A stretch of 64,000 nt of DNA from Mytilus californianus (Eukaryota), in the NCBI RefSeq assembly GCF_021869535.1, contig NW_026262582.1:18786001-18850000 (forward strand), given 5' to 3'. A program made the position numbers and the translations under genes. The notes beneath the pieces are model-generated. The model did no database searches, was not told the DNA's origin, and saw only the letters and a program-made list of their open reading frames with translations. Numbering within the stretch: the stretch's first letter is position 1; each line of letters starts with the position of its first letter. Shown here piece after piece: positions 1-64,000 of the stretch.

Positions 1-731
1 AATGGAATTTAAAAGGCATATAATGTCGTATTCTCCATAGTTGCAGTTTAACTATTGCCATTTTTAGTGACCGGAACGAATAATCTCTAAGTTAATAAAT
101 GTTGCCGACAGTTTTACATCTGTTATTGTTAGTTTATGGTATTTTTGTTTCGTTCTCCCAAAAAATGTTTGACATTAAACCAATGCATAAAAAATTGTAG
201 GAAAATATGTTCTCAAGTGAAAAAAAAACCCCAAACAAACAGGACAGCTTCGTTTGGAACTTGTTCGTGCATTTTAATGCAAAGAGAGGCCTCAGTTCCA
301 CCTCACAATATAAATAACTAATGTTTGGGAACATACATGAGTTAAAGTTATTTTGATGTGACTGAATACGTTTTACAACACTAGTTCAACTAGTAAAATG
401 TGTACGCAATAAAATGTCGAGCTTTAAATAATGAACTTCTATCTTTCTAAATCCAAAAACAACTAGGATAGGAAAAGAAACATGATTGACAAATAAAAAT
501 CAGTGATCCAGTTGAAAATGACAAGCATGCAATAACTTACAATTGAAAATAAAAGGAAGACCTCTCTTCCGACGTACCATGTTAGTGCTGATTCATATAA
601 AAGTAAAATAACTACCTCGCGTAATAATATCAACTGATCCACATTCGTCGAACATTGAAAAGCGAAATACTATGGAATACCTAGACGTTTATATAAAAAA
701 TTCCGTTTCATCTCTTTCTGCCTTTTTACAG

Positions 732-3700
732 AAACCCGACAAAGAAACTAAGAAAAAGAAAACTCTTTACGCCTGCTGTGCCACAATGTGGCATGAGAAT
801 GCAATTGAAATGAAACAGCTAGTTACATCATTATTAAGGTAAAATAAAAAATGAATAACTCTTCTGTTCTATTTATAAACAAAATTTTAAACCAAAAAGT
901 GTGTTAAAAACAAGGTTCTACACACAGACCAGGCTGTCAAATGATCCTGAAATGTATATGAACCCTGACAAGATGTATAAACAGATATTATCATATGGCT
1001 TTTTTAATATAACATCCTTATCAACCTGAGACACCAATATAATCCCAAGAGCTCGGTGTGTGATATTGAAAAAAACATAATATATACACTTTATTATATA
1101 CCTCAAGAAGATGTTTTATGTGACATGACGTTATACAGATAATTGGTTTGACAAAGCCTTTGCAAAGTGATATCGATGACTTGACGTCAAGGTGTGATAA
1201 AACCTTTGAAACGGTGATTGATTGATATCGATATCATCACGGATGGCTTGTACAGCCCGATTGCCGATGACCATATTACACATACAATTTATCTGTATTT
1301 ACTACTAAGTATATGATAAACGAATTTACCAGCTCCTACTACGGATGTGCTTAAACTATTTACTGTAAAAAGTTTTAATACTAAAGAAAGCAGTTTAAAC
1401 AGATAACAATGTCACATGTTTGTTGGTGGACAAGCTGCATAGATGACATGTGAGTTAAGAAATCCTTTTTTTGTTAACTACCTTAGTGTTTGAATATATG
1501 TGATGATTTTAAATGGCTATTACACGAATAGCGCTGATATTTGTATTAGCTCAGACGCGTTATCTCGAGTTGTGGAAAAGAAAACTAAATAACAAAGAAT
1601 TTTTTTGTTACATACGCAGTTTGAAATCGCTTACAAAATATCATAAGCAATTACGGATCATGAATTTGCTTGTCATAAAAGTGAAAAAAAAATCTTTAAT
1701 ACATTTAATTTTGCTCTATTTAAGACTTTGTATATATTAACGAAGCATGAAATATTTCAGATTTAAGTATTGTTAAATCGATCATTGCAATATATATGAC
1801 TGCATTGAGAAACATACATAGCATTATTTACATTATGTTTTAGAAAATAGTGATTATGGAGCAATTTATGTGGAAATCTTTTATTGCAAGAACAAGGCTT
1901 TTATCCGATATTTAAGTAAATTGTCGAATCTCAAATATCATGTGTATAATGGATGAAAATAAACTCTATTATTGATAATATAAAGACCGATAAGGAGTGT
2001 TTCATCAAATATTTAAGTGTAAAACAGACAGTTGAATTTGCGAATGTTCGTTGTCTTTATTGTCATTGAGTATAATGACATATTTAGGTGACTATCTAAA
2101 AATGTTGTTTTTGCTTTTAATAGTTATTGAAAACTTTTGTTCAAAGTTTTATTCATTTTAAAGGCCTAATTTGTTTTTGAAATAATCACACACTATTTAA
2201 TAAATAATTTTGTGCAGATGTTTGAATTAAATATTTCTATAAAATGTATAATACATTTATGAATTTATAATCTCTTAACATATTAAATTATGAAGCAAAC
2301 AGAGTACACTTAAGATGATATTCGTTTTGAAATAATCTTCATATGAATGGAAGTAGACAAGTTCATTTAAAACCATTTTAATTGAGCATGCAGTAATCAA
2401 CACAATCCATTTTTAGTGACTTAGCATTCATATAAACAGGCGCACATTAATGCAAAAGATAGACGTTTTAGTAAGGCCTCTTACACAAAGACAAACCCTA
2501 TCGTTAAATTGTTACTGGGAGAAAAAAAAATCTTTTTCCTTTATGTCACGTCTGAGGGGATATATGCTTCCAACATGTCCAATATAGACACCAAACTTTG
2601 ACTTAATAAGTGCAAGGAAATATTCTATAAAGTCAAAATGAAAGTAGAGCTGGATGAATAAGGTGCCACATTTATTCCCTGAACCCTATATCACAGTTTG
2701 TTGAAAATAATTCATTTTATATGTAAACTTATTTATATATATATATACAATAGGACTTTAGTGCAGATAACAGCATATTTACCTAGAAAATGAGAGGTCA
2801 ACGATACTCAATGGATAATCAAACTCATAAGTCGAAAACAAACGGACAATGAATGCCATGGTGGTAACAAAGAGACAAATAAAAAAAACAACAAGTCTTA
2901 AACATATGGCCTTTGTAATTTGTCTACGAATTTATCCACACAATATTTTTACAATATATTTTTTACAATATGTTGCTTGAAACTTAAACAAAAAATTGTG
3001 GAAAAAGAAAATCATACTATCTTAAATCTGTCTAGTTCAGTTTATAGAAAAGTTAAATGACACTTACATCACCAAGAAACGTGCATTAATCAGTCTGCAT
3101 TCTTTTGGAAAGCAAAACTCATCGATATATTACTCATGCCTTTTTCAGCGATTCTTAAAAAAAGGTTATCAATAAGAATGAAAATAAACAAGTACTGAAC
3201 GTAAGTGCAAGTTTTGTATATTCATTTCAGTTTAAAATTGTTCATTGAATCATCGTCCTTCTTCATTTTTGTTTGTTTTGTTTTCAATATGTAGTAGCAA
3301 GTTGCAGCATTCGTTTTGTTTTGTTGGAACAAATAGTTTTTCCATATTATTTTTGTTGAATCAAACAGTTTTTCCCTGTTCGTTTTGTTTTTTTATAGGT
3401 TAGACCAGCGACAGGCTAAAAACAAGTTTTTGAAAGAAGAGTTTGTCGAAGACGTCGAGACATTCGACTTAGAAGGTAGTGTAGATTTTCCATGTGCTTG
3501 AAAGTCCCCAAAAGGTCAGATGAGTTCGTATTCTTTCATTAATAGATGGTTGTTGTTTGTTATAACGTCTAGTGGAAAATATTTCAGGCATGTTAAGGAC
3601 TAAATCAAAAACTCCAGACAAAGACGGTTAAACAATCGAGTTCTATCGACAATTTTGACCGAAATTAAAATATATTGTACTGTATTTATCTAACGCATGT

Positions 3701-6700
3701 TAAGATAAAGAAACTCTATCTGACACCCAAATGACTAGGATAAAATCATTGATTTAAAAATTACAAAAAAAATTACCCTGTGTCCCTAGATAATTTCCCT
3801 CCAATAACTATGTTGAATACAAATGGAAAACTTACCACAGATACTTTTGCACAAAGACTTAACAGAAATCTACCCCTACACAGAGAACAAAATGGTTATG
3901 TTAAAAATCGCTATATAGAATTCAACGTACGTCAAATTCAAGATTTTATACATTATGCTGAAAACTTTATTATTGATGGAGCTATACTATTCATACACTT
4001 TTCTAAACATTCGACTAACAAGAATGGGACTTAATGCTGGAATCATTGCAAACATTTGGATTTATTGAGTCTTTTCAAAAGTGAGTCACAACACTATATC
4101 ATGATATAAGAGGATGTATTCTAAATAATGGCTGGATCTCTGACACCTTTTGGATTCAACGGGAAATAAGACAAGGATGTCCTTTAAGCGCTATTTGTTT
4201 GTTTTATCAGTCGAAATACTGGCTTGTAGAAAAAGGGATAATAATGATCTGAAAGGGATATAAATAAAAATAAACTCTCACAACTAGGAAATGATACAAC
4301 TCTCTTTTTAAGATGAAATAAGACATGCTCTAAATTAAATATAAACTTTTGGATCTTTTTCTAGACTTAAACTCAATAGAAACAAAACAGAAGGTATATG
4401 GCTAGGTAAACTAAAACATTGCAAAGACTAATTTAGAAATATCAATTGGCAAGATAAAGTGAAAAGTCTTGGTATATATTTCGGCCTTAACAAACAAGAA
4501 TGTGAAACACTTAATATAGATGAACAGTTTAAAAAAACAGAAAAAAAATACTAAACGATTGGAAGAAAATAAAATTGAGTATGATTGGTAAATAAATATA
4601 ATCAAAACACTATATTCCCAATATATAACATATTGCTTTATTGATAAATCTAAGCAGCGAGACTATAAGTCAATTTTAAAAAAAAATCTTATTTAAATTT
4701 TTATGGGAGGGTGGTAGTTAGAAAGTTAAACGCTCAGTGTTAAGAAAAGATTAACCGAAGGGGGACTGAAAATGACAGATATTGCATACATTCAGGCTAT
4801 CAAAATAAATTATGTTAAAAGATTAACTGATAAAACTTGTGCTAACTGGAAAATCATACCAATCTATTACTTCAGGGAGTTTGGGGATAATAATGTGAAA
4901 TCTAACGTGTCTAAAATGAATCTCAATTCGCATAAGTCATTAGAAAACCCAAACAAATTACCTACATTACCTTAACTGAAAAAGAAACAAAACTGGATCG
5001 CTGAACTATGTACTCTTCGAGAAGCCTTACACAAAAGTTGGTCCAAAAAATTAAAAGAGTAATATATCAAAACGTACTAAAATTAACATAACACAAGACA
5101 TTAAGAAGGTTTGTGATGGGTTGTATTACAATTTAGATAAACTTTAGTTTAAAGAAATTTATAATATTATATTCAGGTCTTATAAAGAGTTTCTAATGGT
5201 TTATGTTTTTCCGTTAGGTTTTTGCTCATGGATAAACCAACTATCATGCGAAAATGTTATTTATTTTATAAAAAGAAATCAATCTTTTACCTTTCTTTTT
5301 TTAAAAGATAATAGATTGAAAATGTTTAGATGGAAACTTTTTTAGCTATCAACCATAATCTGTATCATTGGAAAGTAGTTGATAATGAAAACGGTGAGCT
5401 ATGTTTCAAATCTGATAGTTATAACCATTTCTTCTTTGAATGCACATGGATTAAAAAATATCGGACATTACTACACAAAATATTTATGTATTTTAATATT
5501 GGTCAACATGTTTTTTGTCTTAAAAATCATGTAATAGGATATAAAACTGAAGATGATGAATATAATTTACTTAACAATTGTTTGCTTTGTAAAAATCTGA
5601 AACTAAAAGCTTATCAAAACACGGTCAAAGTTACGCTTTCTTGTATCTCAGTCAGTAGACCCCCACACAGTATACATGTGTGTAGAATTACTCTGTAACT
5701 TAAAACTAACACGTAATAATATAGATGTATAAGAAGTTTGCTAATGAAATCCCTTGGAATTATTGGTAACTATTAATACTAAAAATAAAAAATAATAGAT
5801 ACAAAAAAAACCAGGATGACAGATGATGGGCGGGATAGTTGGAATACCACTAGAAAATGAGGGTATGTTGGAAAGGTACGAGCCCTCATGAAGTTGTTGC
5901 AATGGTTCTTAACGTTCAGAGAGCGTGGTTCTTTTTACCCGAGAGGCATCAGATTTAACATTCCTAATATATCCACAAATGGCGTCTCTTTTATACATCC
6001 CGCGCAGTCAAGAAAGATCTGGTAAGTCTATGTTCAGACTATGCAGCAGTTTTTATTAACCAGTACTTGGCCCATGCAAGTACATACCGACAACTTACTA
6101 TATTGTGTGAAAAACTGCTGAATAGCACTGAAGTGACTGCAAGCAAACTGTCTGAACAGTACTGAACTTACCATAAGGGGAAAGGTCTAAAATTAACTGA
6201 ATCAACACACATGACCTAGTAATTTGTTGTTTAGACTATTCAGATGACAGTAAAATAAAAAAAAAAAGACCGTTTCACACTAAAATATTTTACTATTGAC
6301 CCACGATATTTTGTATAATTCAACATTTTATCACCAGTAAATTTACAGAAAATAGTTGTATCAATACTATTGAATATATCATGAACACAGAGGTGCTGGC
6401 TACTAAGCTGGTGATAGCCTCGACATGGTGGTTGTGTATGTTCATAGTTTTGTACGTCAGACGCCTGTTCGTCAAAATGTTTCACTTGGGTTCGAATAAA
6501 AAAAATTGGAATGCTGTATCAATTAGGAATTGATTATTGTTGGATAAGAGAAGTCCATGCGACCATATTTATTCCTAAATTCAACCTTTAAATTCTTTAC
6601 GAGTAATAGAGTACTAAATAATGAAAAGAAAATGATGTCGTAGAATGTTCATCATTACAATGCAAAATACGTTTTTTTATTCACTCTAATATCAGCCAAT

Positions 6701-9700
6701 ATGTGTGCAATATGTTGCAACGAATTCATCATATTAAACCATATGTGGAACTACAAGTTAAGTTCCAAGTTTTCTAAAACTATTCACAGGCAACAGTATA
6801 ATACTAATTTTCGATCTCATTAGTCCCTTTCACAACACATGAATCACGGAAAATATTAAATCTGAGAGAATCTCATGTTATATAGAGCGAGACTGTATGT
6901 GTCTGTAGGAGAAACGGAACTATAAATAATTCATTGCGTCAATAATATTTCGTTATATGAGTTTCCGTGATATCACCTAGTATTGCTTGTACTTTCGTCA
7001 TTTGAAATCTAGTGGATAGTTGTCTCATTGGAAATCATACCACGAACACAAAACATTATCAAGAAACTCAAGAACGAAAAAAAAAAAAAAAACACAATAA
7101 AGTGAAATTCAAAACGACGAGAGAAAATAATTCGACTGAAACAAAAAAAGATTTAGCAACAGAGCCCCCATCACACACCAGGGATGAACTCAAGTGTTTT
7201 TAAAAAGTAATTAGTTCTGGCTCTACATTTGGCCCATGCAAGTACACTTCGATGGTTAGCCACAATTGGTAAAGTTACAATCGAATAAAAGAAGACAGGG
7301 TTATTGTTTCGATGAATTGGAAATAACCATGGTCATCTGCGACACAGATATTTAAGAGCCGTATATTAAATTGGTAACCATTACTTAACACTACCTTACT
7401 CATACCTTGCAAATAATAAGGTATTTATACAAATCTAAATATAATATCCGCAAATATTTTAACCGTTTAAGATCTTCTTTTGATTTTTAAGCTCATGTGT
7501 TTTTTGATGATGCATTTCTACCAAAGAAAGGTAAAGACGACACAAAGAAAGTAATGAATTCATATGTACAAACCTTTATTCAGGAATTACACGATGCTAC
7601 TAGGTATGTTAAATATAAACACCTTTACACAGTCAGATCATTTCCTTGTTTGTTACAAACATGAAAACATAAAATACGTAAACGATTTGATTATGAAAAA
7701 CCCTAATGTAATTCCTTTGTCTAGTAGAAAGAGATTAGATCTTCATTTTCATCTAGGCAATGGTCCAATTCATATTTTGGTCTTCATAATATCACACAAT
7801 ATCTTGCAATGATAACATATCAAATATAAATTTGATTAATAGCGTGTAAATTGCAGATGCTATGTAACCTTGTTGGATAAAGAAAACAATTGACATTCAA
7901 AAAATGATTTTCTAAACGCAATAGTGATAGGAATGTTTTTATCTTTCTATTGGGATCATCTGTGCCGATCTCTGACAGCCTTCATTTGGCAATGACTTAT
8001 TTGTCATTAATATCACCACGTGTCTGTATATACATGTAGCTTAATTGTTTTGTATATATATACAACATAAGTACATCCATCGAGGTATTGAAAAGTGTCC
8101 CACCACAAAAACAATTGTTCAATTGTTCGCCTAGTACCATATACAGAGTCAAGTATCACTGCTTGATTTAAAGCGAAACAATACTATATAATATCATCTT
8201 CAGCAATACAAGGTAAATACACCAGATGAAATATTCAGGGTCCTTGAAGCCTGTATTTCAATTTTTAAATGATAACTTTGTTCATAACCGTTTTTATCCA
8301 ATAATTCGGACTAAAATAATAAACAATATTAGACGAAACAATCGATTATAAACACAAGAAAAACAAAACAGAATTGAAAACACTAAAGTCTTCTTTTACA
8401 AACTAATATCAAAACTCCTGTTTGTATATCAACCCTAGTTCACGTCTACAAAAAATGTAGTTACAGAACTGTTCAACTTCATCAAAGCATAACAAGTTGT
8501 TGAAGTAGTTTTGAATATGTTTTAACCAACTTAGATACCAAAAGATCTGTACAATTAAAGGCAACAGTAGTATACCCCTGTTCGAAATTCATAAATCGAT
8601 TGAGAAAAAACAAATCCGGGTTACAAGCTAAAACTGAGGGAAACACATCAAATATAAGAGGAGAACTACGACACAACAGAAACACAACATTAAAATGTAA
8701 CACACACAAAAACGAACTATAATATAACAATGGCCATTTTCCTGACTTGGTACAGGACATTTTAAGAAAAAAATGGAGGGTTGAACCTGGTTTTGTTGCT
8801 TGCAAAACCTCGCACTTTTATGGCATTGTTAAATATAACACTACAATGACACCATTACATGACATGAATACAGTACAACATTACGGACAGAGAATTACGC
8901 AAATAAACAATACAATATAGTACATTTGGACAACGAAACAACAGAAACACTGAAGTGAACAAACATCAAACAACAATGCAGCACACACAGAAACAAACTA
9001 TACGATAACAATTGCCATTTTCCTGACTTGGTACAGGACATTTTTAAGAAAAAAATGGTGGGTTGAATCTGGTTTTGTGGCTAGCCAAACCTCCCGCTTT
9101 TATAGCAATGTTAAATATAACATTAAAATGCCAACATTACATGACAGGACTACAATACAAATACATAGGAGAACATATAGGACAGAGAAACATACGAATA
9201 ATAGCTAACAAAAGGTACCTGGTTTAAAATTTAATACGCAAGACGCGCGTTTCGGCCACACAAGACTAACCAGTGACGCTCAGATAAAAAAAGTTCGAAA
9301 GCCAAAACAAGTACAAAGTTGAAGAGCATTGAGGACCAAAAGTTCCAAAAAGTTGAACCTAATACGGCTAAGGTTTTCTGTCTGGGATAAGAACATCCTT
9401 ATTATTTAGAATAATTCATACTTTTGCAAACAGTAAATTTATAAAAATGACTTTATAATAGATATACATGATAACACCGAAGTGGTGACTAACTACAGAA
9501 TAAAAACGGATACATAAAACAACATAAACCAGCACCTAAAAATTCACAAACATTTTAAGCGTCATTTATATAGCCTAGTATTGTAGGTATTGCAGTACGA
9601 CATTTTAACGGGTGTCTCCTTGAAATTCTGGGTCCTTAACGCTTTTAAAAGTTGTACTTGATTGGCATGATTTGGTCTTTCAAATAAATTTTATTTGAGC

Positions 9701-12700
9701 GTCACTGATGAAGTATTCGTAAACTTAACGCTCAGTTTCCCTTTTGTTCAAACACTCGGAAAGCATTTTTTCTCCAAATAACGGACGTGAATCACAAAAC
9801 GCTTGAAAAACTCTTCAAAACAATTGTATAAACCAGAATTATCCAAAATACAAGGTGTTATATATTTTTTTTTACATAGGGAATTTTATGAGAAACAAAT
9901 TGAATTACCAGATGGCGGTATGCTAAGAACTCCTTATGGTTCTAGAATTGAATGGACACTTCCTGGAGAGAATAAATTGTTTGTACATTTAAAAGACAAT
10001 ACAAAAATTCGAAACAAGAAGCGTTGGAGTCAGGTACTTGTATTTGTAAAAAATTTAAAACTATGACACAGTTTGGCATCATACTTGAATCAGTAATATA
10101 TAACCGAAGTGGATATATGTAAGAAATAGCTGGTGACAAAAACATTATTAAAAACCTGTTGTCTGTGAAATGTTTAAATAAAATGGTCGAAATACTGCAA
10201 GCCTTACTCAAAACACATCTGGTTTTAGAAAAGTTATTATTGCTCATTCGTGAAAGTACCTTCCTTTTAACATGGTTGTATTGATTGTTCAACTGTTATT
10301 TTTCAAATATTTCCTTTCTTTTGGCCACAAACATGTTTATTTTTCCTCTACGAAAGCTTTTGACTGAATTCCTTGTTTTCTTCTCTCCTATTAAAAAAAA
10401 CAAAACTTTTAAAATCAAAAGACTAATGCAAACTTATATTGGTGATTGTGCTGGCAGTGGTCAAAGCACATCCTTTTCTAAATAGGTTACTGTAGTTTAT
10501 ATCGATATAAAGTACGAATCCCTACCAACACCAGTATGTTGAATGTTGAATGTGCTGCAATTTGAAAGTGCTTATTGGTTGGAGCATATAAATCAAATTC
10601 TAACATTCTTCTTGAGAGTAACCGTTACGAAAAGATATGTGCCTGTTTAAATCATTTCGTTTTTCTTACATTCATGCTATCTTAAACCCATCTAAATGTA
10701 TAGATATTCACAAATTATTTATAAACTAAACATGGTTTTCAATAACATTCATCATGCCAAACAAAAATATGTTTCCCCCTCCTCAACAAAGAGGGGCGAA
10801 AAATACCAAAGGGACATTCAAACTCATATGTCGAAAATAAACGGACAATGAAAATGAAACTGATAGTAAAACTACTTTTACGCGTACAAAACGTCGGGTG
10901 ATTGTTCGAGTGTATGAATGACGTTGCGTGCATTTCATTGATGAACACGTGACGTTCCTAGACTGGTAAGTGACGTCATTGTCTAATATTTTCGAGAAAC
11001 AAGTTCTCTCCATGATATAAAAAAAAATTTGGCAGTAAGATCAGAAGGAAAATGTACAAATTACCGATTAAAGCAAAGTTAATGTGAAAATATACCATCC
11101 AATTGAACAGTTTTTATCGACCACCTATCACCAATGGAATACTCATTAAGGAATCCGATTTTGTGCAGTGAAAAAATAAGTGTCATTAATGTTAAAAGAC
11201 AATGAAGACTGATTAACTTTGCATTGCAGGTGATGTACATGCTGTTTATTCTAAAATGGAAAATTAAACGTAGATTCAAAAGTAAAGGATTAAAGAAAAA
11301 GGAAAAAAAGAAAGCAATACAGGAGGCCGCTGAAAATACATTCCTACTGGCACTTGACGGAGATGTTGACTTCCAACCAGAGGCTGTTCTAAGTTTAATG
11401 AGACGAATGGAAAAGAACGACAAAGTAGGGGCAGCATGTGGAAGAATTCATCCCATTGGAAATGGTCTGTATTTTTTAGAATAATTATTTGTCTTTTCTT
11501 CTAACATCATTCAGAGCTAAATCGCTGAATTAAGATAATCTTCATGTTAAGTTACAAATGACGACCTTTGTCGTAATGAAATGCATCCCCATTCTCAATT
11601 TATTATCCTTCATTTTTTCAAAATGGTTCTTATAATGGTCTATTTAGCAAGCAAATATAAGAAGTGTTTTATAGATATGAAAGACTATAAAACCATAATC
11701 TTGTTTTCTTAATTCTTAAAAATTTGTCTTAAGAATATATTGCCGCTTAATTCAAAGAAGAGTAAACATGAAATTGATAAATATTTTTCATTGCATTGAT
11801 GTATTTAAAACGTACTTGAAATTTTGACTTTAGTAAACACTAAGTTAAGACCACAAGTTGATCTGAGACATACACGTATCAATGCCTTCGTGCCAGTTTA
11901 ATGCGCATTTAGAAATATAGGTCGTTTAAGGTTTACACATTCTGATGTCAACAATGATTTCACTTAGAAGCAGTTTTTTTTTTTTTTTTTCAAATACTGT
12001 GAAGGTTCTTTTATATCGAGGTATATAGCAAAGAAGTATGTTAAAGCATGTCATATATACGCAGTCCAATTTAATGATTGCAAATGCAATTACTTTTAAA
12101 AAAATAACACCATGAAACCTTTTTCTGCATTCGTTTATATGATTAAAAACATCGTTGCTCATCGTCAAATATATATCTATCTATCAAATATCAATTGAAT
12201 TTACGTGCGATTTTGTTTCTTAAACAGGTCCAATGGTTTGGTATCAACAGTTTGAATATGCTATAAGTCATTGGCTTCAGAAAGCAACTGAACACGTGAT
12301 TGGCTGTGTCTTATGTAGTCCTGGGTGTTTCAGTTTGTTTCGTGGTTCTGCAATATTACAACACGAAGTCCTTGAGACATATACCTCAGTTGCACAAGAG
12401 GCAAGGCATTGTTTGCAATATGATCAAGGTAAATACTGTAATAATTTTCCTATATGTAATCGTAAAAAAATAACGCATTGTAAATGGTCAAATGTATCCT
12501 TTGTTAATTCGAAACATTCGAAATGTTCCAATGCTAATCCAATTCTACAACTAGTCTCATTATAAAAATTTTATGACTTTCTAACAACTTTTGCACCAAT
12601 CAGCTTGCATGGCTGCTGAATTCATCTGGAATGTCCATATGTTTCATTTTCAATCGCTGTGAAAGATAGCCTTTACTGCTACTTGACTGTCCATGAATAC

Positions 12701-15700
12701 ACTAGCGCCAGAAGGCGTTCATTTGTACGGACATTTTTCTTTGCTTTTTCACATTTCTTAACAAAAATCGTTCAGTTTTAGTTAAACTTTGTTGTAGATC
12801 ATTCAGCATAAGGAAATTATAGATTGATGAATCAGTTATATGCCAATCAAATTGTAACCAGATGCACATATTTTATTATTTAATATACTACTGTAATCTT
12901 ATGAAACATGTATTAATATATATATTCAAATATTATTACTCATATGGCTATAGACTAGAAACATTTGCACACTACACGTGGTTAAACCTTTATTTGACAG
13001 GCGAAGATCGGTGGTTATGCACTTTGCTTCTTCAAAAGGGATGGAAAATTGAATATTGCGCAGAATCAGATTCATACACATTTGCTCCAGAATCTTTTTA
13101 TGAGTTCTACAACCAACGTAGACGCTGGACTCCTTCAACTATGGCCAATATTTTAGAAATAATTCAAGATTGGAGAAATGTTACGAAGAACAACGAAAAT
13201 ATATCCTTCCTGTACATTGTCTATCAGGTGTTTTTGTTTGTTTCAACCGTTCTCACTCCTGGAACAATATTTATGATAATATTAGGAGCTCTTATTGTTG
13301 GATTTGATAGCATTCCACCATGGTTGGCACTGATTTTGAACCTAATTCCAGTAGTAGCGTTCATATTAATGTGTTTGTATACCTCAACTGAACGGCAGGT
13401 GTGTATGTTTGCTGTATTTAGCATAACACCTAATATTATGTTTATTTCGGCTTTTATTAAAAACAAAATGAAAATTCTGTTTCGCGTAGTTAATTTTAAG
13501 GCTATGGCCATAAAAGGTTTGATGTGTTAAATGCAAAAGCGATAGGTATAACTGAAAATGTAAAAATAAAACAAATACCGAATTCGAAAGAAAATTAAAA
13601 ACTGAAAGTCCCTTATTAAATGGCAAAATCAAAAGGTCGAACAAATCAAAACTTTTTATCTTTTACTCAATTGCTTTGTTCGGGTAATCAGTTCTCTTAT
13701 TAACCATAGGTCGTGTTTTACACACTTGGTGCTTGACGCTTTACAAAAACAAGTGCAAAACCCATTCGATGATGTTATAGAGGAACTATGGACGGACCCG
13801 TTGTCATTAATGTTTTTTGCAATCTGCGAGTTACAACAATCAAATCTTAATATGTGGCTTCATTTATTTTTGATGTTAAATATAAAAAAAAAAAGGGCGA
13901 AAGATATTTAAGATACATTCAAACTTATAAACCAAAAATAGGCTTACGTTAAAAAAAAGACCAACAGACAAACAATAGTAAACAAAACTAAAGACTGCAA
14001 TCAACATATAGAAAACATTTTAAGTGTTAAGTTTGATTCATATAAACAATTGAAATGGTTTGTCAAATACAGTTGATTCTCACAGGATTACCGCTTCACT
14101 AGATCTATAAGTAATATCATTACACATAACTCATCCTAGTAATATAAAGCAGAGGGATTTTACAAAATAATAATGTCGATTTCAGTATTTTCAAGAAATT
14201 CAATTTGTCTTTAGTTTATGACCAAATGTCTATACTAGCGATAATAGGTTATAATTTAAATGTTTGTCTTGTGTTGCACGCGAAGAGCAGCATTTCTTTC
14301 TTTTTAATGTGTATTATACTGAATGCTCTGTTAAAAGAAAAAAAGAGAAATGTTAACATAATTTTGAAGAAAGTTATGCTCAACAAACCCTAAGCCTGTT
14401 GAAACCTGTCTTACATGTTTTGATTTTAGTCGGTTTCACTTGGACTCGCACTAAAATATGACATTAATATAACATCGGTTTAAACTACTTTAATATTTTT
14501 CAGTTGCAAATGGCAGCCATTTTATCTTGCATATACGTTATTGTCATGGTTGTTGTTATGATCGGAGTTGTGCGAGACGCCATAGTTGAGGGTTTATGCT
14601 CAACGACCACTATTTTCATAATGTTTGTGGCTGGAGTTTTTGTAATTTCCGCTATTCTTCATCCTAAGGTAACATTCTAATCAACTTTCAGGACTTATTT
14701 TATGGACGGAACGTTATAAGCCTACCATGTACCGTTTTTAGAATTAATTTAGTTATAATAAAACTTTTAAAAAACGAAATATTTGAGAATACTTAACGGT
14801 TTTGCAGTACACTAGTGCTCTATGTTTGAAATCTGCATCTGTATATCATAAAAAATATGACCGAGTGTAAAACATACGGGCGAAAAACCATTCCAACAAT
14901 TAATCATTATATTGCCAAAATTATTATTATACAAGCATAAATTTAAAACAAAACAATAACATGGCGTGCCAAAGTAGTTATTTTCACACAAGGTTTAATA
15001 CAAAATTGGGGAGTCAGTAAAAAATGACAAAACCAAACACTCCACTATATAAACCAAGGAAACGACTGAATAAGAACTATTAAATTTCTGACTTGATAAT
15101 GTTGGTACATGTTTGGTATGATAAATATATTGCAAGTTATCATACAACAAATTTACATAATTATGTTAAATTTCGTTCATCTAAGCTCTTTTCATGATTT
15201 GTCTTCATCAAGAGCGCTCAAATATAAACATTTGAGATCCAGGATTGCATTAAAACGTTGAAACAAACGTTTACATGATGTTACACAGTGTGATAGACAT
15301 TTTGTCTGCTTTTAGTAGTCACCTGATCAAATTCTGATGACAAAGATCAATCATTGATTATGAAACTGTACATGTGGTAAGGATGTAAACAAAATTCACT
15401 AGCTACACTGATTTCTGACATGGAGAATGTAATAAAACTACTCCATTAATTGTTTTTAACCGATTCACACTTTCGTTTCACGGTATCCCAATCGTTGATT
15501 TTACTTACAAACGACTGTATACTTTTGTTAATCGTTGTAGGAGATCCTCTGCTTACTCCCTGGAATACTTTATTTTTTGGCTATACCCTCAATGTCTATG
15601 TTGATGTTTTTATATTCAATTGGTAATCTTCATGTCACATCATGGGGTACAAGAGATACCAACACAAAAAAGGAGTCCGACAATAAGTCAAAAACGGAGA

Positions 15701-17889
15701 AGATAAATGAGAAAGAGGCCACGGAACATCTTTGTTCAATAGGAAAGTTTGTTTGGTAAGTCCATACTTTTATTTTGATGTTTTTCCTCGTAGATGACAA
15801 TGATCTCGTCAAAATTTTGTGATTTTTGAATCATAAAACCTAGCTTGTTAGATAATCGTTTGCTTGTTCTGCTCAATACCGTTGTTAGCCAAATATACAA
15901 ACTTTTATAGATTGCTGTTCGGTGTGAACCAAGACTCCGTGTTGAAGGCTGTACTTTGACGTATAATGGTTTACTTTTTACAAATTGTGACTTGGATGGA
16001 GAGCTGTCTCATTGGCACTAATGCCACTTCTTCCTTTATCTTAATAACATTTTGTCGGCTTCTTTATTTCACTAAACAGGAGCAAGTAATTTTTTCAAAG
16101 TAAATTATATATTTTCCGTTAAGTTAACAAACACATTTGTTTGGTACAACTATACTTTGAATAGTAAGGTACGCTATGTTTTGCTGGTGGCAAGATATCA
16201 AGAACGTTTCACTTACAGATCATTTTAGTGAAAAATAACACTGAGTTACAGGCTCCTTACTTGGAATATGTTTATACAGAATGTTGCTTTGGATTGTTGT
16301 AACGTTTTAAAGGAGTACACGTGCATTCATAAATGTAACATTTAATTGAAGCAGAAAAAAAAGACAAAGAACAGAGCAAAAACATAAAACTGAGCTACAC
16401 GAATTACAAACCCGGTTATTTTACAGATTAAGATTGTTAAGGCATATCTTATATTTTACAGTTGTGCAATGTCTACTTCGAAAGATCACACAACAGATAA
16501 ACGTTCGAATAAAGACCAAGATCAAAGTATGTATAACAGATGTATAAATAAACCGAACAATACATCTTAAATCAATATCGATCGTAAAAATATATTTTCC
16601 ACAAATAAATCATCACAAAAATTGTGCCACAATATAAATATATGGAGATGTGGTATTATTGCCTCATAAGAAAACTATCTACTAAAATTCAAATGGAGTG
16701 GATATAAGCAATTAAAGGCAACGTGAAGGACTTCAACAATGAGAAAACCCAATGCCGTATAGTCGGCTATAATAGGCCCCGACACAAAACTTATGAAATT
16801 ATTTAGACATATAAGTACTATTGGTAAGATATAATAGTTGATTGAATTTTTTTTATGGTTCTAATCTGTTTGAATCTACTATTGTTTTGTGCATATCTTT
16901 CCTTTTGCAACATAACATGAGAGTTACCACGAAACAAGTTTAAAATGATGTAACGCTGTATTAATACATGTTTTTCTAATCTTTTACAATATGGAATAGA
17001 AGTTGAAGCCAACAATGAAAAGTCAACTATAAATGATGAAAGGCAAGAGAAGATAGATGTTGAAGACGATGACAGTCAAGATAAAGATATGACTCGTTTC
17101 ACCGTCGATGAAAGTGTCCCGAATATAAGCAAAAAGGAAACAACATTTTGGGAGGAAAAGATAGAGAGTTATTTAAAACCACATGATAAGATGGATCGGT
17201 TTACGATTGCACGAGAGAAAAAACTGAAAACCGAATTAGTTGAATTAAGGAATAGCGTTTGCTTATTTGTTTATCTTTTGAATGCCATTCTTGTAACAGT
17301 AATGTTTGGGCTTACACAAGTAAACGCTTTCAAAAACTCTCTAACAGCTGGATTTGACTGCGGTGGCGAAAATATTTCGATTGTTCCTATAGCAATATTA
17401 TTCAGTGCAGTATTTGGAATTCTTCTTTTAATACAGTTCTTATGTATGCTGTACCATAGATTTTCCACGCTTGTTCATATCACTGCCAATACTGACTTAC
17501 GTAACACAGAAGATGAATATAGTGCTGAAATATTAAAGAAAATTGTAGCGGATGCTGTAGAACGGAACAGGGATCAACCCGAAGACGGAACGGACACGGA
17601 CATGAATAGATCTGTTATCAAAGCTAAGGAAAAGCATTATAAGAATTTTAAAGATTTGATGATGAAAAATCAACCGAAACTACGATCAATGATCAAAGGA
17701 TCGCTTTACTTAAAGAATTTGTCAATGCAGAAGAAAGTAACAGACAAATGGCAATCTTTTTTGAAGAAACAGAATAAACCAGAACCAAAATTATTAAACG
17801 TTATAGACAAAATAAAGAGAAGTAAAATTGGTCCGGCGCCCACGAATGACTCTCAAGCGTCCAGTACTAACACCGACAGCAATGTTTGA
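732..17889 (+). CDS. CHS: Chitin synthase (GT2, metazoan type), paralogue A; 5' exons lie upstream of the window
   Basis: Exons joined in frame via GT-AG: 732-838, 3399-3475, 7492-7603, 9880-10033, 11230-11464, 12228-12428, 13001-13398, 14504-14668, 15541-15755, 16462-16526, 17000-17889 (2619 nt, 872 aa + stop). Motifs: CATMWHE, HVFFDDAF, TPYGSRIEW, RNKKRWSQ, LALDGDVDF, GRIHP, QQFEYAISHW, SPGCFSLFR, YDQGEDRW, QRRRW, SWGTRD, then coiled coil and terminal TM helices. Confidence 0.95.
3700..5790 (+). mobile_element. 5'-truncated, degenerate Tx1/L1-like non-LTR retrotransposon in an intron of gene A
   Basis: Broken-frame RT remnants: NFPPITMLNT..QNGYVKNRY..QIQDFIHYAEN..DGAILFI (3780-4034), IRQGCPLSA (about 4167-4193), SQLGNDTTLFL (degenerate ADD motif), KSLGIYFG, FLWEGG..KGGLKMTDI, and a zf-RVT-like NLYHWKVVDNENGELCF..HFFFECTW (5330-5450). 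A-rich tail near 5780-5810. Confidence 0.85.
8553..9490. mobile_element. Composite interspersed repeat: about 281-bp tandem-duplicated module followed by a hammerhead-family repeat
   Basis: CCATTTTCCTGACTTGGTACAGGACATTTT recurs at 8734 and 9015. The head (GGCAACAGTAGTATAC...GGGAAACACATCAA) recurs at about 34530-34640 (+) and 42370-42540 (-). 9214-9490 is colinear with 33018-33250. Confidence 0.75.
9236..9281 (-). ncRNA. Degenerate (probably inactive) minimal type I hammerhead ribozyme
   Basis: Minus strand GAGCGTCA-CTGGTTA-GTCTTGTGTGGCC-GAAA-CGCGCG-TC-TTGCGT. Same frame as the intact copy at 33040, but the core is CTGGTTA and stem II is disrupted. Confidence 0.6.
9620..9711 (+). repeat. Inverted partial copy of the hammerhead-family repeat
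   Basis: Approximate reverse complement of 9270-9350. Ends in GAGCGTCACTGATGA (9697-9711) with no stem II-GAAA following. Confidence 0.65.
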
Positions 17890-18126
17890 ACATAGGGTAG
17901 TAAAATGAAACAAACAAGTTGTAGATAATATTTTTTAGTTAATTCAAGTTGTAACAAATGAATTTTCCTCGGAGTTCAGTATTTTTGTGATTTAACTTTT
18001 TATGATACAAATGCAAAAAGGTAAAAGTAAAAAAAATGTTAAAAATGGCTGATTAGAGATTTTTACCTCCACTTGTTTTTTGTTGTGTTTTATATTTGTG
18101 GAGTTGGGATACAGATTCAATGAACC

Positions 18127-18732
18127 TTATCCCCGGCTAAGTATATTTCTAGGATTTTGATTGGTTAATGCACGTCGTTACAAAACCCATAGCCCCTGAG
18201 TGTTGCTAACCCATATACACGGAAGTTGCTACCAATTACAACGGGAAACAACACGCGCGTTTTCCTTAGTTCCATGGTTGTTCCTTGTGAAATATCGAAT
18301 TCTGTAGATTATCTATGATGTCTGTAATTAAATGTTTAATCAACTAACTATTTTATCTTATTATGTTGATCATTTGCACTCTTTTTAGTAAATGCATTAG
18401 TTGGCTGCCACATTGTCAATGAATGGTACTACTGACCTATGTAGGCAATGGACCCACGTCGACGTCACATCGTCTATGATGTAACTCTCACAACATTGAG
18501 CGCCAAATTTGACCCATTCCCGTTTCTCTGTCTCTGGATTAAAAACGTCTTATTTTTGACTACTTGTAGAGTTCTACCAAAGGTAGTACCCTACAACCCG
18601 TTAAACATGTGTCAAATTCCCAAATTACAATAAAAGATTTTTAAGAAATGAAAAAAAAACGTTGCTTTCACGTTACATTTTGTGGTTGAATTTCTCCAAA
18701 AATCGCAAGATTTGGACTAAGACCGGGGATAA
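18127..18732. mobile_element. Candidate MITE (about 606 bp) with TTATC termini
   Basis: TTATCCCCGG (18127-18136) and its exact reverse complement CCGGGGATAA (18723-18732), with weaker pairing continuing inward. No TSD seen. Confidence 0.5.
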
Positions 18733-18736
18733 ATTC

Positions 18737-18849
18737 GTTATCTACGTTCATATCCGTAGATATGGATATTTTAACACCCTTCAGTACCATGTACTTGGAT
18801 ACTTCAGGGTGTTAAAATATCCATATCTACGGATATGAACGTAGATAAC
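18737..18849. repeat. Perfect 44-bp inverted repeat with 25-nt spacer
   Basis: 18737-18780 GTTATCTACGTTCATATCCGTAGATATGGATATTTTAACACCCT is the exact reverse complement of 18806-18849. Confidence 0.95.
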
Positions 18850-19035
18850 TTATAATATCTTTTTATTCATTTATTCATACAGCTGTAGTTAGACATTTTT
18901 GTTGTTTTACAAGTTTTTTTTTTATTTATAGATTTAAGTTTATATTTTATTGATTTATTTTGAAACAGTATTAAAACGTGTACTTAATAATAAATATTAA
19001 TATTTCATTATTGGTGGTTTATTCTGATAATTGTA

Positions 19036-19079
19036 TATTGCTTTCAAATAAAGGTTACTCATTTTGATTTAAGTGACCG
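19036..19079 (+). terminator. Probable poly(A) signal region of gene A
   Basis: AATAAA at 19047-19052 inside a 44-nt block homologous to 52488-52531 (31/44) and 55769-55812 (36/44). Confidence 0.55.
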
Positions 19080-22000
19080 AAAGTTTTTATTTTCAGATTA
19101 ACAAAAAAATCCTTGTGTTTCTTTCAAAGTTGTTAATCGATAAGTCTCCCAAAAATAATCTGTGGTAGTTACACAAAAATGTTAGATCGGTCGAGGATTG
19201 TAACACAGATTACAAGCTTCAATGAAAAAAGTCAAACAATATTTAAGTGCAAAACAAAACCTCAATCAAATCTGTATAAATACAACATATCATGCATTTG
19301 ATTTTTACATGTTTTTTTTTTTTCTTGATTATCGAATTGATAGATCATCGTCGTATTTCTATTTGAAATTAGTACCATGACAGGTACCGCATGTGGACCA
19401 GGAACTGATTACCTATTGCTGACATACCACTTAATCCCAGGTGTCTTGTGTTGCTAAATATGTGTAGTATTTTGTTATTGTTATTTGTCCTGTTCGTCGT
19501 GTTCCTTTGGCTAAAGTGTTAATACATTTGTACCTGTTTTTATTGGATTTAAATTTTGTTGAGACGGTAAAGTAAAATAGGATAGGATTGCGATTTTAAC
19601 CAGCGAAAAATATTCGATGTAATGTTTTGACACACCTAGTCCCAAAAGTTTTCCAAACCAATTGATTATAGTGAACATGTCGTTGGTGAATTTGGCTGAG
19701 TAATCAATATTATATAGGTTATATAAATAATGGATACGTAGTAGCCGTTGCTTAAATGATGAAGATAAATCTTGGGTAAGACTGATAAAAAAAGAATTGC
19801 AAATTACAGATTTTTCCAGTTTTCTGATTTAAACAAAGGCTTGAAATTTGTATTTGCTGCTTTTTTACCTAGCATACGGGTTTTATGTGTAAGAGTAAAA
19901 TCTATAGTCCTCTTCATACTACCATATGCTAATACACGTTATTATGTGACACGTTTGAGATACTGTCATTTCCCTTATACCACAAATTGATCTTTAACTG
20001 TACAGAAACATGATATAACACGGACTTTGACATAGTGTTTTTAATGTGCTAAGCGAATGGTAACACTATAATAAGAAAGTATCAAATCTTAGAAATAAAA
20101 TAACCAATCATGTTCGTGTTACACGATTTAACCAAAACCCATATTATATGTATAATATACTAAACCGTATATTTGAATTACACAAACAATGAACTGATAA
20201 AATGTGAAGGGCAGAATTTTGGTCGAATGATTTTTGTTTCAATTATTTAGTTTTGATATAAAGCGCAAGTCTTGCTAAAGGATGAAACGACGTATAATTT
20301 ATAAGTAATTATATTTAGAAAACATTTAGAATAATGTGAATACATTTGTTGTGCTTTTTTTGTTTGTTAATTTTTTATTGAGAGATGTAAAGGAAAGATA
20401 TTGTTCCCACTTTTTTCAATTCAAACCAGGAAGTTTAGGTAGTACGAGTATAATAAGGTCGTTTCAATGATATCAATTATATAGTATCGCTTACTTCTTT
20501 ACCAAAGTAAACTAATGACGCGTGGTTTGTCTTTTAATAAAACGCATTTGAACATATGAAAATCAAACAAATGATAATTATATACATTTTTTATGATGTA
20601 CAAAGATCACTCAAAGTTAATCCCATTACAGTTTACAATAGAAGAATAAAGGTTGTTAAAACCCCAAATAACTAATCCAGAATTTAAATTGGAAGATTCA
20701 AAACAGATAAAGATAAAGCAAAGTCCACTTTTTATCATACCTACTAAAGGCAACTGTGTACCTAAAACATCGGAAACAAGACGAAAAGATTGATAAACGG
20801 AAAACGGACTGATGTCGGTTATTTCGGATTTTAAGGTATATGCTAGTATATGTTCTTGGATTTGCGTCAAACAGTGCTGTTGGTAATGTAATGTTTGAAT
20901 TTTCCAAAAAATGGCAAAATAAGATTAATATGTTTAAGACATATCTCCAAATTCTACTACTCTACAATTCGTTGCCTTATTGTGTGTTTTATCTTTACGG
21001 TTTGTGGCAAATTCATGATCTTGTTTGTTCGTTTTAAGACTTGCAGTACGTATACCAAATTTAGGCTATATGAAACAAACAAAGACTTCTTATTTTATGT
21101 TTTGTTTCTAAAGCGGTAAATTTTAGTCATCGATGTTAGCTATATATATATAGTTATCAAGTTTCTCTACTATATTGATACTTAATATAATACATGTAGG
21201 CTGTTTTTCTTTCCACCATTTTAATCTTTTAAAAACAATTTTTTTAAAGTTGACCTTAAAAATTAACAGCGCCATATTTTCGTAGTGTTAAATATTTCGA
21301 CTCCAGAATACCTGTTGTAGCCCGTTAATTTACCGATTGTGTTCTTTTTCAAATCGTGACATGCTGGCGAGTTATGCGTACATGGCAGTCGATGCTTTCT
21401 GTGTTGATCCCAAATCTTTTCAAGGCAGATGTGTGGTATGTAATCAAACGCTTTAACTAAAAGTATTCTGGTTCATTGTTGTCTAAGTATTTGGCTATAC
21501 CCTCAATGTTTGTTCCTTACTGAAATGTGTTTGATCGTTTGTCATTATAGCAAATGAGACAAATGATGTGGATGTAAGCAACTTGATTTATGACAATCAA
21601 ATAGATGAAAAACAAATATGACAGTCAGCAACCATTGACAACTACTGACTTCAAGGGTCTTGTCATTGGACAGGCGACACACATATAATGCAGCAGGACT
21701 AATTCTTTCTGTCAGGTCTCAACATTCCCCTTACATTCAAAAGCGATTGAACAGTGTTATCACATCATCAGAACAATGTGTACAAATCACTTAAAAATGG
21801 TTGGCTCAAAACACAAGGAACAACTAATATAACGGTATTTTATGCTCATATGCACCACAATTGTTTTCAAATGTAAAAAAAATAGGGCTGTGCGGCATAT
21901 TTTCAACATTTATATGCCCCGAACCTTTAAAAGTTTAAACTTATACTAACATTCTGTACTACCCTTCCCTTCAATTCGGGTCTTCCTTAGAATTCAAGGC

Positions 22001-22315
22001 GGTCGCTATTTATGTTTATTTATACTGATAACATTTACATAGTGCAACCTATATTCAACGATCCAATGAACTTTTCTTTTTATGTTTTTGTTTTGAAAGG
22101 CAAGGAACAAGTTACATTAAGGTGAGATTGATTGAAACTGTATACTTATATCTTCCTAAAGAGAATTTCATGAAACCAAATTTAGGTTCCGGAAAGGACG
22201 ATTTGTCAATGCATTTTCCATTTCAAAATATAATATAATAACGAATTGAAATATACTCCTGTCTTATAAATTGAATATGCGAATGTAAAAACAGATACAC
22301 ACTAGCATGTCTAGT

Positions 22316-22600
22316 GAAAAGTAAAATACCAAAAATTCCCGAACTCGGAGGAAAATTCAAAACGGAAAGTCCGTAATCAGAAGGCAAAATCAAAAGCTCA
22401 AACACAACAATCGAATGGATATCAACTGTCATGTTCCTGACTTGGTACAGGAATTTCCTTATGTAGAAAATGGTGGATTAAACCTGGTTTTATAGCTAGC
22501 TAAACCGCTCAGTTGTATGATAGTTGCAAAAAAATCCATTATATTGGCAATGATATATGAACAAAACAAACAGATATAAGAGATTAAAAATGTCAAAAAA
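22316..22600 (+). mobile_element. Dispersed non-autonomous repeat family (GAACTCCGAGGAAAATTCAAAACGGAAAGTCC... type)
   Basis: Related copies at about 13555-13650 (+), 35810-36010 (+), 17960-18000 (-), 30905-31015 (-) and 40690-40820 (-). Confidence 0.65.
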
Positions 22601-25021
22601 CATGACATTATTCATTGTTATTGTGTTTATTTGAAAATGATATGATCAACGATACCACTTTTATTATTAATTCAGTTAAAAGTTAAAAGTTCACTAATTT
22701 CGAATAGAGAAAATAAAAGCATGTTATAGAAACACGGTAACTAAGCATTTAACTATCAAATTCCTTGATAAATCAGAACATATGATATTGTGATATAGTT
22801 TTTGTCGCTCTCTTTTTGGCAACATTTAATGGAAGATTGTCAGAATATACATGTAAGTACAGAATTTAAACAATGTAAGAATTACAGATTCGCCAAAAAT
22901 TCATAAACATACAATTGAAAAGTCCTTAACTTTTTAACTGATGTTAATTTGATTGTACACTTTTTTAGTATAAATTAATATTTTAAGAATAAAAAATAGA
23001 CAGGTTGTCGTAATCATAAAACCAAATTTCAGAAACTAAAGTAGAATATGAAATATGTAACAGTTACATGTGTTTACTTATTTGTAACAAAATTTCTCGA
23101 AAGAAAAAAAGAAGATTAGAATAGATAATAGATCATTTATAAAAAAAAAACATATGTACTATGTTTAGTGACCTGATCCACCTGGCCTACTCGGTTTATA
23201 AAATATAGCTTTAATTGATGATTTGTGTTTTTCCTTTTCGGATTTTATATTTTGACATGGTACATTTATGTAGTACATTTTTAGGGCTAGTTTAAGACGA
23301 AATGTATGTTGAAATGGCATAAGATTTGCTTGTTCGATGAGGCGTGAGTCGTAAAGCTGTTCAAAGATAAGTAATTAGATTGATTTGAAAGTAATGTATT
23401 TCGTCATTATTTACATGTACGGAATGTGAAAAATAGCTGATATCCATGAAGCACATATCATGTAGTGCGTTATACATGTTATATGTGTTTAAGCCTTAAA
23501 TCCGCGACTAAGAATGATGAAATGACTATTGGATACGATATCTTTATTATAATGTTGAAAGTCGGATTATCTAGGTAGCTTATAGGAATGTAAAATGAGG
23601 TGATTCCACAGAGGAAAGGAGTACAAACCGCGCTAAGGGATGAACACATTTGCTTCAGCTGAATTGCACATCTAGCATTGTGTTGACCAATTTAAGACGA
23701 AGTAAACGTAATGTATTAAGTTAGGAATATAATTATATATTTCAATAATTTAGTCGAGCACTTGATTCATCAGATTCCATGGACTTCCTTCGTTTGCAGT
23801 TTACATTCGAGTTAGGTATTGTTGTTAATTTAGTTGAAACAGTGGCAAAACAGATTTTTAAAGGGAAGAGAGTATGTACATGTAAGTTGGTGAAAAAACT
23901 TAAGGTAAAGATGTATTCACAATTTCTTCCTAATCAACTTTCCGTCATAAATAAATGCATTAAAGGGTGCACCCAAAAAGAGCCTGAAGGATATTTGCTC
24001 CTCTTGTTTTTTTTTTTTTTTTATTTTTGCCAGATATCCTCTGGTTGTATCCAATGTGGTGCCATTAAAAATTTTGCTGATTAACCCCTACTTTTCTTTC
24101 CATAAATTCATTACACATAGTTTAAAATGTCATCGTTGAAAATCTAAAAAAAAATCCTTGTTATTTTTCCATCGTTTTGAAAGAAAAAGGGTGCCAATGT
24201 TAAATGTATGAAGAATCTGGATAGAATTATTTCCCGCTAAATTTTCAATGGCTTATATCTCGAAAACAAGCACTCGTACCTGTAATTTTTCCTTCTTTTT
24301 TAGTTTCTTTATATATATATGACATCAATTTATAACAGTCTTTTAAAAAGCTTGTTATTTTAAAACAGAGTAACGGATATTTTTAACGACAATTAGAAGC
24401 ATTATAAAGTCAAGTGGTATTTCTTCTATCTTAACCACCTGTAATAAAAACCAATAGCATTTTTGTAATTAATTAACAACAATTGTAAACACTATCTGTC
24501 ATGCATGTCCATTACATTGTCATATGAGTAAAATGAATAAAGTCTTTCTTATTGTATTACTTATCTATCAAATTGACAATCGAAAACCATTTAAACTAAT
24601 ATCTAAACAAATATTTGTAATATTTCCAACGAAATTTCAAATTAAGTTTACAAGGGTCAACAAAATGCCGTTAGTCACATACCATTCTAGTTTGTGTTAG
24701 TCTTATTTAACAATATTTACGTTTTTATTTTTTATTGCTGTTACACTGAAATCAAAGATTCGCCGAATACCATATAATTTATATGAAATATGAAAATTAC
24801 ATTCAAAAGTAAATACTTTTAAAGTATAACAGGAAAGGTGTAATAAAAGTGTAAAAGAACTGTAGATTGTTTTGCTGACAATTCCGATGACTGTAAGAAC
24901 TTTCACATTGGTTTATGTATGATCTTGCATGTTGCTCTTTGTATTATTATAACATCAATATGATAATTTAAAATTGACAGCACATATATATGGTTTTCAG
25001 TATAGATCTGATTTTGACATC

Positions 25022-28000
25022 ATGTCTAAAATAGCAGAAACACCAGAAGGAAATTCAAATAAAAGCAACCCAGAGACGTCAAATAAGTAAGTTGTAATAC
25101 ATTTCTTTTATCTATATTACATTTAGACCCTTTCGTATCTTTCGCCTTTTTTAAATTCATATATATATAGAAGTTTGACAAACAATAATTTAAATCATTG
25201 AGAAGCTTAACATTTCCATAATCACAGAATGTGATTAAAACGTTCAGCTGATTTTTACAGGGTTATCTCCCTGTAGTGTTGTGTACTACCTTAAGTAATA
25301 AAAAGTAAAGTAACTGTACGTTCCTTGTTTTGTAGGAACTGCATGCTAATATTCTACCAATTATTCGATAGCTCTACATGAATGAATAGTGTTATAAGTA
25401 TTTCATCTGAGATTCTGCAGGGACTAAACGATTAACTTTACTTTCCTTAAGTCGACCAATATTACTACTTAAATAGATTGCAACTTTATATTTGGAATTG
25501 CGAGAATTTTGAAGAAAAAAAAACCTTCTTACCAGCTATTACAATTAATATCAGTTTCCGATTTACAGGATTTAGCAATGTCTAAAAATAAATCAATCGA
25601 TCCACAGTTTGGATTTGTATGATTTCTTATTATTTTACATAGGACATGTTTATCGCCTTTTTGTGAGAACAAAACTGTGTTGCTTAGTAAAAGCTAACGA
25701 AATGATTGTATCGCTGTTTTTTTCATTTTGTCTTGATTCCCGATGCCAACCGACTTGGATGGTATATGGTTGTGAAATGTCTGAAATGTTTGCACTGATA
25801 GGTATATAGGTATAAGAAGATGTGGTATGAGTGCCAATGAGATAACACTCCATCCAAGTCACGATTTGTAAAAGTAAACCAACATAGGTAAACAAAAAAA
25901 GCTTTCAACACGGATCCTTAACTCACACCGAACAGCAAGCATTAAATGACCCAAAAAATTACTAGTGGAAAACCATTCAAACAGGAAAACCAACGGTCTT
26001 ATCTATATAAAAAAAACGAGAAACGAGAAACACTTATGAACCAAATCAACAAACGACAACTACTGAACATCAGGTTCCTATACAATCTTCAATGCGGTAT
26101 AATGTACTATATTTATTTCAGTAATGAACAAATCTGATCATGATTCATCAAGCCGTTACGCACCAATATAATCTGGTATTCAAATGTCATGTGTTTGATA
26201 TTTACAGAGATGCTGAAAATACCGAAGAACAGAATATTTCGAAACTAAAGAAATCTGTATGCCCACAAGCAGAACAGATTCTTAAAATTGCCTTTGCAAT
26301 TTTTCTTTTTATCCTGACGTTTGCAAGTGGATTTATAGGAAGGATAACATTGCATATATTAATATGGCACATCAATCCACCAATAGAATCCCACGTCTCA
26401 AATATCAATACTCTTGGAGGTCTACTGGAACCAAACTGCGCATGTGTCAGCGGAACATCATGCATAGTAAATACTCATTATACTGCTGTTGACGAATCGT
26501 GGATCTGGGCAGTGTTCCTGGTTGTAATTGCACCATATTGCTTAACGTTTCTGTCTACATTTTCTAGAATCTGCTTCAAATCAAATAAAGAATTAGAATG
26601 GAAAGTACTTATGGTAGTAAGTAAATTATAGACAGCTGTGTACAATTGTTCAAATTTCATGATTTTATCAAAACATACAAATCAAAATAAAAAGAAAAAC
26701 TATTAAAAACCATGAACAAATGAAGGTCTTTCAACATGAGATGAGAATTATGGTTTTTGATTAGAAAGACAAAAAAGGTAAAAATAAACACCTATATACG
26801 AGTAAACACTGATTTCAAAAACATATGATTTCTATGCACTTTCATTTGAAATATCGGAGAATATTAGTTACTTTTTGGTGGAAAATTTCACCCTCTTGTC
26901 ATATAAAAGGATATTTTATACAGATTTACCAAAGAAAATATTGGTTGCTAGAGACCTTTCTGTGAAATATAGTGACACTTATGTTTCAATGCCGATATCA
27001 TTAGATAGTTCACTTTACACTGATAATGTATGACTTCTATTTATCTTGCCTAAGAGAGATAGTTCGCTATTCTAGTCATACATGTATATGTCACTTGAAG
27101 GCTACTGTATGCCGATTCTGAAAATATATAATTTCTTAATACTTTCACTTATATATAGTGTAGGCAATGAGTTTGTTACATACCAGAATGAAATAATAAT
27201 CAATTAACCTTAAATTTCACATGTCAGGGGCAATAACTTATATAAGATGTCATCATATCGCTTTTGAACGAATGTATCATTTCTTCTTTTCAATAACCCA
27301 AACATTTTGCATAAGCTCTAATGTATCTTGATTTAATAGTTTGAGAGGAGACGAACACACAAGCAAAGGTCTTTAGATTACAAAAGGGGAAATAGCTCTC
27401 ATATGCCAAAAAATCAAAAGGGTTCCTGTTGCTCAGTCCTTGGTTGTCTGTTTTGCTTTGTTTACTGTTGTTTGTCTTTACTTTTCTCTTTTAAGTCATT
27501 GCGTTTATTTTCGACTTATTAGTTTGAATGTCCCTTTGGTATCCTTCGCTTCAATCCTTCTTCAGATAAAACCGTCATAGCAAAAAAAAAAATAAAAAAA
27601 GAGACGACGAAGTAACAAAAATATCCACAAAACACAAAGAAATTTTGTTTTACTTCAGGTTACACTAATTTTATGTTATATTTCCTTTTTAATCTTCTTT
27701 GGCATGTTTTGGGAAAACATTATCACCCACGTAAATGGTTATTGAGGCATACTTATCTTGTAGTCAGTTGTTTAAAGATTAATATGCTGGAGACATCTAG
27801 CATTGCAGTCATGTGAATACTAATCCCGTCACATTCTGTATGTGACTGTCCAAAGTCAGGAATTTGTAAATCAGTTGATGCCAATCGTTGCTGTATATCA
27901 TCTTTGTTTTGTATATAAATCAGGTCGTCAGTTTTCCCATTTTAAATGGTTTTGAATTTGTCTTTTGGGGACCTTTTGAAGCTTACTATGCGGTATTGGT

Positions 28001-31000
28001 TTGCTTATTATTGAAGGTCGATTGATAATTTATAATTGTTAATTTCTATGTCGTTTTGATATTTGGTGAGCTGTCTCATAGGCAATCATATCACATCTTC
28101 CTATTTATATCTGATTCCATTAGATTTCATTACTCTTGTTATGAATAAAAGGTACAAGGTAGGTTAGGGTCTTGCCTCTGATAAGCTTTGATATCGGAGA
28201 AACACCATACAACCGATATCATATACATATATACTATAAGCTAGGAGTATCTGCTAGGTCCCTTGATATAACGCACTGTGCATTGTAGAACTTTTAGTGT
28301 TTAAAAAAATGGAAATATAATTTTGCAATTTTGCCCGTCTGAATCATCATATTTGGAGCCTGATTTGCCTAACTTTCTGGAGCACTTGAGAACAGCCTCG
28401 GTTTTTGGTGGGGTACGTGTTGTTCAGTATTAGATTTTATATGTTGTGTTTTGTATACTGTTAGGTGTCTTTTGATCTTTTTCCTGTTTCAGACATGGCG
28501 TTGTCAGATTGTTTCCGATTTATGAGTTTGAATGTCTCTCATGATAGTTTCGCCTTCCTTTTGTAGAAAATTGCTCTAACATTTTCTATGCTCGTGTTAT
28601 TCAGACATTTGTGTCAACACAATGCTCGTGTTCTTATGTTCATTTGAATCTATTTCATTAAAGCTGCTAATTTTGACCTTGAAACAAACTCGATGTAATC
28701 ACCTTTACTTTAAATATAAGTTCTGCGCTGTCGATAAAAAATGATGAAATTGCTTGAAACGATTTCCGAAGATTTAAAAATATGTATTTGTTATGGTTTA
28801 TTTGCAGTTACCTGCAAAAAATTGTCATTCATTGTAAATGTGTTGGTCACGGCGGTTGCCTTAATTATAATATGTTCTGAATTTAAGCTCATCGTTATTG
28901 AAACCCTTCATTCAGTTGGACTCTCGATACTGGGATTTCTTGTGCTACCTGCATTTGATCCAGCTTCTTCGTCAGTCGTTTATTTAGCAGTTTGTGGGAT
29001 ACCGCCGATATTAGATCTAATTAATATTATGGCCATGCAACTTAATAGAAAATCTTCTGGAACGAATTCAGAATCAAAACGTCAAAATCCTGCAGCTAAA
29101 ACGAAGGAACAGTCATCATATCGAACGGATAATGAGGCAACGGATACTACGAAAACGAATGAACAGACTTCAAATGGCACGAATGCAGAATCAAAACGTC
29201 AAAATCCTTCACATGAAACGAACGAACAGCCATCATATGGACCGCATAATGAGGCAACGGATACTACGAAAACGAATGAACAGACTTCAAATGGCACGAA
29301 TTCAGAATCAAAACATCAAAATCCTTCACATGAAACGAACGAACAGCCATCATATGGACCGGATAATGAGGCAACGGATACTACGAAAACGAGTGAACAG
29401 ACTTCAAATGGCACGAATTCAGAATCAAAACGTCCAAATCCTTCACATGAAACGAACGAACAGCCATCATATGGACCGGATAATGAGGCAACGGATGCTA
29501 CGAAAACGAATGAACAGACTTCAAATGGCACGAATTCAGAATCGAAACGTCAAAATCCTTCACATGAAACGAACGAACAGCCATCATATGGACCGGATAA
29601 TGAGGCAACGGATACTACGAAAACGAATGAACAGACTTCAAATGGAACGAATTCAGAATCAAAACGTCAAAATCCTTCACATGATACGAATGAACAGCCA
29701 TCATATGGACCGGATAATGAGGCAATCGGTCAACAGACTACAGCCGAGAATAACCCCAAAAATGAGAATACACATGGAGAAAGTTCAAGGGAAGGAACTG
29801 CATGTAAAGGAGATTCTACATTTACTCTATGTAATAAAACATCAAAACTATCCTTTGCATTACCATTCGCAGGGTTAATATTGCATGCTGCAGGCATTAT
29901 TCTTATAACGATTTACATTAATATTGGAACAATGATTGCTTCATTTTTGCTTTCAGTACTACTTATCTCAATGAAATACTGGGAAAACTTTATCACCATG
30001 GGTTCACACGACTCAAAATTTGCTTGCCGCTTGAAACGAGAACTACATAAAAGAAGAACTAAGACTACATGTATAGTCAGTCTTTGGAAAATACTAATTA
30101 CTTTTTGTGCAGTCATCGTGGTATTTGTCAGTAGGGGGAGCGATTCAATGGCTGCATTGAAAGCGTTATTTAACAATGGAATGACGACCATGAATACCGT
30201 CTTTGGAGAGCAACAATTTGGATTCAATCCGGTTTGCCAAACGAATGTGCCATTTTTAACGGCTTTTATTTGTATAATGTGTAACTATCTTTGTTATAAG
30301 ACATCAAAAACAGTATGCGTAATCAACTGCCAAAGGTTTTGCTTCAGTCTACCGATAATGATGCTACCACCTGTGGTTACTATTGTAATGGGAGGCCTGA
30401 TGAATCAACCAGATATTTTAAAATTAGAGTCATGTGATCTATTTTTTTCTGACTGGTGTATCAAAGATAGTAGTCGATTATCTGAAAATTGCACAGAATT
30501 ACTTGCAGCATTTGTTCTGCTGTTTATATCTATTCTTCTCATCACAAGACATGTCTGGAAATCAGATGGCCGGAAAAATGGAGAAACTGCAAGGTTAATA
30601 TTTTTGGTCTGAGCTGATAACATGGATACATTTGTAACTTTGATAAATTGCATTTGTCGACTTGAACGTCATTAAGGTTGATTATTTTTAGTAAATTTCT
30701 TATAGTTGGTCTGCTAATCCACAATGAAGCTTCATAAAGATTTATTTGATCTCTGGCTTTCAAAGCGTAAAATAAGACTATGGGGTATTTGTGATGAAAG
30801 CCCGTTAAAATAATACAAATTAATATGTTTTAGCATTAAATTACAATAAAAAAATTATGCCAATTACATGATAAAAGCATCATATGTCCTTTTCTATATA
30901 AGGAAATGCCTGTACAAAGTTAGGAATATGACAGTCGATGTGTTTGGGCTTTTGATTTTGCCATTTGTTACGGGACATTTTTCTTCGAGTTTGGTGTTTT

Positions 31001-34000
31001 TGTTATTTTAATTTCTCAAAACCGGAAGCGAATAATAATTTTCTTCGAGCATAGGTAATAAAGAAATCATTTCATTGTAGGACGTGGGGAATATCTTTCA
31101 AATAAAAACAATAGAAAAACTGTTAATTATTTCCAAAAGGTCCGATAGTCCTACATTTTCATTCAATTTGGAAAAAATATTAAACATACAAGTAATAGTA
31201 TGGTCGAATGAGAGATCTTTGATAGTGTTTGCCTTATTTATTCGTCGTGTTTCTAGAATATATATCATATTTTAACCTCTATATTGTTTTTTGTTGTTTT
31301 GATTTGCTGATCATGGATTTATTTCAGATTTTAGATTTCAGATTTCGTTTACTTGTAAACTATTGGTTGGTTAAATTATAAACATATTAACATAACAAGT
31401 AACAGTGCAATTACTTTCATTGTTTTATAAAACAGCGTTTGTTTCAGTAGCATACACATCTTGAACATAAATACTCGTTAATAGATAACATGTGTATCTT
31501 TTTTTTCAGGATATTTGTTTCACCATTTTACTGTGGAATGTTTACTGAGCTGTCCTTGTTACTGAATCGTAGAAGAGATGATGACGAATATGACATTGTT
31601 CACCGTGAAAAGGTATGTTCTAACGTATGCTTAACCTTAAGATATAGTCCAGACAAAACGTAAATTTAATGAATAATGTATTAGGTTTCAATTTATCACC
31701 GGATTCAGCCGTGTATAGTACGCAGTTGTGTATAATACACACCTTTTTTCACCCCTCCAAACAAAAAGAAAAACAAAAAGTAGAAAAAAAGAACTAATAA
31801 AAATAAGGATGTAGTATGATTGCCGATGAGACAACTCTCCATCAGAGACCAAATGACATAGAACTGTACCCCTACAGGTCATCGTACAGCTTTCAACAAT
31901 GAGCAATATCCAAACTACATTATTTCATCAAATGATTGATGTATTATGTTTCAGTTTATCACCGGATTAAGCTGTGCATATTACGCAGTTGTGTATAATA
32001 TGCACCCTGCAGTTCATCGTACGGCCTTCAACAATGAGCAAAATCCATGTTACCTATTGTTTGTAATAAAAAAAAATATTAACAGAACGCGTTTATTAAT
32101 ATACTAATCCCAAAGAAATTAAAGGACAACATCCTTTTACACTACAATAAGTTTATTCAATTGATGGTATCCTGTCCAGGCATTTGTGTGCAACAGGTTT
32201 CAAATTCTAGGAAATATGTACCGCAAGTCTAGTTTAATCAGGACAAAAAATGCATAAAAACAAAATGTCAAGCTTTTCACAATATACTTGAAGATTACCA
32301 AATCAATAATTAATTAAATAATTAAGACTTAATGTTGACAATAATGATCTATCAAATGACTAACATTAAACTGTTAAGAAGGAAGTAGGGCATTTATAAA
32401 CAGTGAATGAGTTTGAATAGCAATATACTACAATAACATAAATGGAGCATGTGCTTTTCCGACATACCATGTTGTTTCTGGAACATACGAAATTGAAATC
32501 GATATTATTATTTGTTCACTCATGTTACTTATATCAATTGACAAATAATGGTAGATAACTGCATTGTTTACATTGTCTTTTCCTGTCCAGTACATTTATA
32601 TTTCTAATGTTGAATCCATTTCATAATTCTAAAACATTTGATTTCCATAGAATTAAAGAATATATATAAGTTTTTATTACAGAAATCAGGTGAAGAAAAA
32701 AAGAAGAGGAGAATACTCTATGCTTGTTGTGCCACAATGTGGCATGAAAATGCGGCTGAAATGAGACAGCTGGTAACATCTATTTTAAGGTAATTGCCGT
32801 AATTTGTTCACTTTGTTCAAATAAATGGTTACTTCATTGAGTTTCTGTTATGTTCGGTAGGTACGACGATATATCACAATTAAAGGTTCTACTAAAATTA
32901 GGGGGAACATTGCAAAATCGAATGAACTAACAATTGATAAATCTGATCGAAAATTTATTTGTTGCAACTCATATAAGCCTTTTTTTTAAAATGAGGAGGG
33001 TAAATATAGTTATCAAAGGTACCAGGCTTATATTTTGATACGCCAGACGCGCGTTTCGTCTACATAAGACTCATCAGTGACGCTCCGTTCAAAATAGTTG
33101 AAAAGCTAAACAAGTATAAAGTTAAAGAGCATTAAGGACCCAAACTTCCAAAAAGTTGTGCCAATTACGACTAAGGTAATCTTTGCCAGGGATAAGAAAG
33201 TCCTAAGTATTTCGAATAACTTTTACTTTTGCAAACAGTTAATTTATAAAGGAAAAAAACATATAATTGACATAAACATGATTGGTATACTTACTGAAGG
33301 TGTGATGATATTGATTTTCTCCTTGGCAACATTTGTGTCAGTTCTAATAAAAATTGTAATGACATGTTGTAGGAATTTCTGTGGACACTAAGTGACATTG
33401 CACAAGAGCGGCCATGTTTTTCTCTGACTCTGCTGCATGGAGAACAATGCCAATTATTGTTCTATTAATTAAGGACTTTGAGACAATAAAAATCATCAAA
33501 TCAAAAATTGCTTCAGCAGAATCTGTAAAATGATGCTAAGTCTGTTATTTTGTTGATTGTAGTTATTTCTATGATTTTCTAATGTTGGTAATGGTTGTTA
33601 TCAGTTTGAATTCAATTGATGAGGAATTATGTTAGTTTCTTTGATAAAGTCAGACGTTGTTTAATTTATCTTCATTTCAAAATCAAACTTGGAATAAAAA
33701 ATAGCAGAAACACAGTTATATCTACTTCATTATTAAAATGTAAAAAGGAAGATTTTATCTTTTAAATATTAACATAATTTATACAATCTTGCATATTGGT
33801 ATTTCCCACCAAAGTTTTATGTCATATCATAATCTCAAGGATGAAGGTAAAAGATTGTTTTTAAAAGAAATACTTACAAGGAAGCATGAATATATAACAT
33901 GCTTTAAAAGAGACGGACACCATTGAAAATTTTTAATTTTTCCCTTATGGTGTTACATAAGTGAAATGGTATGTCTCATCAAATAAGAAGTTTCGTCCTT

Positions 34001-37000
34001 GTTATGACATCATTCAATGAGAATAACTGGACTTTTATTTTTTTCGAGAAAATGAATTCTTTGCGAAAACATTAAAAACATGTCTATATTTTATGTATCC
34101 ATCGCACTTCAGGGTTTCAAAAAACGTACGTCGGCGTATAAATCAACGAAATATCTCAATATGAAACCATAGGACTTCAACATGATCCAAATAAACACCT
34201 CAGCGTGATTAAAAACGAACTTCAGCGTGACCAAAACCACACAACAGCGTAACCATATGCATCGCGGTTTATAGTCCTACAAGTACATCATGTTTGCCCC
34301 ATATATCTATTCAAATAATTTAGTGTAAAAGAAATTTACAGATTAAACAGATCAAATTTAATTATGTGTTCACGTATTATATATATCTGTATATGCATAT
34401 TAACATTTTAAAATAGTCCGTCATTCTTGGATCATGTAAAACGTTGTCTTATTGCATTTTTTAAAATCATCTTTCGAAAGTACGAAAAAGTACATATCAA
34501 TTATTAATATTTTTTTTCCTAATCGAATATAGGCAACAGTAATATACCCCTGTTAAAAAGACATAAATCGATTGCGAGAAAATAAATCCGGATTACACAC
34601 TAAAATCGGGGGAAACACATCAACTTTAAGAGGAAACTCTAATTCAACACTGTTATATGACCTATTCTCCTCAAGTCCTTTACTAATGTCTTCTATCTTA
34701 ATATTAAAACATTTTGTCAGAAGTCGTTTGTGTTAAAATAGGTTAGACTTGCGACAGAGTATAAACAAATTTATGGAAGAAGATTTAAAGGAAAATGTCG
34801 AGACATTTGATTTAGAAGGTACTTTTTTAATTTTACTTTTAAGAAAACTAATTTAGACAGAAAAAAAAAAACAGTCATGGTGTGTTTCTTCGTAATTGAA
34901 TAGTTTGCATTTTCTAATGAAAATAGCAGGTTGTACTTTTGTCAATTAGAAAATTACCCAAAGAAAAAATGAAACGTCAATGTGAAATAAAAACATAAAG
35001 CACTGATATTATGATATTTGAAATAATTCATTAGGAAATACACTTCCATGTTTTATTCTACAACATGAATGACAGTTAGATATGTCAGCCTGCAAGAAAA
35101 GACAACCACTGCAATACAGCTCATGAAATGGAAGAACACAAAATATATTTCAGAGCGCTCAACCTACTTCTTACATTAGGTGGAAAGTAATATAAAAACT
35201 GAAGAAAAGACCAAACTGAAAATATCAGTTTGACAAGGGCTGACTTATTTGGTCGTTATTATCAGAACAGCATAAACATTTAACAAAAGATCAAATATAG
35301 TACCGATCTCGGCGTTGTTGCAGCAAATTCAATTTTGTCTAAGGCCCAATCTCAACTTATGGATAGAATTTTTGTTCATAAATCAACATATTAATCTGCA
35401 CAAATCCTACAGATTTAGTGAAAAAACGTGATTATGAAAGAATGTGAGAAAAAAACATGGCCATACAATATAAAACAAATTGATTTTTCAGCTCATGTAT
35501 TTTTTGATGATGCATTTTTACAACCAACGGACACACAAAGTCAAAGAAGAGAAATGAATACATATGTTAAAACCTTCATACAAGAATTGAGTGATGCTAC
35601 CAGGTATGTTCAACTTTACAATGAAAGGAATTTAGTTGTCTTTAATGCTTATTACAAGAACGCAAACTTAATATATTGATTGATTTTTCAAATAAACATA
35701 TAATTGAACTATGCTTATTTGCTTTCTGTGAAGAATATGCACTACCTCTCAGTCGACCATGGCCAGTATTTAAAAAAAAATCTGAAAAAAAACTATACAA
35801 TTAGAAAAATAACAAAAATAACGATCTCTAAGGAAAATTAAAAACAGAAAGTCCCTTATCAAATGAAAAAATCAAATGCTCAAACGTATCAAACGACCGG
35901 AAAACAGCGGACATATTTCTGACTTGGTACATTACTTTATGTATGCAGAAAATGGAGGGTTGACCTAGTTTAATAGCTTGCTAAATCTCTCACTTGTTTG
36001 AATGTGGCAAAGAGTTCAATATCATTGACAGCAATGCGTAAAACAGATTTTATATTGTTCTGTGTTTATTGTATCGAATTTTGCTTTTTTATGTTTTTAA
36101 CAAATTAGTTTCTTTACTTGAAAAACCCATTGTCATCATCTTATCAATATTCTTCTATAAAAAAAACAAAAATTAAGTTATTCAAACTACAAATGTATAG
36201 TCTAATTTAAATTTAAATGAGACAGACATTCCAGGAAAACTTTAGTTTAAAAAAGACAAGTATTTGAATATATGAAATCGCCCTTGACGGATATTTTTTT
36301 TTATTATGTAATAGTTTCTCTGTATAAAATCTTTACATCAAATATTTTCTTTATCAGGGATTTTTATGAAAAACAAATTGAATTACCAGACGGCGGTATG
36401 CTTAGAACTCCTTATGGTTCTAGGATTGAATGGACACTTCCTGGAGAGAATAAAATGTTCGTTCATTTGAAAGACAAGACAAAAGTTCGAAACAAGAAGC
36501 GCTGGAGTCAGGTACATGAGACCATTAAATATTGATATCAATCCTTATCTATTTATAAATTATTTTCCTCGACCAAATCCATAATTTATATGAAGAACAA
36601 GAACTTGTGCTTTCTTATGTGAAAATGATCGGAGATCAGTGATATGATTCCTAAGTGTCATATAAATTGTTATATTTTTGTAAATGCATGAAAATATATA
36701 ACAATATTTCAAATTATAAATAGACAAAGTCTTTTCTTGGGTTAAAAACATAGAATTATATTTTCCTATTTTTCTTTTCAAGAAAAGGGCAGCAATTGCA
36801 AACATTGCGCACTGTCATGTGAGCTCTTGAGACTAACTAATGTTGCACATTACACAATGCGTCATTACGAATCTACCGTTAAAAATCAATTTGAAAAGAT
36901 AAATATTTTTTTCCTTCTAATAAATTAAAATTTTACACTACATTGTTAGGTCAAATTTTAGTAAGCACAATGAAAAGATAAAATATTAAAAACATTCCAT

Positions 37001-40000
37001 TCAAATATTTTATGAAATGGAAGAAATATAGTCATATATATCTATTTTAATGTTTATTTTTTATTCATTTTGATAACTTAAGATTTCAAATTCAAGAACG
37101 CTTGACATACACATGAAACATTAAACTAGTTAACGGTGTGTCCGTCTATGTTTTTAGCTAAAGAACAAACAGTTAATCTAGCAAAATGTCTGTTTGACAA
37201 TGTGTCATGGAAAATCAGTTAATTTTTCGGGCAAGAATGGGAGTTTCAATTATAGCATTTTAGTTGCACACGGTTATTTTAGCATATCTAATTTTGTTAT
37301 GTAGAAAGATTACATCACAAGAATGTTTTACTTGATCCATCAATTTTGCTTCGTACATCTAGTAACACGATGTTTTGTATGACTATTTGTTTTTGATTAA
37401 AAAGATATTTTACATATTTTAGCTCCAAACCATAATTTATATGACAGTTGCTTTCTAGTTGGTTAATACAGTGTAACGTTGATTGTGTCTTTTTTTCTTT
37501 TTTTGTTGTTTTTATTTTCCCTTTTCTTAATTTACCTTCGAGTTCGATAATTTTATTAATACTTTGTTTGTGTATACAAAGGTATTATCGATTTAATCGA
37601 AAACGAGTTTATGATACAGATGCATTTAACATTTAATTATCATAGGAACAGTTCTAAACAACCCCAAAATGGGAGTCGTTGTGTATCTTATACGATAAAG
37701 AGTGCAATGGCTTTTGTTTACATTTTACTGAATATCACCATAACAATTCTGTTTATTACAAATTCTAATATGACGTTCTTCAAACACTTAGTACACACCC
37801 GTGTTAAAATTCGAACATATTCATATGTCAGTTGATTGCAAAAGTCATGCTTCGTTTGGGCTGTTCGAATCCAACTCCCACGTCATATGATTTTTCGGAA
37901 TAATTAACCCCACGTCAGATGGTGTAAATGACGTCAGGATGTAAGGATTTTACGGGAATAAGCAACGAATAGGAAACTGAAAATCGTCAAAACACAAAAT
38001 CATAAACAAACGATGGTAAGTGTATAAAGTCCATATCTACTAAATAAAATGAAGATAGTCAATTAAACTCATCCACATCTGTCTTAGTATGTTATTGTTT
38101 ATCGATTAAGAATGTCACTTTTTCAATTGCCTACGTCGTTTACGTCAATATCAATAGTGTGTTCAATTACTGGAACAGCAAACATTGCCCTTCACATAGA
38201 GCGGTTAGATCAAATAGAATTGTGTTTGTCCTTTTAGAATAGAAATAATTCATTGGGGCTTGAATTTGTATTGATTTGTTTGATCCTTTATGCTGATACC
38301 CCCGTTGTCGCTAGTGGTAAACGTTTTAGCATAAAGGGCCAATCTGTGGTAAAATCACGATAAGTTCAAGCCCCATACATTATTTTAAAAAAAATCAAAA
38401 AACTGTCAAACTAATAAGGTTAAAAAACGATCATTCATTAAGGATTCATTCCAGGTTATGTCTTGGCAGGGTGCAAAAACTTGTGTTACTAGGCATTACA
38501 GAAAATGTATTTATATAATTCAGGTTATGTATATGCTGTACATTTTGAAATGGAAAATACCACGGATTCTAAAACCCGAAAAAAACTACAACAGTTCAGA
38601 AACCAAACGCAAGAAAGAAATTGATAAAAAGAAAGGAAAGTTAAATAAAACGAAAGAAGAGTTAGAAAGAAAGTTAAAAAGAAAGTTAGAAAGAAAGAAA
38701 CAAATCCAGGAAATAGCTGAAAATACCTTCCTACTAGCTCTTGATGGAGATGTTGACTTCCAACCAGAGGCTGTACTAAGTTTAATGAGACGAATGGAAA
38801 AGAACGATAAAGTAGGGGCAGCATGTGGCAGAATTCATCCCATTGGAAATGGTATGTTATTGTGGGTTTATTGATATACTTGTTTTCGTTTTAGAGCAGA
38901 AAAAGACGTATTTGAATAAAAGTGGTTTATATTTAGGAATATTCAAATTGATTATAAAGACTTTTTTTATTGAAACGTGTTGTATACTTCTTCATAATGG
39001 TTTGTATTGATCTTCTTTGTGATGTCATCCACAACATTTGGCCTCCGAAGGGTCATAGTTTCATTGGCAATCAAACCTCATCTCCTTATTTCAATTTCAA
39101 CAGTTTTTTTTTCAATTCATATTACTAACTGTAACCTGCACATAAATGACATAGACATACAGATTTTTTTAAACGCTGATATATATATATCGGATTTCAT
39201 TTGGTGTTTTCAAATTTAAATTAGAATATTATAAAAGGGCATAACACAGGGATTCTTTTCTATACTTTACTTTGGTTATAATCTGTCTACATGTTACTTA
39301 GATTAAACACATAATGACTTATTAAAAGAGAAATACAGTCCGTACCACCAAAAAAAACATAGCAAAATGTTCCCTTTGCTATGGAATCAGAATTTACATT
39401 AAATAATAGTATAGAAATGTAGTACAGCTTGGTTAGTTACACATGATATCAAACAATCCGTCTGTCAAATGTTGTCAGATGAGTGGCGTTCACAAGTTGG
39501 GATTGTTTAAACATCTTAAAGCTGGCCAAAGTTCCATAACTGTTGTAAAAATGATCGAATGTGATGGTGAAGGTTGTTCAAGAAAAAAATAAAGACAAAT
39601 AATCCTAAGTCTACAAGTTATCTGTCAAACAATTTAATTTATTGAATAAAATGTGTTTTGGGGTGTCTTGGAGACTTTTGATATCCCAACGGAAGTAGCC
39701 GTCGGCGGGGACAATTACTCTTTAAGAAATAGACAGATTTTCCACATCATGAGCGTCTCTATCAATATTATGACATTATTTAGCCTAAGTTTTTTTTATT
39801 TTGAACAAAGGCATGTTCATGTTTTATAAACAGGTCCTATGGTTTGGTATCAACAGTTTGAATATGCTATAAGTCATTGGCTTCAGAAGGCAACTGAACA
39901 CGTGATTGGTTGTGTCTTATGTAGTCCTGGCTGTTTCAGTTTGTTCCGAGGTTCTGCAATATTACAACACGAAGTACTTGAGACATATACTTCAGTTGCA

Positions 40001-43000
40001 CAAGAAGCAAGACAGTGTTTGCAGTATGATCAAGGTAAGTTTATTTATTTAATATGTGAATACTTCATCATGTTATGACACAATGTCTCCGTCATCCCCT
40101 GTTCCTTTATCAAAGTGTTCGGGTATAATTATAAGATTGAATGATTGTTATTGAGATTACTATTCAAAACCAATCAGCTTCAGTGATCTGCAGATATTTT
40201 TTCTATATAAACTGACCAATATATGACCAAACCAACATTACTTCAGTACACAGAATGATTAAGGGAATGCTGTGGTTAAGAATAGATATCTGATCTTGAC
40301 TGATTATTAAAATCTGTACTATTAAATATTGAATAATCTATGATATTTGATTAAATTTCATTATTTTGAGAAAACGTAAAACTTGATCACAGTGGTAACA
40401 TAATAAAAGATAAAAATAACAACTGTTACGCTGTATTTATATTGGGCAAAAACAATAAACTGATTGACCAGAATAGTAACAATGGCAGACTTAAAGTAGA
40501 TGATCTAGATTATGTGCCACAAGATAATTCGAGGGTAGAAAAATGAATCTTTATAAGAAAACACGAACAATTAAATTTCAAATTAGTAGAAATGATTTTT
40601 GGCAAGATTTGTTGTACGTTTTTCTGCCATCGTTGTCAGCATAATGAAATTGTATAGGACATACAAGTGAGAGGTTTAAATAGCTATAAAATTAGGTTTA
40701 ATCCACCTTTTACTGCAAAAGAAAATGCCTGCATCAAGTCAGGAATATGACAGTTTTTGATTTTACCATTTGATAAGGGCTTTTAGTTTTCCTCGGGGTT
40801 CGGTATTTTTGTTATTTTACTTTTGATCATAAAGTAACCAGGGCCATAACTTCTTCAAAACCGGGCGATATTTACGAGAATCTGTATTTGCAATGTTAAT
40901 ACTTGTGCTTGTGCAATGAACATGTGCCGTTGACATTAAATTTGGGATTTCGTCGACTGCCATACTTTCTTCCCAAAGTTCTGAAGTAGAGGATGTTTCA
41001 GGCATTTTCTCGGCATTTCTTGTATAATTATTATTTTATCGCGACCAACAAATTTAAATGAGAGCGACGTACTTTGATAAGACAAATCAATTTGCTATAG
41101 GCATTCTTACAAAATGTACACACGAACCAAAAACAAAAAACTGACAAGGACTGAAAAACGCCTTTAATGGAGACAAATACTGCATTTAAAAATACCTTTT
41201 GGTTTTTTAATCGAAATTATAGCAAGTATACTCTAAAGATTATGATTTGAGAAAATGATAGAGAAAATGATTGAGCGTAAATTAAATTCATTCCATGATA
41301 ACATTAAGACCGCGAAAATTAGCTAGTGAGTTGAAATACCGACCTATCGTATCGATGAAAAAAATTCGTGATTACACTTATATAAACCGTCGATTTCAGT
41401 TGTCTTTCCCATATCTCTGTTGGGGTAGTTTTCATGAAAGGAGCACTTCTCTGTTCATGAAGTCCGTATAGTGTGAACATGTACATGGAAGCGCGTATGT
41501 TCTTAATGTGATATTTAACATCAATACGAGTGTGGTTCTTCAAGGAGAATGATATTTCTTTAATTAACGCTAGGAATTTGCATATAAGTTTCACATTTTT
41601 GTAGGAAAAGCTCTCGTTAATGAGATCATGTAAACAATCTTTCTATTGAACATGGGGCATACATGTACATAACAATTTTTTTATATATCACTGTAATCTA
41701 ATTTAGATTGGGGTAACGATTTTAAATTAACACCTAAGATTTGTTAACTATCCCCATCTTATAGACACCACTGGTTGATTATACCGCATCCCATTACTTC
41801 TGCAAGCCACTTTTGAAAAGCATTTAGGTGAACACCTGATTAGAAAAAAGTCAGGAACCATACTGATTAAAACCATTTTGAAATCACAATCATACTTTTT
41901 GAATGCTGAAAAACTTTGATATTGAAAATATTTTGTTTTCATTTTTACATTGGCCAAATCAAATCTGAAGTTGCAGACAACTTAAAATCAATAAAAAATT
42001 TCAAAAGTTATGACAAATAAGACAAATGCAATCTATTCCTCGGGGAAGAGACACCTTGATGTTTCGAAAGGCTCGATATTTTAAAAACAGTTAACTTACA
42101 GAAAGGAAACATGCCAATGTGATATTTAGTTTATTCATATTATCTTTTCCGGGTTGTTTTTTGTTTGTTTGTTTTTGTTGGTCTTGACATTGGTATTATA
42201 ATGTTTCGTGTCAACGGTTGTAGTTAAATCAAACGTTTTCAATTGCACTGGACCAGATCGGCATTTTCATGATCAAGTTATTTAAAGAAATAAAGTTTCT
42301 GCTTTAAAATGAAAATGTGATTTTATTTAATTTTTTAAATATCTAATCTTACTTTTGTCAATGTTTACGGTGTATGAATGCGTTTGCTTTTGTTGTAGTT
42401 CAGTGTTTCTATTGCTCCGTTGTTTTCCTCATATGGTTGATGTGTTTCCCTCGGTTTTAGTTTGTTTTCCGGATTTGTTCTGCTTAATTGAATTTCGACT
42501 ATGGATCCGTGGTATATTACAGTTGCCTTTATTTACTATCCAATGAACAGTCGACTTTCAGTTTCAGCTTTCATTCTTCTCAGTAGTCTACAAATAACAT
42601 ACACAAGCATGATGTACTATTCGTTGCTATTCAAAATGTCATGAAAATAATTTTTCGCCTGTAAAAATGAAAATTATCCGTCAGGTAAAGTTTACCACAG
42701 AAGTAGTTAGCAGCTCTACATCATGCAGATGTAATAATGCCCTTTTTTGGTTTAAATAACCGTACCAGATCCAGAAACATATGTTTTGCACACTAAAATA
42801 TGTATCCAATATCTGTATTTTGATAACATTCTATGCAAACAAATATCTTATACACCGGCAAGGTTATACATAACATACGTTTGTAAAATATAACTCTCAC
42901 TTATTTTTATATATTTTTTCAAATAGTAATCAGAATTGGAGAATGTGTCAAAGAGACAACAATCCGACCAAAGAGTAAAAAAAAAAAAAAAAAAAACAAC

Positions 43001-46000
43001 AGCCGAAGGCCACCTCTGGGTCTTCAACATAGCGAGAAAAATCCCGCATCCGGAGGAGGACTTCAGCTGGCCCTTAATCAAAAATGTGTATTAGTTCAAT
43101 GAAAATGGACGCCATATTAAACTCCTAAATATACAAATGAACTAGAATTAAAAAAAAAACCATACAAGACTCAACAAAAAAACCATCCATACGCACGCAA
43201 AGCAAACAAAGGCTAGAGGTCTTGACTTAGGACAGGCGCAAATATGAGGCGGGGTTGAACATTTTTAGTGAGATCTCAACACTCCCCTATACCTCTAGCC
43301 AATGTAGAGTAAATAAATACACAGCAATACGCACAGTAATTCGTAGTTTAAAGGAAGTCCGAGTCAGTTGTCAGAATAGGTAACAAAAGAAACTAAGCAA
43401 ACTGTGTGTTTAAGCACTTGTAAACGAAATTTGATCTCAACTTATTTTGACAGGCGAAGATCGATGGTTATGCACTCTGCTTCTTCAAAAAGGATGGAAA
43501 ATTGAATATTGTGCAGAATCAGATTCGCATACATTTGCTCCCGAATCGTTTAATGAATTCTACACCCAACGTAGACGTTGGACACCTTCAACTATGGCCA
43601 ACATCTTAGAAATTATTCAAGACTGGAAAAATGTAACCAAAAATAATGAAAATATATCCTTCCTGTACATTGTGTATCAATTCATTTTGTTTGTTTCCAC
43701 AATTCTAACACCAGGAACAATATTCATGATTATCTTGGGAGCATTAATTGTTGGATTTGAGAGCATTCCGCCATGGTTAGCACTTATCTTAAACCTCATT
43801 CCAGTAATAGTGTTTATATTGATGTGCCTGTATACCTCAACTGAACGTCAGGTATGTATGTTATCTGTATAAAAAAAGATACAACTCATATGTATATGTA
43901 TGTTATCGATGAACATAAAAAAAACGTAATCAATTCGGGGGATTAGTTAAGATTAGTTCACAGGAATATAATGAAATTCACATAAGGACAACTATTCAGT
44001 GTTAACAATTCAATTGGTCATACAATCAACCTCTCACGAGGCAAATACTGTAAATGATGTATGTAGTTAGTGTATCGCCTCTATGAAGTACTAAAATTAA
44101 GACTTATGCGTGCCAAAGCATTGAAAATTGGTTAAACATTATGGTCGTGTTGGTTGTTTTGGTACCCAGTAATGGTAAGTCAAAAATATTAGGCATGTAC
44201 TAAGGCAAACCTAATACACATAACATTACAATGGAGTTTATTCCTCTTATCTTTAGACATTAATTATCGAAATGCGCAACTGGTGCAGAAAAAATAGTAT
44301 ACTTACTGTTATACCTACACTGAGCCAGGACCTCGTAAGCCGGGTAGTATAAGTAGTTCAACAGCTGTATGACTATCCTGTCAACACTGAGGTTGTGAGT
44401 TCGAATCTAGTATTAGCAGGTGTATTCGACTTCAATCTTAAATGATGGAGATTGTCAGTTATCCTACCAAAAAGTCAGTGGTTCTCTCCGGGTACACTGG
44501 CTTCCTCCACCAATAAAAAAACTGACGTCCAAGAAAAAGCCAATAGTGCTAGAAGTGGCATTAAACACCAAACAATAAAAAAATCAACGAATCAATGTCA
44601 CTTGGCCGAACCAATGATTTCGGCACTGTGAAAATATGGATATAGTTTGATTGAAATTTGCTGATGTTTAGCTTATATTTTTGAATTAAGAAGTGTATCT
44701 CCCTCATTCAAACTGTTTTTTAATCTAAATCAGAAAAAGGAAGAGGTTAGAATGTTTTTGGTTTTCGTTTTTTGTAATAGCGTTGTCGGTTAGCAATCGA
44801 CGTGTGAGTTACAATATCCCTTTATTATCAGCTGACACTCTATGAAAAGAAGAACACACAGTTTTGACTTTTACATGAGTACTGAGATTCTTTCGAATAC
44901 TTCTGTTCTTCAAACACATCAAATGAGTTTTCAGATGTGAATCTATCATTTTGATGGTGTCAATTTTTGTACTTCGTTAATATTTTGTTAAACTTATTGT
45001 CCAAACATACCTTATTTGTAAAATCTAAATTAGCCATCGCTTTTTAAAACGAAAATTAAATACCCGTGTTCAAGTGAAAAGGTCAAACGTTCTTATCTTT
45101 GTCATCGAAAAGAGCATCGTTTTTTTGCACTAACAGATATATATAAAATTGAGAATGGAAATGGGGAATATGTCAAAGAGACAACAACCCGACCAAAGAG
45201 CACACTACAGCCGAAGGCAACCAATGGGTCTTCAACGCAGCGAGAAAATCCGCAGCCGGAGGTGATCTTCAGCTGGCCCCTATATAAAATTGTGAACTAG
45301 TTCAGTAAAAATGGACGTCACCCTAAACTCCAACACATATAAATGAACTAAAATTTAAAACATACCAGAGGCTCCTGACTTTGGACAGGCGCAAAAATGC
45401 GGCGGGGTTAAACATGTTTTGTGAGATCTCAACCCTCCCCCTATACATCTAGCCAATGTAGAATAAAGAAACACATAGCAATACGCACAGTAAAACTCAG
45501 TTTAAAAAAAGTCCGAGTCCGATGTCAGAATAGGTAACAAAAGAAACTAAGCAAAATGACAATGATACATAAATGAACAAAGGACTACTAGCAGTTACTG
45601 ACATGCCAGCTCCAGACCTCAGTTAAACTGATTGAAAGATTATAACTTCATCATATGAAAATCAAGTACAATCCCTCCCGTTAGGGGTTTAGTATCATAC
45701 CATCATAAAATATATGAGAATAACATAACCCGTATCATGCCAACAACTAGTTTTAGAATAAATGTGTGTAATTCCGATGCAAAGACCCTATGAGTGAATC
45801 AATATTAATACCAAAATATGCAATCCTTAATGACTTGACAACAGTATCGTAACTATATCCTTTCCAAATAAGTCTGTTTAAAGGTTTGGTTAGCTTTTGA
45901 GGTGAATGCCGACACTTTTGTGCTTTGTAAAGAATATTACTATAAAATATTAGTTGTGAAATACCTGAACGTATAAGATGTCTGCATGTTGATTTATATT

Positions 46001-49000
46001 TAAGAATGATGTCCTTGTACCGATGATAAAATTAAGTAAATGTTTTGACCAGTTTGTGATATCGAAAACCCTGGTGTAATAATTTTTCAGTAATACAGAG
46101 ATTTCTTTCGTTGAAATCAAATACGTTGTTACATACTCGAGCGCATCAAACAAGCTGAGATGTATAAACACCATAAGATGGCGACAATAGGAAATGAAAG
46201 ATCATCTCTTTTATCATAAATTTTGGTATTAAGCTTCCCGTTAAAGATAAATATATCAAGATCCAGGAAAGGGCAGTGTTCATTGTTAGTATTAGCATTA
46301 TTTAAAATTAGTCTCCAGGATAAATCTCTTTAGTGTACATACTGAAGTCGTCATTATTGAGAACCAAAACATCATCTAAATATCTAAAAGTGTTGTTAAA
46401 TTTTTGAATCAGATGTTGTTTCAATGGGTCTTTGCTGATTTTATTCATAAATTGTAACTCATAACAATACAAAAACAGATCCGCAATAAGTGGTGCACAG
46501 TTAGTCCCCATGGAAATTCCGATAACCAGACGATATACGGAATCTCGTTAGCGAACAAAAATGTTATCTAGTAAAAATTCAAGGGCAGTTATAGTATCAA
46601 AGCAGGTCCAACTGACATAGTTGTAAAATACATGTATACTTATTTCTAGTGACTGTATAATGAATTGAATCATTATCTCAAACGGTATATAAAAATTGCT
46701 GAGTTAGATTGCTGACAAATAAAAATACATTGTGTATAATATGATAATATAACATCTTCACACGCTTATAACACATATTTTATGTCTATCTCTAGATTCG
46801 CCTTCCGTGACAAGGTAACACTATGACTATTGAAGTTATATTTTATAGCGGATGTGGTCGAGTGGTCTAGAGCGCTGGACATGAGGCTAAGCGATTGGTG
46901 CTGTACAGTATCAAAGGTGTGAGTTCGAATCCTGTTAAGGGACAAACATATGTCAGCATAAAAATCTAATCCTAACACTGCTGGGTGTAATTTGCAGTTT
47001 TATATAAATATCTGTATTAACTCTGTACCTCAAACACACTGAGATCCAGTGGGCATATATATGTATGGTTGTCACTTGCTAAGACCTGTGTGTATGATAT
47101 ACCTATTTCTAGTGACTGTATAATGAATTGAATCATTATCCAAAACGGTATATAAAAATTGCTGAGTTAGATTGCTGACAAATAAAAATATGTTGTATTG
47201 TCGGGTGGTCTAGAGCGCTGGATATGAGGCTAAGCGATTGGTGCTGTAGTGTATCAAAGATGTGAGTTCGAATCCCGTTGAGGGACAAAAATTTGTCAGC
47301 ATAAAATCTAATTCTAACACTGTTGGGTGTAATTTGCAGACTTATATTTATATATATATATAGAATAGAGAGTGGACACGAGGAATTTTTCAGGGAAACA
47401 ACGACCAGATCAAATAGCATAAAACAGCCTACCTGCATCAATGGGTCTTCAGCGCAGCGATAAAATCATACACTTGACGGTGGACTGCAGCAGTTCCTAA
47501 ACAAAAAACAAATACTAGTTCAGCAACATTAATGTCACATCAAACTCCGAAACATAGATAATATATGATGACGATTTTTAATGATATTGATTTGTTTGTT
47601 TAAAAAAAAAAACATCTTTATGTCTACAAAACAATGCTATAAATTAAAACAGGATAATCTTGTCTTTCTTTCTTTCTTCTGTTAAAACTCAGTACATTCA
47701 ACTTAGACTTAATTAAAAAAAATTATTATACTTGGTGTTTTTCACGGATTTACGAGATTAACCTTACTTCTATTTATTTACTACCTGAATTTTTTTCAGT
47801 TGCAAATGGCCGCCGTATTATCTTGCATATACGTGATTGTAATGGTTGTTGTTATGATCGGAGTAGTACGAGACGCCATACTTGAGGGTTTGTGCTCAAC
47901 GACAACCATTTTTATAATGTTTGTGGCTGGAGTGTTTGTCATATCAGCTATTCTTCACCCAAAGGTAAATGCCTGGATGAATTCCCAGATATCTTGTTTT
48001 GAAAGATAGGTTATTACAATTGTGGCATGTACATGTTTTAATAGAAATAATCAAAGATTATTATACTTTATCGAAAACATAGCTGATACATGAAAGAATT
48101 TAATCCAGAAAAGATATACAAAAAAATTAATTAGTAATATATAAATTCTCCTCATGATAGACTACGTATACTAAAGTTAATGATACAATGAGTTCAAATG
48201 GTGCTCAAACTTTATTTAAAACTCACCAAAGATACTGGGCTATAATTTTGTAACGCCAGACGCGCGTACAGTCTACAAAAGAATCCTCAGTGATGATGTA
48301 AGCAAGTAGTAAATAAACAGTTATCGTCTTAAAAAGACTCATCTGTGACGCTCGAATAAAAAAGTAAACAAACAGTTTTTTTTTTCTTTTCCCCTTTTGT
48401 AAATGACCATTTAGTATGTTATTGTACACTGAATCTTGTTATCGTTCAGTATAAATAAAACAAGTTCATTTTTAGTTCATTGTTGCGCATGTTTGTTCTG
48501 TATTCGACTATATAGTTTTCCAATTACTGCATAGCTTTTTGTATGAAATCGTTGTAGGAGATCCTCTGCATTCTTCCTGGGTTGCTATATTTTTTGGCCA
48601 TACCTTCAATGTCTATGTTGATGTTTCTGTTTTCAATTGGTAATCTTCATGTCACGTCATGGGGGACACGAGACACCGAAACGAAAAAGAAGCCAGACGA
48701 TAAAGCAAGCACAGAGCAGATAAATGGGAAAAATGACGCTGAATATCTTTGTTCGTTTGGAAAGATTGTTTGGTTAGTGAATTTGTTTTTTTTTATTTTT
48801 TCTGTGTCAATTCTTTCATTTCTTTCTTTCCATATGGTTAACATTAATATAAAAATAAGTAGATGTAGTATGATTGCCAATAAGACAAACTATCCAAAAA
48901 ATTTCAATTTAATTGGATGCAAGCAATTATAGGCAACCGTACGGTCTTCAACAATGAGAAAAGTCCATACCATATGGTCAGCTATAAAAGTAGAAAAATA

Positions 49001-52000
49001 TGAAACAATTCAATCGAAAAAACTAACGGCCTAATTTATAACAAAACATTTTACGAAAAACAAATATGGCACACATTAACCAACGACAACCACTGAACTA
49101 CCGGCTCTTGACTGATGACATGCACATAATTATGAAAACAACACGTTAAATAAATTTCATGCGTCCGAAGCGCTTTTCTGGATTTACATTCATCAGGAAC
49201 AACCAATGCCAAATAATTGAAAGCCAAGGATTTATAAGAACCGTATCAATTGAAAAGCTATATGACCAAAATGAACCTAAAAAATAGCCAAATTCATATA
49301 AGGCCAACTTTGACTGAGGGAGTTTAAACCTTAGTTTATTTACAATTTATAAGTTTATAGACGAATATTTTTAGAAAGGATTGTTATAAATCGTGTCAGT
49401 ACCGAAGTACTGACTACTGAGCTGATGATATCCCCGAGGACTGCCAACATTAGAGATTTGACCCAAATTTCACGGTCCACTGAACATAGAAAAATGATAG
49501 TGCGAGTGGGGCATCCGTGTACTATGGACCTATTCTTGTTTATTTTACAGTTGTGCGATATCCCCTTCGAAACCAACCTTAACCCTTACCAAAATCAATA
49601 GTGTAACATCACAACATAGAAAGACATGATCCTTATGATATGATTTTTCTAATTTTAATGCCAACATTAGGGATTTGACCCAAATTTCACGGTCCACTGA
49701 ACATAGAAAAATGATAGTGCGAGTGGGGCATCCGTGTACTATGGACATATTCTTGTTTATTTTACAGTTGTGCGATATCCCCTTCGAAAGATAGCACCAA
49801 TGATGAACGTACGACTGAAGAACAACCACAAAGTATGTACATGCAATATAAACAATACTTAATGCATGGCTTCTATTATTTTTTTTATTAAATTGCTGTG
49901 CATTTTATTACATAGTTATGTGATTTCAACTCATTATTTTTTCTCTTCTGCTTTTTAGTCGTTTGAATGTTTTAAATTGCGTTAAATGAATTATCATACG
50001 ATATTTATCAAACTGTACACTCACTAGAAAAAAAACAATTTTGAATAGAAATGGTAATCTTAAAGGGGCACTAGCTACGAGATATATAAAAAATCTAAAA
50101 TATAATTTTTTTTGTTCAATCATTAATGAAAGTGAAATAGTGAAATAATTATTCGCTTTTAGGAGCCAGTATGGTTCAATTTTGTCAAAATAAGCTAAGA
50201 AACTTTGATGATGAATTATTCACTTGCAAGTGAATAATTCGACCTCATTGAATCCGTATTCAAGTGAATTTCAATTTAACCCCTTAGCTATCGAAAGATA
50301 ACGCATGAATTGTTCGTGTACAGTTATTTAAAGAAAAAGAATGTCAACATTGAAAGTGAAACAAAGGTAAATCATTTGATTGACTGATTCGATCCACAAA
50401 AAAACTTTCTTATTCAGGTAAAATCGATGTAAACATATATTTTTAATCTATTATAATACGAAATTAAACAGACCTAGAAAAATCCATTTGCACAAGTTCG
50501 CTTAATCTTTTTATATCTATATTTACGTTTACATTGCTTTTATGGTGATCGGAGGACATCGGAGGTCAACTCGATAGTTAATTAGATGGCGTCTAGACTA
50601 ATATGCACACGAAACGAAGCTACATATTATCGAGCCCATGCCCTGTAAATTGTTTATTTTAGACTTTAATAGTTTGGATAACTGTTTTACATTGTTATAA
50701 ATCAAATATGAGAATTTGAGTCAAATCGGTGAACATGAATTTGACAGCAAGTGCCCCTTTAAATTAACGTGTATATAACAAAATACCCCGCATTTATTTT
50801 GTTTTAATTTCACGTATAAGTAGCGCTTGTATAGATACATGTATGATATTCCACCGATTCCGTTTGTTCCATCCTTGAAAACCTAAATCAAAGCCTGAGT
50901 GTATATTGATTGATCAAAGTAATTAATTTGAAATAAGCAAATCTGGTACGATGGCAAATGAGAAAATTGAACGAGTCCGAATGACTAGGATTTTAGCAAT
51001 TAGTTAATCTAAAACAAAGACGACTTAAAAGCGTTTCAAAATAAAACTATGAAACTGCTTTTAAAAATTTGACGTTGTATTATCAGATCGTTTATCATCT
51101 ATTTCTTTTAGCAACAAAAATGGATGACACCAATAAAAAATCAAGTTTAAATGACGGAATGCACGATAGGACAAACCTGGAAGATATCTCTGATTTTATC
51201 GTCGATGAAAATGTCCCCAATATCAGCGAAAGAGAAACCAAATTTTGGGAAAAAAAGATAGAGAAATATTTAAAGCCACATAATGAAAAGGACCTGTTCA
51301 AAAGTGAACGAGAGAAAAAACTAGAACATGAGTTAGTTGAATTAAGGAATACCGTTTGCCTATTTGTCTATCTTTCGAATGCCGTTCTTGTAACTGTAAT
51401 GTTTGGATTAACACAGGTCAATGCGTTCAAAAGCTCATTAACGGCTGGATTTGATTGTGGCGGAGAAAATATTTCGATCGTTCCCATAGCAATATTATTC
51501 AGTGCTGTCTTTGGATTTCTTCTTCTAATACAGTTCTTATGTATGCTGTACCATAGATTTTCTACTCTCGTTCATATCACTGCCAATACGGACTTACGTA
51601 GTTCAGAAAATGAACATATTGCTGAAATAATGAATAATATTATAAAACAATCTATTCAGCGAAGTAAGAATGAACCGGCGGCTGTATCAGACAAGTGTAG
51701 AAAAGTTTTGGACGGGAATAGATCTGTTCTGGAGGCAAAGGAAAAACCGTGTACAAAATTCAAAGAGCTGATTATAAAAAATAAAGATAAGTTAAAGGAA
51801 ATCTTGAACAAAGAACCGAGTAATTTAAAGGATAAGGAAATACACGAGAAGGTAAAAGCAAAATGGCAACTATTTTTTAAACAAAAATTTCGACATATTG
51901 TCAAACTGGCGGTAGAAAAAGAAAAGAAAAATGCGAAAGAGGTAGAAAAACGGTCTTCAACTGCGGAACCAAAGACAAACCAAATTTGTCCCGTGTTAAC

Positions 52001-52058
52001 GAATGATTCGTCGGAATTAAGTTGTAACGAGGCAGTTAACACTGACAGCAATGTTTGA
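25022..52058 (+). CDS. CHS: Chitin synthase (GT2, metazoan type), paralogue B; apparently complete, about 1683 aa, no myosin head seen
   Basis: Exons: 25022-25086, 26208-26616, 28888-30593, 31510-31612, 32683-32789, 34742-34818, 35492-35603, 36358-36511, 38524-38851, 39834-40034, 43454-43851, 47800-47964, 48558-48772, 49768-49832, 51112-52058 (5052 nt). Every junction is GT-AG and frame-compatible. About 10 N-terminal TM helices plus the same catalytic motifs as gene A. The start codon is least certain, because 21 in-frame nt separate it from an acceptor at 25000. Confidence 0.93.
25812..26080 (+). mobile_element. Dispersed SINE-like repeat family (AAGATGTGGTATGATTGCCAATGAGACAACTCTCC... type)
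   Basis: Related copies at about 16645-16815, 31810-31915, 48858-49110 and 52600-52790 (+), and 15905-16040, 27830-28110, 39020-39090 and 54640-54850 (-). Confidence 0.7.
28348..28560 (+). mobile_element. Penelope-associated non-autonomous repeat (GGAGCAGGATCTGCTTACCCTTCCGGAGCACC...CCATGGCGTTGTCAG type)
   Basis: Homologous to 59088-59310, 62045-62150 and 62465-62675. The copy at 61951 is preceded by Penelope RT C-terminal coding sequence. Confidence 0.65.
29050..29724 (+). repeat. Coding tandem repeat, 117 bp (39 aa) x about 5.8, in exon 3 of gene B
   Basis: CAGACTTCAAATGG recurs at 29164, 29281, 29398, 29515 and 29632. Consensus unit TSNGTNSESKRQNPSHETNEQPSYGPDNEATDTTKTNEQ. Confidence 0.97.
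31667..32047 (+). repeat. Local tandem duplication (period about 264 bp), second unit internally deleted
   Basis: GTTTCAxTTTATCACCGGATTxAGCxGTG..TACGCAGTTGTGTATAATA at about 31685 and 31949; TCATCGTACxGCxTTCAACAATGAGCAA at about 31880 and 32014. Confidence 0.75.
33018..33250 (-). mobile_element. Hammerhead-bearing non-autonomous retroelement (retrozyme or Penelope pseudo-LTR-like)
   Basis: Colinear with 9214-9490 and 48226-48360; carries the intact ribozyme. Confidence 0.75.
33040..33085 (-). ncRNA. Intact minimal type I hammerhead ribozyme
   Basis: Minus strand GA-GCGTCA-CTGATGA-GTCT-TATGT-AGAC-GAAA-CGCGCG-TC-TGGCGT. Stem I is 6 bp (2 G-U), stem II is 4 bp, stem III is the palindrome ACGCGCGT. 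Predicted GUC cleavage between 33046 and 33045. Confidence 0.85.
37878..37936. promoter_or_regulatory. Candidate cluster of bZIP sites (two CCACGTCA, one TGACGTCA) in an intron of gene B
   Basis: CCACGTCA at 37878-37885 and 37910-37917; TGACGTCA at 37929-37936. Motif match only. Confidence 0.25.
38662..38697 (+). repeat. 12-bp coding minisatellite x3 (LERK LKRK LERK)
   Basis: TTAGAAAGAAAG TTAAAAAGAAAG TTAGAAAGAAAG inside the lysine-rich insert of exon 9 of gene B. Confidence 0.8.
42931..43401 (-). mobile_element. Solo copy of the 3' terminal region of the Penelope-like element
   Basis: Colinear with 45150-45555 (GTCAAAGAGACAAC...CAGCCGAAGGC...CTTCAGCTGGCCC...GAGATCTCAAC...GTCAGAATAGGTAACAAAAGAAACTAAGCAAA). 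A more degraded copy lies at about 47390-47550. Confidence 0.8.
44328..44595 (+). mobile_element. tRNA-derived SINE with V/Meta-type central domain
   Basis: Degenerate A box, B box GTGAGTTCGAATC (about 44395-44407), central GGTTCTCTCCGGGTACACTGGCTTCCTCCAC, and an AATC-like tail. Confidence 0.75.
45145..46632 (-). mobile_element. 5'-truncated Penelope-like retroelement (RT C-terminal half plus 3' terminal region)
   Basis: Minus-strand translation FLLDNIFVR..VIGISMGTNCAPLIADLFLYCYE..FRYLDDVL..EIYP, then across frameshifts CPFLDLDI..KIYDKRDD..SYGVYTSQL..LLHQGFRYHKLVKTF..GSLHRN ending near 45770. Confidence 0.9.
46846..46997 (+). mobile_element. tRNA-derived SINE, family B, copy 1
   Basis: A box TGGTCGAGTGG and B box GAGTTCGAATCC; duplicated at 47199. 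Confidence 0.75.
47199..47362 (+). mobile_element. tRNA-derived SINE, family B, copy 2 (part of a tandem duplication)
   Basis: Near-identical to 46855-46997. The upstream flank 46637-46735 is also duplicated at 47099-47195. (TA)n tail. Confidence 0.75.
48226..48360 (-). mobile_element. Degenerate hammerhead-family repeat with two broken ribozyme copies
   Basis: 48253-48295: GAAA replaced by TGTA. 48321-48353: CAGATGA and GATA cores, no stem III. Confidence 0.65.
49155..49441 (-). mobile_element. Second, divergent hammerhead-family repeat
   Basis: Layout colinear with the 33018 family (GCCAAAT..TAAGG..CT.TG.CTG.GG..CCTTAGT; CCGAAGT..TGACT) at low identity. Confidence 0.55.
49161..49200 (-). 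ncRNA. Hammerhead-like motif, family 2 (atypical stem II)
   Basis: Minus strand GTTC-CTGATGA-ATGTAAATCCA-GAAA-AGCGCT-TC-GGAC(GC). Stem I GTTC/GGAC and palindromic stem III AAGCGCTT are present; stem II pairs poorly. Confidence 0.5.
49442..49789 (+). repeat. 131-bp direct duplication (period 217) containing a HINE 3' end, a splice acceptor and 22 nt of exon 14
   Basis: 49442-49572 versus 49659-49789, 2 mismatches. Both copies contain ATTCTTGTTTATTTTACAG followed by TTGTGCGATATCCCCTTCGAAA. Confidence 0.92.
50064..50758. mobile_element. MITE with TTAA target duplication (Kolobok-like non-autonomous DNA transposon)
   Basis: TTAA (50060-50063), then AGGGGCACTAGCT ... AGCAAGTGCCCCT, then TTAA (50759-50762). 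13-bp TIR with 1 mismatch; 695 bp; no ORF. Confidence 0.85.
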
Positions 52059-52487
52059 AAATTGCATACTCAAATGGGCAGTTACATTTTTTTCTAGAAA
52101 AAACAAATGTAGCAAAACAACACTAGCACACACGTCAATTATTAAACCAAAAAACATGTACTATTCCTTTTTATATAAACAATCTTAGTGCTATTTTATT
52201 TTGTTACTTTTTCAGTATTTTGATAACAAATAACTTAAAGTATGTTGAACATTGGCAGATGACCGCTGTTTAGTTGCCTTTTGTAATGTTAGGTTAGGGA
52301 CTCACTGATCATCATCTCAAATACTATTTTTATTTATTTTACAAGTTAAGCTGCAACGATGTTATAAATGAGAGTGTGTTTTTTTTTATTTGTTATAAAT
52401 TTGATTTTAGTCTTTTTATTGTAGTAAAATGTGTTCTTTGATACTACTATTATTATTTTGCAAAAGGTATGGTTTTTGTTTAATCGT

Positions 52488-52531
52488 TTTTATTTACCAA
52501 TAAAATTTTCTCACATTGAATTAAGTTACTG
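52488..52531 (+). terminator. Probable poly(A) signal region of gene B
   Basis: First AATAAA after the stop codon, at 52499-52504, in a block homologous to the gene A region. Confidence 0.6.
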
Positions 52532-55500
52532 ATTAGAATCAGCAGCTTATTGGCGTCTGCAGTGGAACGGGTAATACACATGTTTTTAAAAAAAAAACCC
52601 ATATCGTATGGTCGGGTATAAGACTACGACATGAAAAATATGAAACAATTTAATTCAGAAAACTAACGGCCTAATTTATAACCAAACAATTTACGAAAAA
52701 TAGATAATGTTTATGACAGACAATGAACCAACGACATCCACTGAACAACAGGCTACTGATTTGGATCAGACACATATATAATATGGCGGGTTTACAAATT
52801 GGATCTCGTTATTTTAGTAGTATAGATACAAGAAGCAACCTGTATGTCCATGACAGGACCAACTTCTTTATCTGTTCTTTGATTCGCATGAAACTTTGTA
52901 GAATAATTGATGAAGATATGCCAACATGCCGATATAAGGGTTTTCATATTCTGTTCAGTTTATCTTGATTTATGACTCTTTGGCTTAAGAAATTTTTATC
53001 CTTTTCAAAACTGGCATGTCATCGCCATATCCCTATCATCCCTTTTTGTATCTAACTGAAATTTATATGGAGAACATGCTATTTACCAATATGTAGATTT
53101 GCATTGGGTAGGATGTTCCCCTTCGGTGAATTTTAAGACTAATTCCCCTTTCAAAATGTTCAACTTATGATTTGTGGTCCTGCCAAGTACCGACCTTGTT
53201 ATAGCAATGCTTCCTCCAAGTTTAATCGTATCTAGACGTAACTTGATAATTTTTTTTGATAGAATCTAATATAGAGATGAGATGGGGTTTCGCGCTCCAG
53301 TCAAGTGGGCTTCACGAAAGACAAAGCAACACGAGATCTACATGTATGTAAAATTAGCGACCGGTTTGTTGTTCGCTATTTAATGTTCAAAATGTTTTCG
53401 TAAATGATTAATAAAAAAATTGGTATCAAAAAGAATTCATAAAAAGAAGGCTATATTCAAAGAATGGGTATGTAAAAGGTTAAGGAATTGTTTGTTGTGA
53501 CCCCTACAGATAATAGTTGACATCGGAAATATTGGCTTATAACCTTTTACAGAGAAAACGATTCTTATAGTTTATTAGTCGTTATTGAATGGATCCCCCT
53601 TTGTTAATATTTTTTTTTTGTGTTTTATTTTTTTGATGTGAAAATTCCTTAAAACGTTTCTTAAATAAAAATAAGAAGGTGTGGAATGATTGCACGGTGG
53701 GTAATGTTTTCCTGCGAGAGAACGTTCTGTGCTGGTGATTCGGTCCTGACTGGTGCTGGTGGGTCCTGATTCTGTGCTGGTGGGTTTATTTACATTGTAC
53801 CAAAACGGCAATAAAACAACCGTTCTGTTGCTTAATTTTACTCTGATACGTCCTAAGTACCATTTGCGGTATATAACAACGATTTTTTTATTGCAAAATT
53901 CGTGCAAATTCGCCAAACGAAATTGCCCCGATCCATGCTGGTGATTAGAAAAACGGTCCTGGTTCTGTGCACTTATGTCCTGGTTCTGTGCCTTTATATT
54001 TTACTTAAAAGTGGCAAATACTCAAGATCATTGATGCAAAAAATAGTGTAATTGATAGAAAATATACCTAGCATATATTTGGTGGATATTTCACATGAGC
54101 AAAGTTGAGTTTATATTGTTTTAATTTGATTTTTGAGAGGGGGCAAGATCTTTTCTGTTAAGGTATTTTACGCATTATTAAACTTTTGTTAAATGTTATT
54201 GATCGATGAATTTTCCTGAGTGAATCTATGATAACAATATTCATCAACAAACATGACCACTGTTTGTTAAAATATATTCGAGTTGTAGAACTCCAATTTT
54301 TGGTTTATATCGGATTTTATCACTTACTGCAACAAGAAAACTTTTAGAATTTCATGCAAAGAAGGTTTAAAGTCTTTCGCCAAAAAATACTTTAATTTTT
54401 TTCTTCTCCTATGTTTAACTCCATGCAATTTCCATCCCTTTATTATAAATAAATTGAACTGTAAAATACTACTATCTTCCACATGACTTTTTAATGTATG
54501 ATGTTTACATATTTATGACAATAACTGTTGTGAGCACAAGATTGACTGCACAGTTTTAAAATTCTGCTAAACCAAAATGTGAACTTAAGTTTTGCGAAAT
54601 GTATGTTGGGAGGGGGAGAGCGCAAACAAACATGTTAAGCCCTGTCACGAGTGCTTAAAACCAGTGGTTGTCGCTGGTGGCTATCTGTCATATTTGTTTT
54701 TTGTTCATATTTGTAATTTAAATCAGGCCGAAGGTCTTCATTTTTAATCGTTTTCATTTTTATAGCTTATATTCGTTATGGTTTTTGGTTCGATGTTGAA
54801 GGTCATAATTTGACTTCCAGTTGTGCACATCTTGTTCATTCTAGTAATTTTTATTAGTCATGTATGAAAAACAAGTCTAGGTAGGTTTTATATCCAGTCT
54901 GCAACCGGCCAGATATTTTGTCCAGAATTTTCATATATTCTGAGTATTTTTTACTTGACACGAAAAACAATATAATTATTCAAACTATTTGTCGCGTCTA
55001 TTTATATGGCGACTCAACCGGAGGGACAAATGCAACATGGCTGTTTATCGTGAGTGCCAAATGGCATATCCATGCATACGTTTTCATCATGTTAGGTGTC
55101 GATTCAAATCGATAAACAAAATCCAGCTTGATAAAAAGAAAAAAAGTACAATTCGAAGAATGATGGCAAAATCTAAAAACTAAAAACCTTACCTATGGAA
55201 ATATTCTTGATGTAGTTGATGGTGTCTGGTAATCACAGCCGAATGCGGAGATTTTTAGCCCTTTCTCTGATTTCGCTCCGATATTACTATTCCGACGAAG
55301 TTGTTGTTATTTAGGAGAGAGTTTTTTTTCATATTTGAGGGCCTCCGCCAACGTGAGCCAATAATTTCTTTTCTTTGTCAGAAAATCCCGTTTAAATGCA
55401 ATCTTTATAATAATTATTCTGCTGTAAGTTTCCTTAGAGTAGTATATATAATACATGTACGTATAGATGTTTAAAAGACAAATATTGATTAGAACAATTG

Positions 55501-55709
55501 TATCCCTTTGATATCAACAATTCTTCTAAATGCTTGAGTTCGGGAGCATTTTTCCTGCAAAGATAAATAAAAAAGAACTAATAACTGGGCAAATCCATCA
55601 GGACAGCCGACGCCAACAGTAAAAATAACTAGGGGAAATAGACTGGTATGCAGTAGATAATAACAGTTTTCTGTCGATCCGATGAGTTAACCAAAAGTTG
55701 ATGTTGAGT

Positions 55710-55880
55710 ATCATTTTGTGGTGTTTATAGTAGTTATTATTTCAAAGATTATGGTTATGTTTATTCAGTATTGCTTACAAATAAAAGTTTCTCACGTTAA
55801 ATAAAGTGACCGCTTAGGAGCAACAGCTTGTTGGCGTCTGCAGTGAGTTACTGCGGAGGAACTGGTAAACAAATGTTTTT
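55710..55880 (+). pseudogene. Orphan copy of the chitin synthase 3' end / poly(A) region
   Basis: Homologous to about 52430-52590 (including CAGCTTxTTGGCGTCTGCAGTG) and to 19036-19079. AATAAA at 55780-55785. No coding exon found upstream. Confidence 0.55.
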
Positions 55881-56616
55881 ATGATTCTTGGTATTTACGC
55901 CAGACTTACCAAATCAAAACAAGCACATCTGTGTGTGATTCAATACTGTAAACGTATAAGTCCCCTATCAAAAATATTCATCGCTAAAGCTTCTACTCGG
56001 AAATTTTAAAATTCAAGATGCTTACATAGGTCATGCCCAGTGGTCATGCAGTTTACAACAGATGTCAAAATGTAAAGAAAATAGTAAAACAAATGTATTG
56101 TGCATAAAAATTCCTTACTCGAAGCCGTATGAGTACAACATAACAAAACATGTTTGTCTTGACTTTTGTTTTTATTTGTTTTTCTTTGATTACCGATTGT
56201 GACTTATAACCGTATTTTAATTCGCAATGGGTAATACGACGATCGGTAGAAGTGGAACAGCTCTGTTACTCGTCCTTACCCGCCAGATTTTGGTGAAACT
56301 TGTGCTGCTCAATCTACATGTATTCTGTTTAGTGTTTTGCTATTGTTGATTGTCTTTTCGTAGTCTTCCTTTATGATCATGGCTTTTTATTGACTTAAGT
56401 TTTTTGATTACACAACCGCCGCATTTTATCGCCCAATAAAATTTGACCAGACTCAAGCAAGCGACCATTTCTAGTGACCAATTCTAGCTAGCGACCAATT
56501 CTAGCGACAAATCAAGCTATCGACCAATCAAGCTAGCGACCAATTCTAGCGACCACTAAAGAACACAATGAGAATCAACTTCTCAAATAATCATAATGTG
56601 GTATATGGGAAAACCA

Positions 56617-56902
56617 CACCGGACATAGCTCAAATGAAAGATAATAAATCAGAACAAGGTCCACTGAAATAATTTTTTGGGGGGTTAGAACCTTCTGGGA
56701 ATTCTAAGAGTTCAAAGTTGATGGTAATTTCTTTTTTACGTGTCCACCGTATATTCTTTCGGCAAGCCTCATCAGCTCCGTACGACAAAGTTTGCCACCG
56801 GACATAGATCAAACGAAAGGTTATAAATCAGAGCAAGGCCCACTGAAATAATTTGTTGGGGGGTAAGAACCTTCTGGGAATTGTAGGAGTTAAAAGTTGA
56901 TG
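56617..56902 (+). repeat. About 107-bp direct repeat, period 179
   Basis: CACCGGACATAG...GAACCTTCTGGGAATT...AAAGTTGATG at 56617-56723 and 56796-56902. Confidence 0.85.
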
Positions 56903-57262
56903 TTGAAAGTGTACGTATTTTTGTTTAAATCAAAAGTCTTTTTTTCTTGTCGATACATTTCTTTTGAATAAGGATGCATGCCGTACAAAATAGTGTACGT
57001 ATAATTTCAATTGAAAGTACTTTTCGTTGGCATTAAATGCCCTCCTACATGTTGTTCTTCTGTATTTTTTTCATTTTTGGTATAGGAAATAGACATTAAA
57101 AGTTCCTATTCTAGAAAATACAGGATATTTGAGGATGCCGAGTGTATGGAAAGCTAGTATATAGTAATTCTATCGCACATAGTATCTTTTTTATTTCGTT
57201 TATTTGAAAACTTATACATTGTACAAAGAAACAAGTTTAAGTCAATTCACATTAAATATCTA

Positions 57263-57516
57263 TTTTATGCTCCGCCTACGACAGGAAAGCGCACAATATT
57301 AGCTGGTCTGTGTGTTGGTTCGTTTGTCCGTTCGTCCGTTTATTTGTCCGTCCGTCCGTCCGTCCATTCATACTGCATTAGATTGACGTTATAGTCTGAT
57401 CAACTTGAATCTAAGTACACATGTTCATTCTGATATAATCTTTCTAAATTGATTGCCAAAATTACCATTTTGACACAAATTTCACGATTCACTATTATGG
57501 AAAATGATTGTGCGAG
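57263..57516 (+). mobile_element. HINE/DINE-like Helentron-associated element
   Basis: Starts TTTTATGCTCC and has a (GTCC)n core at about 57325-57366. The downstream body (AGTACACATGTTC..TGATAT.ATCTTTCTAA..TGCCAAA..AATTTCACG..GAAAATGAT.GTGCGAG) is homologous to 49620-49730. Confidence 0.65.
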
Positions 57517-58154
57517 CCAATCATCATACTCAAAATATTTTTTTTTTTTTTAATTCAATTTGTTTACTTTGTATTCTCATTTCTGATCCGCCATGAGCTA
57601 TTATATAGCAATTTTGTGCTTGGGGGATAGACACTCCGTCTTTGATATTTTATTTGCAATAATTGATACCGGTTTACAATCTCGGTTTAGAGTTTAGAAA
57701 ACACGGAAAACGTAAATAAGACGTACAAATATGATTATTTTCCCAACTAGTCCCTTTCCCGATGGTGTAAAATCCGGTAAGGGGGCGCACTTTCATTCAT
57801 ATAAATACATAAATGATAATACATAGTATGTGTTTGAATGTAGGGAAATAAAAATAGTTCGTTAACAAAGACTGTCCTAATAATAGACACATACAGAATT
57901 TCATCAAACATTATACATCTGACACAGGCTTTATTAAGATGTTTTGATTTTTTTCGAATTGCTGGCACGTAATTTGTTATAGAAACTATATATTTCTTTA
58001 TTGATTGATATCAATATGCGAGCATTTAGCAAGCAAGCTAGTCGGTGCATTCAGCTACAGACGAGTCATTGGTGTTGTAGTGTCCCCCTTTTACTTCAAA
58101 TGCTGGACATCTCTGGTCATTTAAACGTTAAAAAACAATATATACCGTACTGGT

Positions 58155-58605
58155 GGTCCGGGTACACAGTTATCGTCCTTTGATTTTCGTTGTCCACGAA
58201 TATAGTCCCTAGTGTGGACAGTGTGTTACTTGTCGATTTTTTTTATACCCCTTCCAAATTTATTTCTCCATGTTTTATGACTCAAATAGTAAGTAGGGGG
58301 GTGAAATGACACTGTAAAAAAATTTGGGTCATGAATTTTAAAGTAAAGTAGTGATTTGGTCCAGCTGAAAAATGTTAAAAATTAGCACTTCGGAAGCTGT
58401 CAAAAGATTTGAAGACCCCCTTAACATGAAATTGTCCATATTTTGAGTTAGAGCCGATGAAGTTTTCTATCATTTTGATATAATTTGTCCCAAAAGTAGT
58501 ACAACACACTGTAAAAATATTATTGAGAAAGCGCAAGTGGGATTTTTTTTATTTTCATTTATTCTCTAAAAGAAATGCACTACGAAATAACTGTGTACTC
58601 GGACC
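58155..58605. mobile_element. MITE (451 bp) nested in the foldback element
   Basis: 19-bp TIR GGTCCGGGTACACAGTTAT / ATAACTGTGTACTCGGACC (1 mismatch), flanked by the direct repeat TGGT (58151-58154 and 58606-58609). Confidence 0.8.
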
Positions 58606-59087
58606 TGGTAGCTAGATTTTCTTTTTAATAGAACGTTGTTTCATAATGTGATTTTGTGGTTTTCCCATATACCACATTTTGATTCTTTAAGAAGTTGATT
58701 CTCATTGTGTTCTTTAGTGGTCGCAAGAATTAGTCGCTAGCTTGATTGGTCGATAGCTTGATTGGTTGCTAGAATTGGTCGCTAGCTTGAGTCTGGTTAC
58801 AATTTGCGATAACAGTACAATTTCATATCGACTTCTTAAAGTGAACTCATGAACTCATTATTTTACCAAACCTAGCAAAAAAGATTAGATTTAAGAATAA
58901 ACCTGTGTGTTCGTCTCTCCAGCCCATCTTCTTTATCATTATTTTGAATTTCTTAAAAAATTGTTGAATAATTGATTATAAAATGCCAACATACCGATAT
59001 GAAGGATTTTAATTTTTGTTAGATGATCTAGAATTATACCCCTTTGAATATGAACTACCGATTCATACTTATCACCAGTTTTTTTTA

Positions 59088-59310
59088 CATGAGCAACATG
59101 ACGGGTTCCACATATGGAGCAGTATTTGATTACCCTTCCTGAGCTACTGGGATCACCCTCGGTTTTTGGTGGGGTTTGTGTTGCTCAGTTTTTAATTTTT
59201 CTATGTTGTGTTTTGTGTACTTTTGGGCTTTTTCTATTATTTTGCCATGGCGTTGTCAGTTTATTTTCGACTTGTGAGTTTGTTATATTTTGTCTCTCTT
59301 TTTTTTACCT
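59088..59310 (+). mobile_element. Penelope-associated non-autonomous repeat
   Basis: Homologous to 28348-28560 and 62465-62675. Confidence 0.65.
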
Positions 59311-60788
59311 AAATTGTTTACTCTTTTAAGAACCGACCTTTTCCTCGCAAATCCTCATATATAGTTTCTCGTATCTACTCGTAATTTACATGCAGTACAT
59401 TGTTATCTCCTAATATACAGTTCAGGTGCAGATCCAGGATTTTAAAAAGGGGCGGCCTTCCAAGCCAACGTTTGGAGTGATACTTGTAAAAAGTCTATGC
59501 ATTTATCATATATGAAGCTACATAAAAGAGACCAGGGTAACTACCCCCCTCCCCTTAATCCTCAGATGTGCATGTTAGGATGATGTTTCGATTTGTTGAG
59601 TTTTGTTTTTAGAGTAATGCCCCTTTCACCATAACAATTTTGGCCCTGTGCAGCATCGACCTTGTTATTTTAACAACTCCTTCTATACGTTTTATCGTAT
59701 TTACACTAAGCTTGGTAAATGGTTAGATCCTATATGGAAGAATTTTACAGCCCATTGATTTTTTTCAGAGAAAAAAAAAGACATTGTATGTGAAGTAAGC
59801 GGCCGATTTTTTGTCCGCTATTCGACATTTCTATATCGTCTGCTATAGGCCGAATCGATATTTGAAATGTCTAACTAGAAAAAAAGAAACAAATGGGTAT
59901 TTCAAAGATTTTTAAATGACAATTATATTCCAAACAGTAGATATGAAGAAAAAAGGTGATAGAAATTGTTTGTGTGACCACTACAGATATTTGTAATCGC
60001 GTTGTTTTCAAATATGGACCCTTACATAAAACACAATTCAATCGTCATCGATAAAACAGAATCAAAATAAGATTTTTCCACATTAGTACTTTAAATACAC
60101 GCACACCTAGTTCATCTGTGAACAAATATCTAATAATGGAAAAATTAATAATCAACAAAAAGCAAGGAAAATGGACCAGGTTCGTTGGATATACCTCTAT
60201 TGTCTCTGATCTTTCGATCTTCGTGACATTAATTCGAAAGATCTTTAAAATGTAGATGCAAGTGCTATTAGGAGGAATCTGCGAAAACTTTTTGTCTTTG
60301 ATATAAACGGGAGATCGTGAGGCATTTGAATTTCTGATCGTTCAATGTCTATAAACTTTAGCTTTCAGCTAGGCTTTACATACTAGATATAATTCCTATA
60401 AAAACCTTCTCTGACACTTTTCGTTGTCGATATGTATAGAGGACTTAAAATGTACCTTTGCTATTAAAGATCAAGGAAAAAGACCTGGTGTGTTGTATAG
60501 ACCTCTTTGATATTTCAATGTTTATGAAATTTTGCACAAACTTCGAAAAAATTTAACTTTGGTCCAATCATTCAATTTCATTACGAGACTTTTAAGGACA
60601 CAACTCTGACACTCCTCCGTCAAACCAACTAACTGTTACTAACAGTAGATCAACTACATCGTAACTGTTGTGAAATTGCATACTCAGTGTTGATATTGAT
60701 AAACGAGCACTGGTCTTAACCATTGTACACATACCCATTTCGTCTGCAACAGTATCATGAGAGCTGTGCCACTATTTTAGGGTCGTCG

Positions 60789-60875
60789 AGGCCTCGGTGG
60801 CTGAGAGGCCTAAGTAGTTCATCTACAGAGATTAATAGCTTCTTAACACTGAGATTGTGAGTTCGAACCCCGCTC
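60789..60875 (+). mobile_element. Truncated tRNA-derived SINE head (same family as 44328)
   Basis: GGCCTCGGTGGCTGAGAGG (A box) ... AACACTGAGATTGTGAGTTCGAACCC (B box). Confidence 0.7.
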
Positions 60876-61950
60876 TCTGAGTATCGTTAGTTGCTTAAAA
60901 TTATTATTATTTTTAGAATCACTACAAATAAACTTTACTGGTGTCTCTTTTGGAGAAGGAAAAGTTGACTTTTCGATAACATAAGTTCAATCTCGGTGTG
61001 TGCCGGGCAATCTGTAGGTGTCTAGAGTTTTTTGTTCTGTTTTTTCTTTTAGTTTTTCTTCATTTTGGTCCTTGTTTTTCAATCTTCAACCCGAGGTTTT
61101 CAATTGCTCATCGCAAATTCTTAATTTTTAAGTAACCAAGAAGTTATTATTTGTGTATTTGTTTGAAAGGAGAACAATAAGAGAAAAACCTTATTTCTTG
61201 GTGACACTTTTATGATTGTCATAAAATCGTACCTTACAATCAGGATTGCAAAAGTGCCACCATTCATTTCAATGTATTTAGTACTGTTATATATTATATA
61301 AAACATATCTTAAAATTAAAATCAGCAACAAAAACGTTCAATATATTTTATAGTTGTTTATTATTTAAGTGTACATGTTGCACTTACTGAGATTAAAAAA
61401 TATATTCTGTAACATATAAGGTGAGTATTGTGCTCTTTTACTAACTGAATTGAAAGGATAGAAATTGATTCGCAGATTGCAGAAAATTAATTATAATCAG
61501 CAACGTGTTTATGTTTCTGTCCTAATTTAGAAACCTTGTCAATGATTGTATTTTGATGGCAGTATGATGACGTCTATATTATTAAACAGATATATGTCTT
61601 ACTAATTCATAACTGATTCCAAATATTTTCATGAGTCAAAGGTTATATGACGTCTTTACACTAAATCCATTGGATGTTGGATGTGTACTGTTTGATATTT
61701 TAGTTTTAGATGCATGATTTTTTTTTGTTAGTTCTTATTGGCTTTGAACTAGATGTTAGTAACTGTGAGTACTCTCAGATCTGTACTTAGTGTCTTTTTA
61801 TTGTGAGGCTGTATAAGTACCCTGCCACGTCCACTTTTTGTTTTTGTTACTTGTTTTAGCTTTGTATCTATATGATCAGTTAAGCCCTTTTCAACTGATT
61901 TTTATAGTTTGTTCATATGGTGAACTGTTACACCACTGTCCAAGGTTAGG

Positions 61951-62150
61951 TTCTGGTGTATATATTTCCCAGTTGATACAATATTCAAGAACTTGTATTG
62001 ATAGATGGTTGCTGTCTACAAGGAAGCTATTTATTCAAAAGTTTCGAGTGGAGCAGGATCTACTTATCCTTCCGGAGCACCTGTGAACACCCCTATTTTT
62101 GTTTAAAAGATGTTCGTGTTGTTTTTTCTTAAGTTTTACATGTTATTCTT
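61951..62150 (+). mobile_element. Penelope-like RT thumb fragment fused to the non-autonomous repeat
   Basis: Translation GVYISQLIQYSRTC..LLSTRKL resembles the SYGVYTSQL..LL.QGF region of the 45145-46632 element. Confidence 0.6.
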
Positions 62151-62171
62151 TATGCTTTTTAATTTGTCAAT

Positions 62172-62299
62172 GTCTGTGCCGTGTATACCGGTAACAGTCT
62201 GTGTCGTGTATACCGGTAACACTCTGTGTCGTGTATACCGGTAACAGTCTGTGTCGTGTATACCGGTAACAGTCTGTGTCGTGTATACCGGTAACAGTC
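62172..62299 (+). repeat. 25-bp minisatellite x5
   Basis: GTCTGTGTCGTGTATACCGGTAACA x5, with two substitutions in total. Confidence 0.97.
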
Positions 62300-62464
62300 A
62301 GGAAAACGTGTTTCTAATTCAAATTCGGTCAAGTTAGGGCTTTTATAATTTACTTGACGGATGGTTTATTAATATGATGATGTCTTAAGGTTAAATAAGA
62401 GTTTACTACCAATCCGCTATTTTGTGATGCCTAATCACTTGCCATAACTCATGCTTGTATTGTA

Positions 62465-62675
62465 TAGGAGTTACACGACAGGTGTCGCTTGTGGAGCAGG
62501 GTCTGCCTACCCTTCCGTTGATCAGTCTTTAGTTTTCTATTTTGTGTTTGTGTACTGTTGTTTGTCTTTTCGTCGTTTTTTTAAATATATTTTTGGCCAT
62601 GGCCATGGCATTGTCAGTTTGTTTTCGACTTATGATTTTTGATATCTAGTTGGTATCCTTTGCTTTTCTTAACGA
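62465..62675 (+). mobile_element. Penelope-associated non-autonomous repeat
   Basis: ACACGACAGGTGTCGCTTGTGGAGCAGGGTCTGCCTACCCTTCCG...CCATGGCATTGTCAG. Confidence 0.65.
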
Positions 62676-62846
62676 CCCCCTTCCATACACGTCAGACGTT
62701 TCTTTTTCTAAAAGTAACCATCGTACATTTGAATAAAAAGAGCAATCTCCGGAGGATAGATGAAAATGACTGTTTTTCGTGGACAATATCGGTGCCCACT
62801 CATAACATCGTTTATTGGGGAAAAACATGATGTATATTGCGATGTC

Positions 62847-62870
62847 ATATATATATATATATATATATAT
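62847..62870. repeat. (AT)12 microsatellite
   Basis: Direct reading. Confidence 0.95.
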
Positions 62871-64000
62871 GTCTGCCTGAGACTCAGTGGTGAAAATATG
62901 AAAAACATTAACCTGCTCAACTTTACATTAATTTAAGGTCAAAATGTATAATGGTGCACGAATAAAACATTTGTTTCCCTTTTTCTGTTCTGATTTTGTA
63001 TGAATTAATTTGGTTAAAATGCACTAGAAAATATTATTAAGCGGGGATAACTCTGTAATTTGCTATCATTCTATCCAAAAGTTATCAGGACAGTTCTCGC
63101 ATTACCAGACACGCAGAAACGAAAGACCTACCATTTGTAACTCAGGATGAGTGTAACTTCAAAATAGGATGGTTAAGTCGGCGGGATTTTTTCGACCATG
63201 TTTTAAAATTCTTCTAAATTGCCTGATTCTTACAAAGACTGGAACTTTTAGCACTTAAGTATCCCCGATTCCCATAACCTTGAATACCAATAAATAAAGA
63301 TGCAATGACTTGCAAATTGATCCGTTTTATTTGTTCGAAAGTCTTTCATTATTAATTAAAAATATTGAACCTTTCAGAACATTTTTTCTTTTTTTCAAGA
63401 TTTAATTAAATTACTTGATGAATAGTATGCATGATTCAATGCATTAAGTAGACTCTTTTTTATACTGATATTCCAAGAAATAAACATGAAAATGATTTTT
63501 AACTGCATTACATTTTTCTAGATTAATAAATACCTTTTATATATTCATCAATTTTCATATTCATCATGATATACATTCATCCAGTATTTGAACGATAGAT
63601 ATATGTTGGTTAAGTCCTTGGGTTTGATTAACCAGACTTCATACTGTTCTTCGTATAGTCAAAATAGTATACATGAATACTCAAAGAGCACACTATTGCA
63701 CCAGTGGTTCGGATTGATAATTTATATCAGGGATTTTTCAATGTGTATCAAGTTACAACAGCCATATTGAAAGTGGTGTATTGTACATTGTAAAGCCATA
63801 CAAAATATTGGATAATAAAAAATCGTGCTAAATTAAATACAAGTTAACCGGATGGTACAATTGCTTATACTGTTTAGCGTTACCAGCTCTCAGACCACTC
63901 GTTTACCTCAATGATATAACCACTTACATTTGTGAATAATTTCGAACAATATGATGTTTCATATATATATAATCATAGCGTCATTTGTATTATGTATGAA

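What the first reader, a model, noticed from the sequence alone, without database searches (positions are those of the whole stretch)
29050..29724. A 225-aa array of near-identical 39-aa acidic S/T/N repeats inside the membrane domain of a chitin synthase
Seen: about 5.8 units differing by only 1-2 residues each (first unit more diverged), in frame between the 4th and 5th predicted TM helices. Per unit: 12 S/T, 6 N, 7 D/E versus 3 K/R, one NGT sequon, one S-H-E and one T-N-S-E. Established: this loop is short in characterised animal chitin synthases. Inference: a recent, probably length-polymorphic disordered module. Counting helices (Cys-rich loops after TM1, 7 and 9 outside) places it in the cytoplasm as a multivalent phospho or scaffold platform. 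If it is instead luminal, it would be a glycosylated, Fam20C-type acidic tract of the kind associated with biomineral matrices. Strongest candidate for an undescribed chitin synthase architecture.
Basis: partly seen in the sequence, partly recalled or inferred. Interest (0 to 1): 0.75.

Follow-up and report, generated by a model that had tools for sequence, protein, structure and literature searches.

The report
Repeat-expanded cytosolic loop in mussel chitin synthase
A 117-base repeat has recently grown to nearly six copies inside a coding exon of a California mussel chitin synthase, lengthening a floppy loop that most likely faces the cytoplasm; this looks like ordinary fast evolution of a tolerant loop rather than a new enzyme design.

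Summary
TRF finds 5.7 copies of a 117-bp unit with 95% matches at 29058-29725. They lie in frame in the large exon 28888-30593 of "gene B". The window is Mytilus californianus, 100% identical to GCA_021869535.1, a 45x HiFi assembly.

Units 2-5 differ from their consensus by 1-2 bases each. The array sits between TM4 and TM5 of the N-terminal 10-helix domain (Pfam PF23000). AlphaFold2 models it as coil with pLDDT about 40.

The array is not unique to this gene. Orthologues carry the same 39-aa unit at the same site: 1.8 units in M. coruscus and 2.8 diverged units in M. edulis and M. galloprovincialis, including RefSeq models. Two neighbouring paralogue clades have 49-124-aa loops of like composition. 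About 105 other homologues have a median loop of 16-20 aa. The window's 269 aa is the longest.

Three lines place the loop in the cytoplasm: helix parity, an SLC35/DMT-fold match (Z 16.6) and positive-inside counts. Private substitutions look near-neutral (7 nonsynonymous, 3 synonymous).

Best reading: a recently expanded coding minisatellite in a tolerant cytosolic loop. Retention in mRNA and length polymorphism were not tested, because read laying was lost. The scaffold idea remains speculation.

The parts
25022..25086 (+). gene B coding exon 1: start codon plus 21 codons
   Evidence: tblastn with the N-terminus of the M. edulis orthologue P0169; donor GTAAGT
26208..26616 (+). gene B exon 2: TM1, Cys-rich outer loop, TM2, start of TM3
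   Evidence: tblastn; splice sites; hydropathy
28888..30593 (+). gene B exon 3 (1706 nt): TM3-TM10 of the PF23000 domain, holding the array
   Evidence: Pfam PF23000, E 1.2e-06; acceptor tttaag|CTC and donor caag|gttaat; homologue alignment
28891..29070 (+). TM3 (28891-28953) and TM4 with its helical extension (28960-29070)
   Evidence: AF2 model of the window exon: helices 2-22 and 25-61
29047..29163 (+). repeat unit 1, the older diverged unit, shared with M. coruscus
29164..29631 (+). repeat units 2-5 (4 x 117 nt), each 98-99% identical to their consensus; absent from the M. coruscus orthologue
29632..29724 (+). partial unit 6 (31 codons), shared with M. coruscus, running into the unique tail of the loop
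29071..29835 (+). whole predicted disordered loop between TM4 and TM5 (model residues 62-316)
   Evidence: AF2: coil, pLDDT about 37-50; the orthologue model shows the same
29836..29988 (+). TM5 (29836-29916) and TM6 (29926-29988): a helical hairpin that sets the parity
   Evidence: AF2 helices 317-343 and 347-367; 322-349 and 352-373 in the orthologue
30055..30543 (+). TM7 (30055-30135), TM8 (30247-30321), TM9 (30331-30405), TM10 (30493-30543)
   Evidence: AF2
31510..52058 (+). gene B exons 4-15: 31510-31612, 32683-32789, 34742-34818, 35492-35603, 36358-36511, 38524-38851, 39834-40034, 43454-43851, 47800-47964, 48558-48772, 49768-49832, 51112-52058. They encode the GT2 catalytic domain and the C-terminal TM region.
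   Evidence: tblastn with P0169; splice sites; frame check gives 1683 codons and no internal stop; Pfam PF03142 hits

Best explanation
The array is a coding minisatellite with a 117-nt period (39 codons). It lies in the TM4-TM5 loop of the N-terminal SLC35/DMT-like 10-helix domain of a Mytilus-specific, myosin-less chitin synthase. This is gene B of a tandem gene cluster on M. californianus JAKFGE010000010.1. The unit arose before the Mytilus species split. Orthologues keep 1.8-2.8 copies. In the M. californianus lineage, four more copies were added recently, by unequal exchange or replication slippage; that mechanism is inferred. The added sequence encodes about 156 further residues of polar, acidic, A-rich-codon sequence (S/T/N/Q/E/K), predicted to be disordered. 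It is tolerated for three reasons: the period keeps the reading frame, the loop faces the cytoplasm at the edge of the transporter-like fold, and the loop is already hypervariable in length in this paralogue group. Most likely it acts as no more than a flexible cytosolic spacer under weak constraint. Shown: the repeat, its frame, its position, its distribution among orthologues, its predicted disorder and its predicted topology. Inferred: the mechanism of expansion, near-neutrality and presence in the mature protein.
For: Repeat and frame. Species and assembly: the window is 100% identical to M. californianus GCA_021869535.1, built from 45x HiFi reads with mean length 13.4 kb (PMC9710001), so a 668-bp array is easily spanned. 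Orthologue series: M. coruscus P0012 has 1.8 units, and M. edulis P0013/P0169 and M. galloprovincialis P0003/P0170 have 2.8 diverged units. The M. galloprovincialis locus L001 is collinear with the window, and its array shows 80-82% matches. Orthology: window+P0012 and P0013+P0003 form a clade with 99/99 support. Loop hypervariability: one search gives the length distribution; paralogue clades have loops of 49-53 and 84-124 aa with the same composition. The unit has no relatives elsewhere: phmmer against 1.84 billion representatives gave 157 hits, and the 150 listed all match best in the flanks, with only P0012 also reaching the array. Pfam finds nothing in the array, and the window holds no other copy. 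Near-neutral change: 7 nonsynonymous and 3 synonymous private substitutions, pN/pS 0.66. Disorder. Cytosolic side. Splicing out is unlikely on sequence grounds: the exon has no GTRAG donor, the array is 42% A, and RefSeq models of two sister species translate their arrays.
Against: There is no read-level RNA evidence for M. californianus. The RefSeq product for gene B is 1388 aa, against the 1683 aa I derive. I could not retrieve its sequence, so I cannot exclude that it omits part of exon 3. However, exon 3 holds no GT..AG pair of the required 885 nt, and a model that lacks the last exon gives 1387 aa. Ten substitutions are too few to separate neutrality from weak selection. An NGT motif recurs in units across orthologues and in some paralogue loops, which a purely neutral view explains only by common descent. 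The M. coruscus count comes from a Nanopore-based assembly (Table in PMC9710001), which could have collapsed copies.
Confidence: 0.68

Rival explanations
1. The array is a selected, functional cytosolic module. It would be a multivalent, phosphorylatable or protein-binding disordered platform that changes trafficking, clustering or regulation of this chitin synthase.
For: The cytosolic side is supported. Each unit has one S/T-x-x-D/E and one S-x-E motif. The loop composition (ST 0.22-0.33, NQ 0.17-0.23) is kept across three paralogue clades although their sequences differ, and net charge is acidic only in the gene B and P0009-type loops (-4 to -17) and about zero (+1, 0) in the gene A-type loops. 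All orthologues kept at least 1.8 units.
Against: There is only about one kinase-type motif of each kind per 39 residues. Private changes are mostly nonsynonymous (7:3). Copy number differs freely between species (1.8, 2.8, 5.8). The composition matches what A-rich codons give in an AT-rich genome: the array is 42% A and the genome about 32% GC. Most homologues work with a loop of 16-20 aa.
Confidence: 0.15
2. The loop is extracellular or luminal. It would then be an N- and O-glycosylated, possibly Fam20C-phosphorylated, mucin-like acidic tract presented at the site of chitin extrusion.
For: There is one NGT sequon per unit, six N-x-S/T in the loop, 29% S/T and 7% P. A Cys pair and an N-K-T sequon lie just before TM5. 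A low-complexity charged domain of mollusc ArCS1 (E22) has long been treated as extracellular (bioRxiv 10.64898/2026.08.31.748318).
Against: This reading needs TM4 not to span the membrane and TM5/TM6 to be a single helix. AF2 gives a confident hairpin with pLDDT above 90. All ten helices superpose on SLC35B1, with 287 of 295 residues aligned at Z 16.6. Positive-inside counts favour the cytosolic assignment four to one. The NGT motif is lost in M. californianus gene A, which has NDGN. The Cys pair is not kept in M. edulis.
Confidence: 0.07
3. The array is not part of the mature protein or is not real. It might be spliced out as an exitron, gene B might be poorly or not at all expressed, or the copy number might be an assembly artefact.
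For: The RefSeq product for gene B is 295 aa shorter than the full conceptual product. The RefSeq model of neighbouring gene A starts inside the equivalent loop although its upstream exons are intact. I obtained no RNA reads.
Against: Exon 3 has no GTRAG donor and no 885-nt GT..AG pair, and the array is purine- and A-rich with no polypyrimidine tract. 295 is not a multiple of 39. A model lacking only the last exon gives 1387 aa. Gene B is intact over 15 exons. RNA or probable-RNA runs hold 24-49% of the exon's sampled words. The assembly is HiFi at 45x and QV60. Unit-specific variants mark each copy.
Confidence: 0.08

Closest known systems
Orthologous Mytilus chitin synthases: M. coruscus CAC5405894.1 (P0012), M. 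edulis CAG2190747.1 / XP_071150683.1 (P0013 / P0169), M. galloprovincialis XP_076089128.1 (P0170)
   Same: They share the gene (clade support 99/99), the exon structure and the 39-aa unit at the same TM4-TM5 position. P0012 is 96% identical to the window over the TM flanks.
   Different: They hold 1.8 or 2.8 units against 5.8 here. Their units are diverged (80-82% matches at DNA level in L001), whereas units 2-5 here are 98-99% identical to their consensus.
Neighbouring paralogues in the same tandem cluster: gene A (XP_052079459/60) and the P0009 type (XP_052079458.1)
   Same: They have the same domain order and the same loop position. Their loops are lengthened (49-53 aa and 84-124 aa) with similar S/T/N/Q/E/K composition.
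   Different: They hold no clean tandem array. The P0009-type loop has only degenerate internal motif repeats, and the gene A loop has none.
E22 low-complexity domain of the myosin-chitin synthase ArCS1 of Atrina rigida (Weiss and co-workers; bioRxiv 10.64898/2026.08.31.748318)
   Same: It is a charged low-complexity insert in a mollusc chitin synthase membrane region. Its side of the membrane is debated, and AlphaFold gives it low confidence.
   Different: It sits in the C-terminal TM region after the SWGTRE motif, not in the N-terminal domain. It is lysine-rich and is not a near-identical tandem array. That enzyme also carries a myosin head, which gene B lacks.
SLC35 / DMT-fold nucleotide-sugar transporters: human SLC35B1 9gry, TPT 5y78, CMP-Sia transporter 6oh4, Vrg4 5oge
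   Same: The N-terminal domain that carries the array superposes on them as a 10-TM fold, with Z 16.6, 12.3, 8.2 and 7.6. In that fold both termini and the TM4-TM5 loop lie on one side; this last point is my own knowledge of SLC35 topology.
   Different: Sequence identity is about 10%. The domain here is fused to a GT2 synthase. Transport activity is unknown. The TM4-TM5 loop of the transporters is short.

Membership tests
Animal (type II) chitin synthase, GT2 | Chitin_synth_2 catalytic domain | tested here: met
   PF03142 hits on gene B exons at 39839-40075 (E 4.3e-09) and 43447-43869 (E 2.7e-13)
Animal (type II) chitin synthase, GT2 | Catalytic and translocation motifs: EDR, QRRRW, SWGTR | tested here: met
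   GEDRWLC, QRRRWTPS and TSWGTRD are read in the window's translated exons
Animal (type II) chitin synthase, GT2 | N-terminal multi-TM domain (PF23000 ChitinSynthase_IV_N) | tested here: met
   28.1 bits against a cut-off of 23.5; ten helices in the AF2 model, pTM 0.80
Myosin-head chitin synthase (ArCS1 type) | N-terminal myosin motor domain | tested here: not met
   Only about 41 residues precede TM1 in the orthologue. Exon 1 encodes 22 residues. The precomputed Pfam lists of the orthologues hold no myosin family.
Coding minisatellite / in-frame tandem repeat | Head-to-tail units whose period is a multiple of 3, inside an exon | tested here: met
   Period 117, 5.7 copies, no indels, in frame
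Coding minisatellite / in-frame tandem repeat | Copy number varies between related genomes | tested here: met
   1.8, 2.8 and 5.8 units in three lineages
Coding minisatellite / in-frame tandem repeat | Copy number varies within the species | not tested
   Read laying was lost.
DMT / SLC35 transporter fold (the host domain) | Ten TM helices superposable on a solved DMT transporter | tested here: met
   VIA-align Z 16.6, rmsd 4.8, 287 of 295 residues of 9gry_A. The next DMT members score Z 12.3-7.6 and unrelated folds score 5.3 or less.
DMT / SLC35 transporter fold (the host domain) | Solute transport activity | not testable with these tools
   A shared fold does not show function.
Secreted mucin-like / Fam20C-type acidic tract | Exposure to the secretory lumen or the outside of the cell | tested here: not met
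   This is a prediction only. Helix parity, the DMT fold and positive-inside counts all place the loop in the cytosol.
Secreted mucin-like / Fam20C-type acidic tract | Dense S-x-E or PTS composition | tested here: inconclusive
   29% S/T and 7% P, but only 4 S-x-E motifs in 226 residues

The most novel reading that the evidence does not exclude
The expansion is adaptive. On this reading, M. californianus has built a species-specific multivalent cytosolic tether on one chitin synthase paralogue, made of about six phospho- or partner-binding units. The tether would change how the enzyme is clustered or delivered, and so how chitin is laid down in shell, byssus or another tissue. Copy number would then be a tunable trait.
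Probability: 0.1. Interest if true: 0.6.

Novelty: new variant of a known kind. Interest (0 to 1): 0.3.

Why it matters
The finding shows that the TM4-TM5 loop of the transporter-like N-terminal domain of animal chitin synthases tolerates very large disordered inserts. It grows from about 16 aa to 269 aa within one mussel gene cluster. That is useful for three purposes: choosing tag or epitope insertion sites, trimming constructs for structural work on mollusc chitin synthases, and a possible copy-number marker in Mytilus populations. It does not by itself reveal a new enzymatic mechanism. If the array proved to be selected and modified, it would be a rare example of repeat-number tuning of a polysaccharide synthase.

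Tried and rejected
No letters of 32053-32089 were sent to any search tool afterwards. Two local blast scripts still used the unmasked window file on the closed machine. From then on I masked 32041-32100.

2. Looking for RNA-derived protein fragments of gene B by word search. Only genomic-exon-type ORFs of other species came back, and none from M. californianus gene B.

3. Retrieving the RefSeq product of gene B. The look-up of encoding contigs gives only its start (window about 22829) and its length of 1388 aa. The sequence itself could not be fetched. The length arithmetic is suggestive only.

4. Exitron idea. Exon 3 has no GTRAG donor and no 885-nt GT..AG pair.

5. Transposon or satellite origin of the unit. 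The window holds no other copy, and orthologues have the unit at the same site, so I rejected this.

6. Solved structures for the N-terminal domain by sequence. Only the GT2 core matches. Foldseek was weak, with E above 1. VIA-align wide then gave the DMT fold.

7. The joined 15-exon model was assembled only inside one local script, to count codons and stops. It was not printed, stored or searched.

8. Literature. Three searches found no paper describing this loop array or the SLC35-like nature of the domain. The held library is incomplete.

Full report
**What is there**

Tandem Repeats Finder reports one array at 29058-29725: period 117, 5.7 copies, 95% matches, no indels, score 1203. In codon register the units start at 29047, 29164, 29281, 29398, 29515 and 29632. 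The sixth stops after 31 codons, at 29724.

Units 2-5 differ from one another by 3-4 bases. Unit 1 differs from them by 18-19 bases.

**Where it sits**

The window is Mytilus californianus. A locus fetched from GCA_021869535.1 (JAKFGE010000010.1) is 100% identical to window 1-27889. That assembly was built with hifiasm from about 45x PacBio HiFi reads with mean length 13.4 kb (PMC9710001). A 668-bp array with unit-specific variants is therefore unlikely to be an assembly artefact; this is an inference.

The window holds two tandem chitin synthase genes on the + strand.
- Gene A is XP_052079459/60, 99-100% identical in several exons.
- Gene B carries the array.

Guided by the M. edulis orthologue, I place 15 coding exons for gene B, from 25022 to 52058. 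Their lengths sum to 1683 codons with no internal stop. That was a local frame check only. The joined model was never printed or searched, and all searches were done exon by exon.

The array exon is 28888-30593.

**The host domain and the side of the membrane**

The exon belongs to Pfam PF23000, the "chitin synthase N-terminal putative transporter domain".

An AlphaFold2 model of the M. coruscus orthologue's first 640 residues (62-row alignment, pTM 0.80) gives ten long helices. The repeat loop (residues 220-321) comes out as coil with pLDDT below 50. The 45-residue hydrophobic stretch after it forms a confident helical hairpin, TM5/TM6. The model of the window's own exon shows the same. Its residues 62-316 are coil with pLDDT about 40.

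Searched against 48,161 solved chains, the model matches DMT-fold transporters:
- human SLC35B1: Z 16.6, 287 of 295 residues aligned
- triose-phosphate translocator: Z 12.3
- PfCRT, LicB, CMP-sialic acid transporter and Vrg4: Z 9.2-7.6
- unrelated folds: Z 5.3 or less

So there are ten spanning helices with both ends on one side of the membrane. TM10 runs straight into the GT2 domain, which is cytosolic in every solved processive GT2 synthase; that is established knowledge. The TM4-TM5 loop is therefore cytosolic.

Short-loop K+R counts agree: 24 in 115 residues inside against 6 in 109 outside. I put the cytosolic assignment at about 85%. It remains a prediction.

**How common it is**

The array is not unique to this gene.
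- The M. coruscus orthologue (P0012, 96% identical over the TM flanks) has 1.8 units. These correspond to the window's unit 1 and partial unit 6.
- M. edulis (P0013, RefSeq P0169) and M. galloprovincialis (P0003, RefSeq P0170) have 2.8 diverged units.
- The M. galloprovincialis locus is collinear with the window, introns included. Its array shows only 80-82% matches.

These four genes form one clade with 99/99 support.

The two neighbouring paralogue clades have loops of 49-53 aa (gene A type) and 84-124 aa (P0009 type). Their S/T/N/Q/E/K composition is like that of gene B's loop. Gene A of M. californianus has a 53-aa loop without repeats.

Among about 105 homologues in which both flanks could be anchored, the loop has a median of 16-20 aa and a maximum of 164. 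The window's 269 aa is the longest.

The 39-aa unit has no detectable relative outside this orthologue group.
- phmmer against 1.84 billion representatives gave 157 hits. The 150 listed all match best in the flanks, and only P0012 also reaches the array.
- Pfam finds nothing in the array.
- The window holds no other copy of the unit.

**How it most likely came about and what it does**

The unit predates the split of the Mytilus species. Four extra copies of the distal-type unit were added on the M. californianus lineage. Alternatively they were lost or collapsed in M. coruscus, whose assembly is Nanopore-based.

The ten private substitutions in units 2-6 are 7 nonsynonymous and 3 synonymous. 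That gives pN/pS 0.66, against a neutral site ratio of 3.6:1, so it cannot be told apart from neutrality.

The array is 42% A in a genome of about 32% GC. A-rich codons give exactly the N, T, E, K, Q and S seen here.

My best reading, at about 0.68, is a recently expanded coding minisatellite in a structurally tolerant cytosolic loop, acting at most as a flexible spacer. A selected phospho or scaffold platform (0.15) is not excluded. It has no positive support beyond conserved composition and one CK2-type and one S-x-E motif per unit.

A luminal glyco- or Fam20C-type tract (0.07) conflicts with three independent topology arguments. In addition, the NGT motif is not kept in gene A.

**What could not be shown**

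Retention of the array in mRNA and length polymorphism were not tested. Two local scripts still used the unmasked window file, and I masked 32041-32100 from then on.

Indirect evidence favours retention:
- Exon 3 has no GTRAG donor.
- RefSeq models of two sister species translate their arrays.
- RNA or probable-RNA runs hold 24-49% of the exon's sampled words.

A caveat remains. The RefSeq product on record for gene B has 1388 residues, which is 295 fewer than my model, and I could not fetch its sequence. Exon 3 has no GT..AG pair of 885 nt, and 295 is not a multiple of 39. A model that lacks the last exon and reads through after exon 14 gives 1387 residues. The shortfall is therefore more likely at the 3' end than in the array.

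**Comparison with what is known**

The closest precedent for a low-complexity insert in a mollusc chitin synthase is the E22 domain of ArCS1. That domain is lysine-rich, lies in the C-terminal TM region and has a debated topology. Tandem duplication and diversification of lophotrochozoan chitin synthases is known (PMC3942024).

I found no paper describing this loop array. I classify it as a new variant of a known kind: an ordinary enzyme with a lineage-specific repeat-expanded loop. Interest is modest, at 0.3.

Noticed in passing
window 26208-30593 (gene B exons 2-3); model of P0012:1-640: The N-terminal 10-TM domain of this animal chitin synthase (Pfam PF23000, 'putative transporter domain') superposes on SLC35/DMT nucleotide-sugar-type transporters: Z 16.6 to human SLC35B1 with 287 of 295 residues aligned. 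A transporter-like module is thus fused to the synthase that uses UDP-GlcNAc. The held library had no paper on this.
   Followed up: partly
L002:6602-10900 (M. californianus, upstream of window position 1) and window 1-17889: The RefSeq model of gene A (XP_052079459/60, 1206/1205 aa) starts at a Met inside the TM4-TM5 loop and lacks TM1-TM4. The three upstream coding exons are nevertheless intact in the genome. Either the annotation is truncated or there is an internal transcription start in the loop region.
   Followed up: partly
window 38524-38851 (gene B exon 9): A second length-variable low-complexity tract lies inside the catalytic-domain region. It is K/E-rich (KKEIDKKKGKLNKTKEELERKLKRKLERKK) and is 17 residues shorter than in the M. 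edulis orthologue.
   Followed up: no
window 33008-33094 and 9211-9290; L001:7895-7981: The segment holding the hammerhead-ribozyme candidate noted by the first stage (33040-33085) is a dispersed repeat. It recurs in a gene A intron (84% identity) and at a non-syntenic place in the M. galloprovincialis locus (91% identity). It is therefore probably part of a mobile element.
   Followed up: partly
protein P0020 (M. galloprovincialis 'chitin synthase, partial', 1487 aa): This public model looks like a fusion of two tandem genes. Residues 25-473 match gene A-type exons, and residues 585-1308 match gene B-type exons of the window.
   Followed up: no
window 49768-49832 and downstream intron: Read-through of the exon 14 donor gives an 18-19-codon alternative C-terminus. 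The resulting 1387-aa product would lack the last two TM helices. The RefSeq product length of 1388 aa is close to this.
   Followed up: partly
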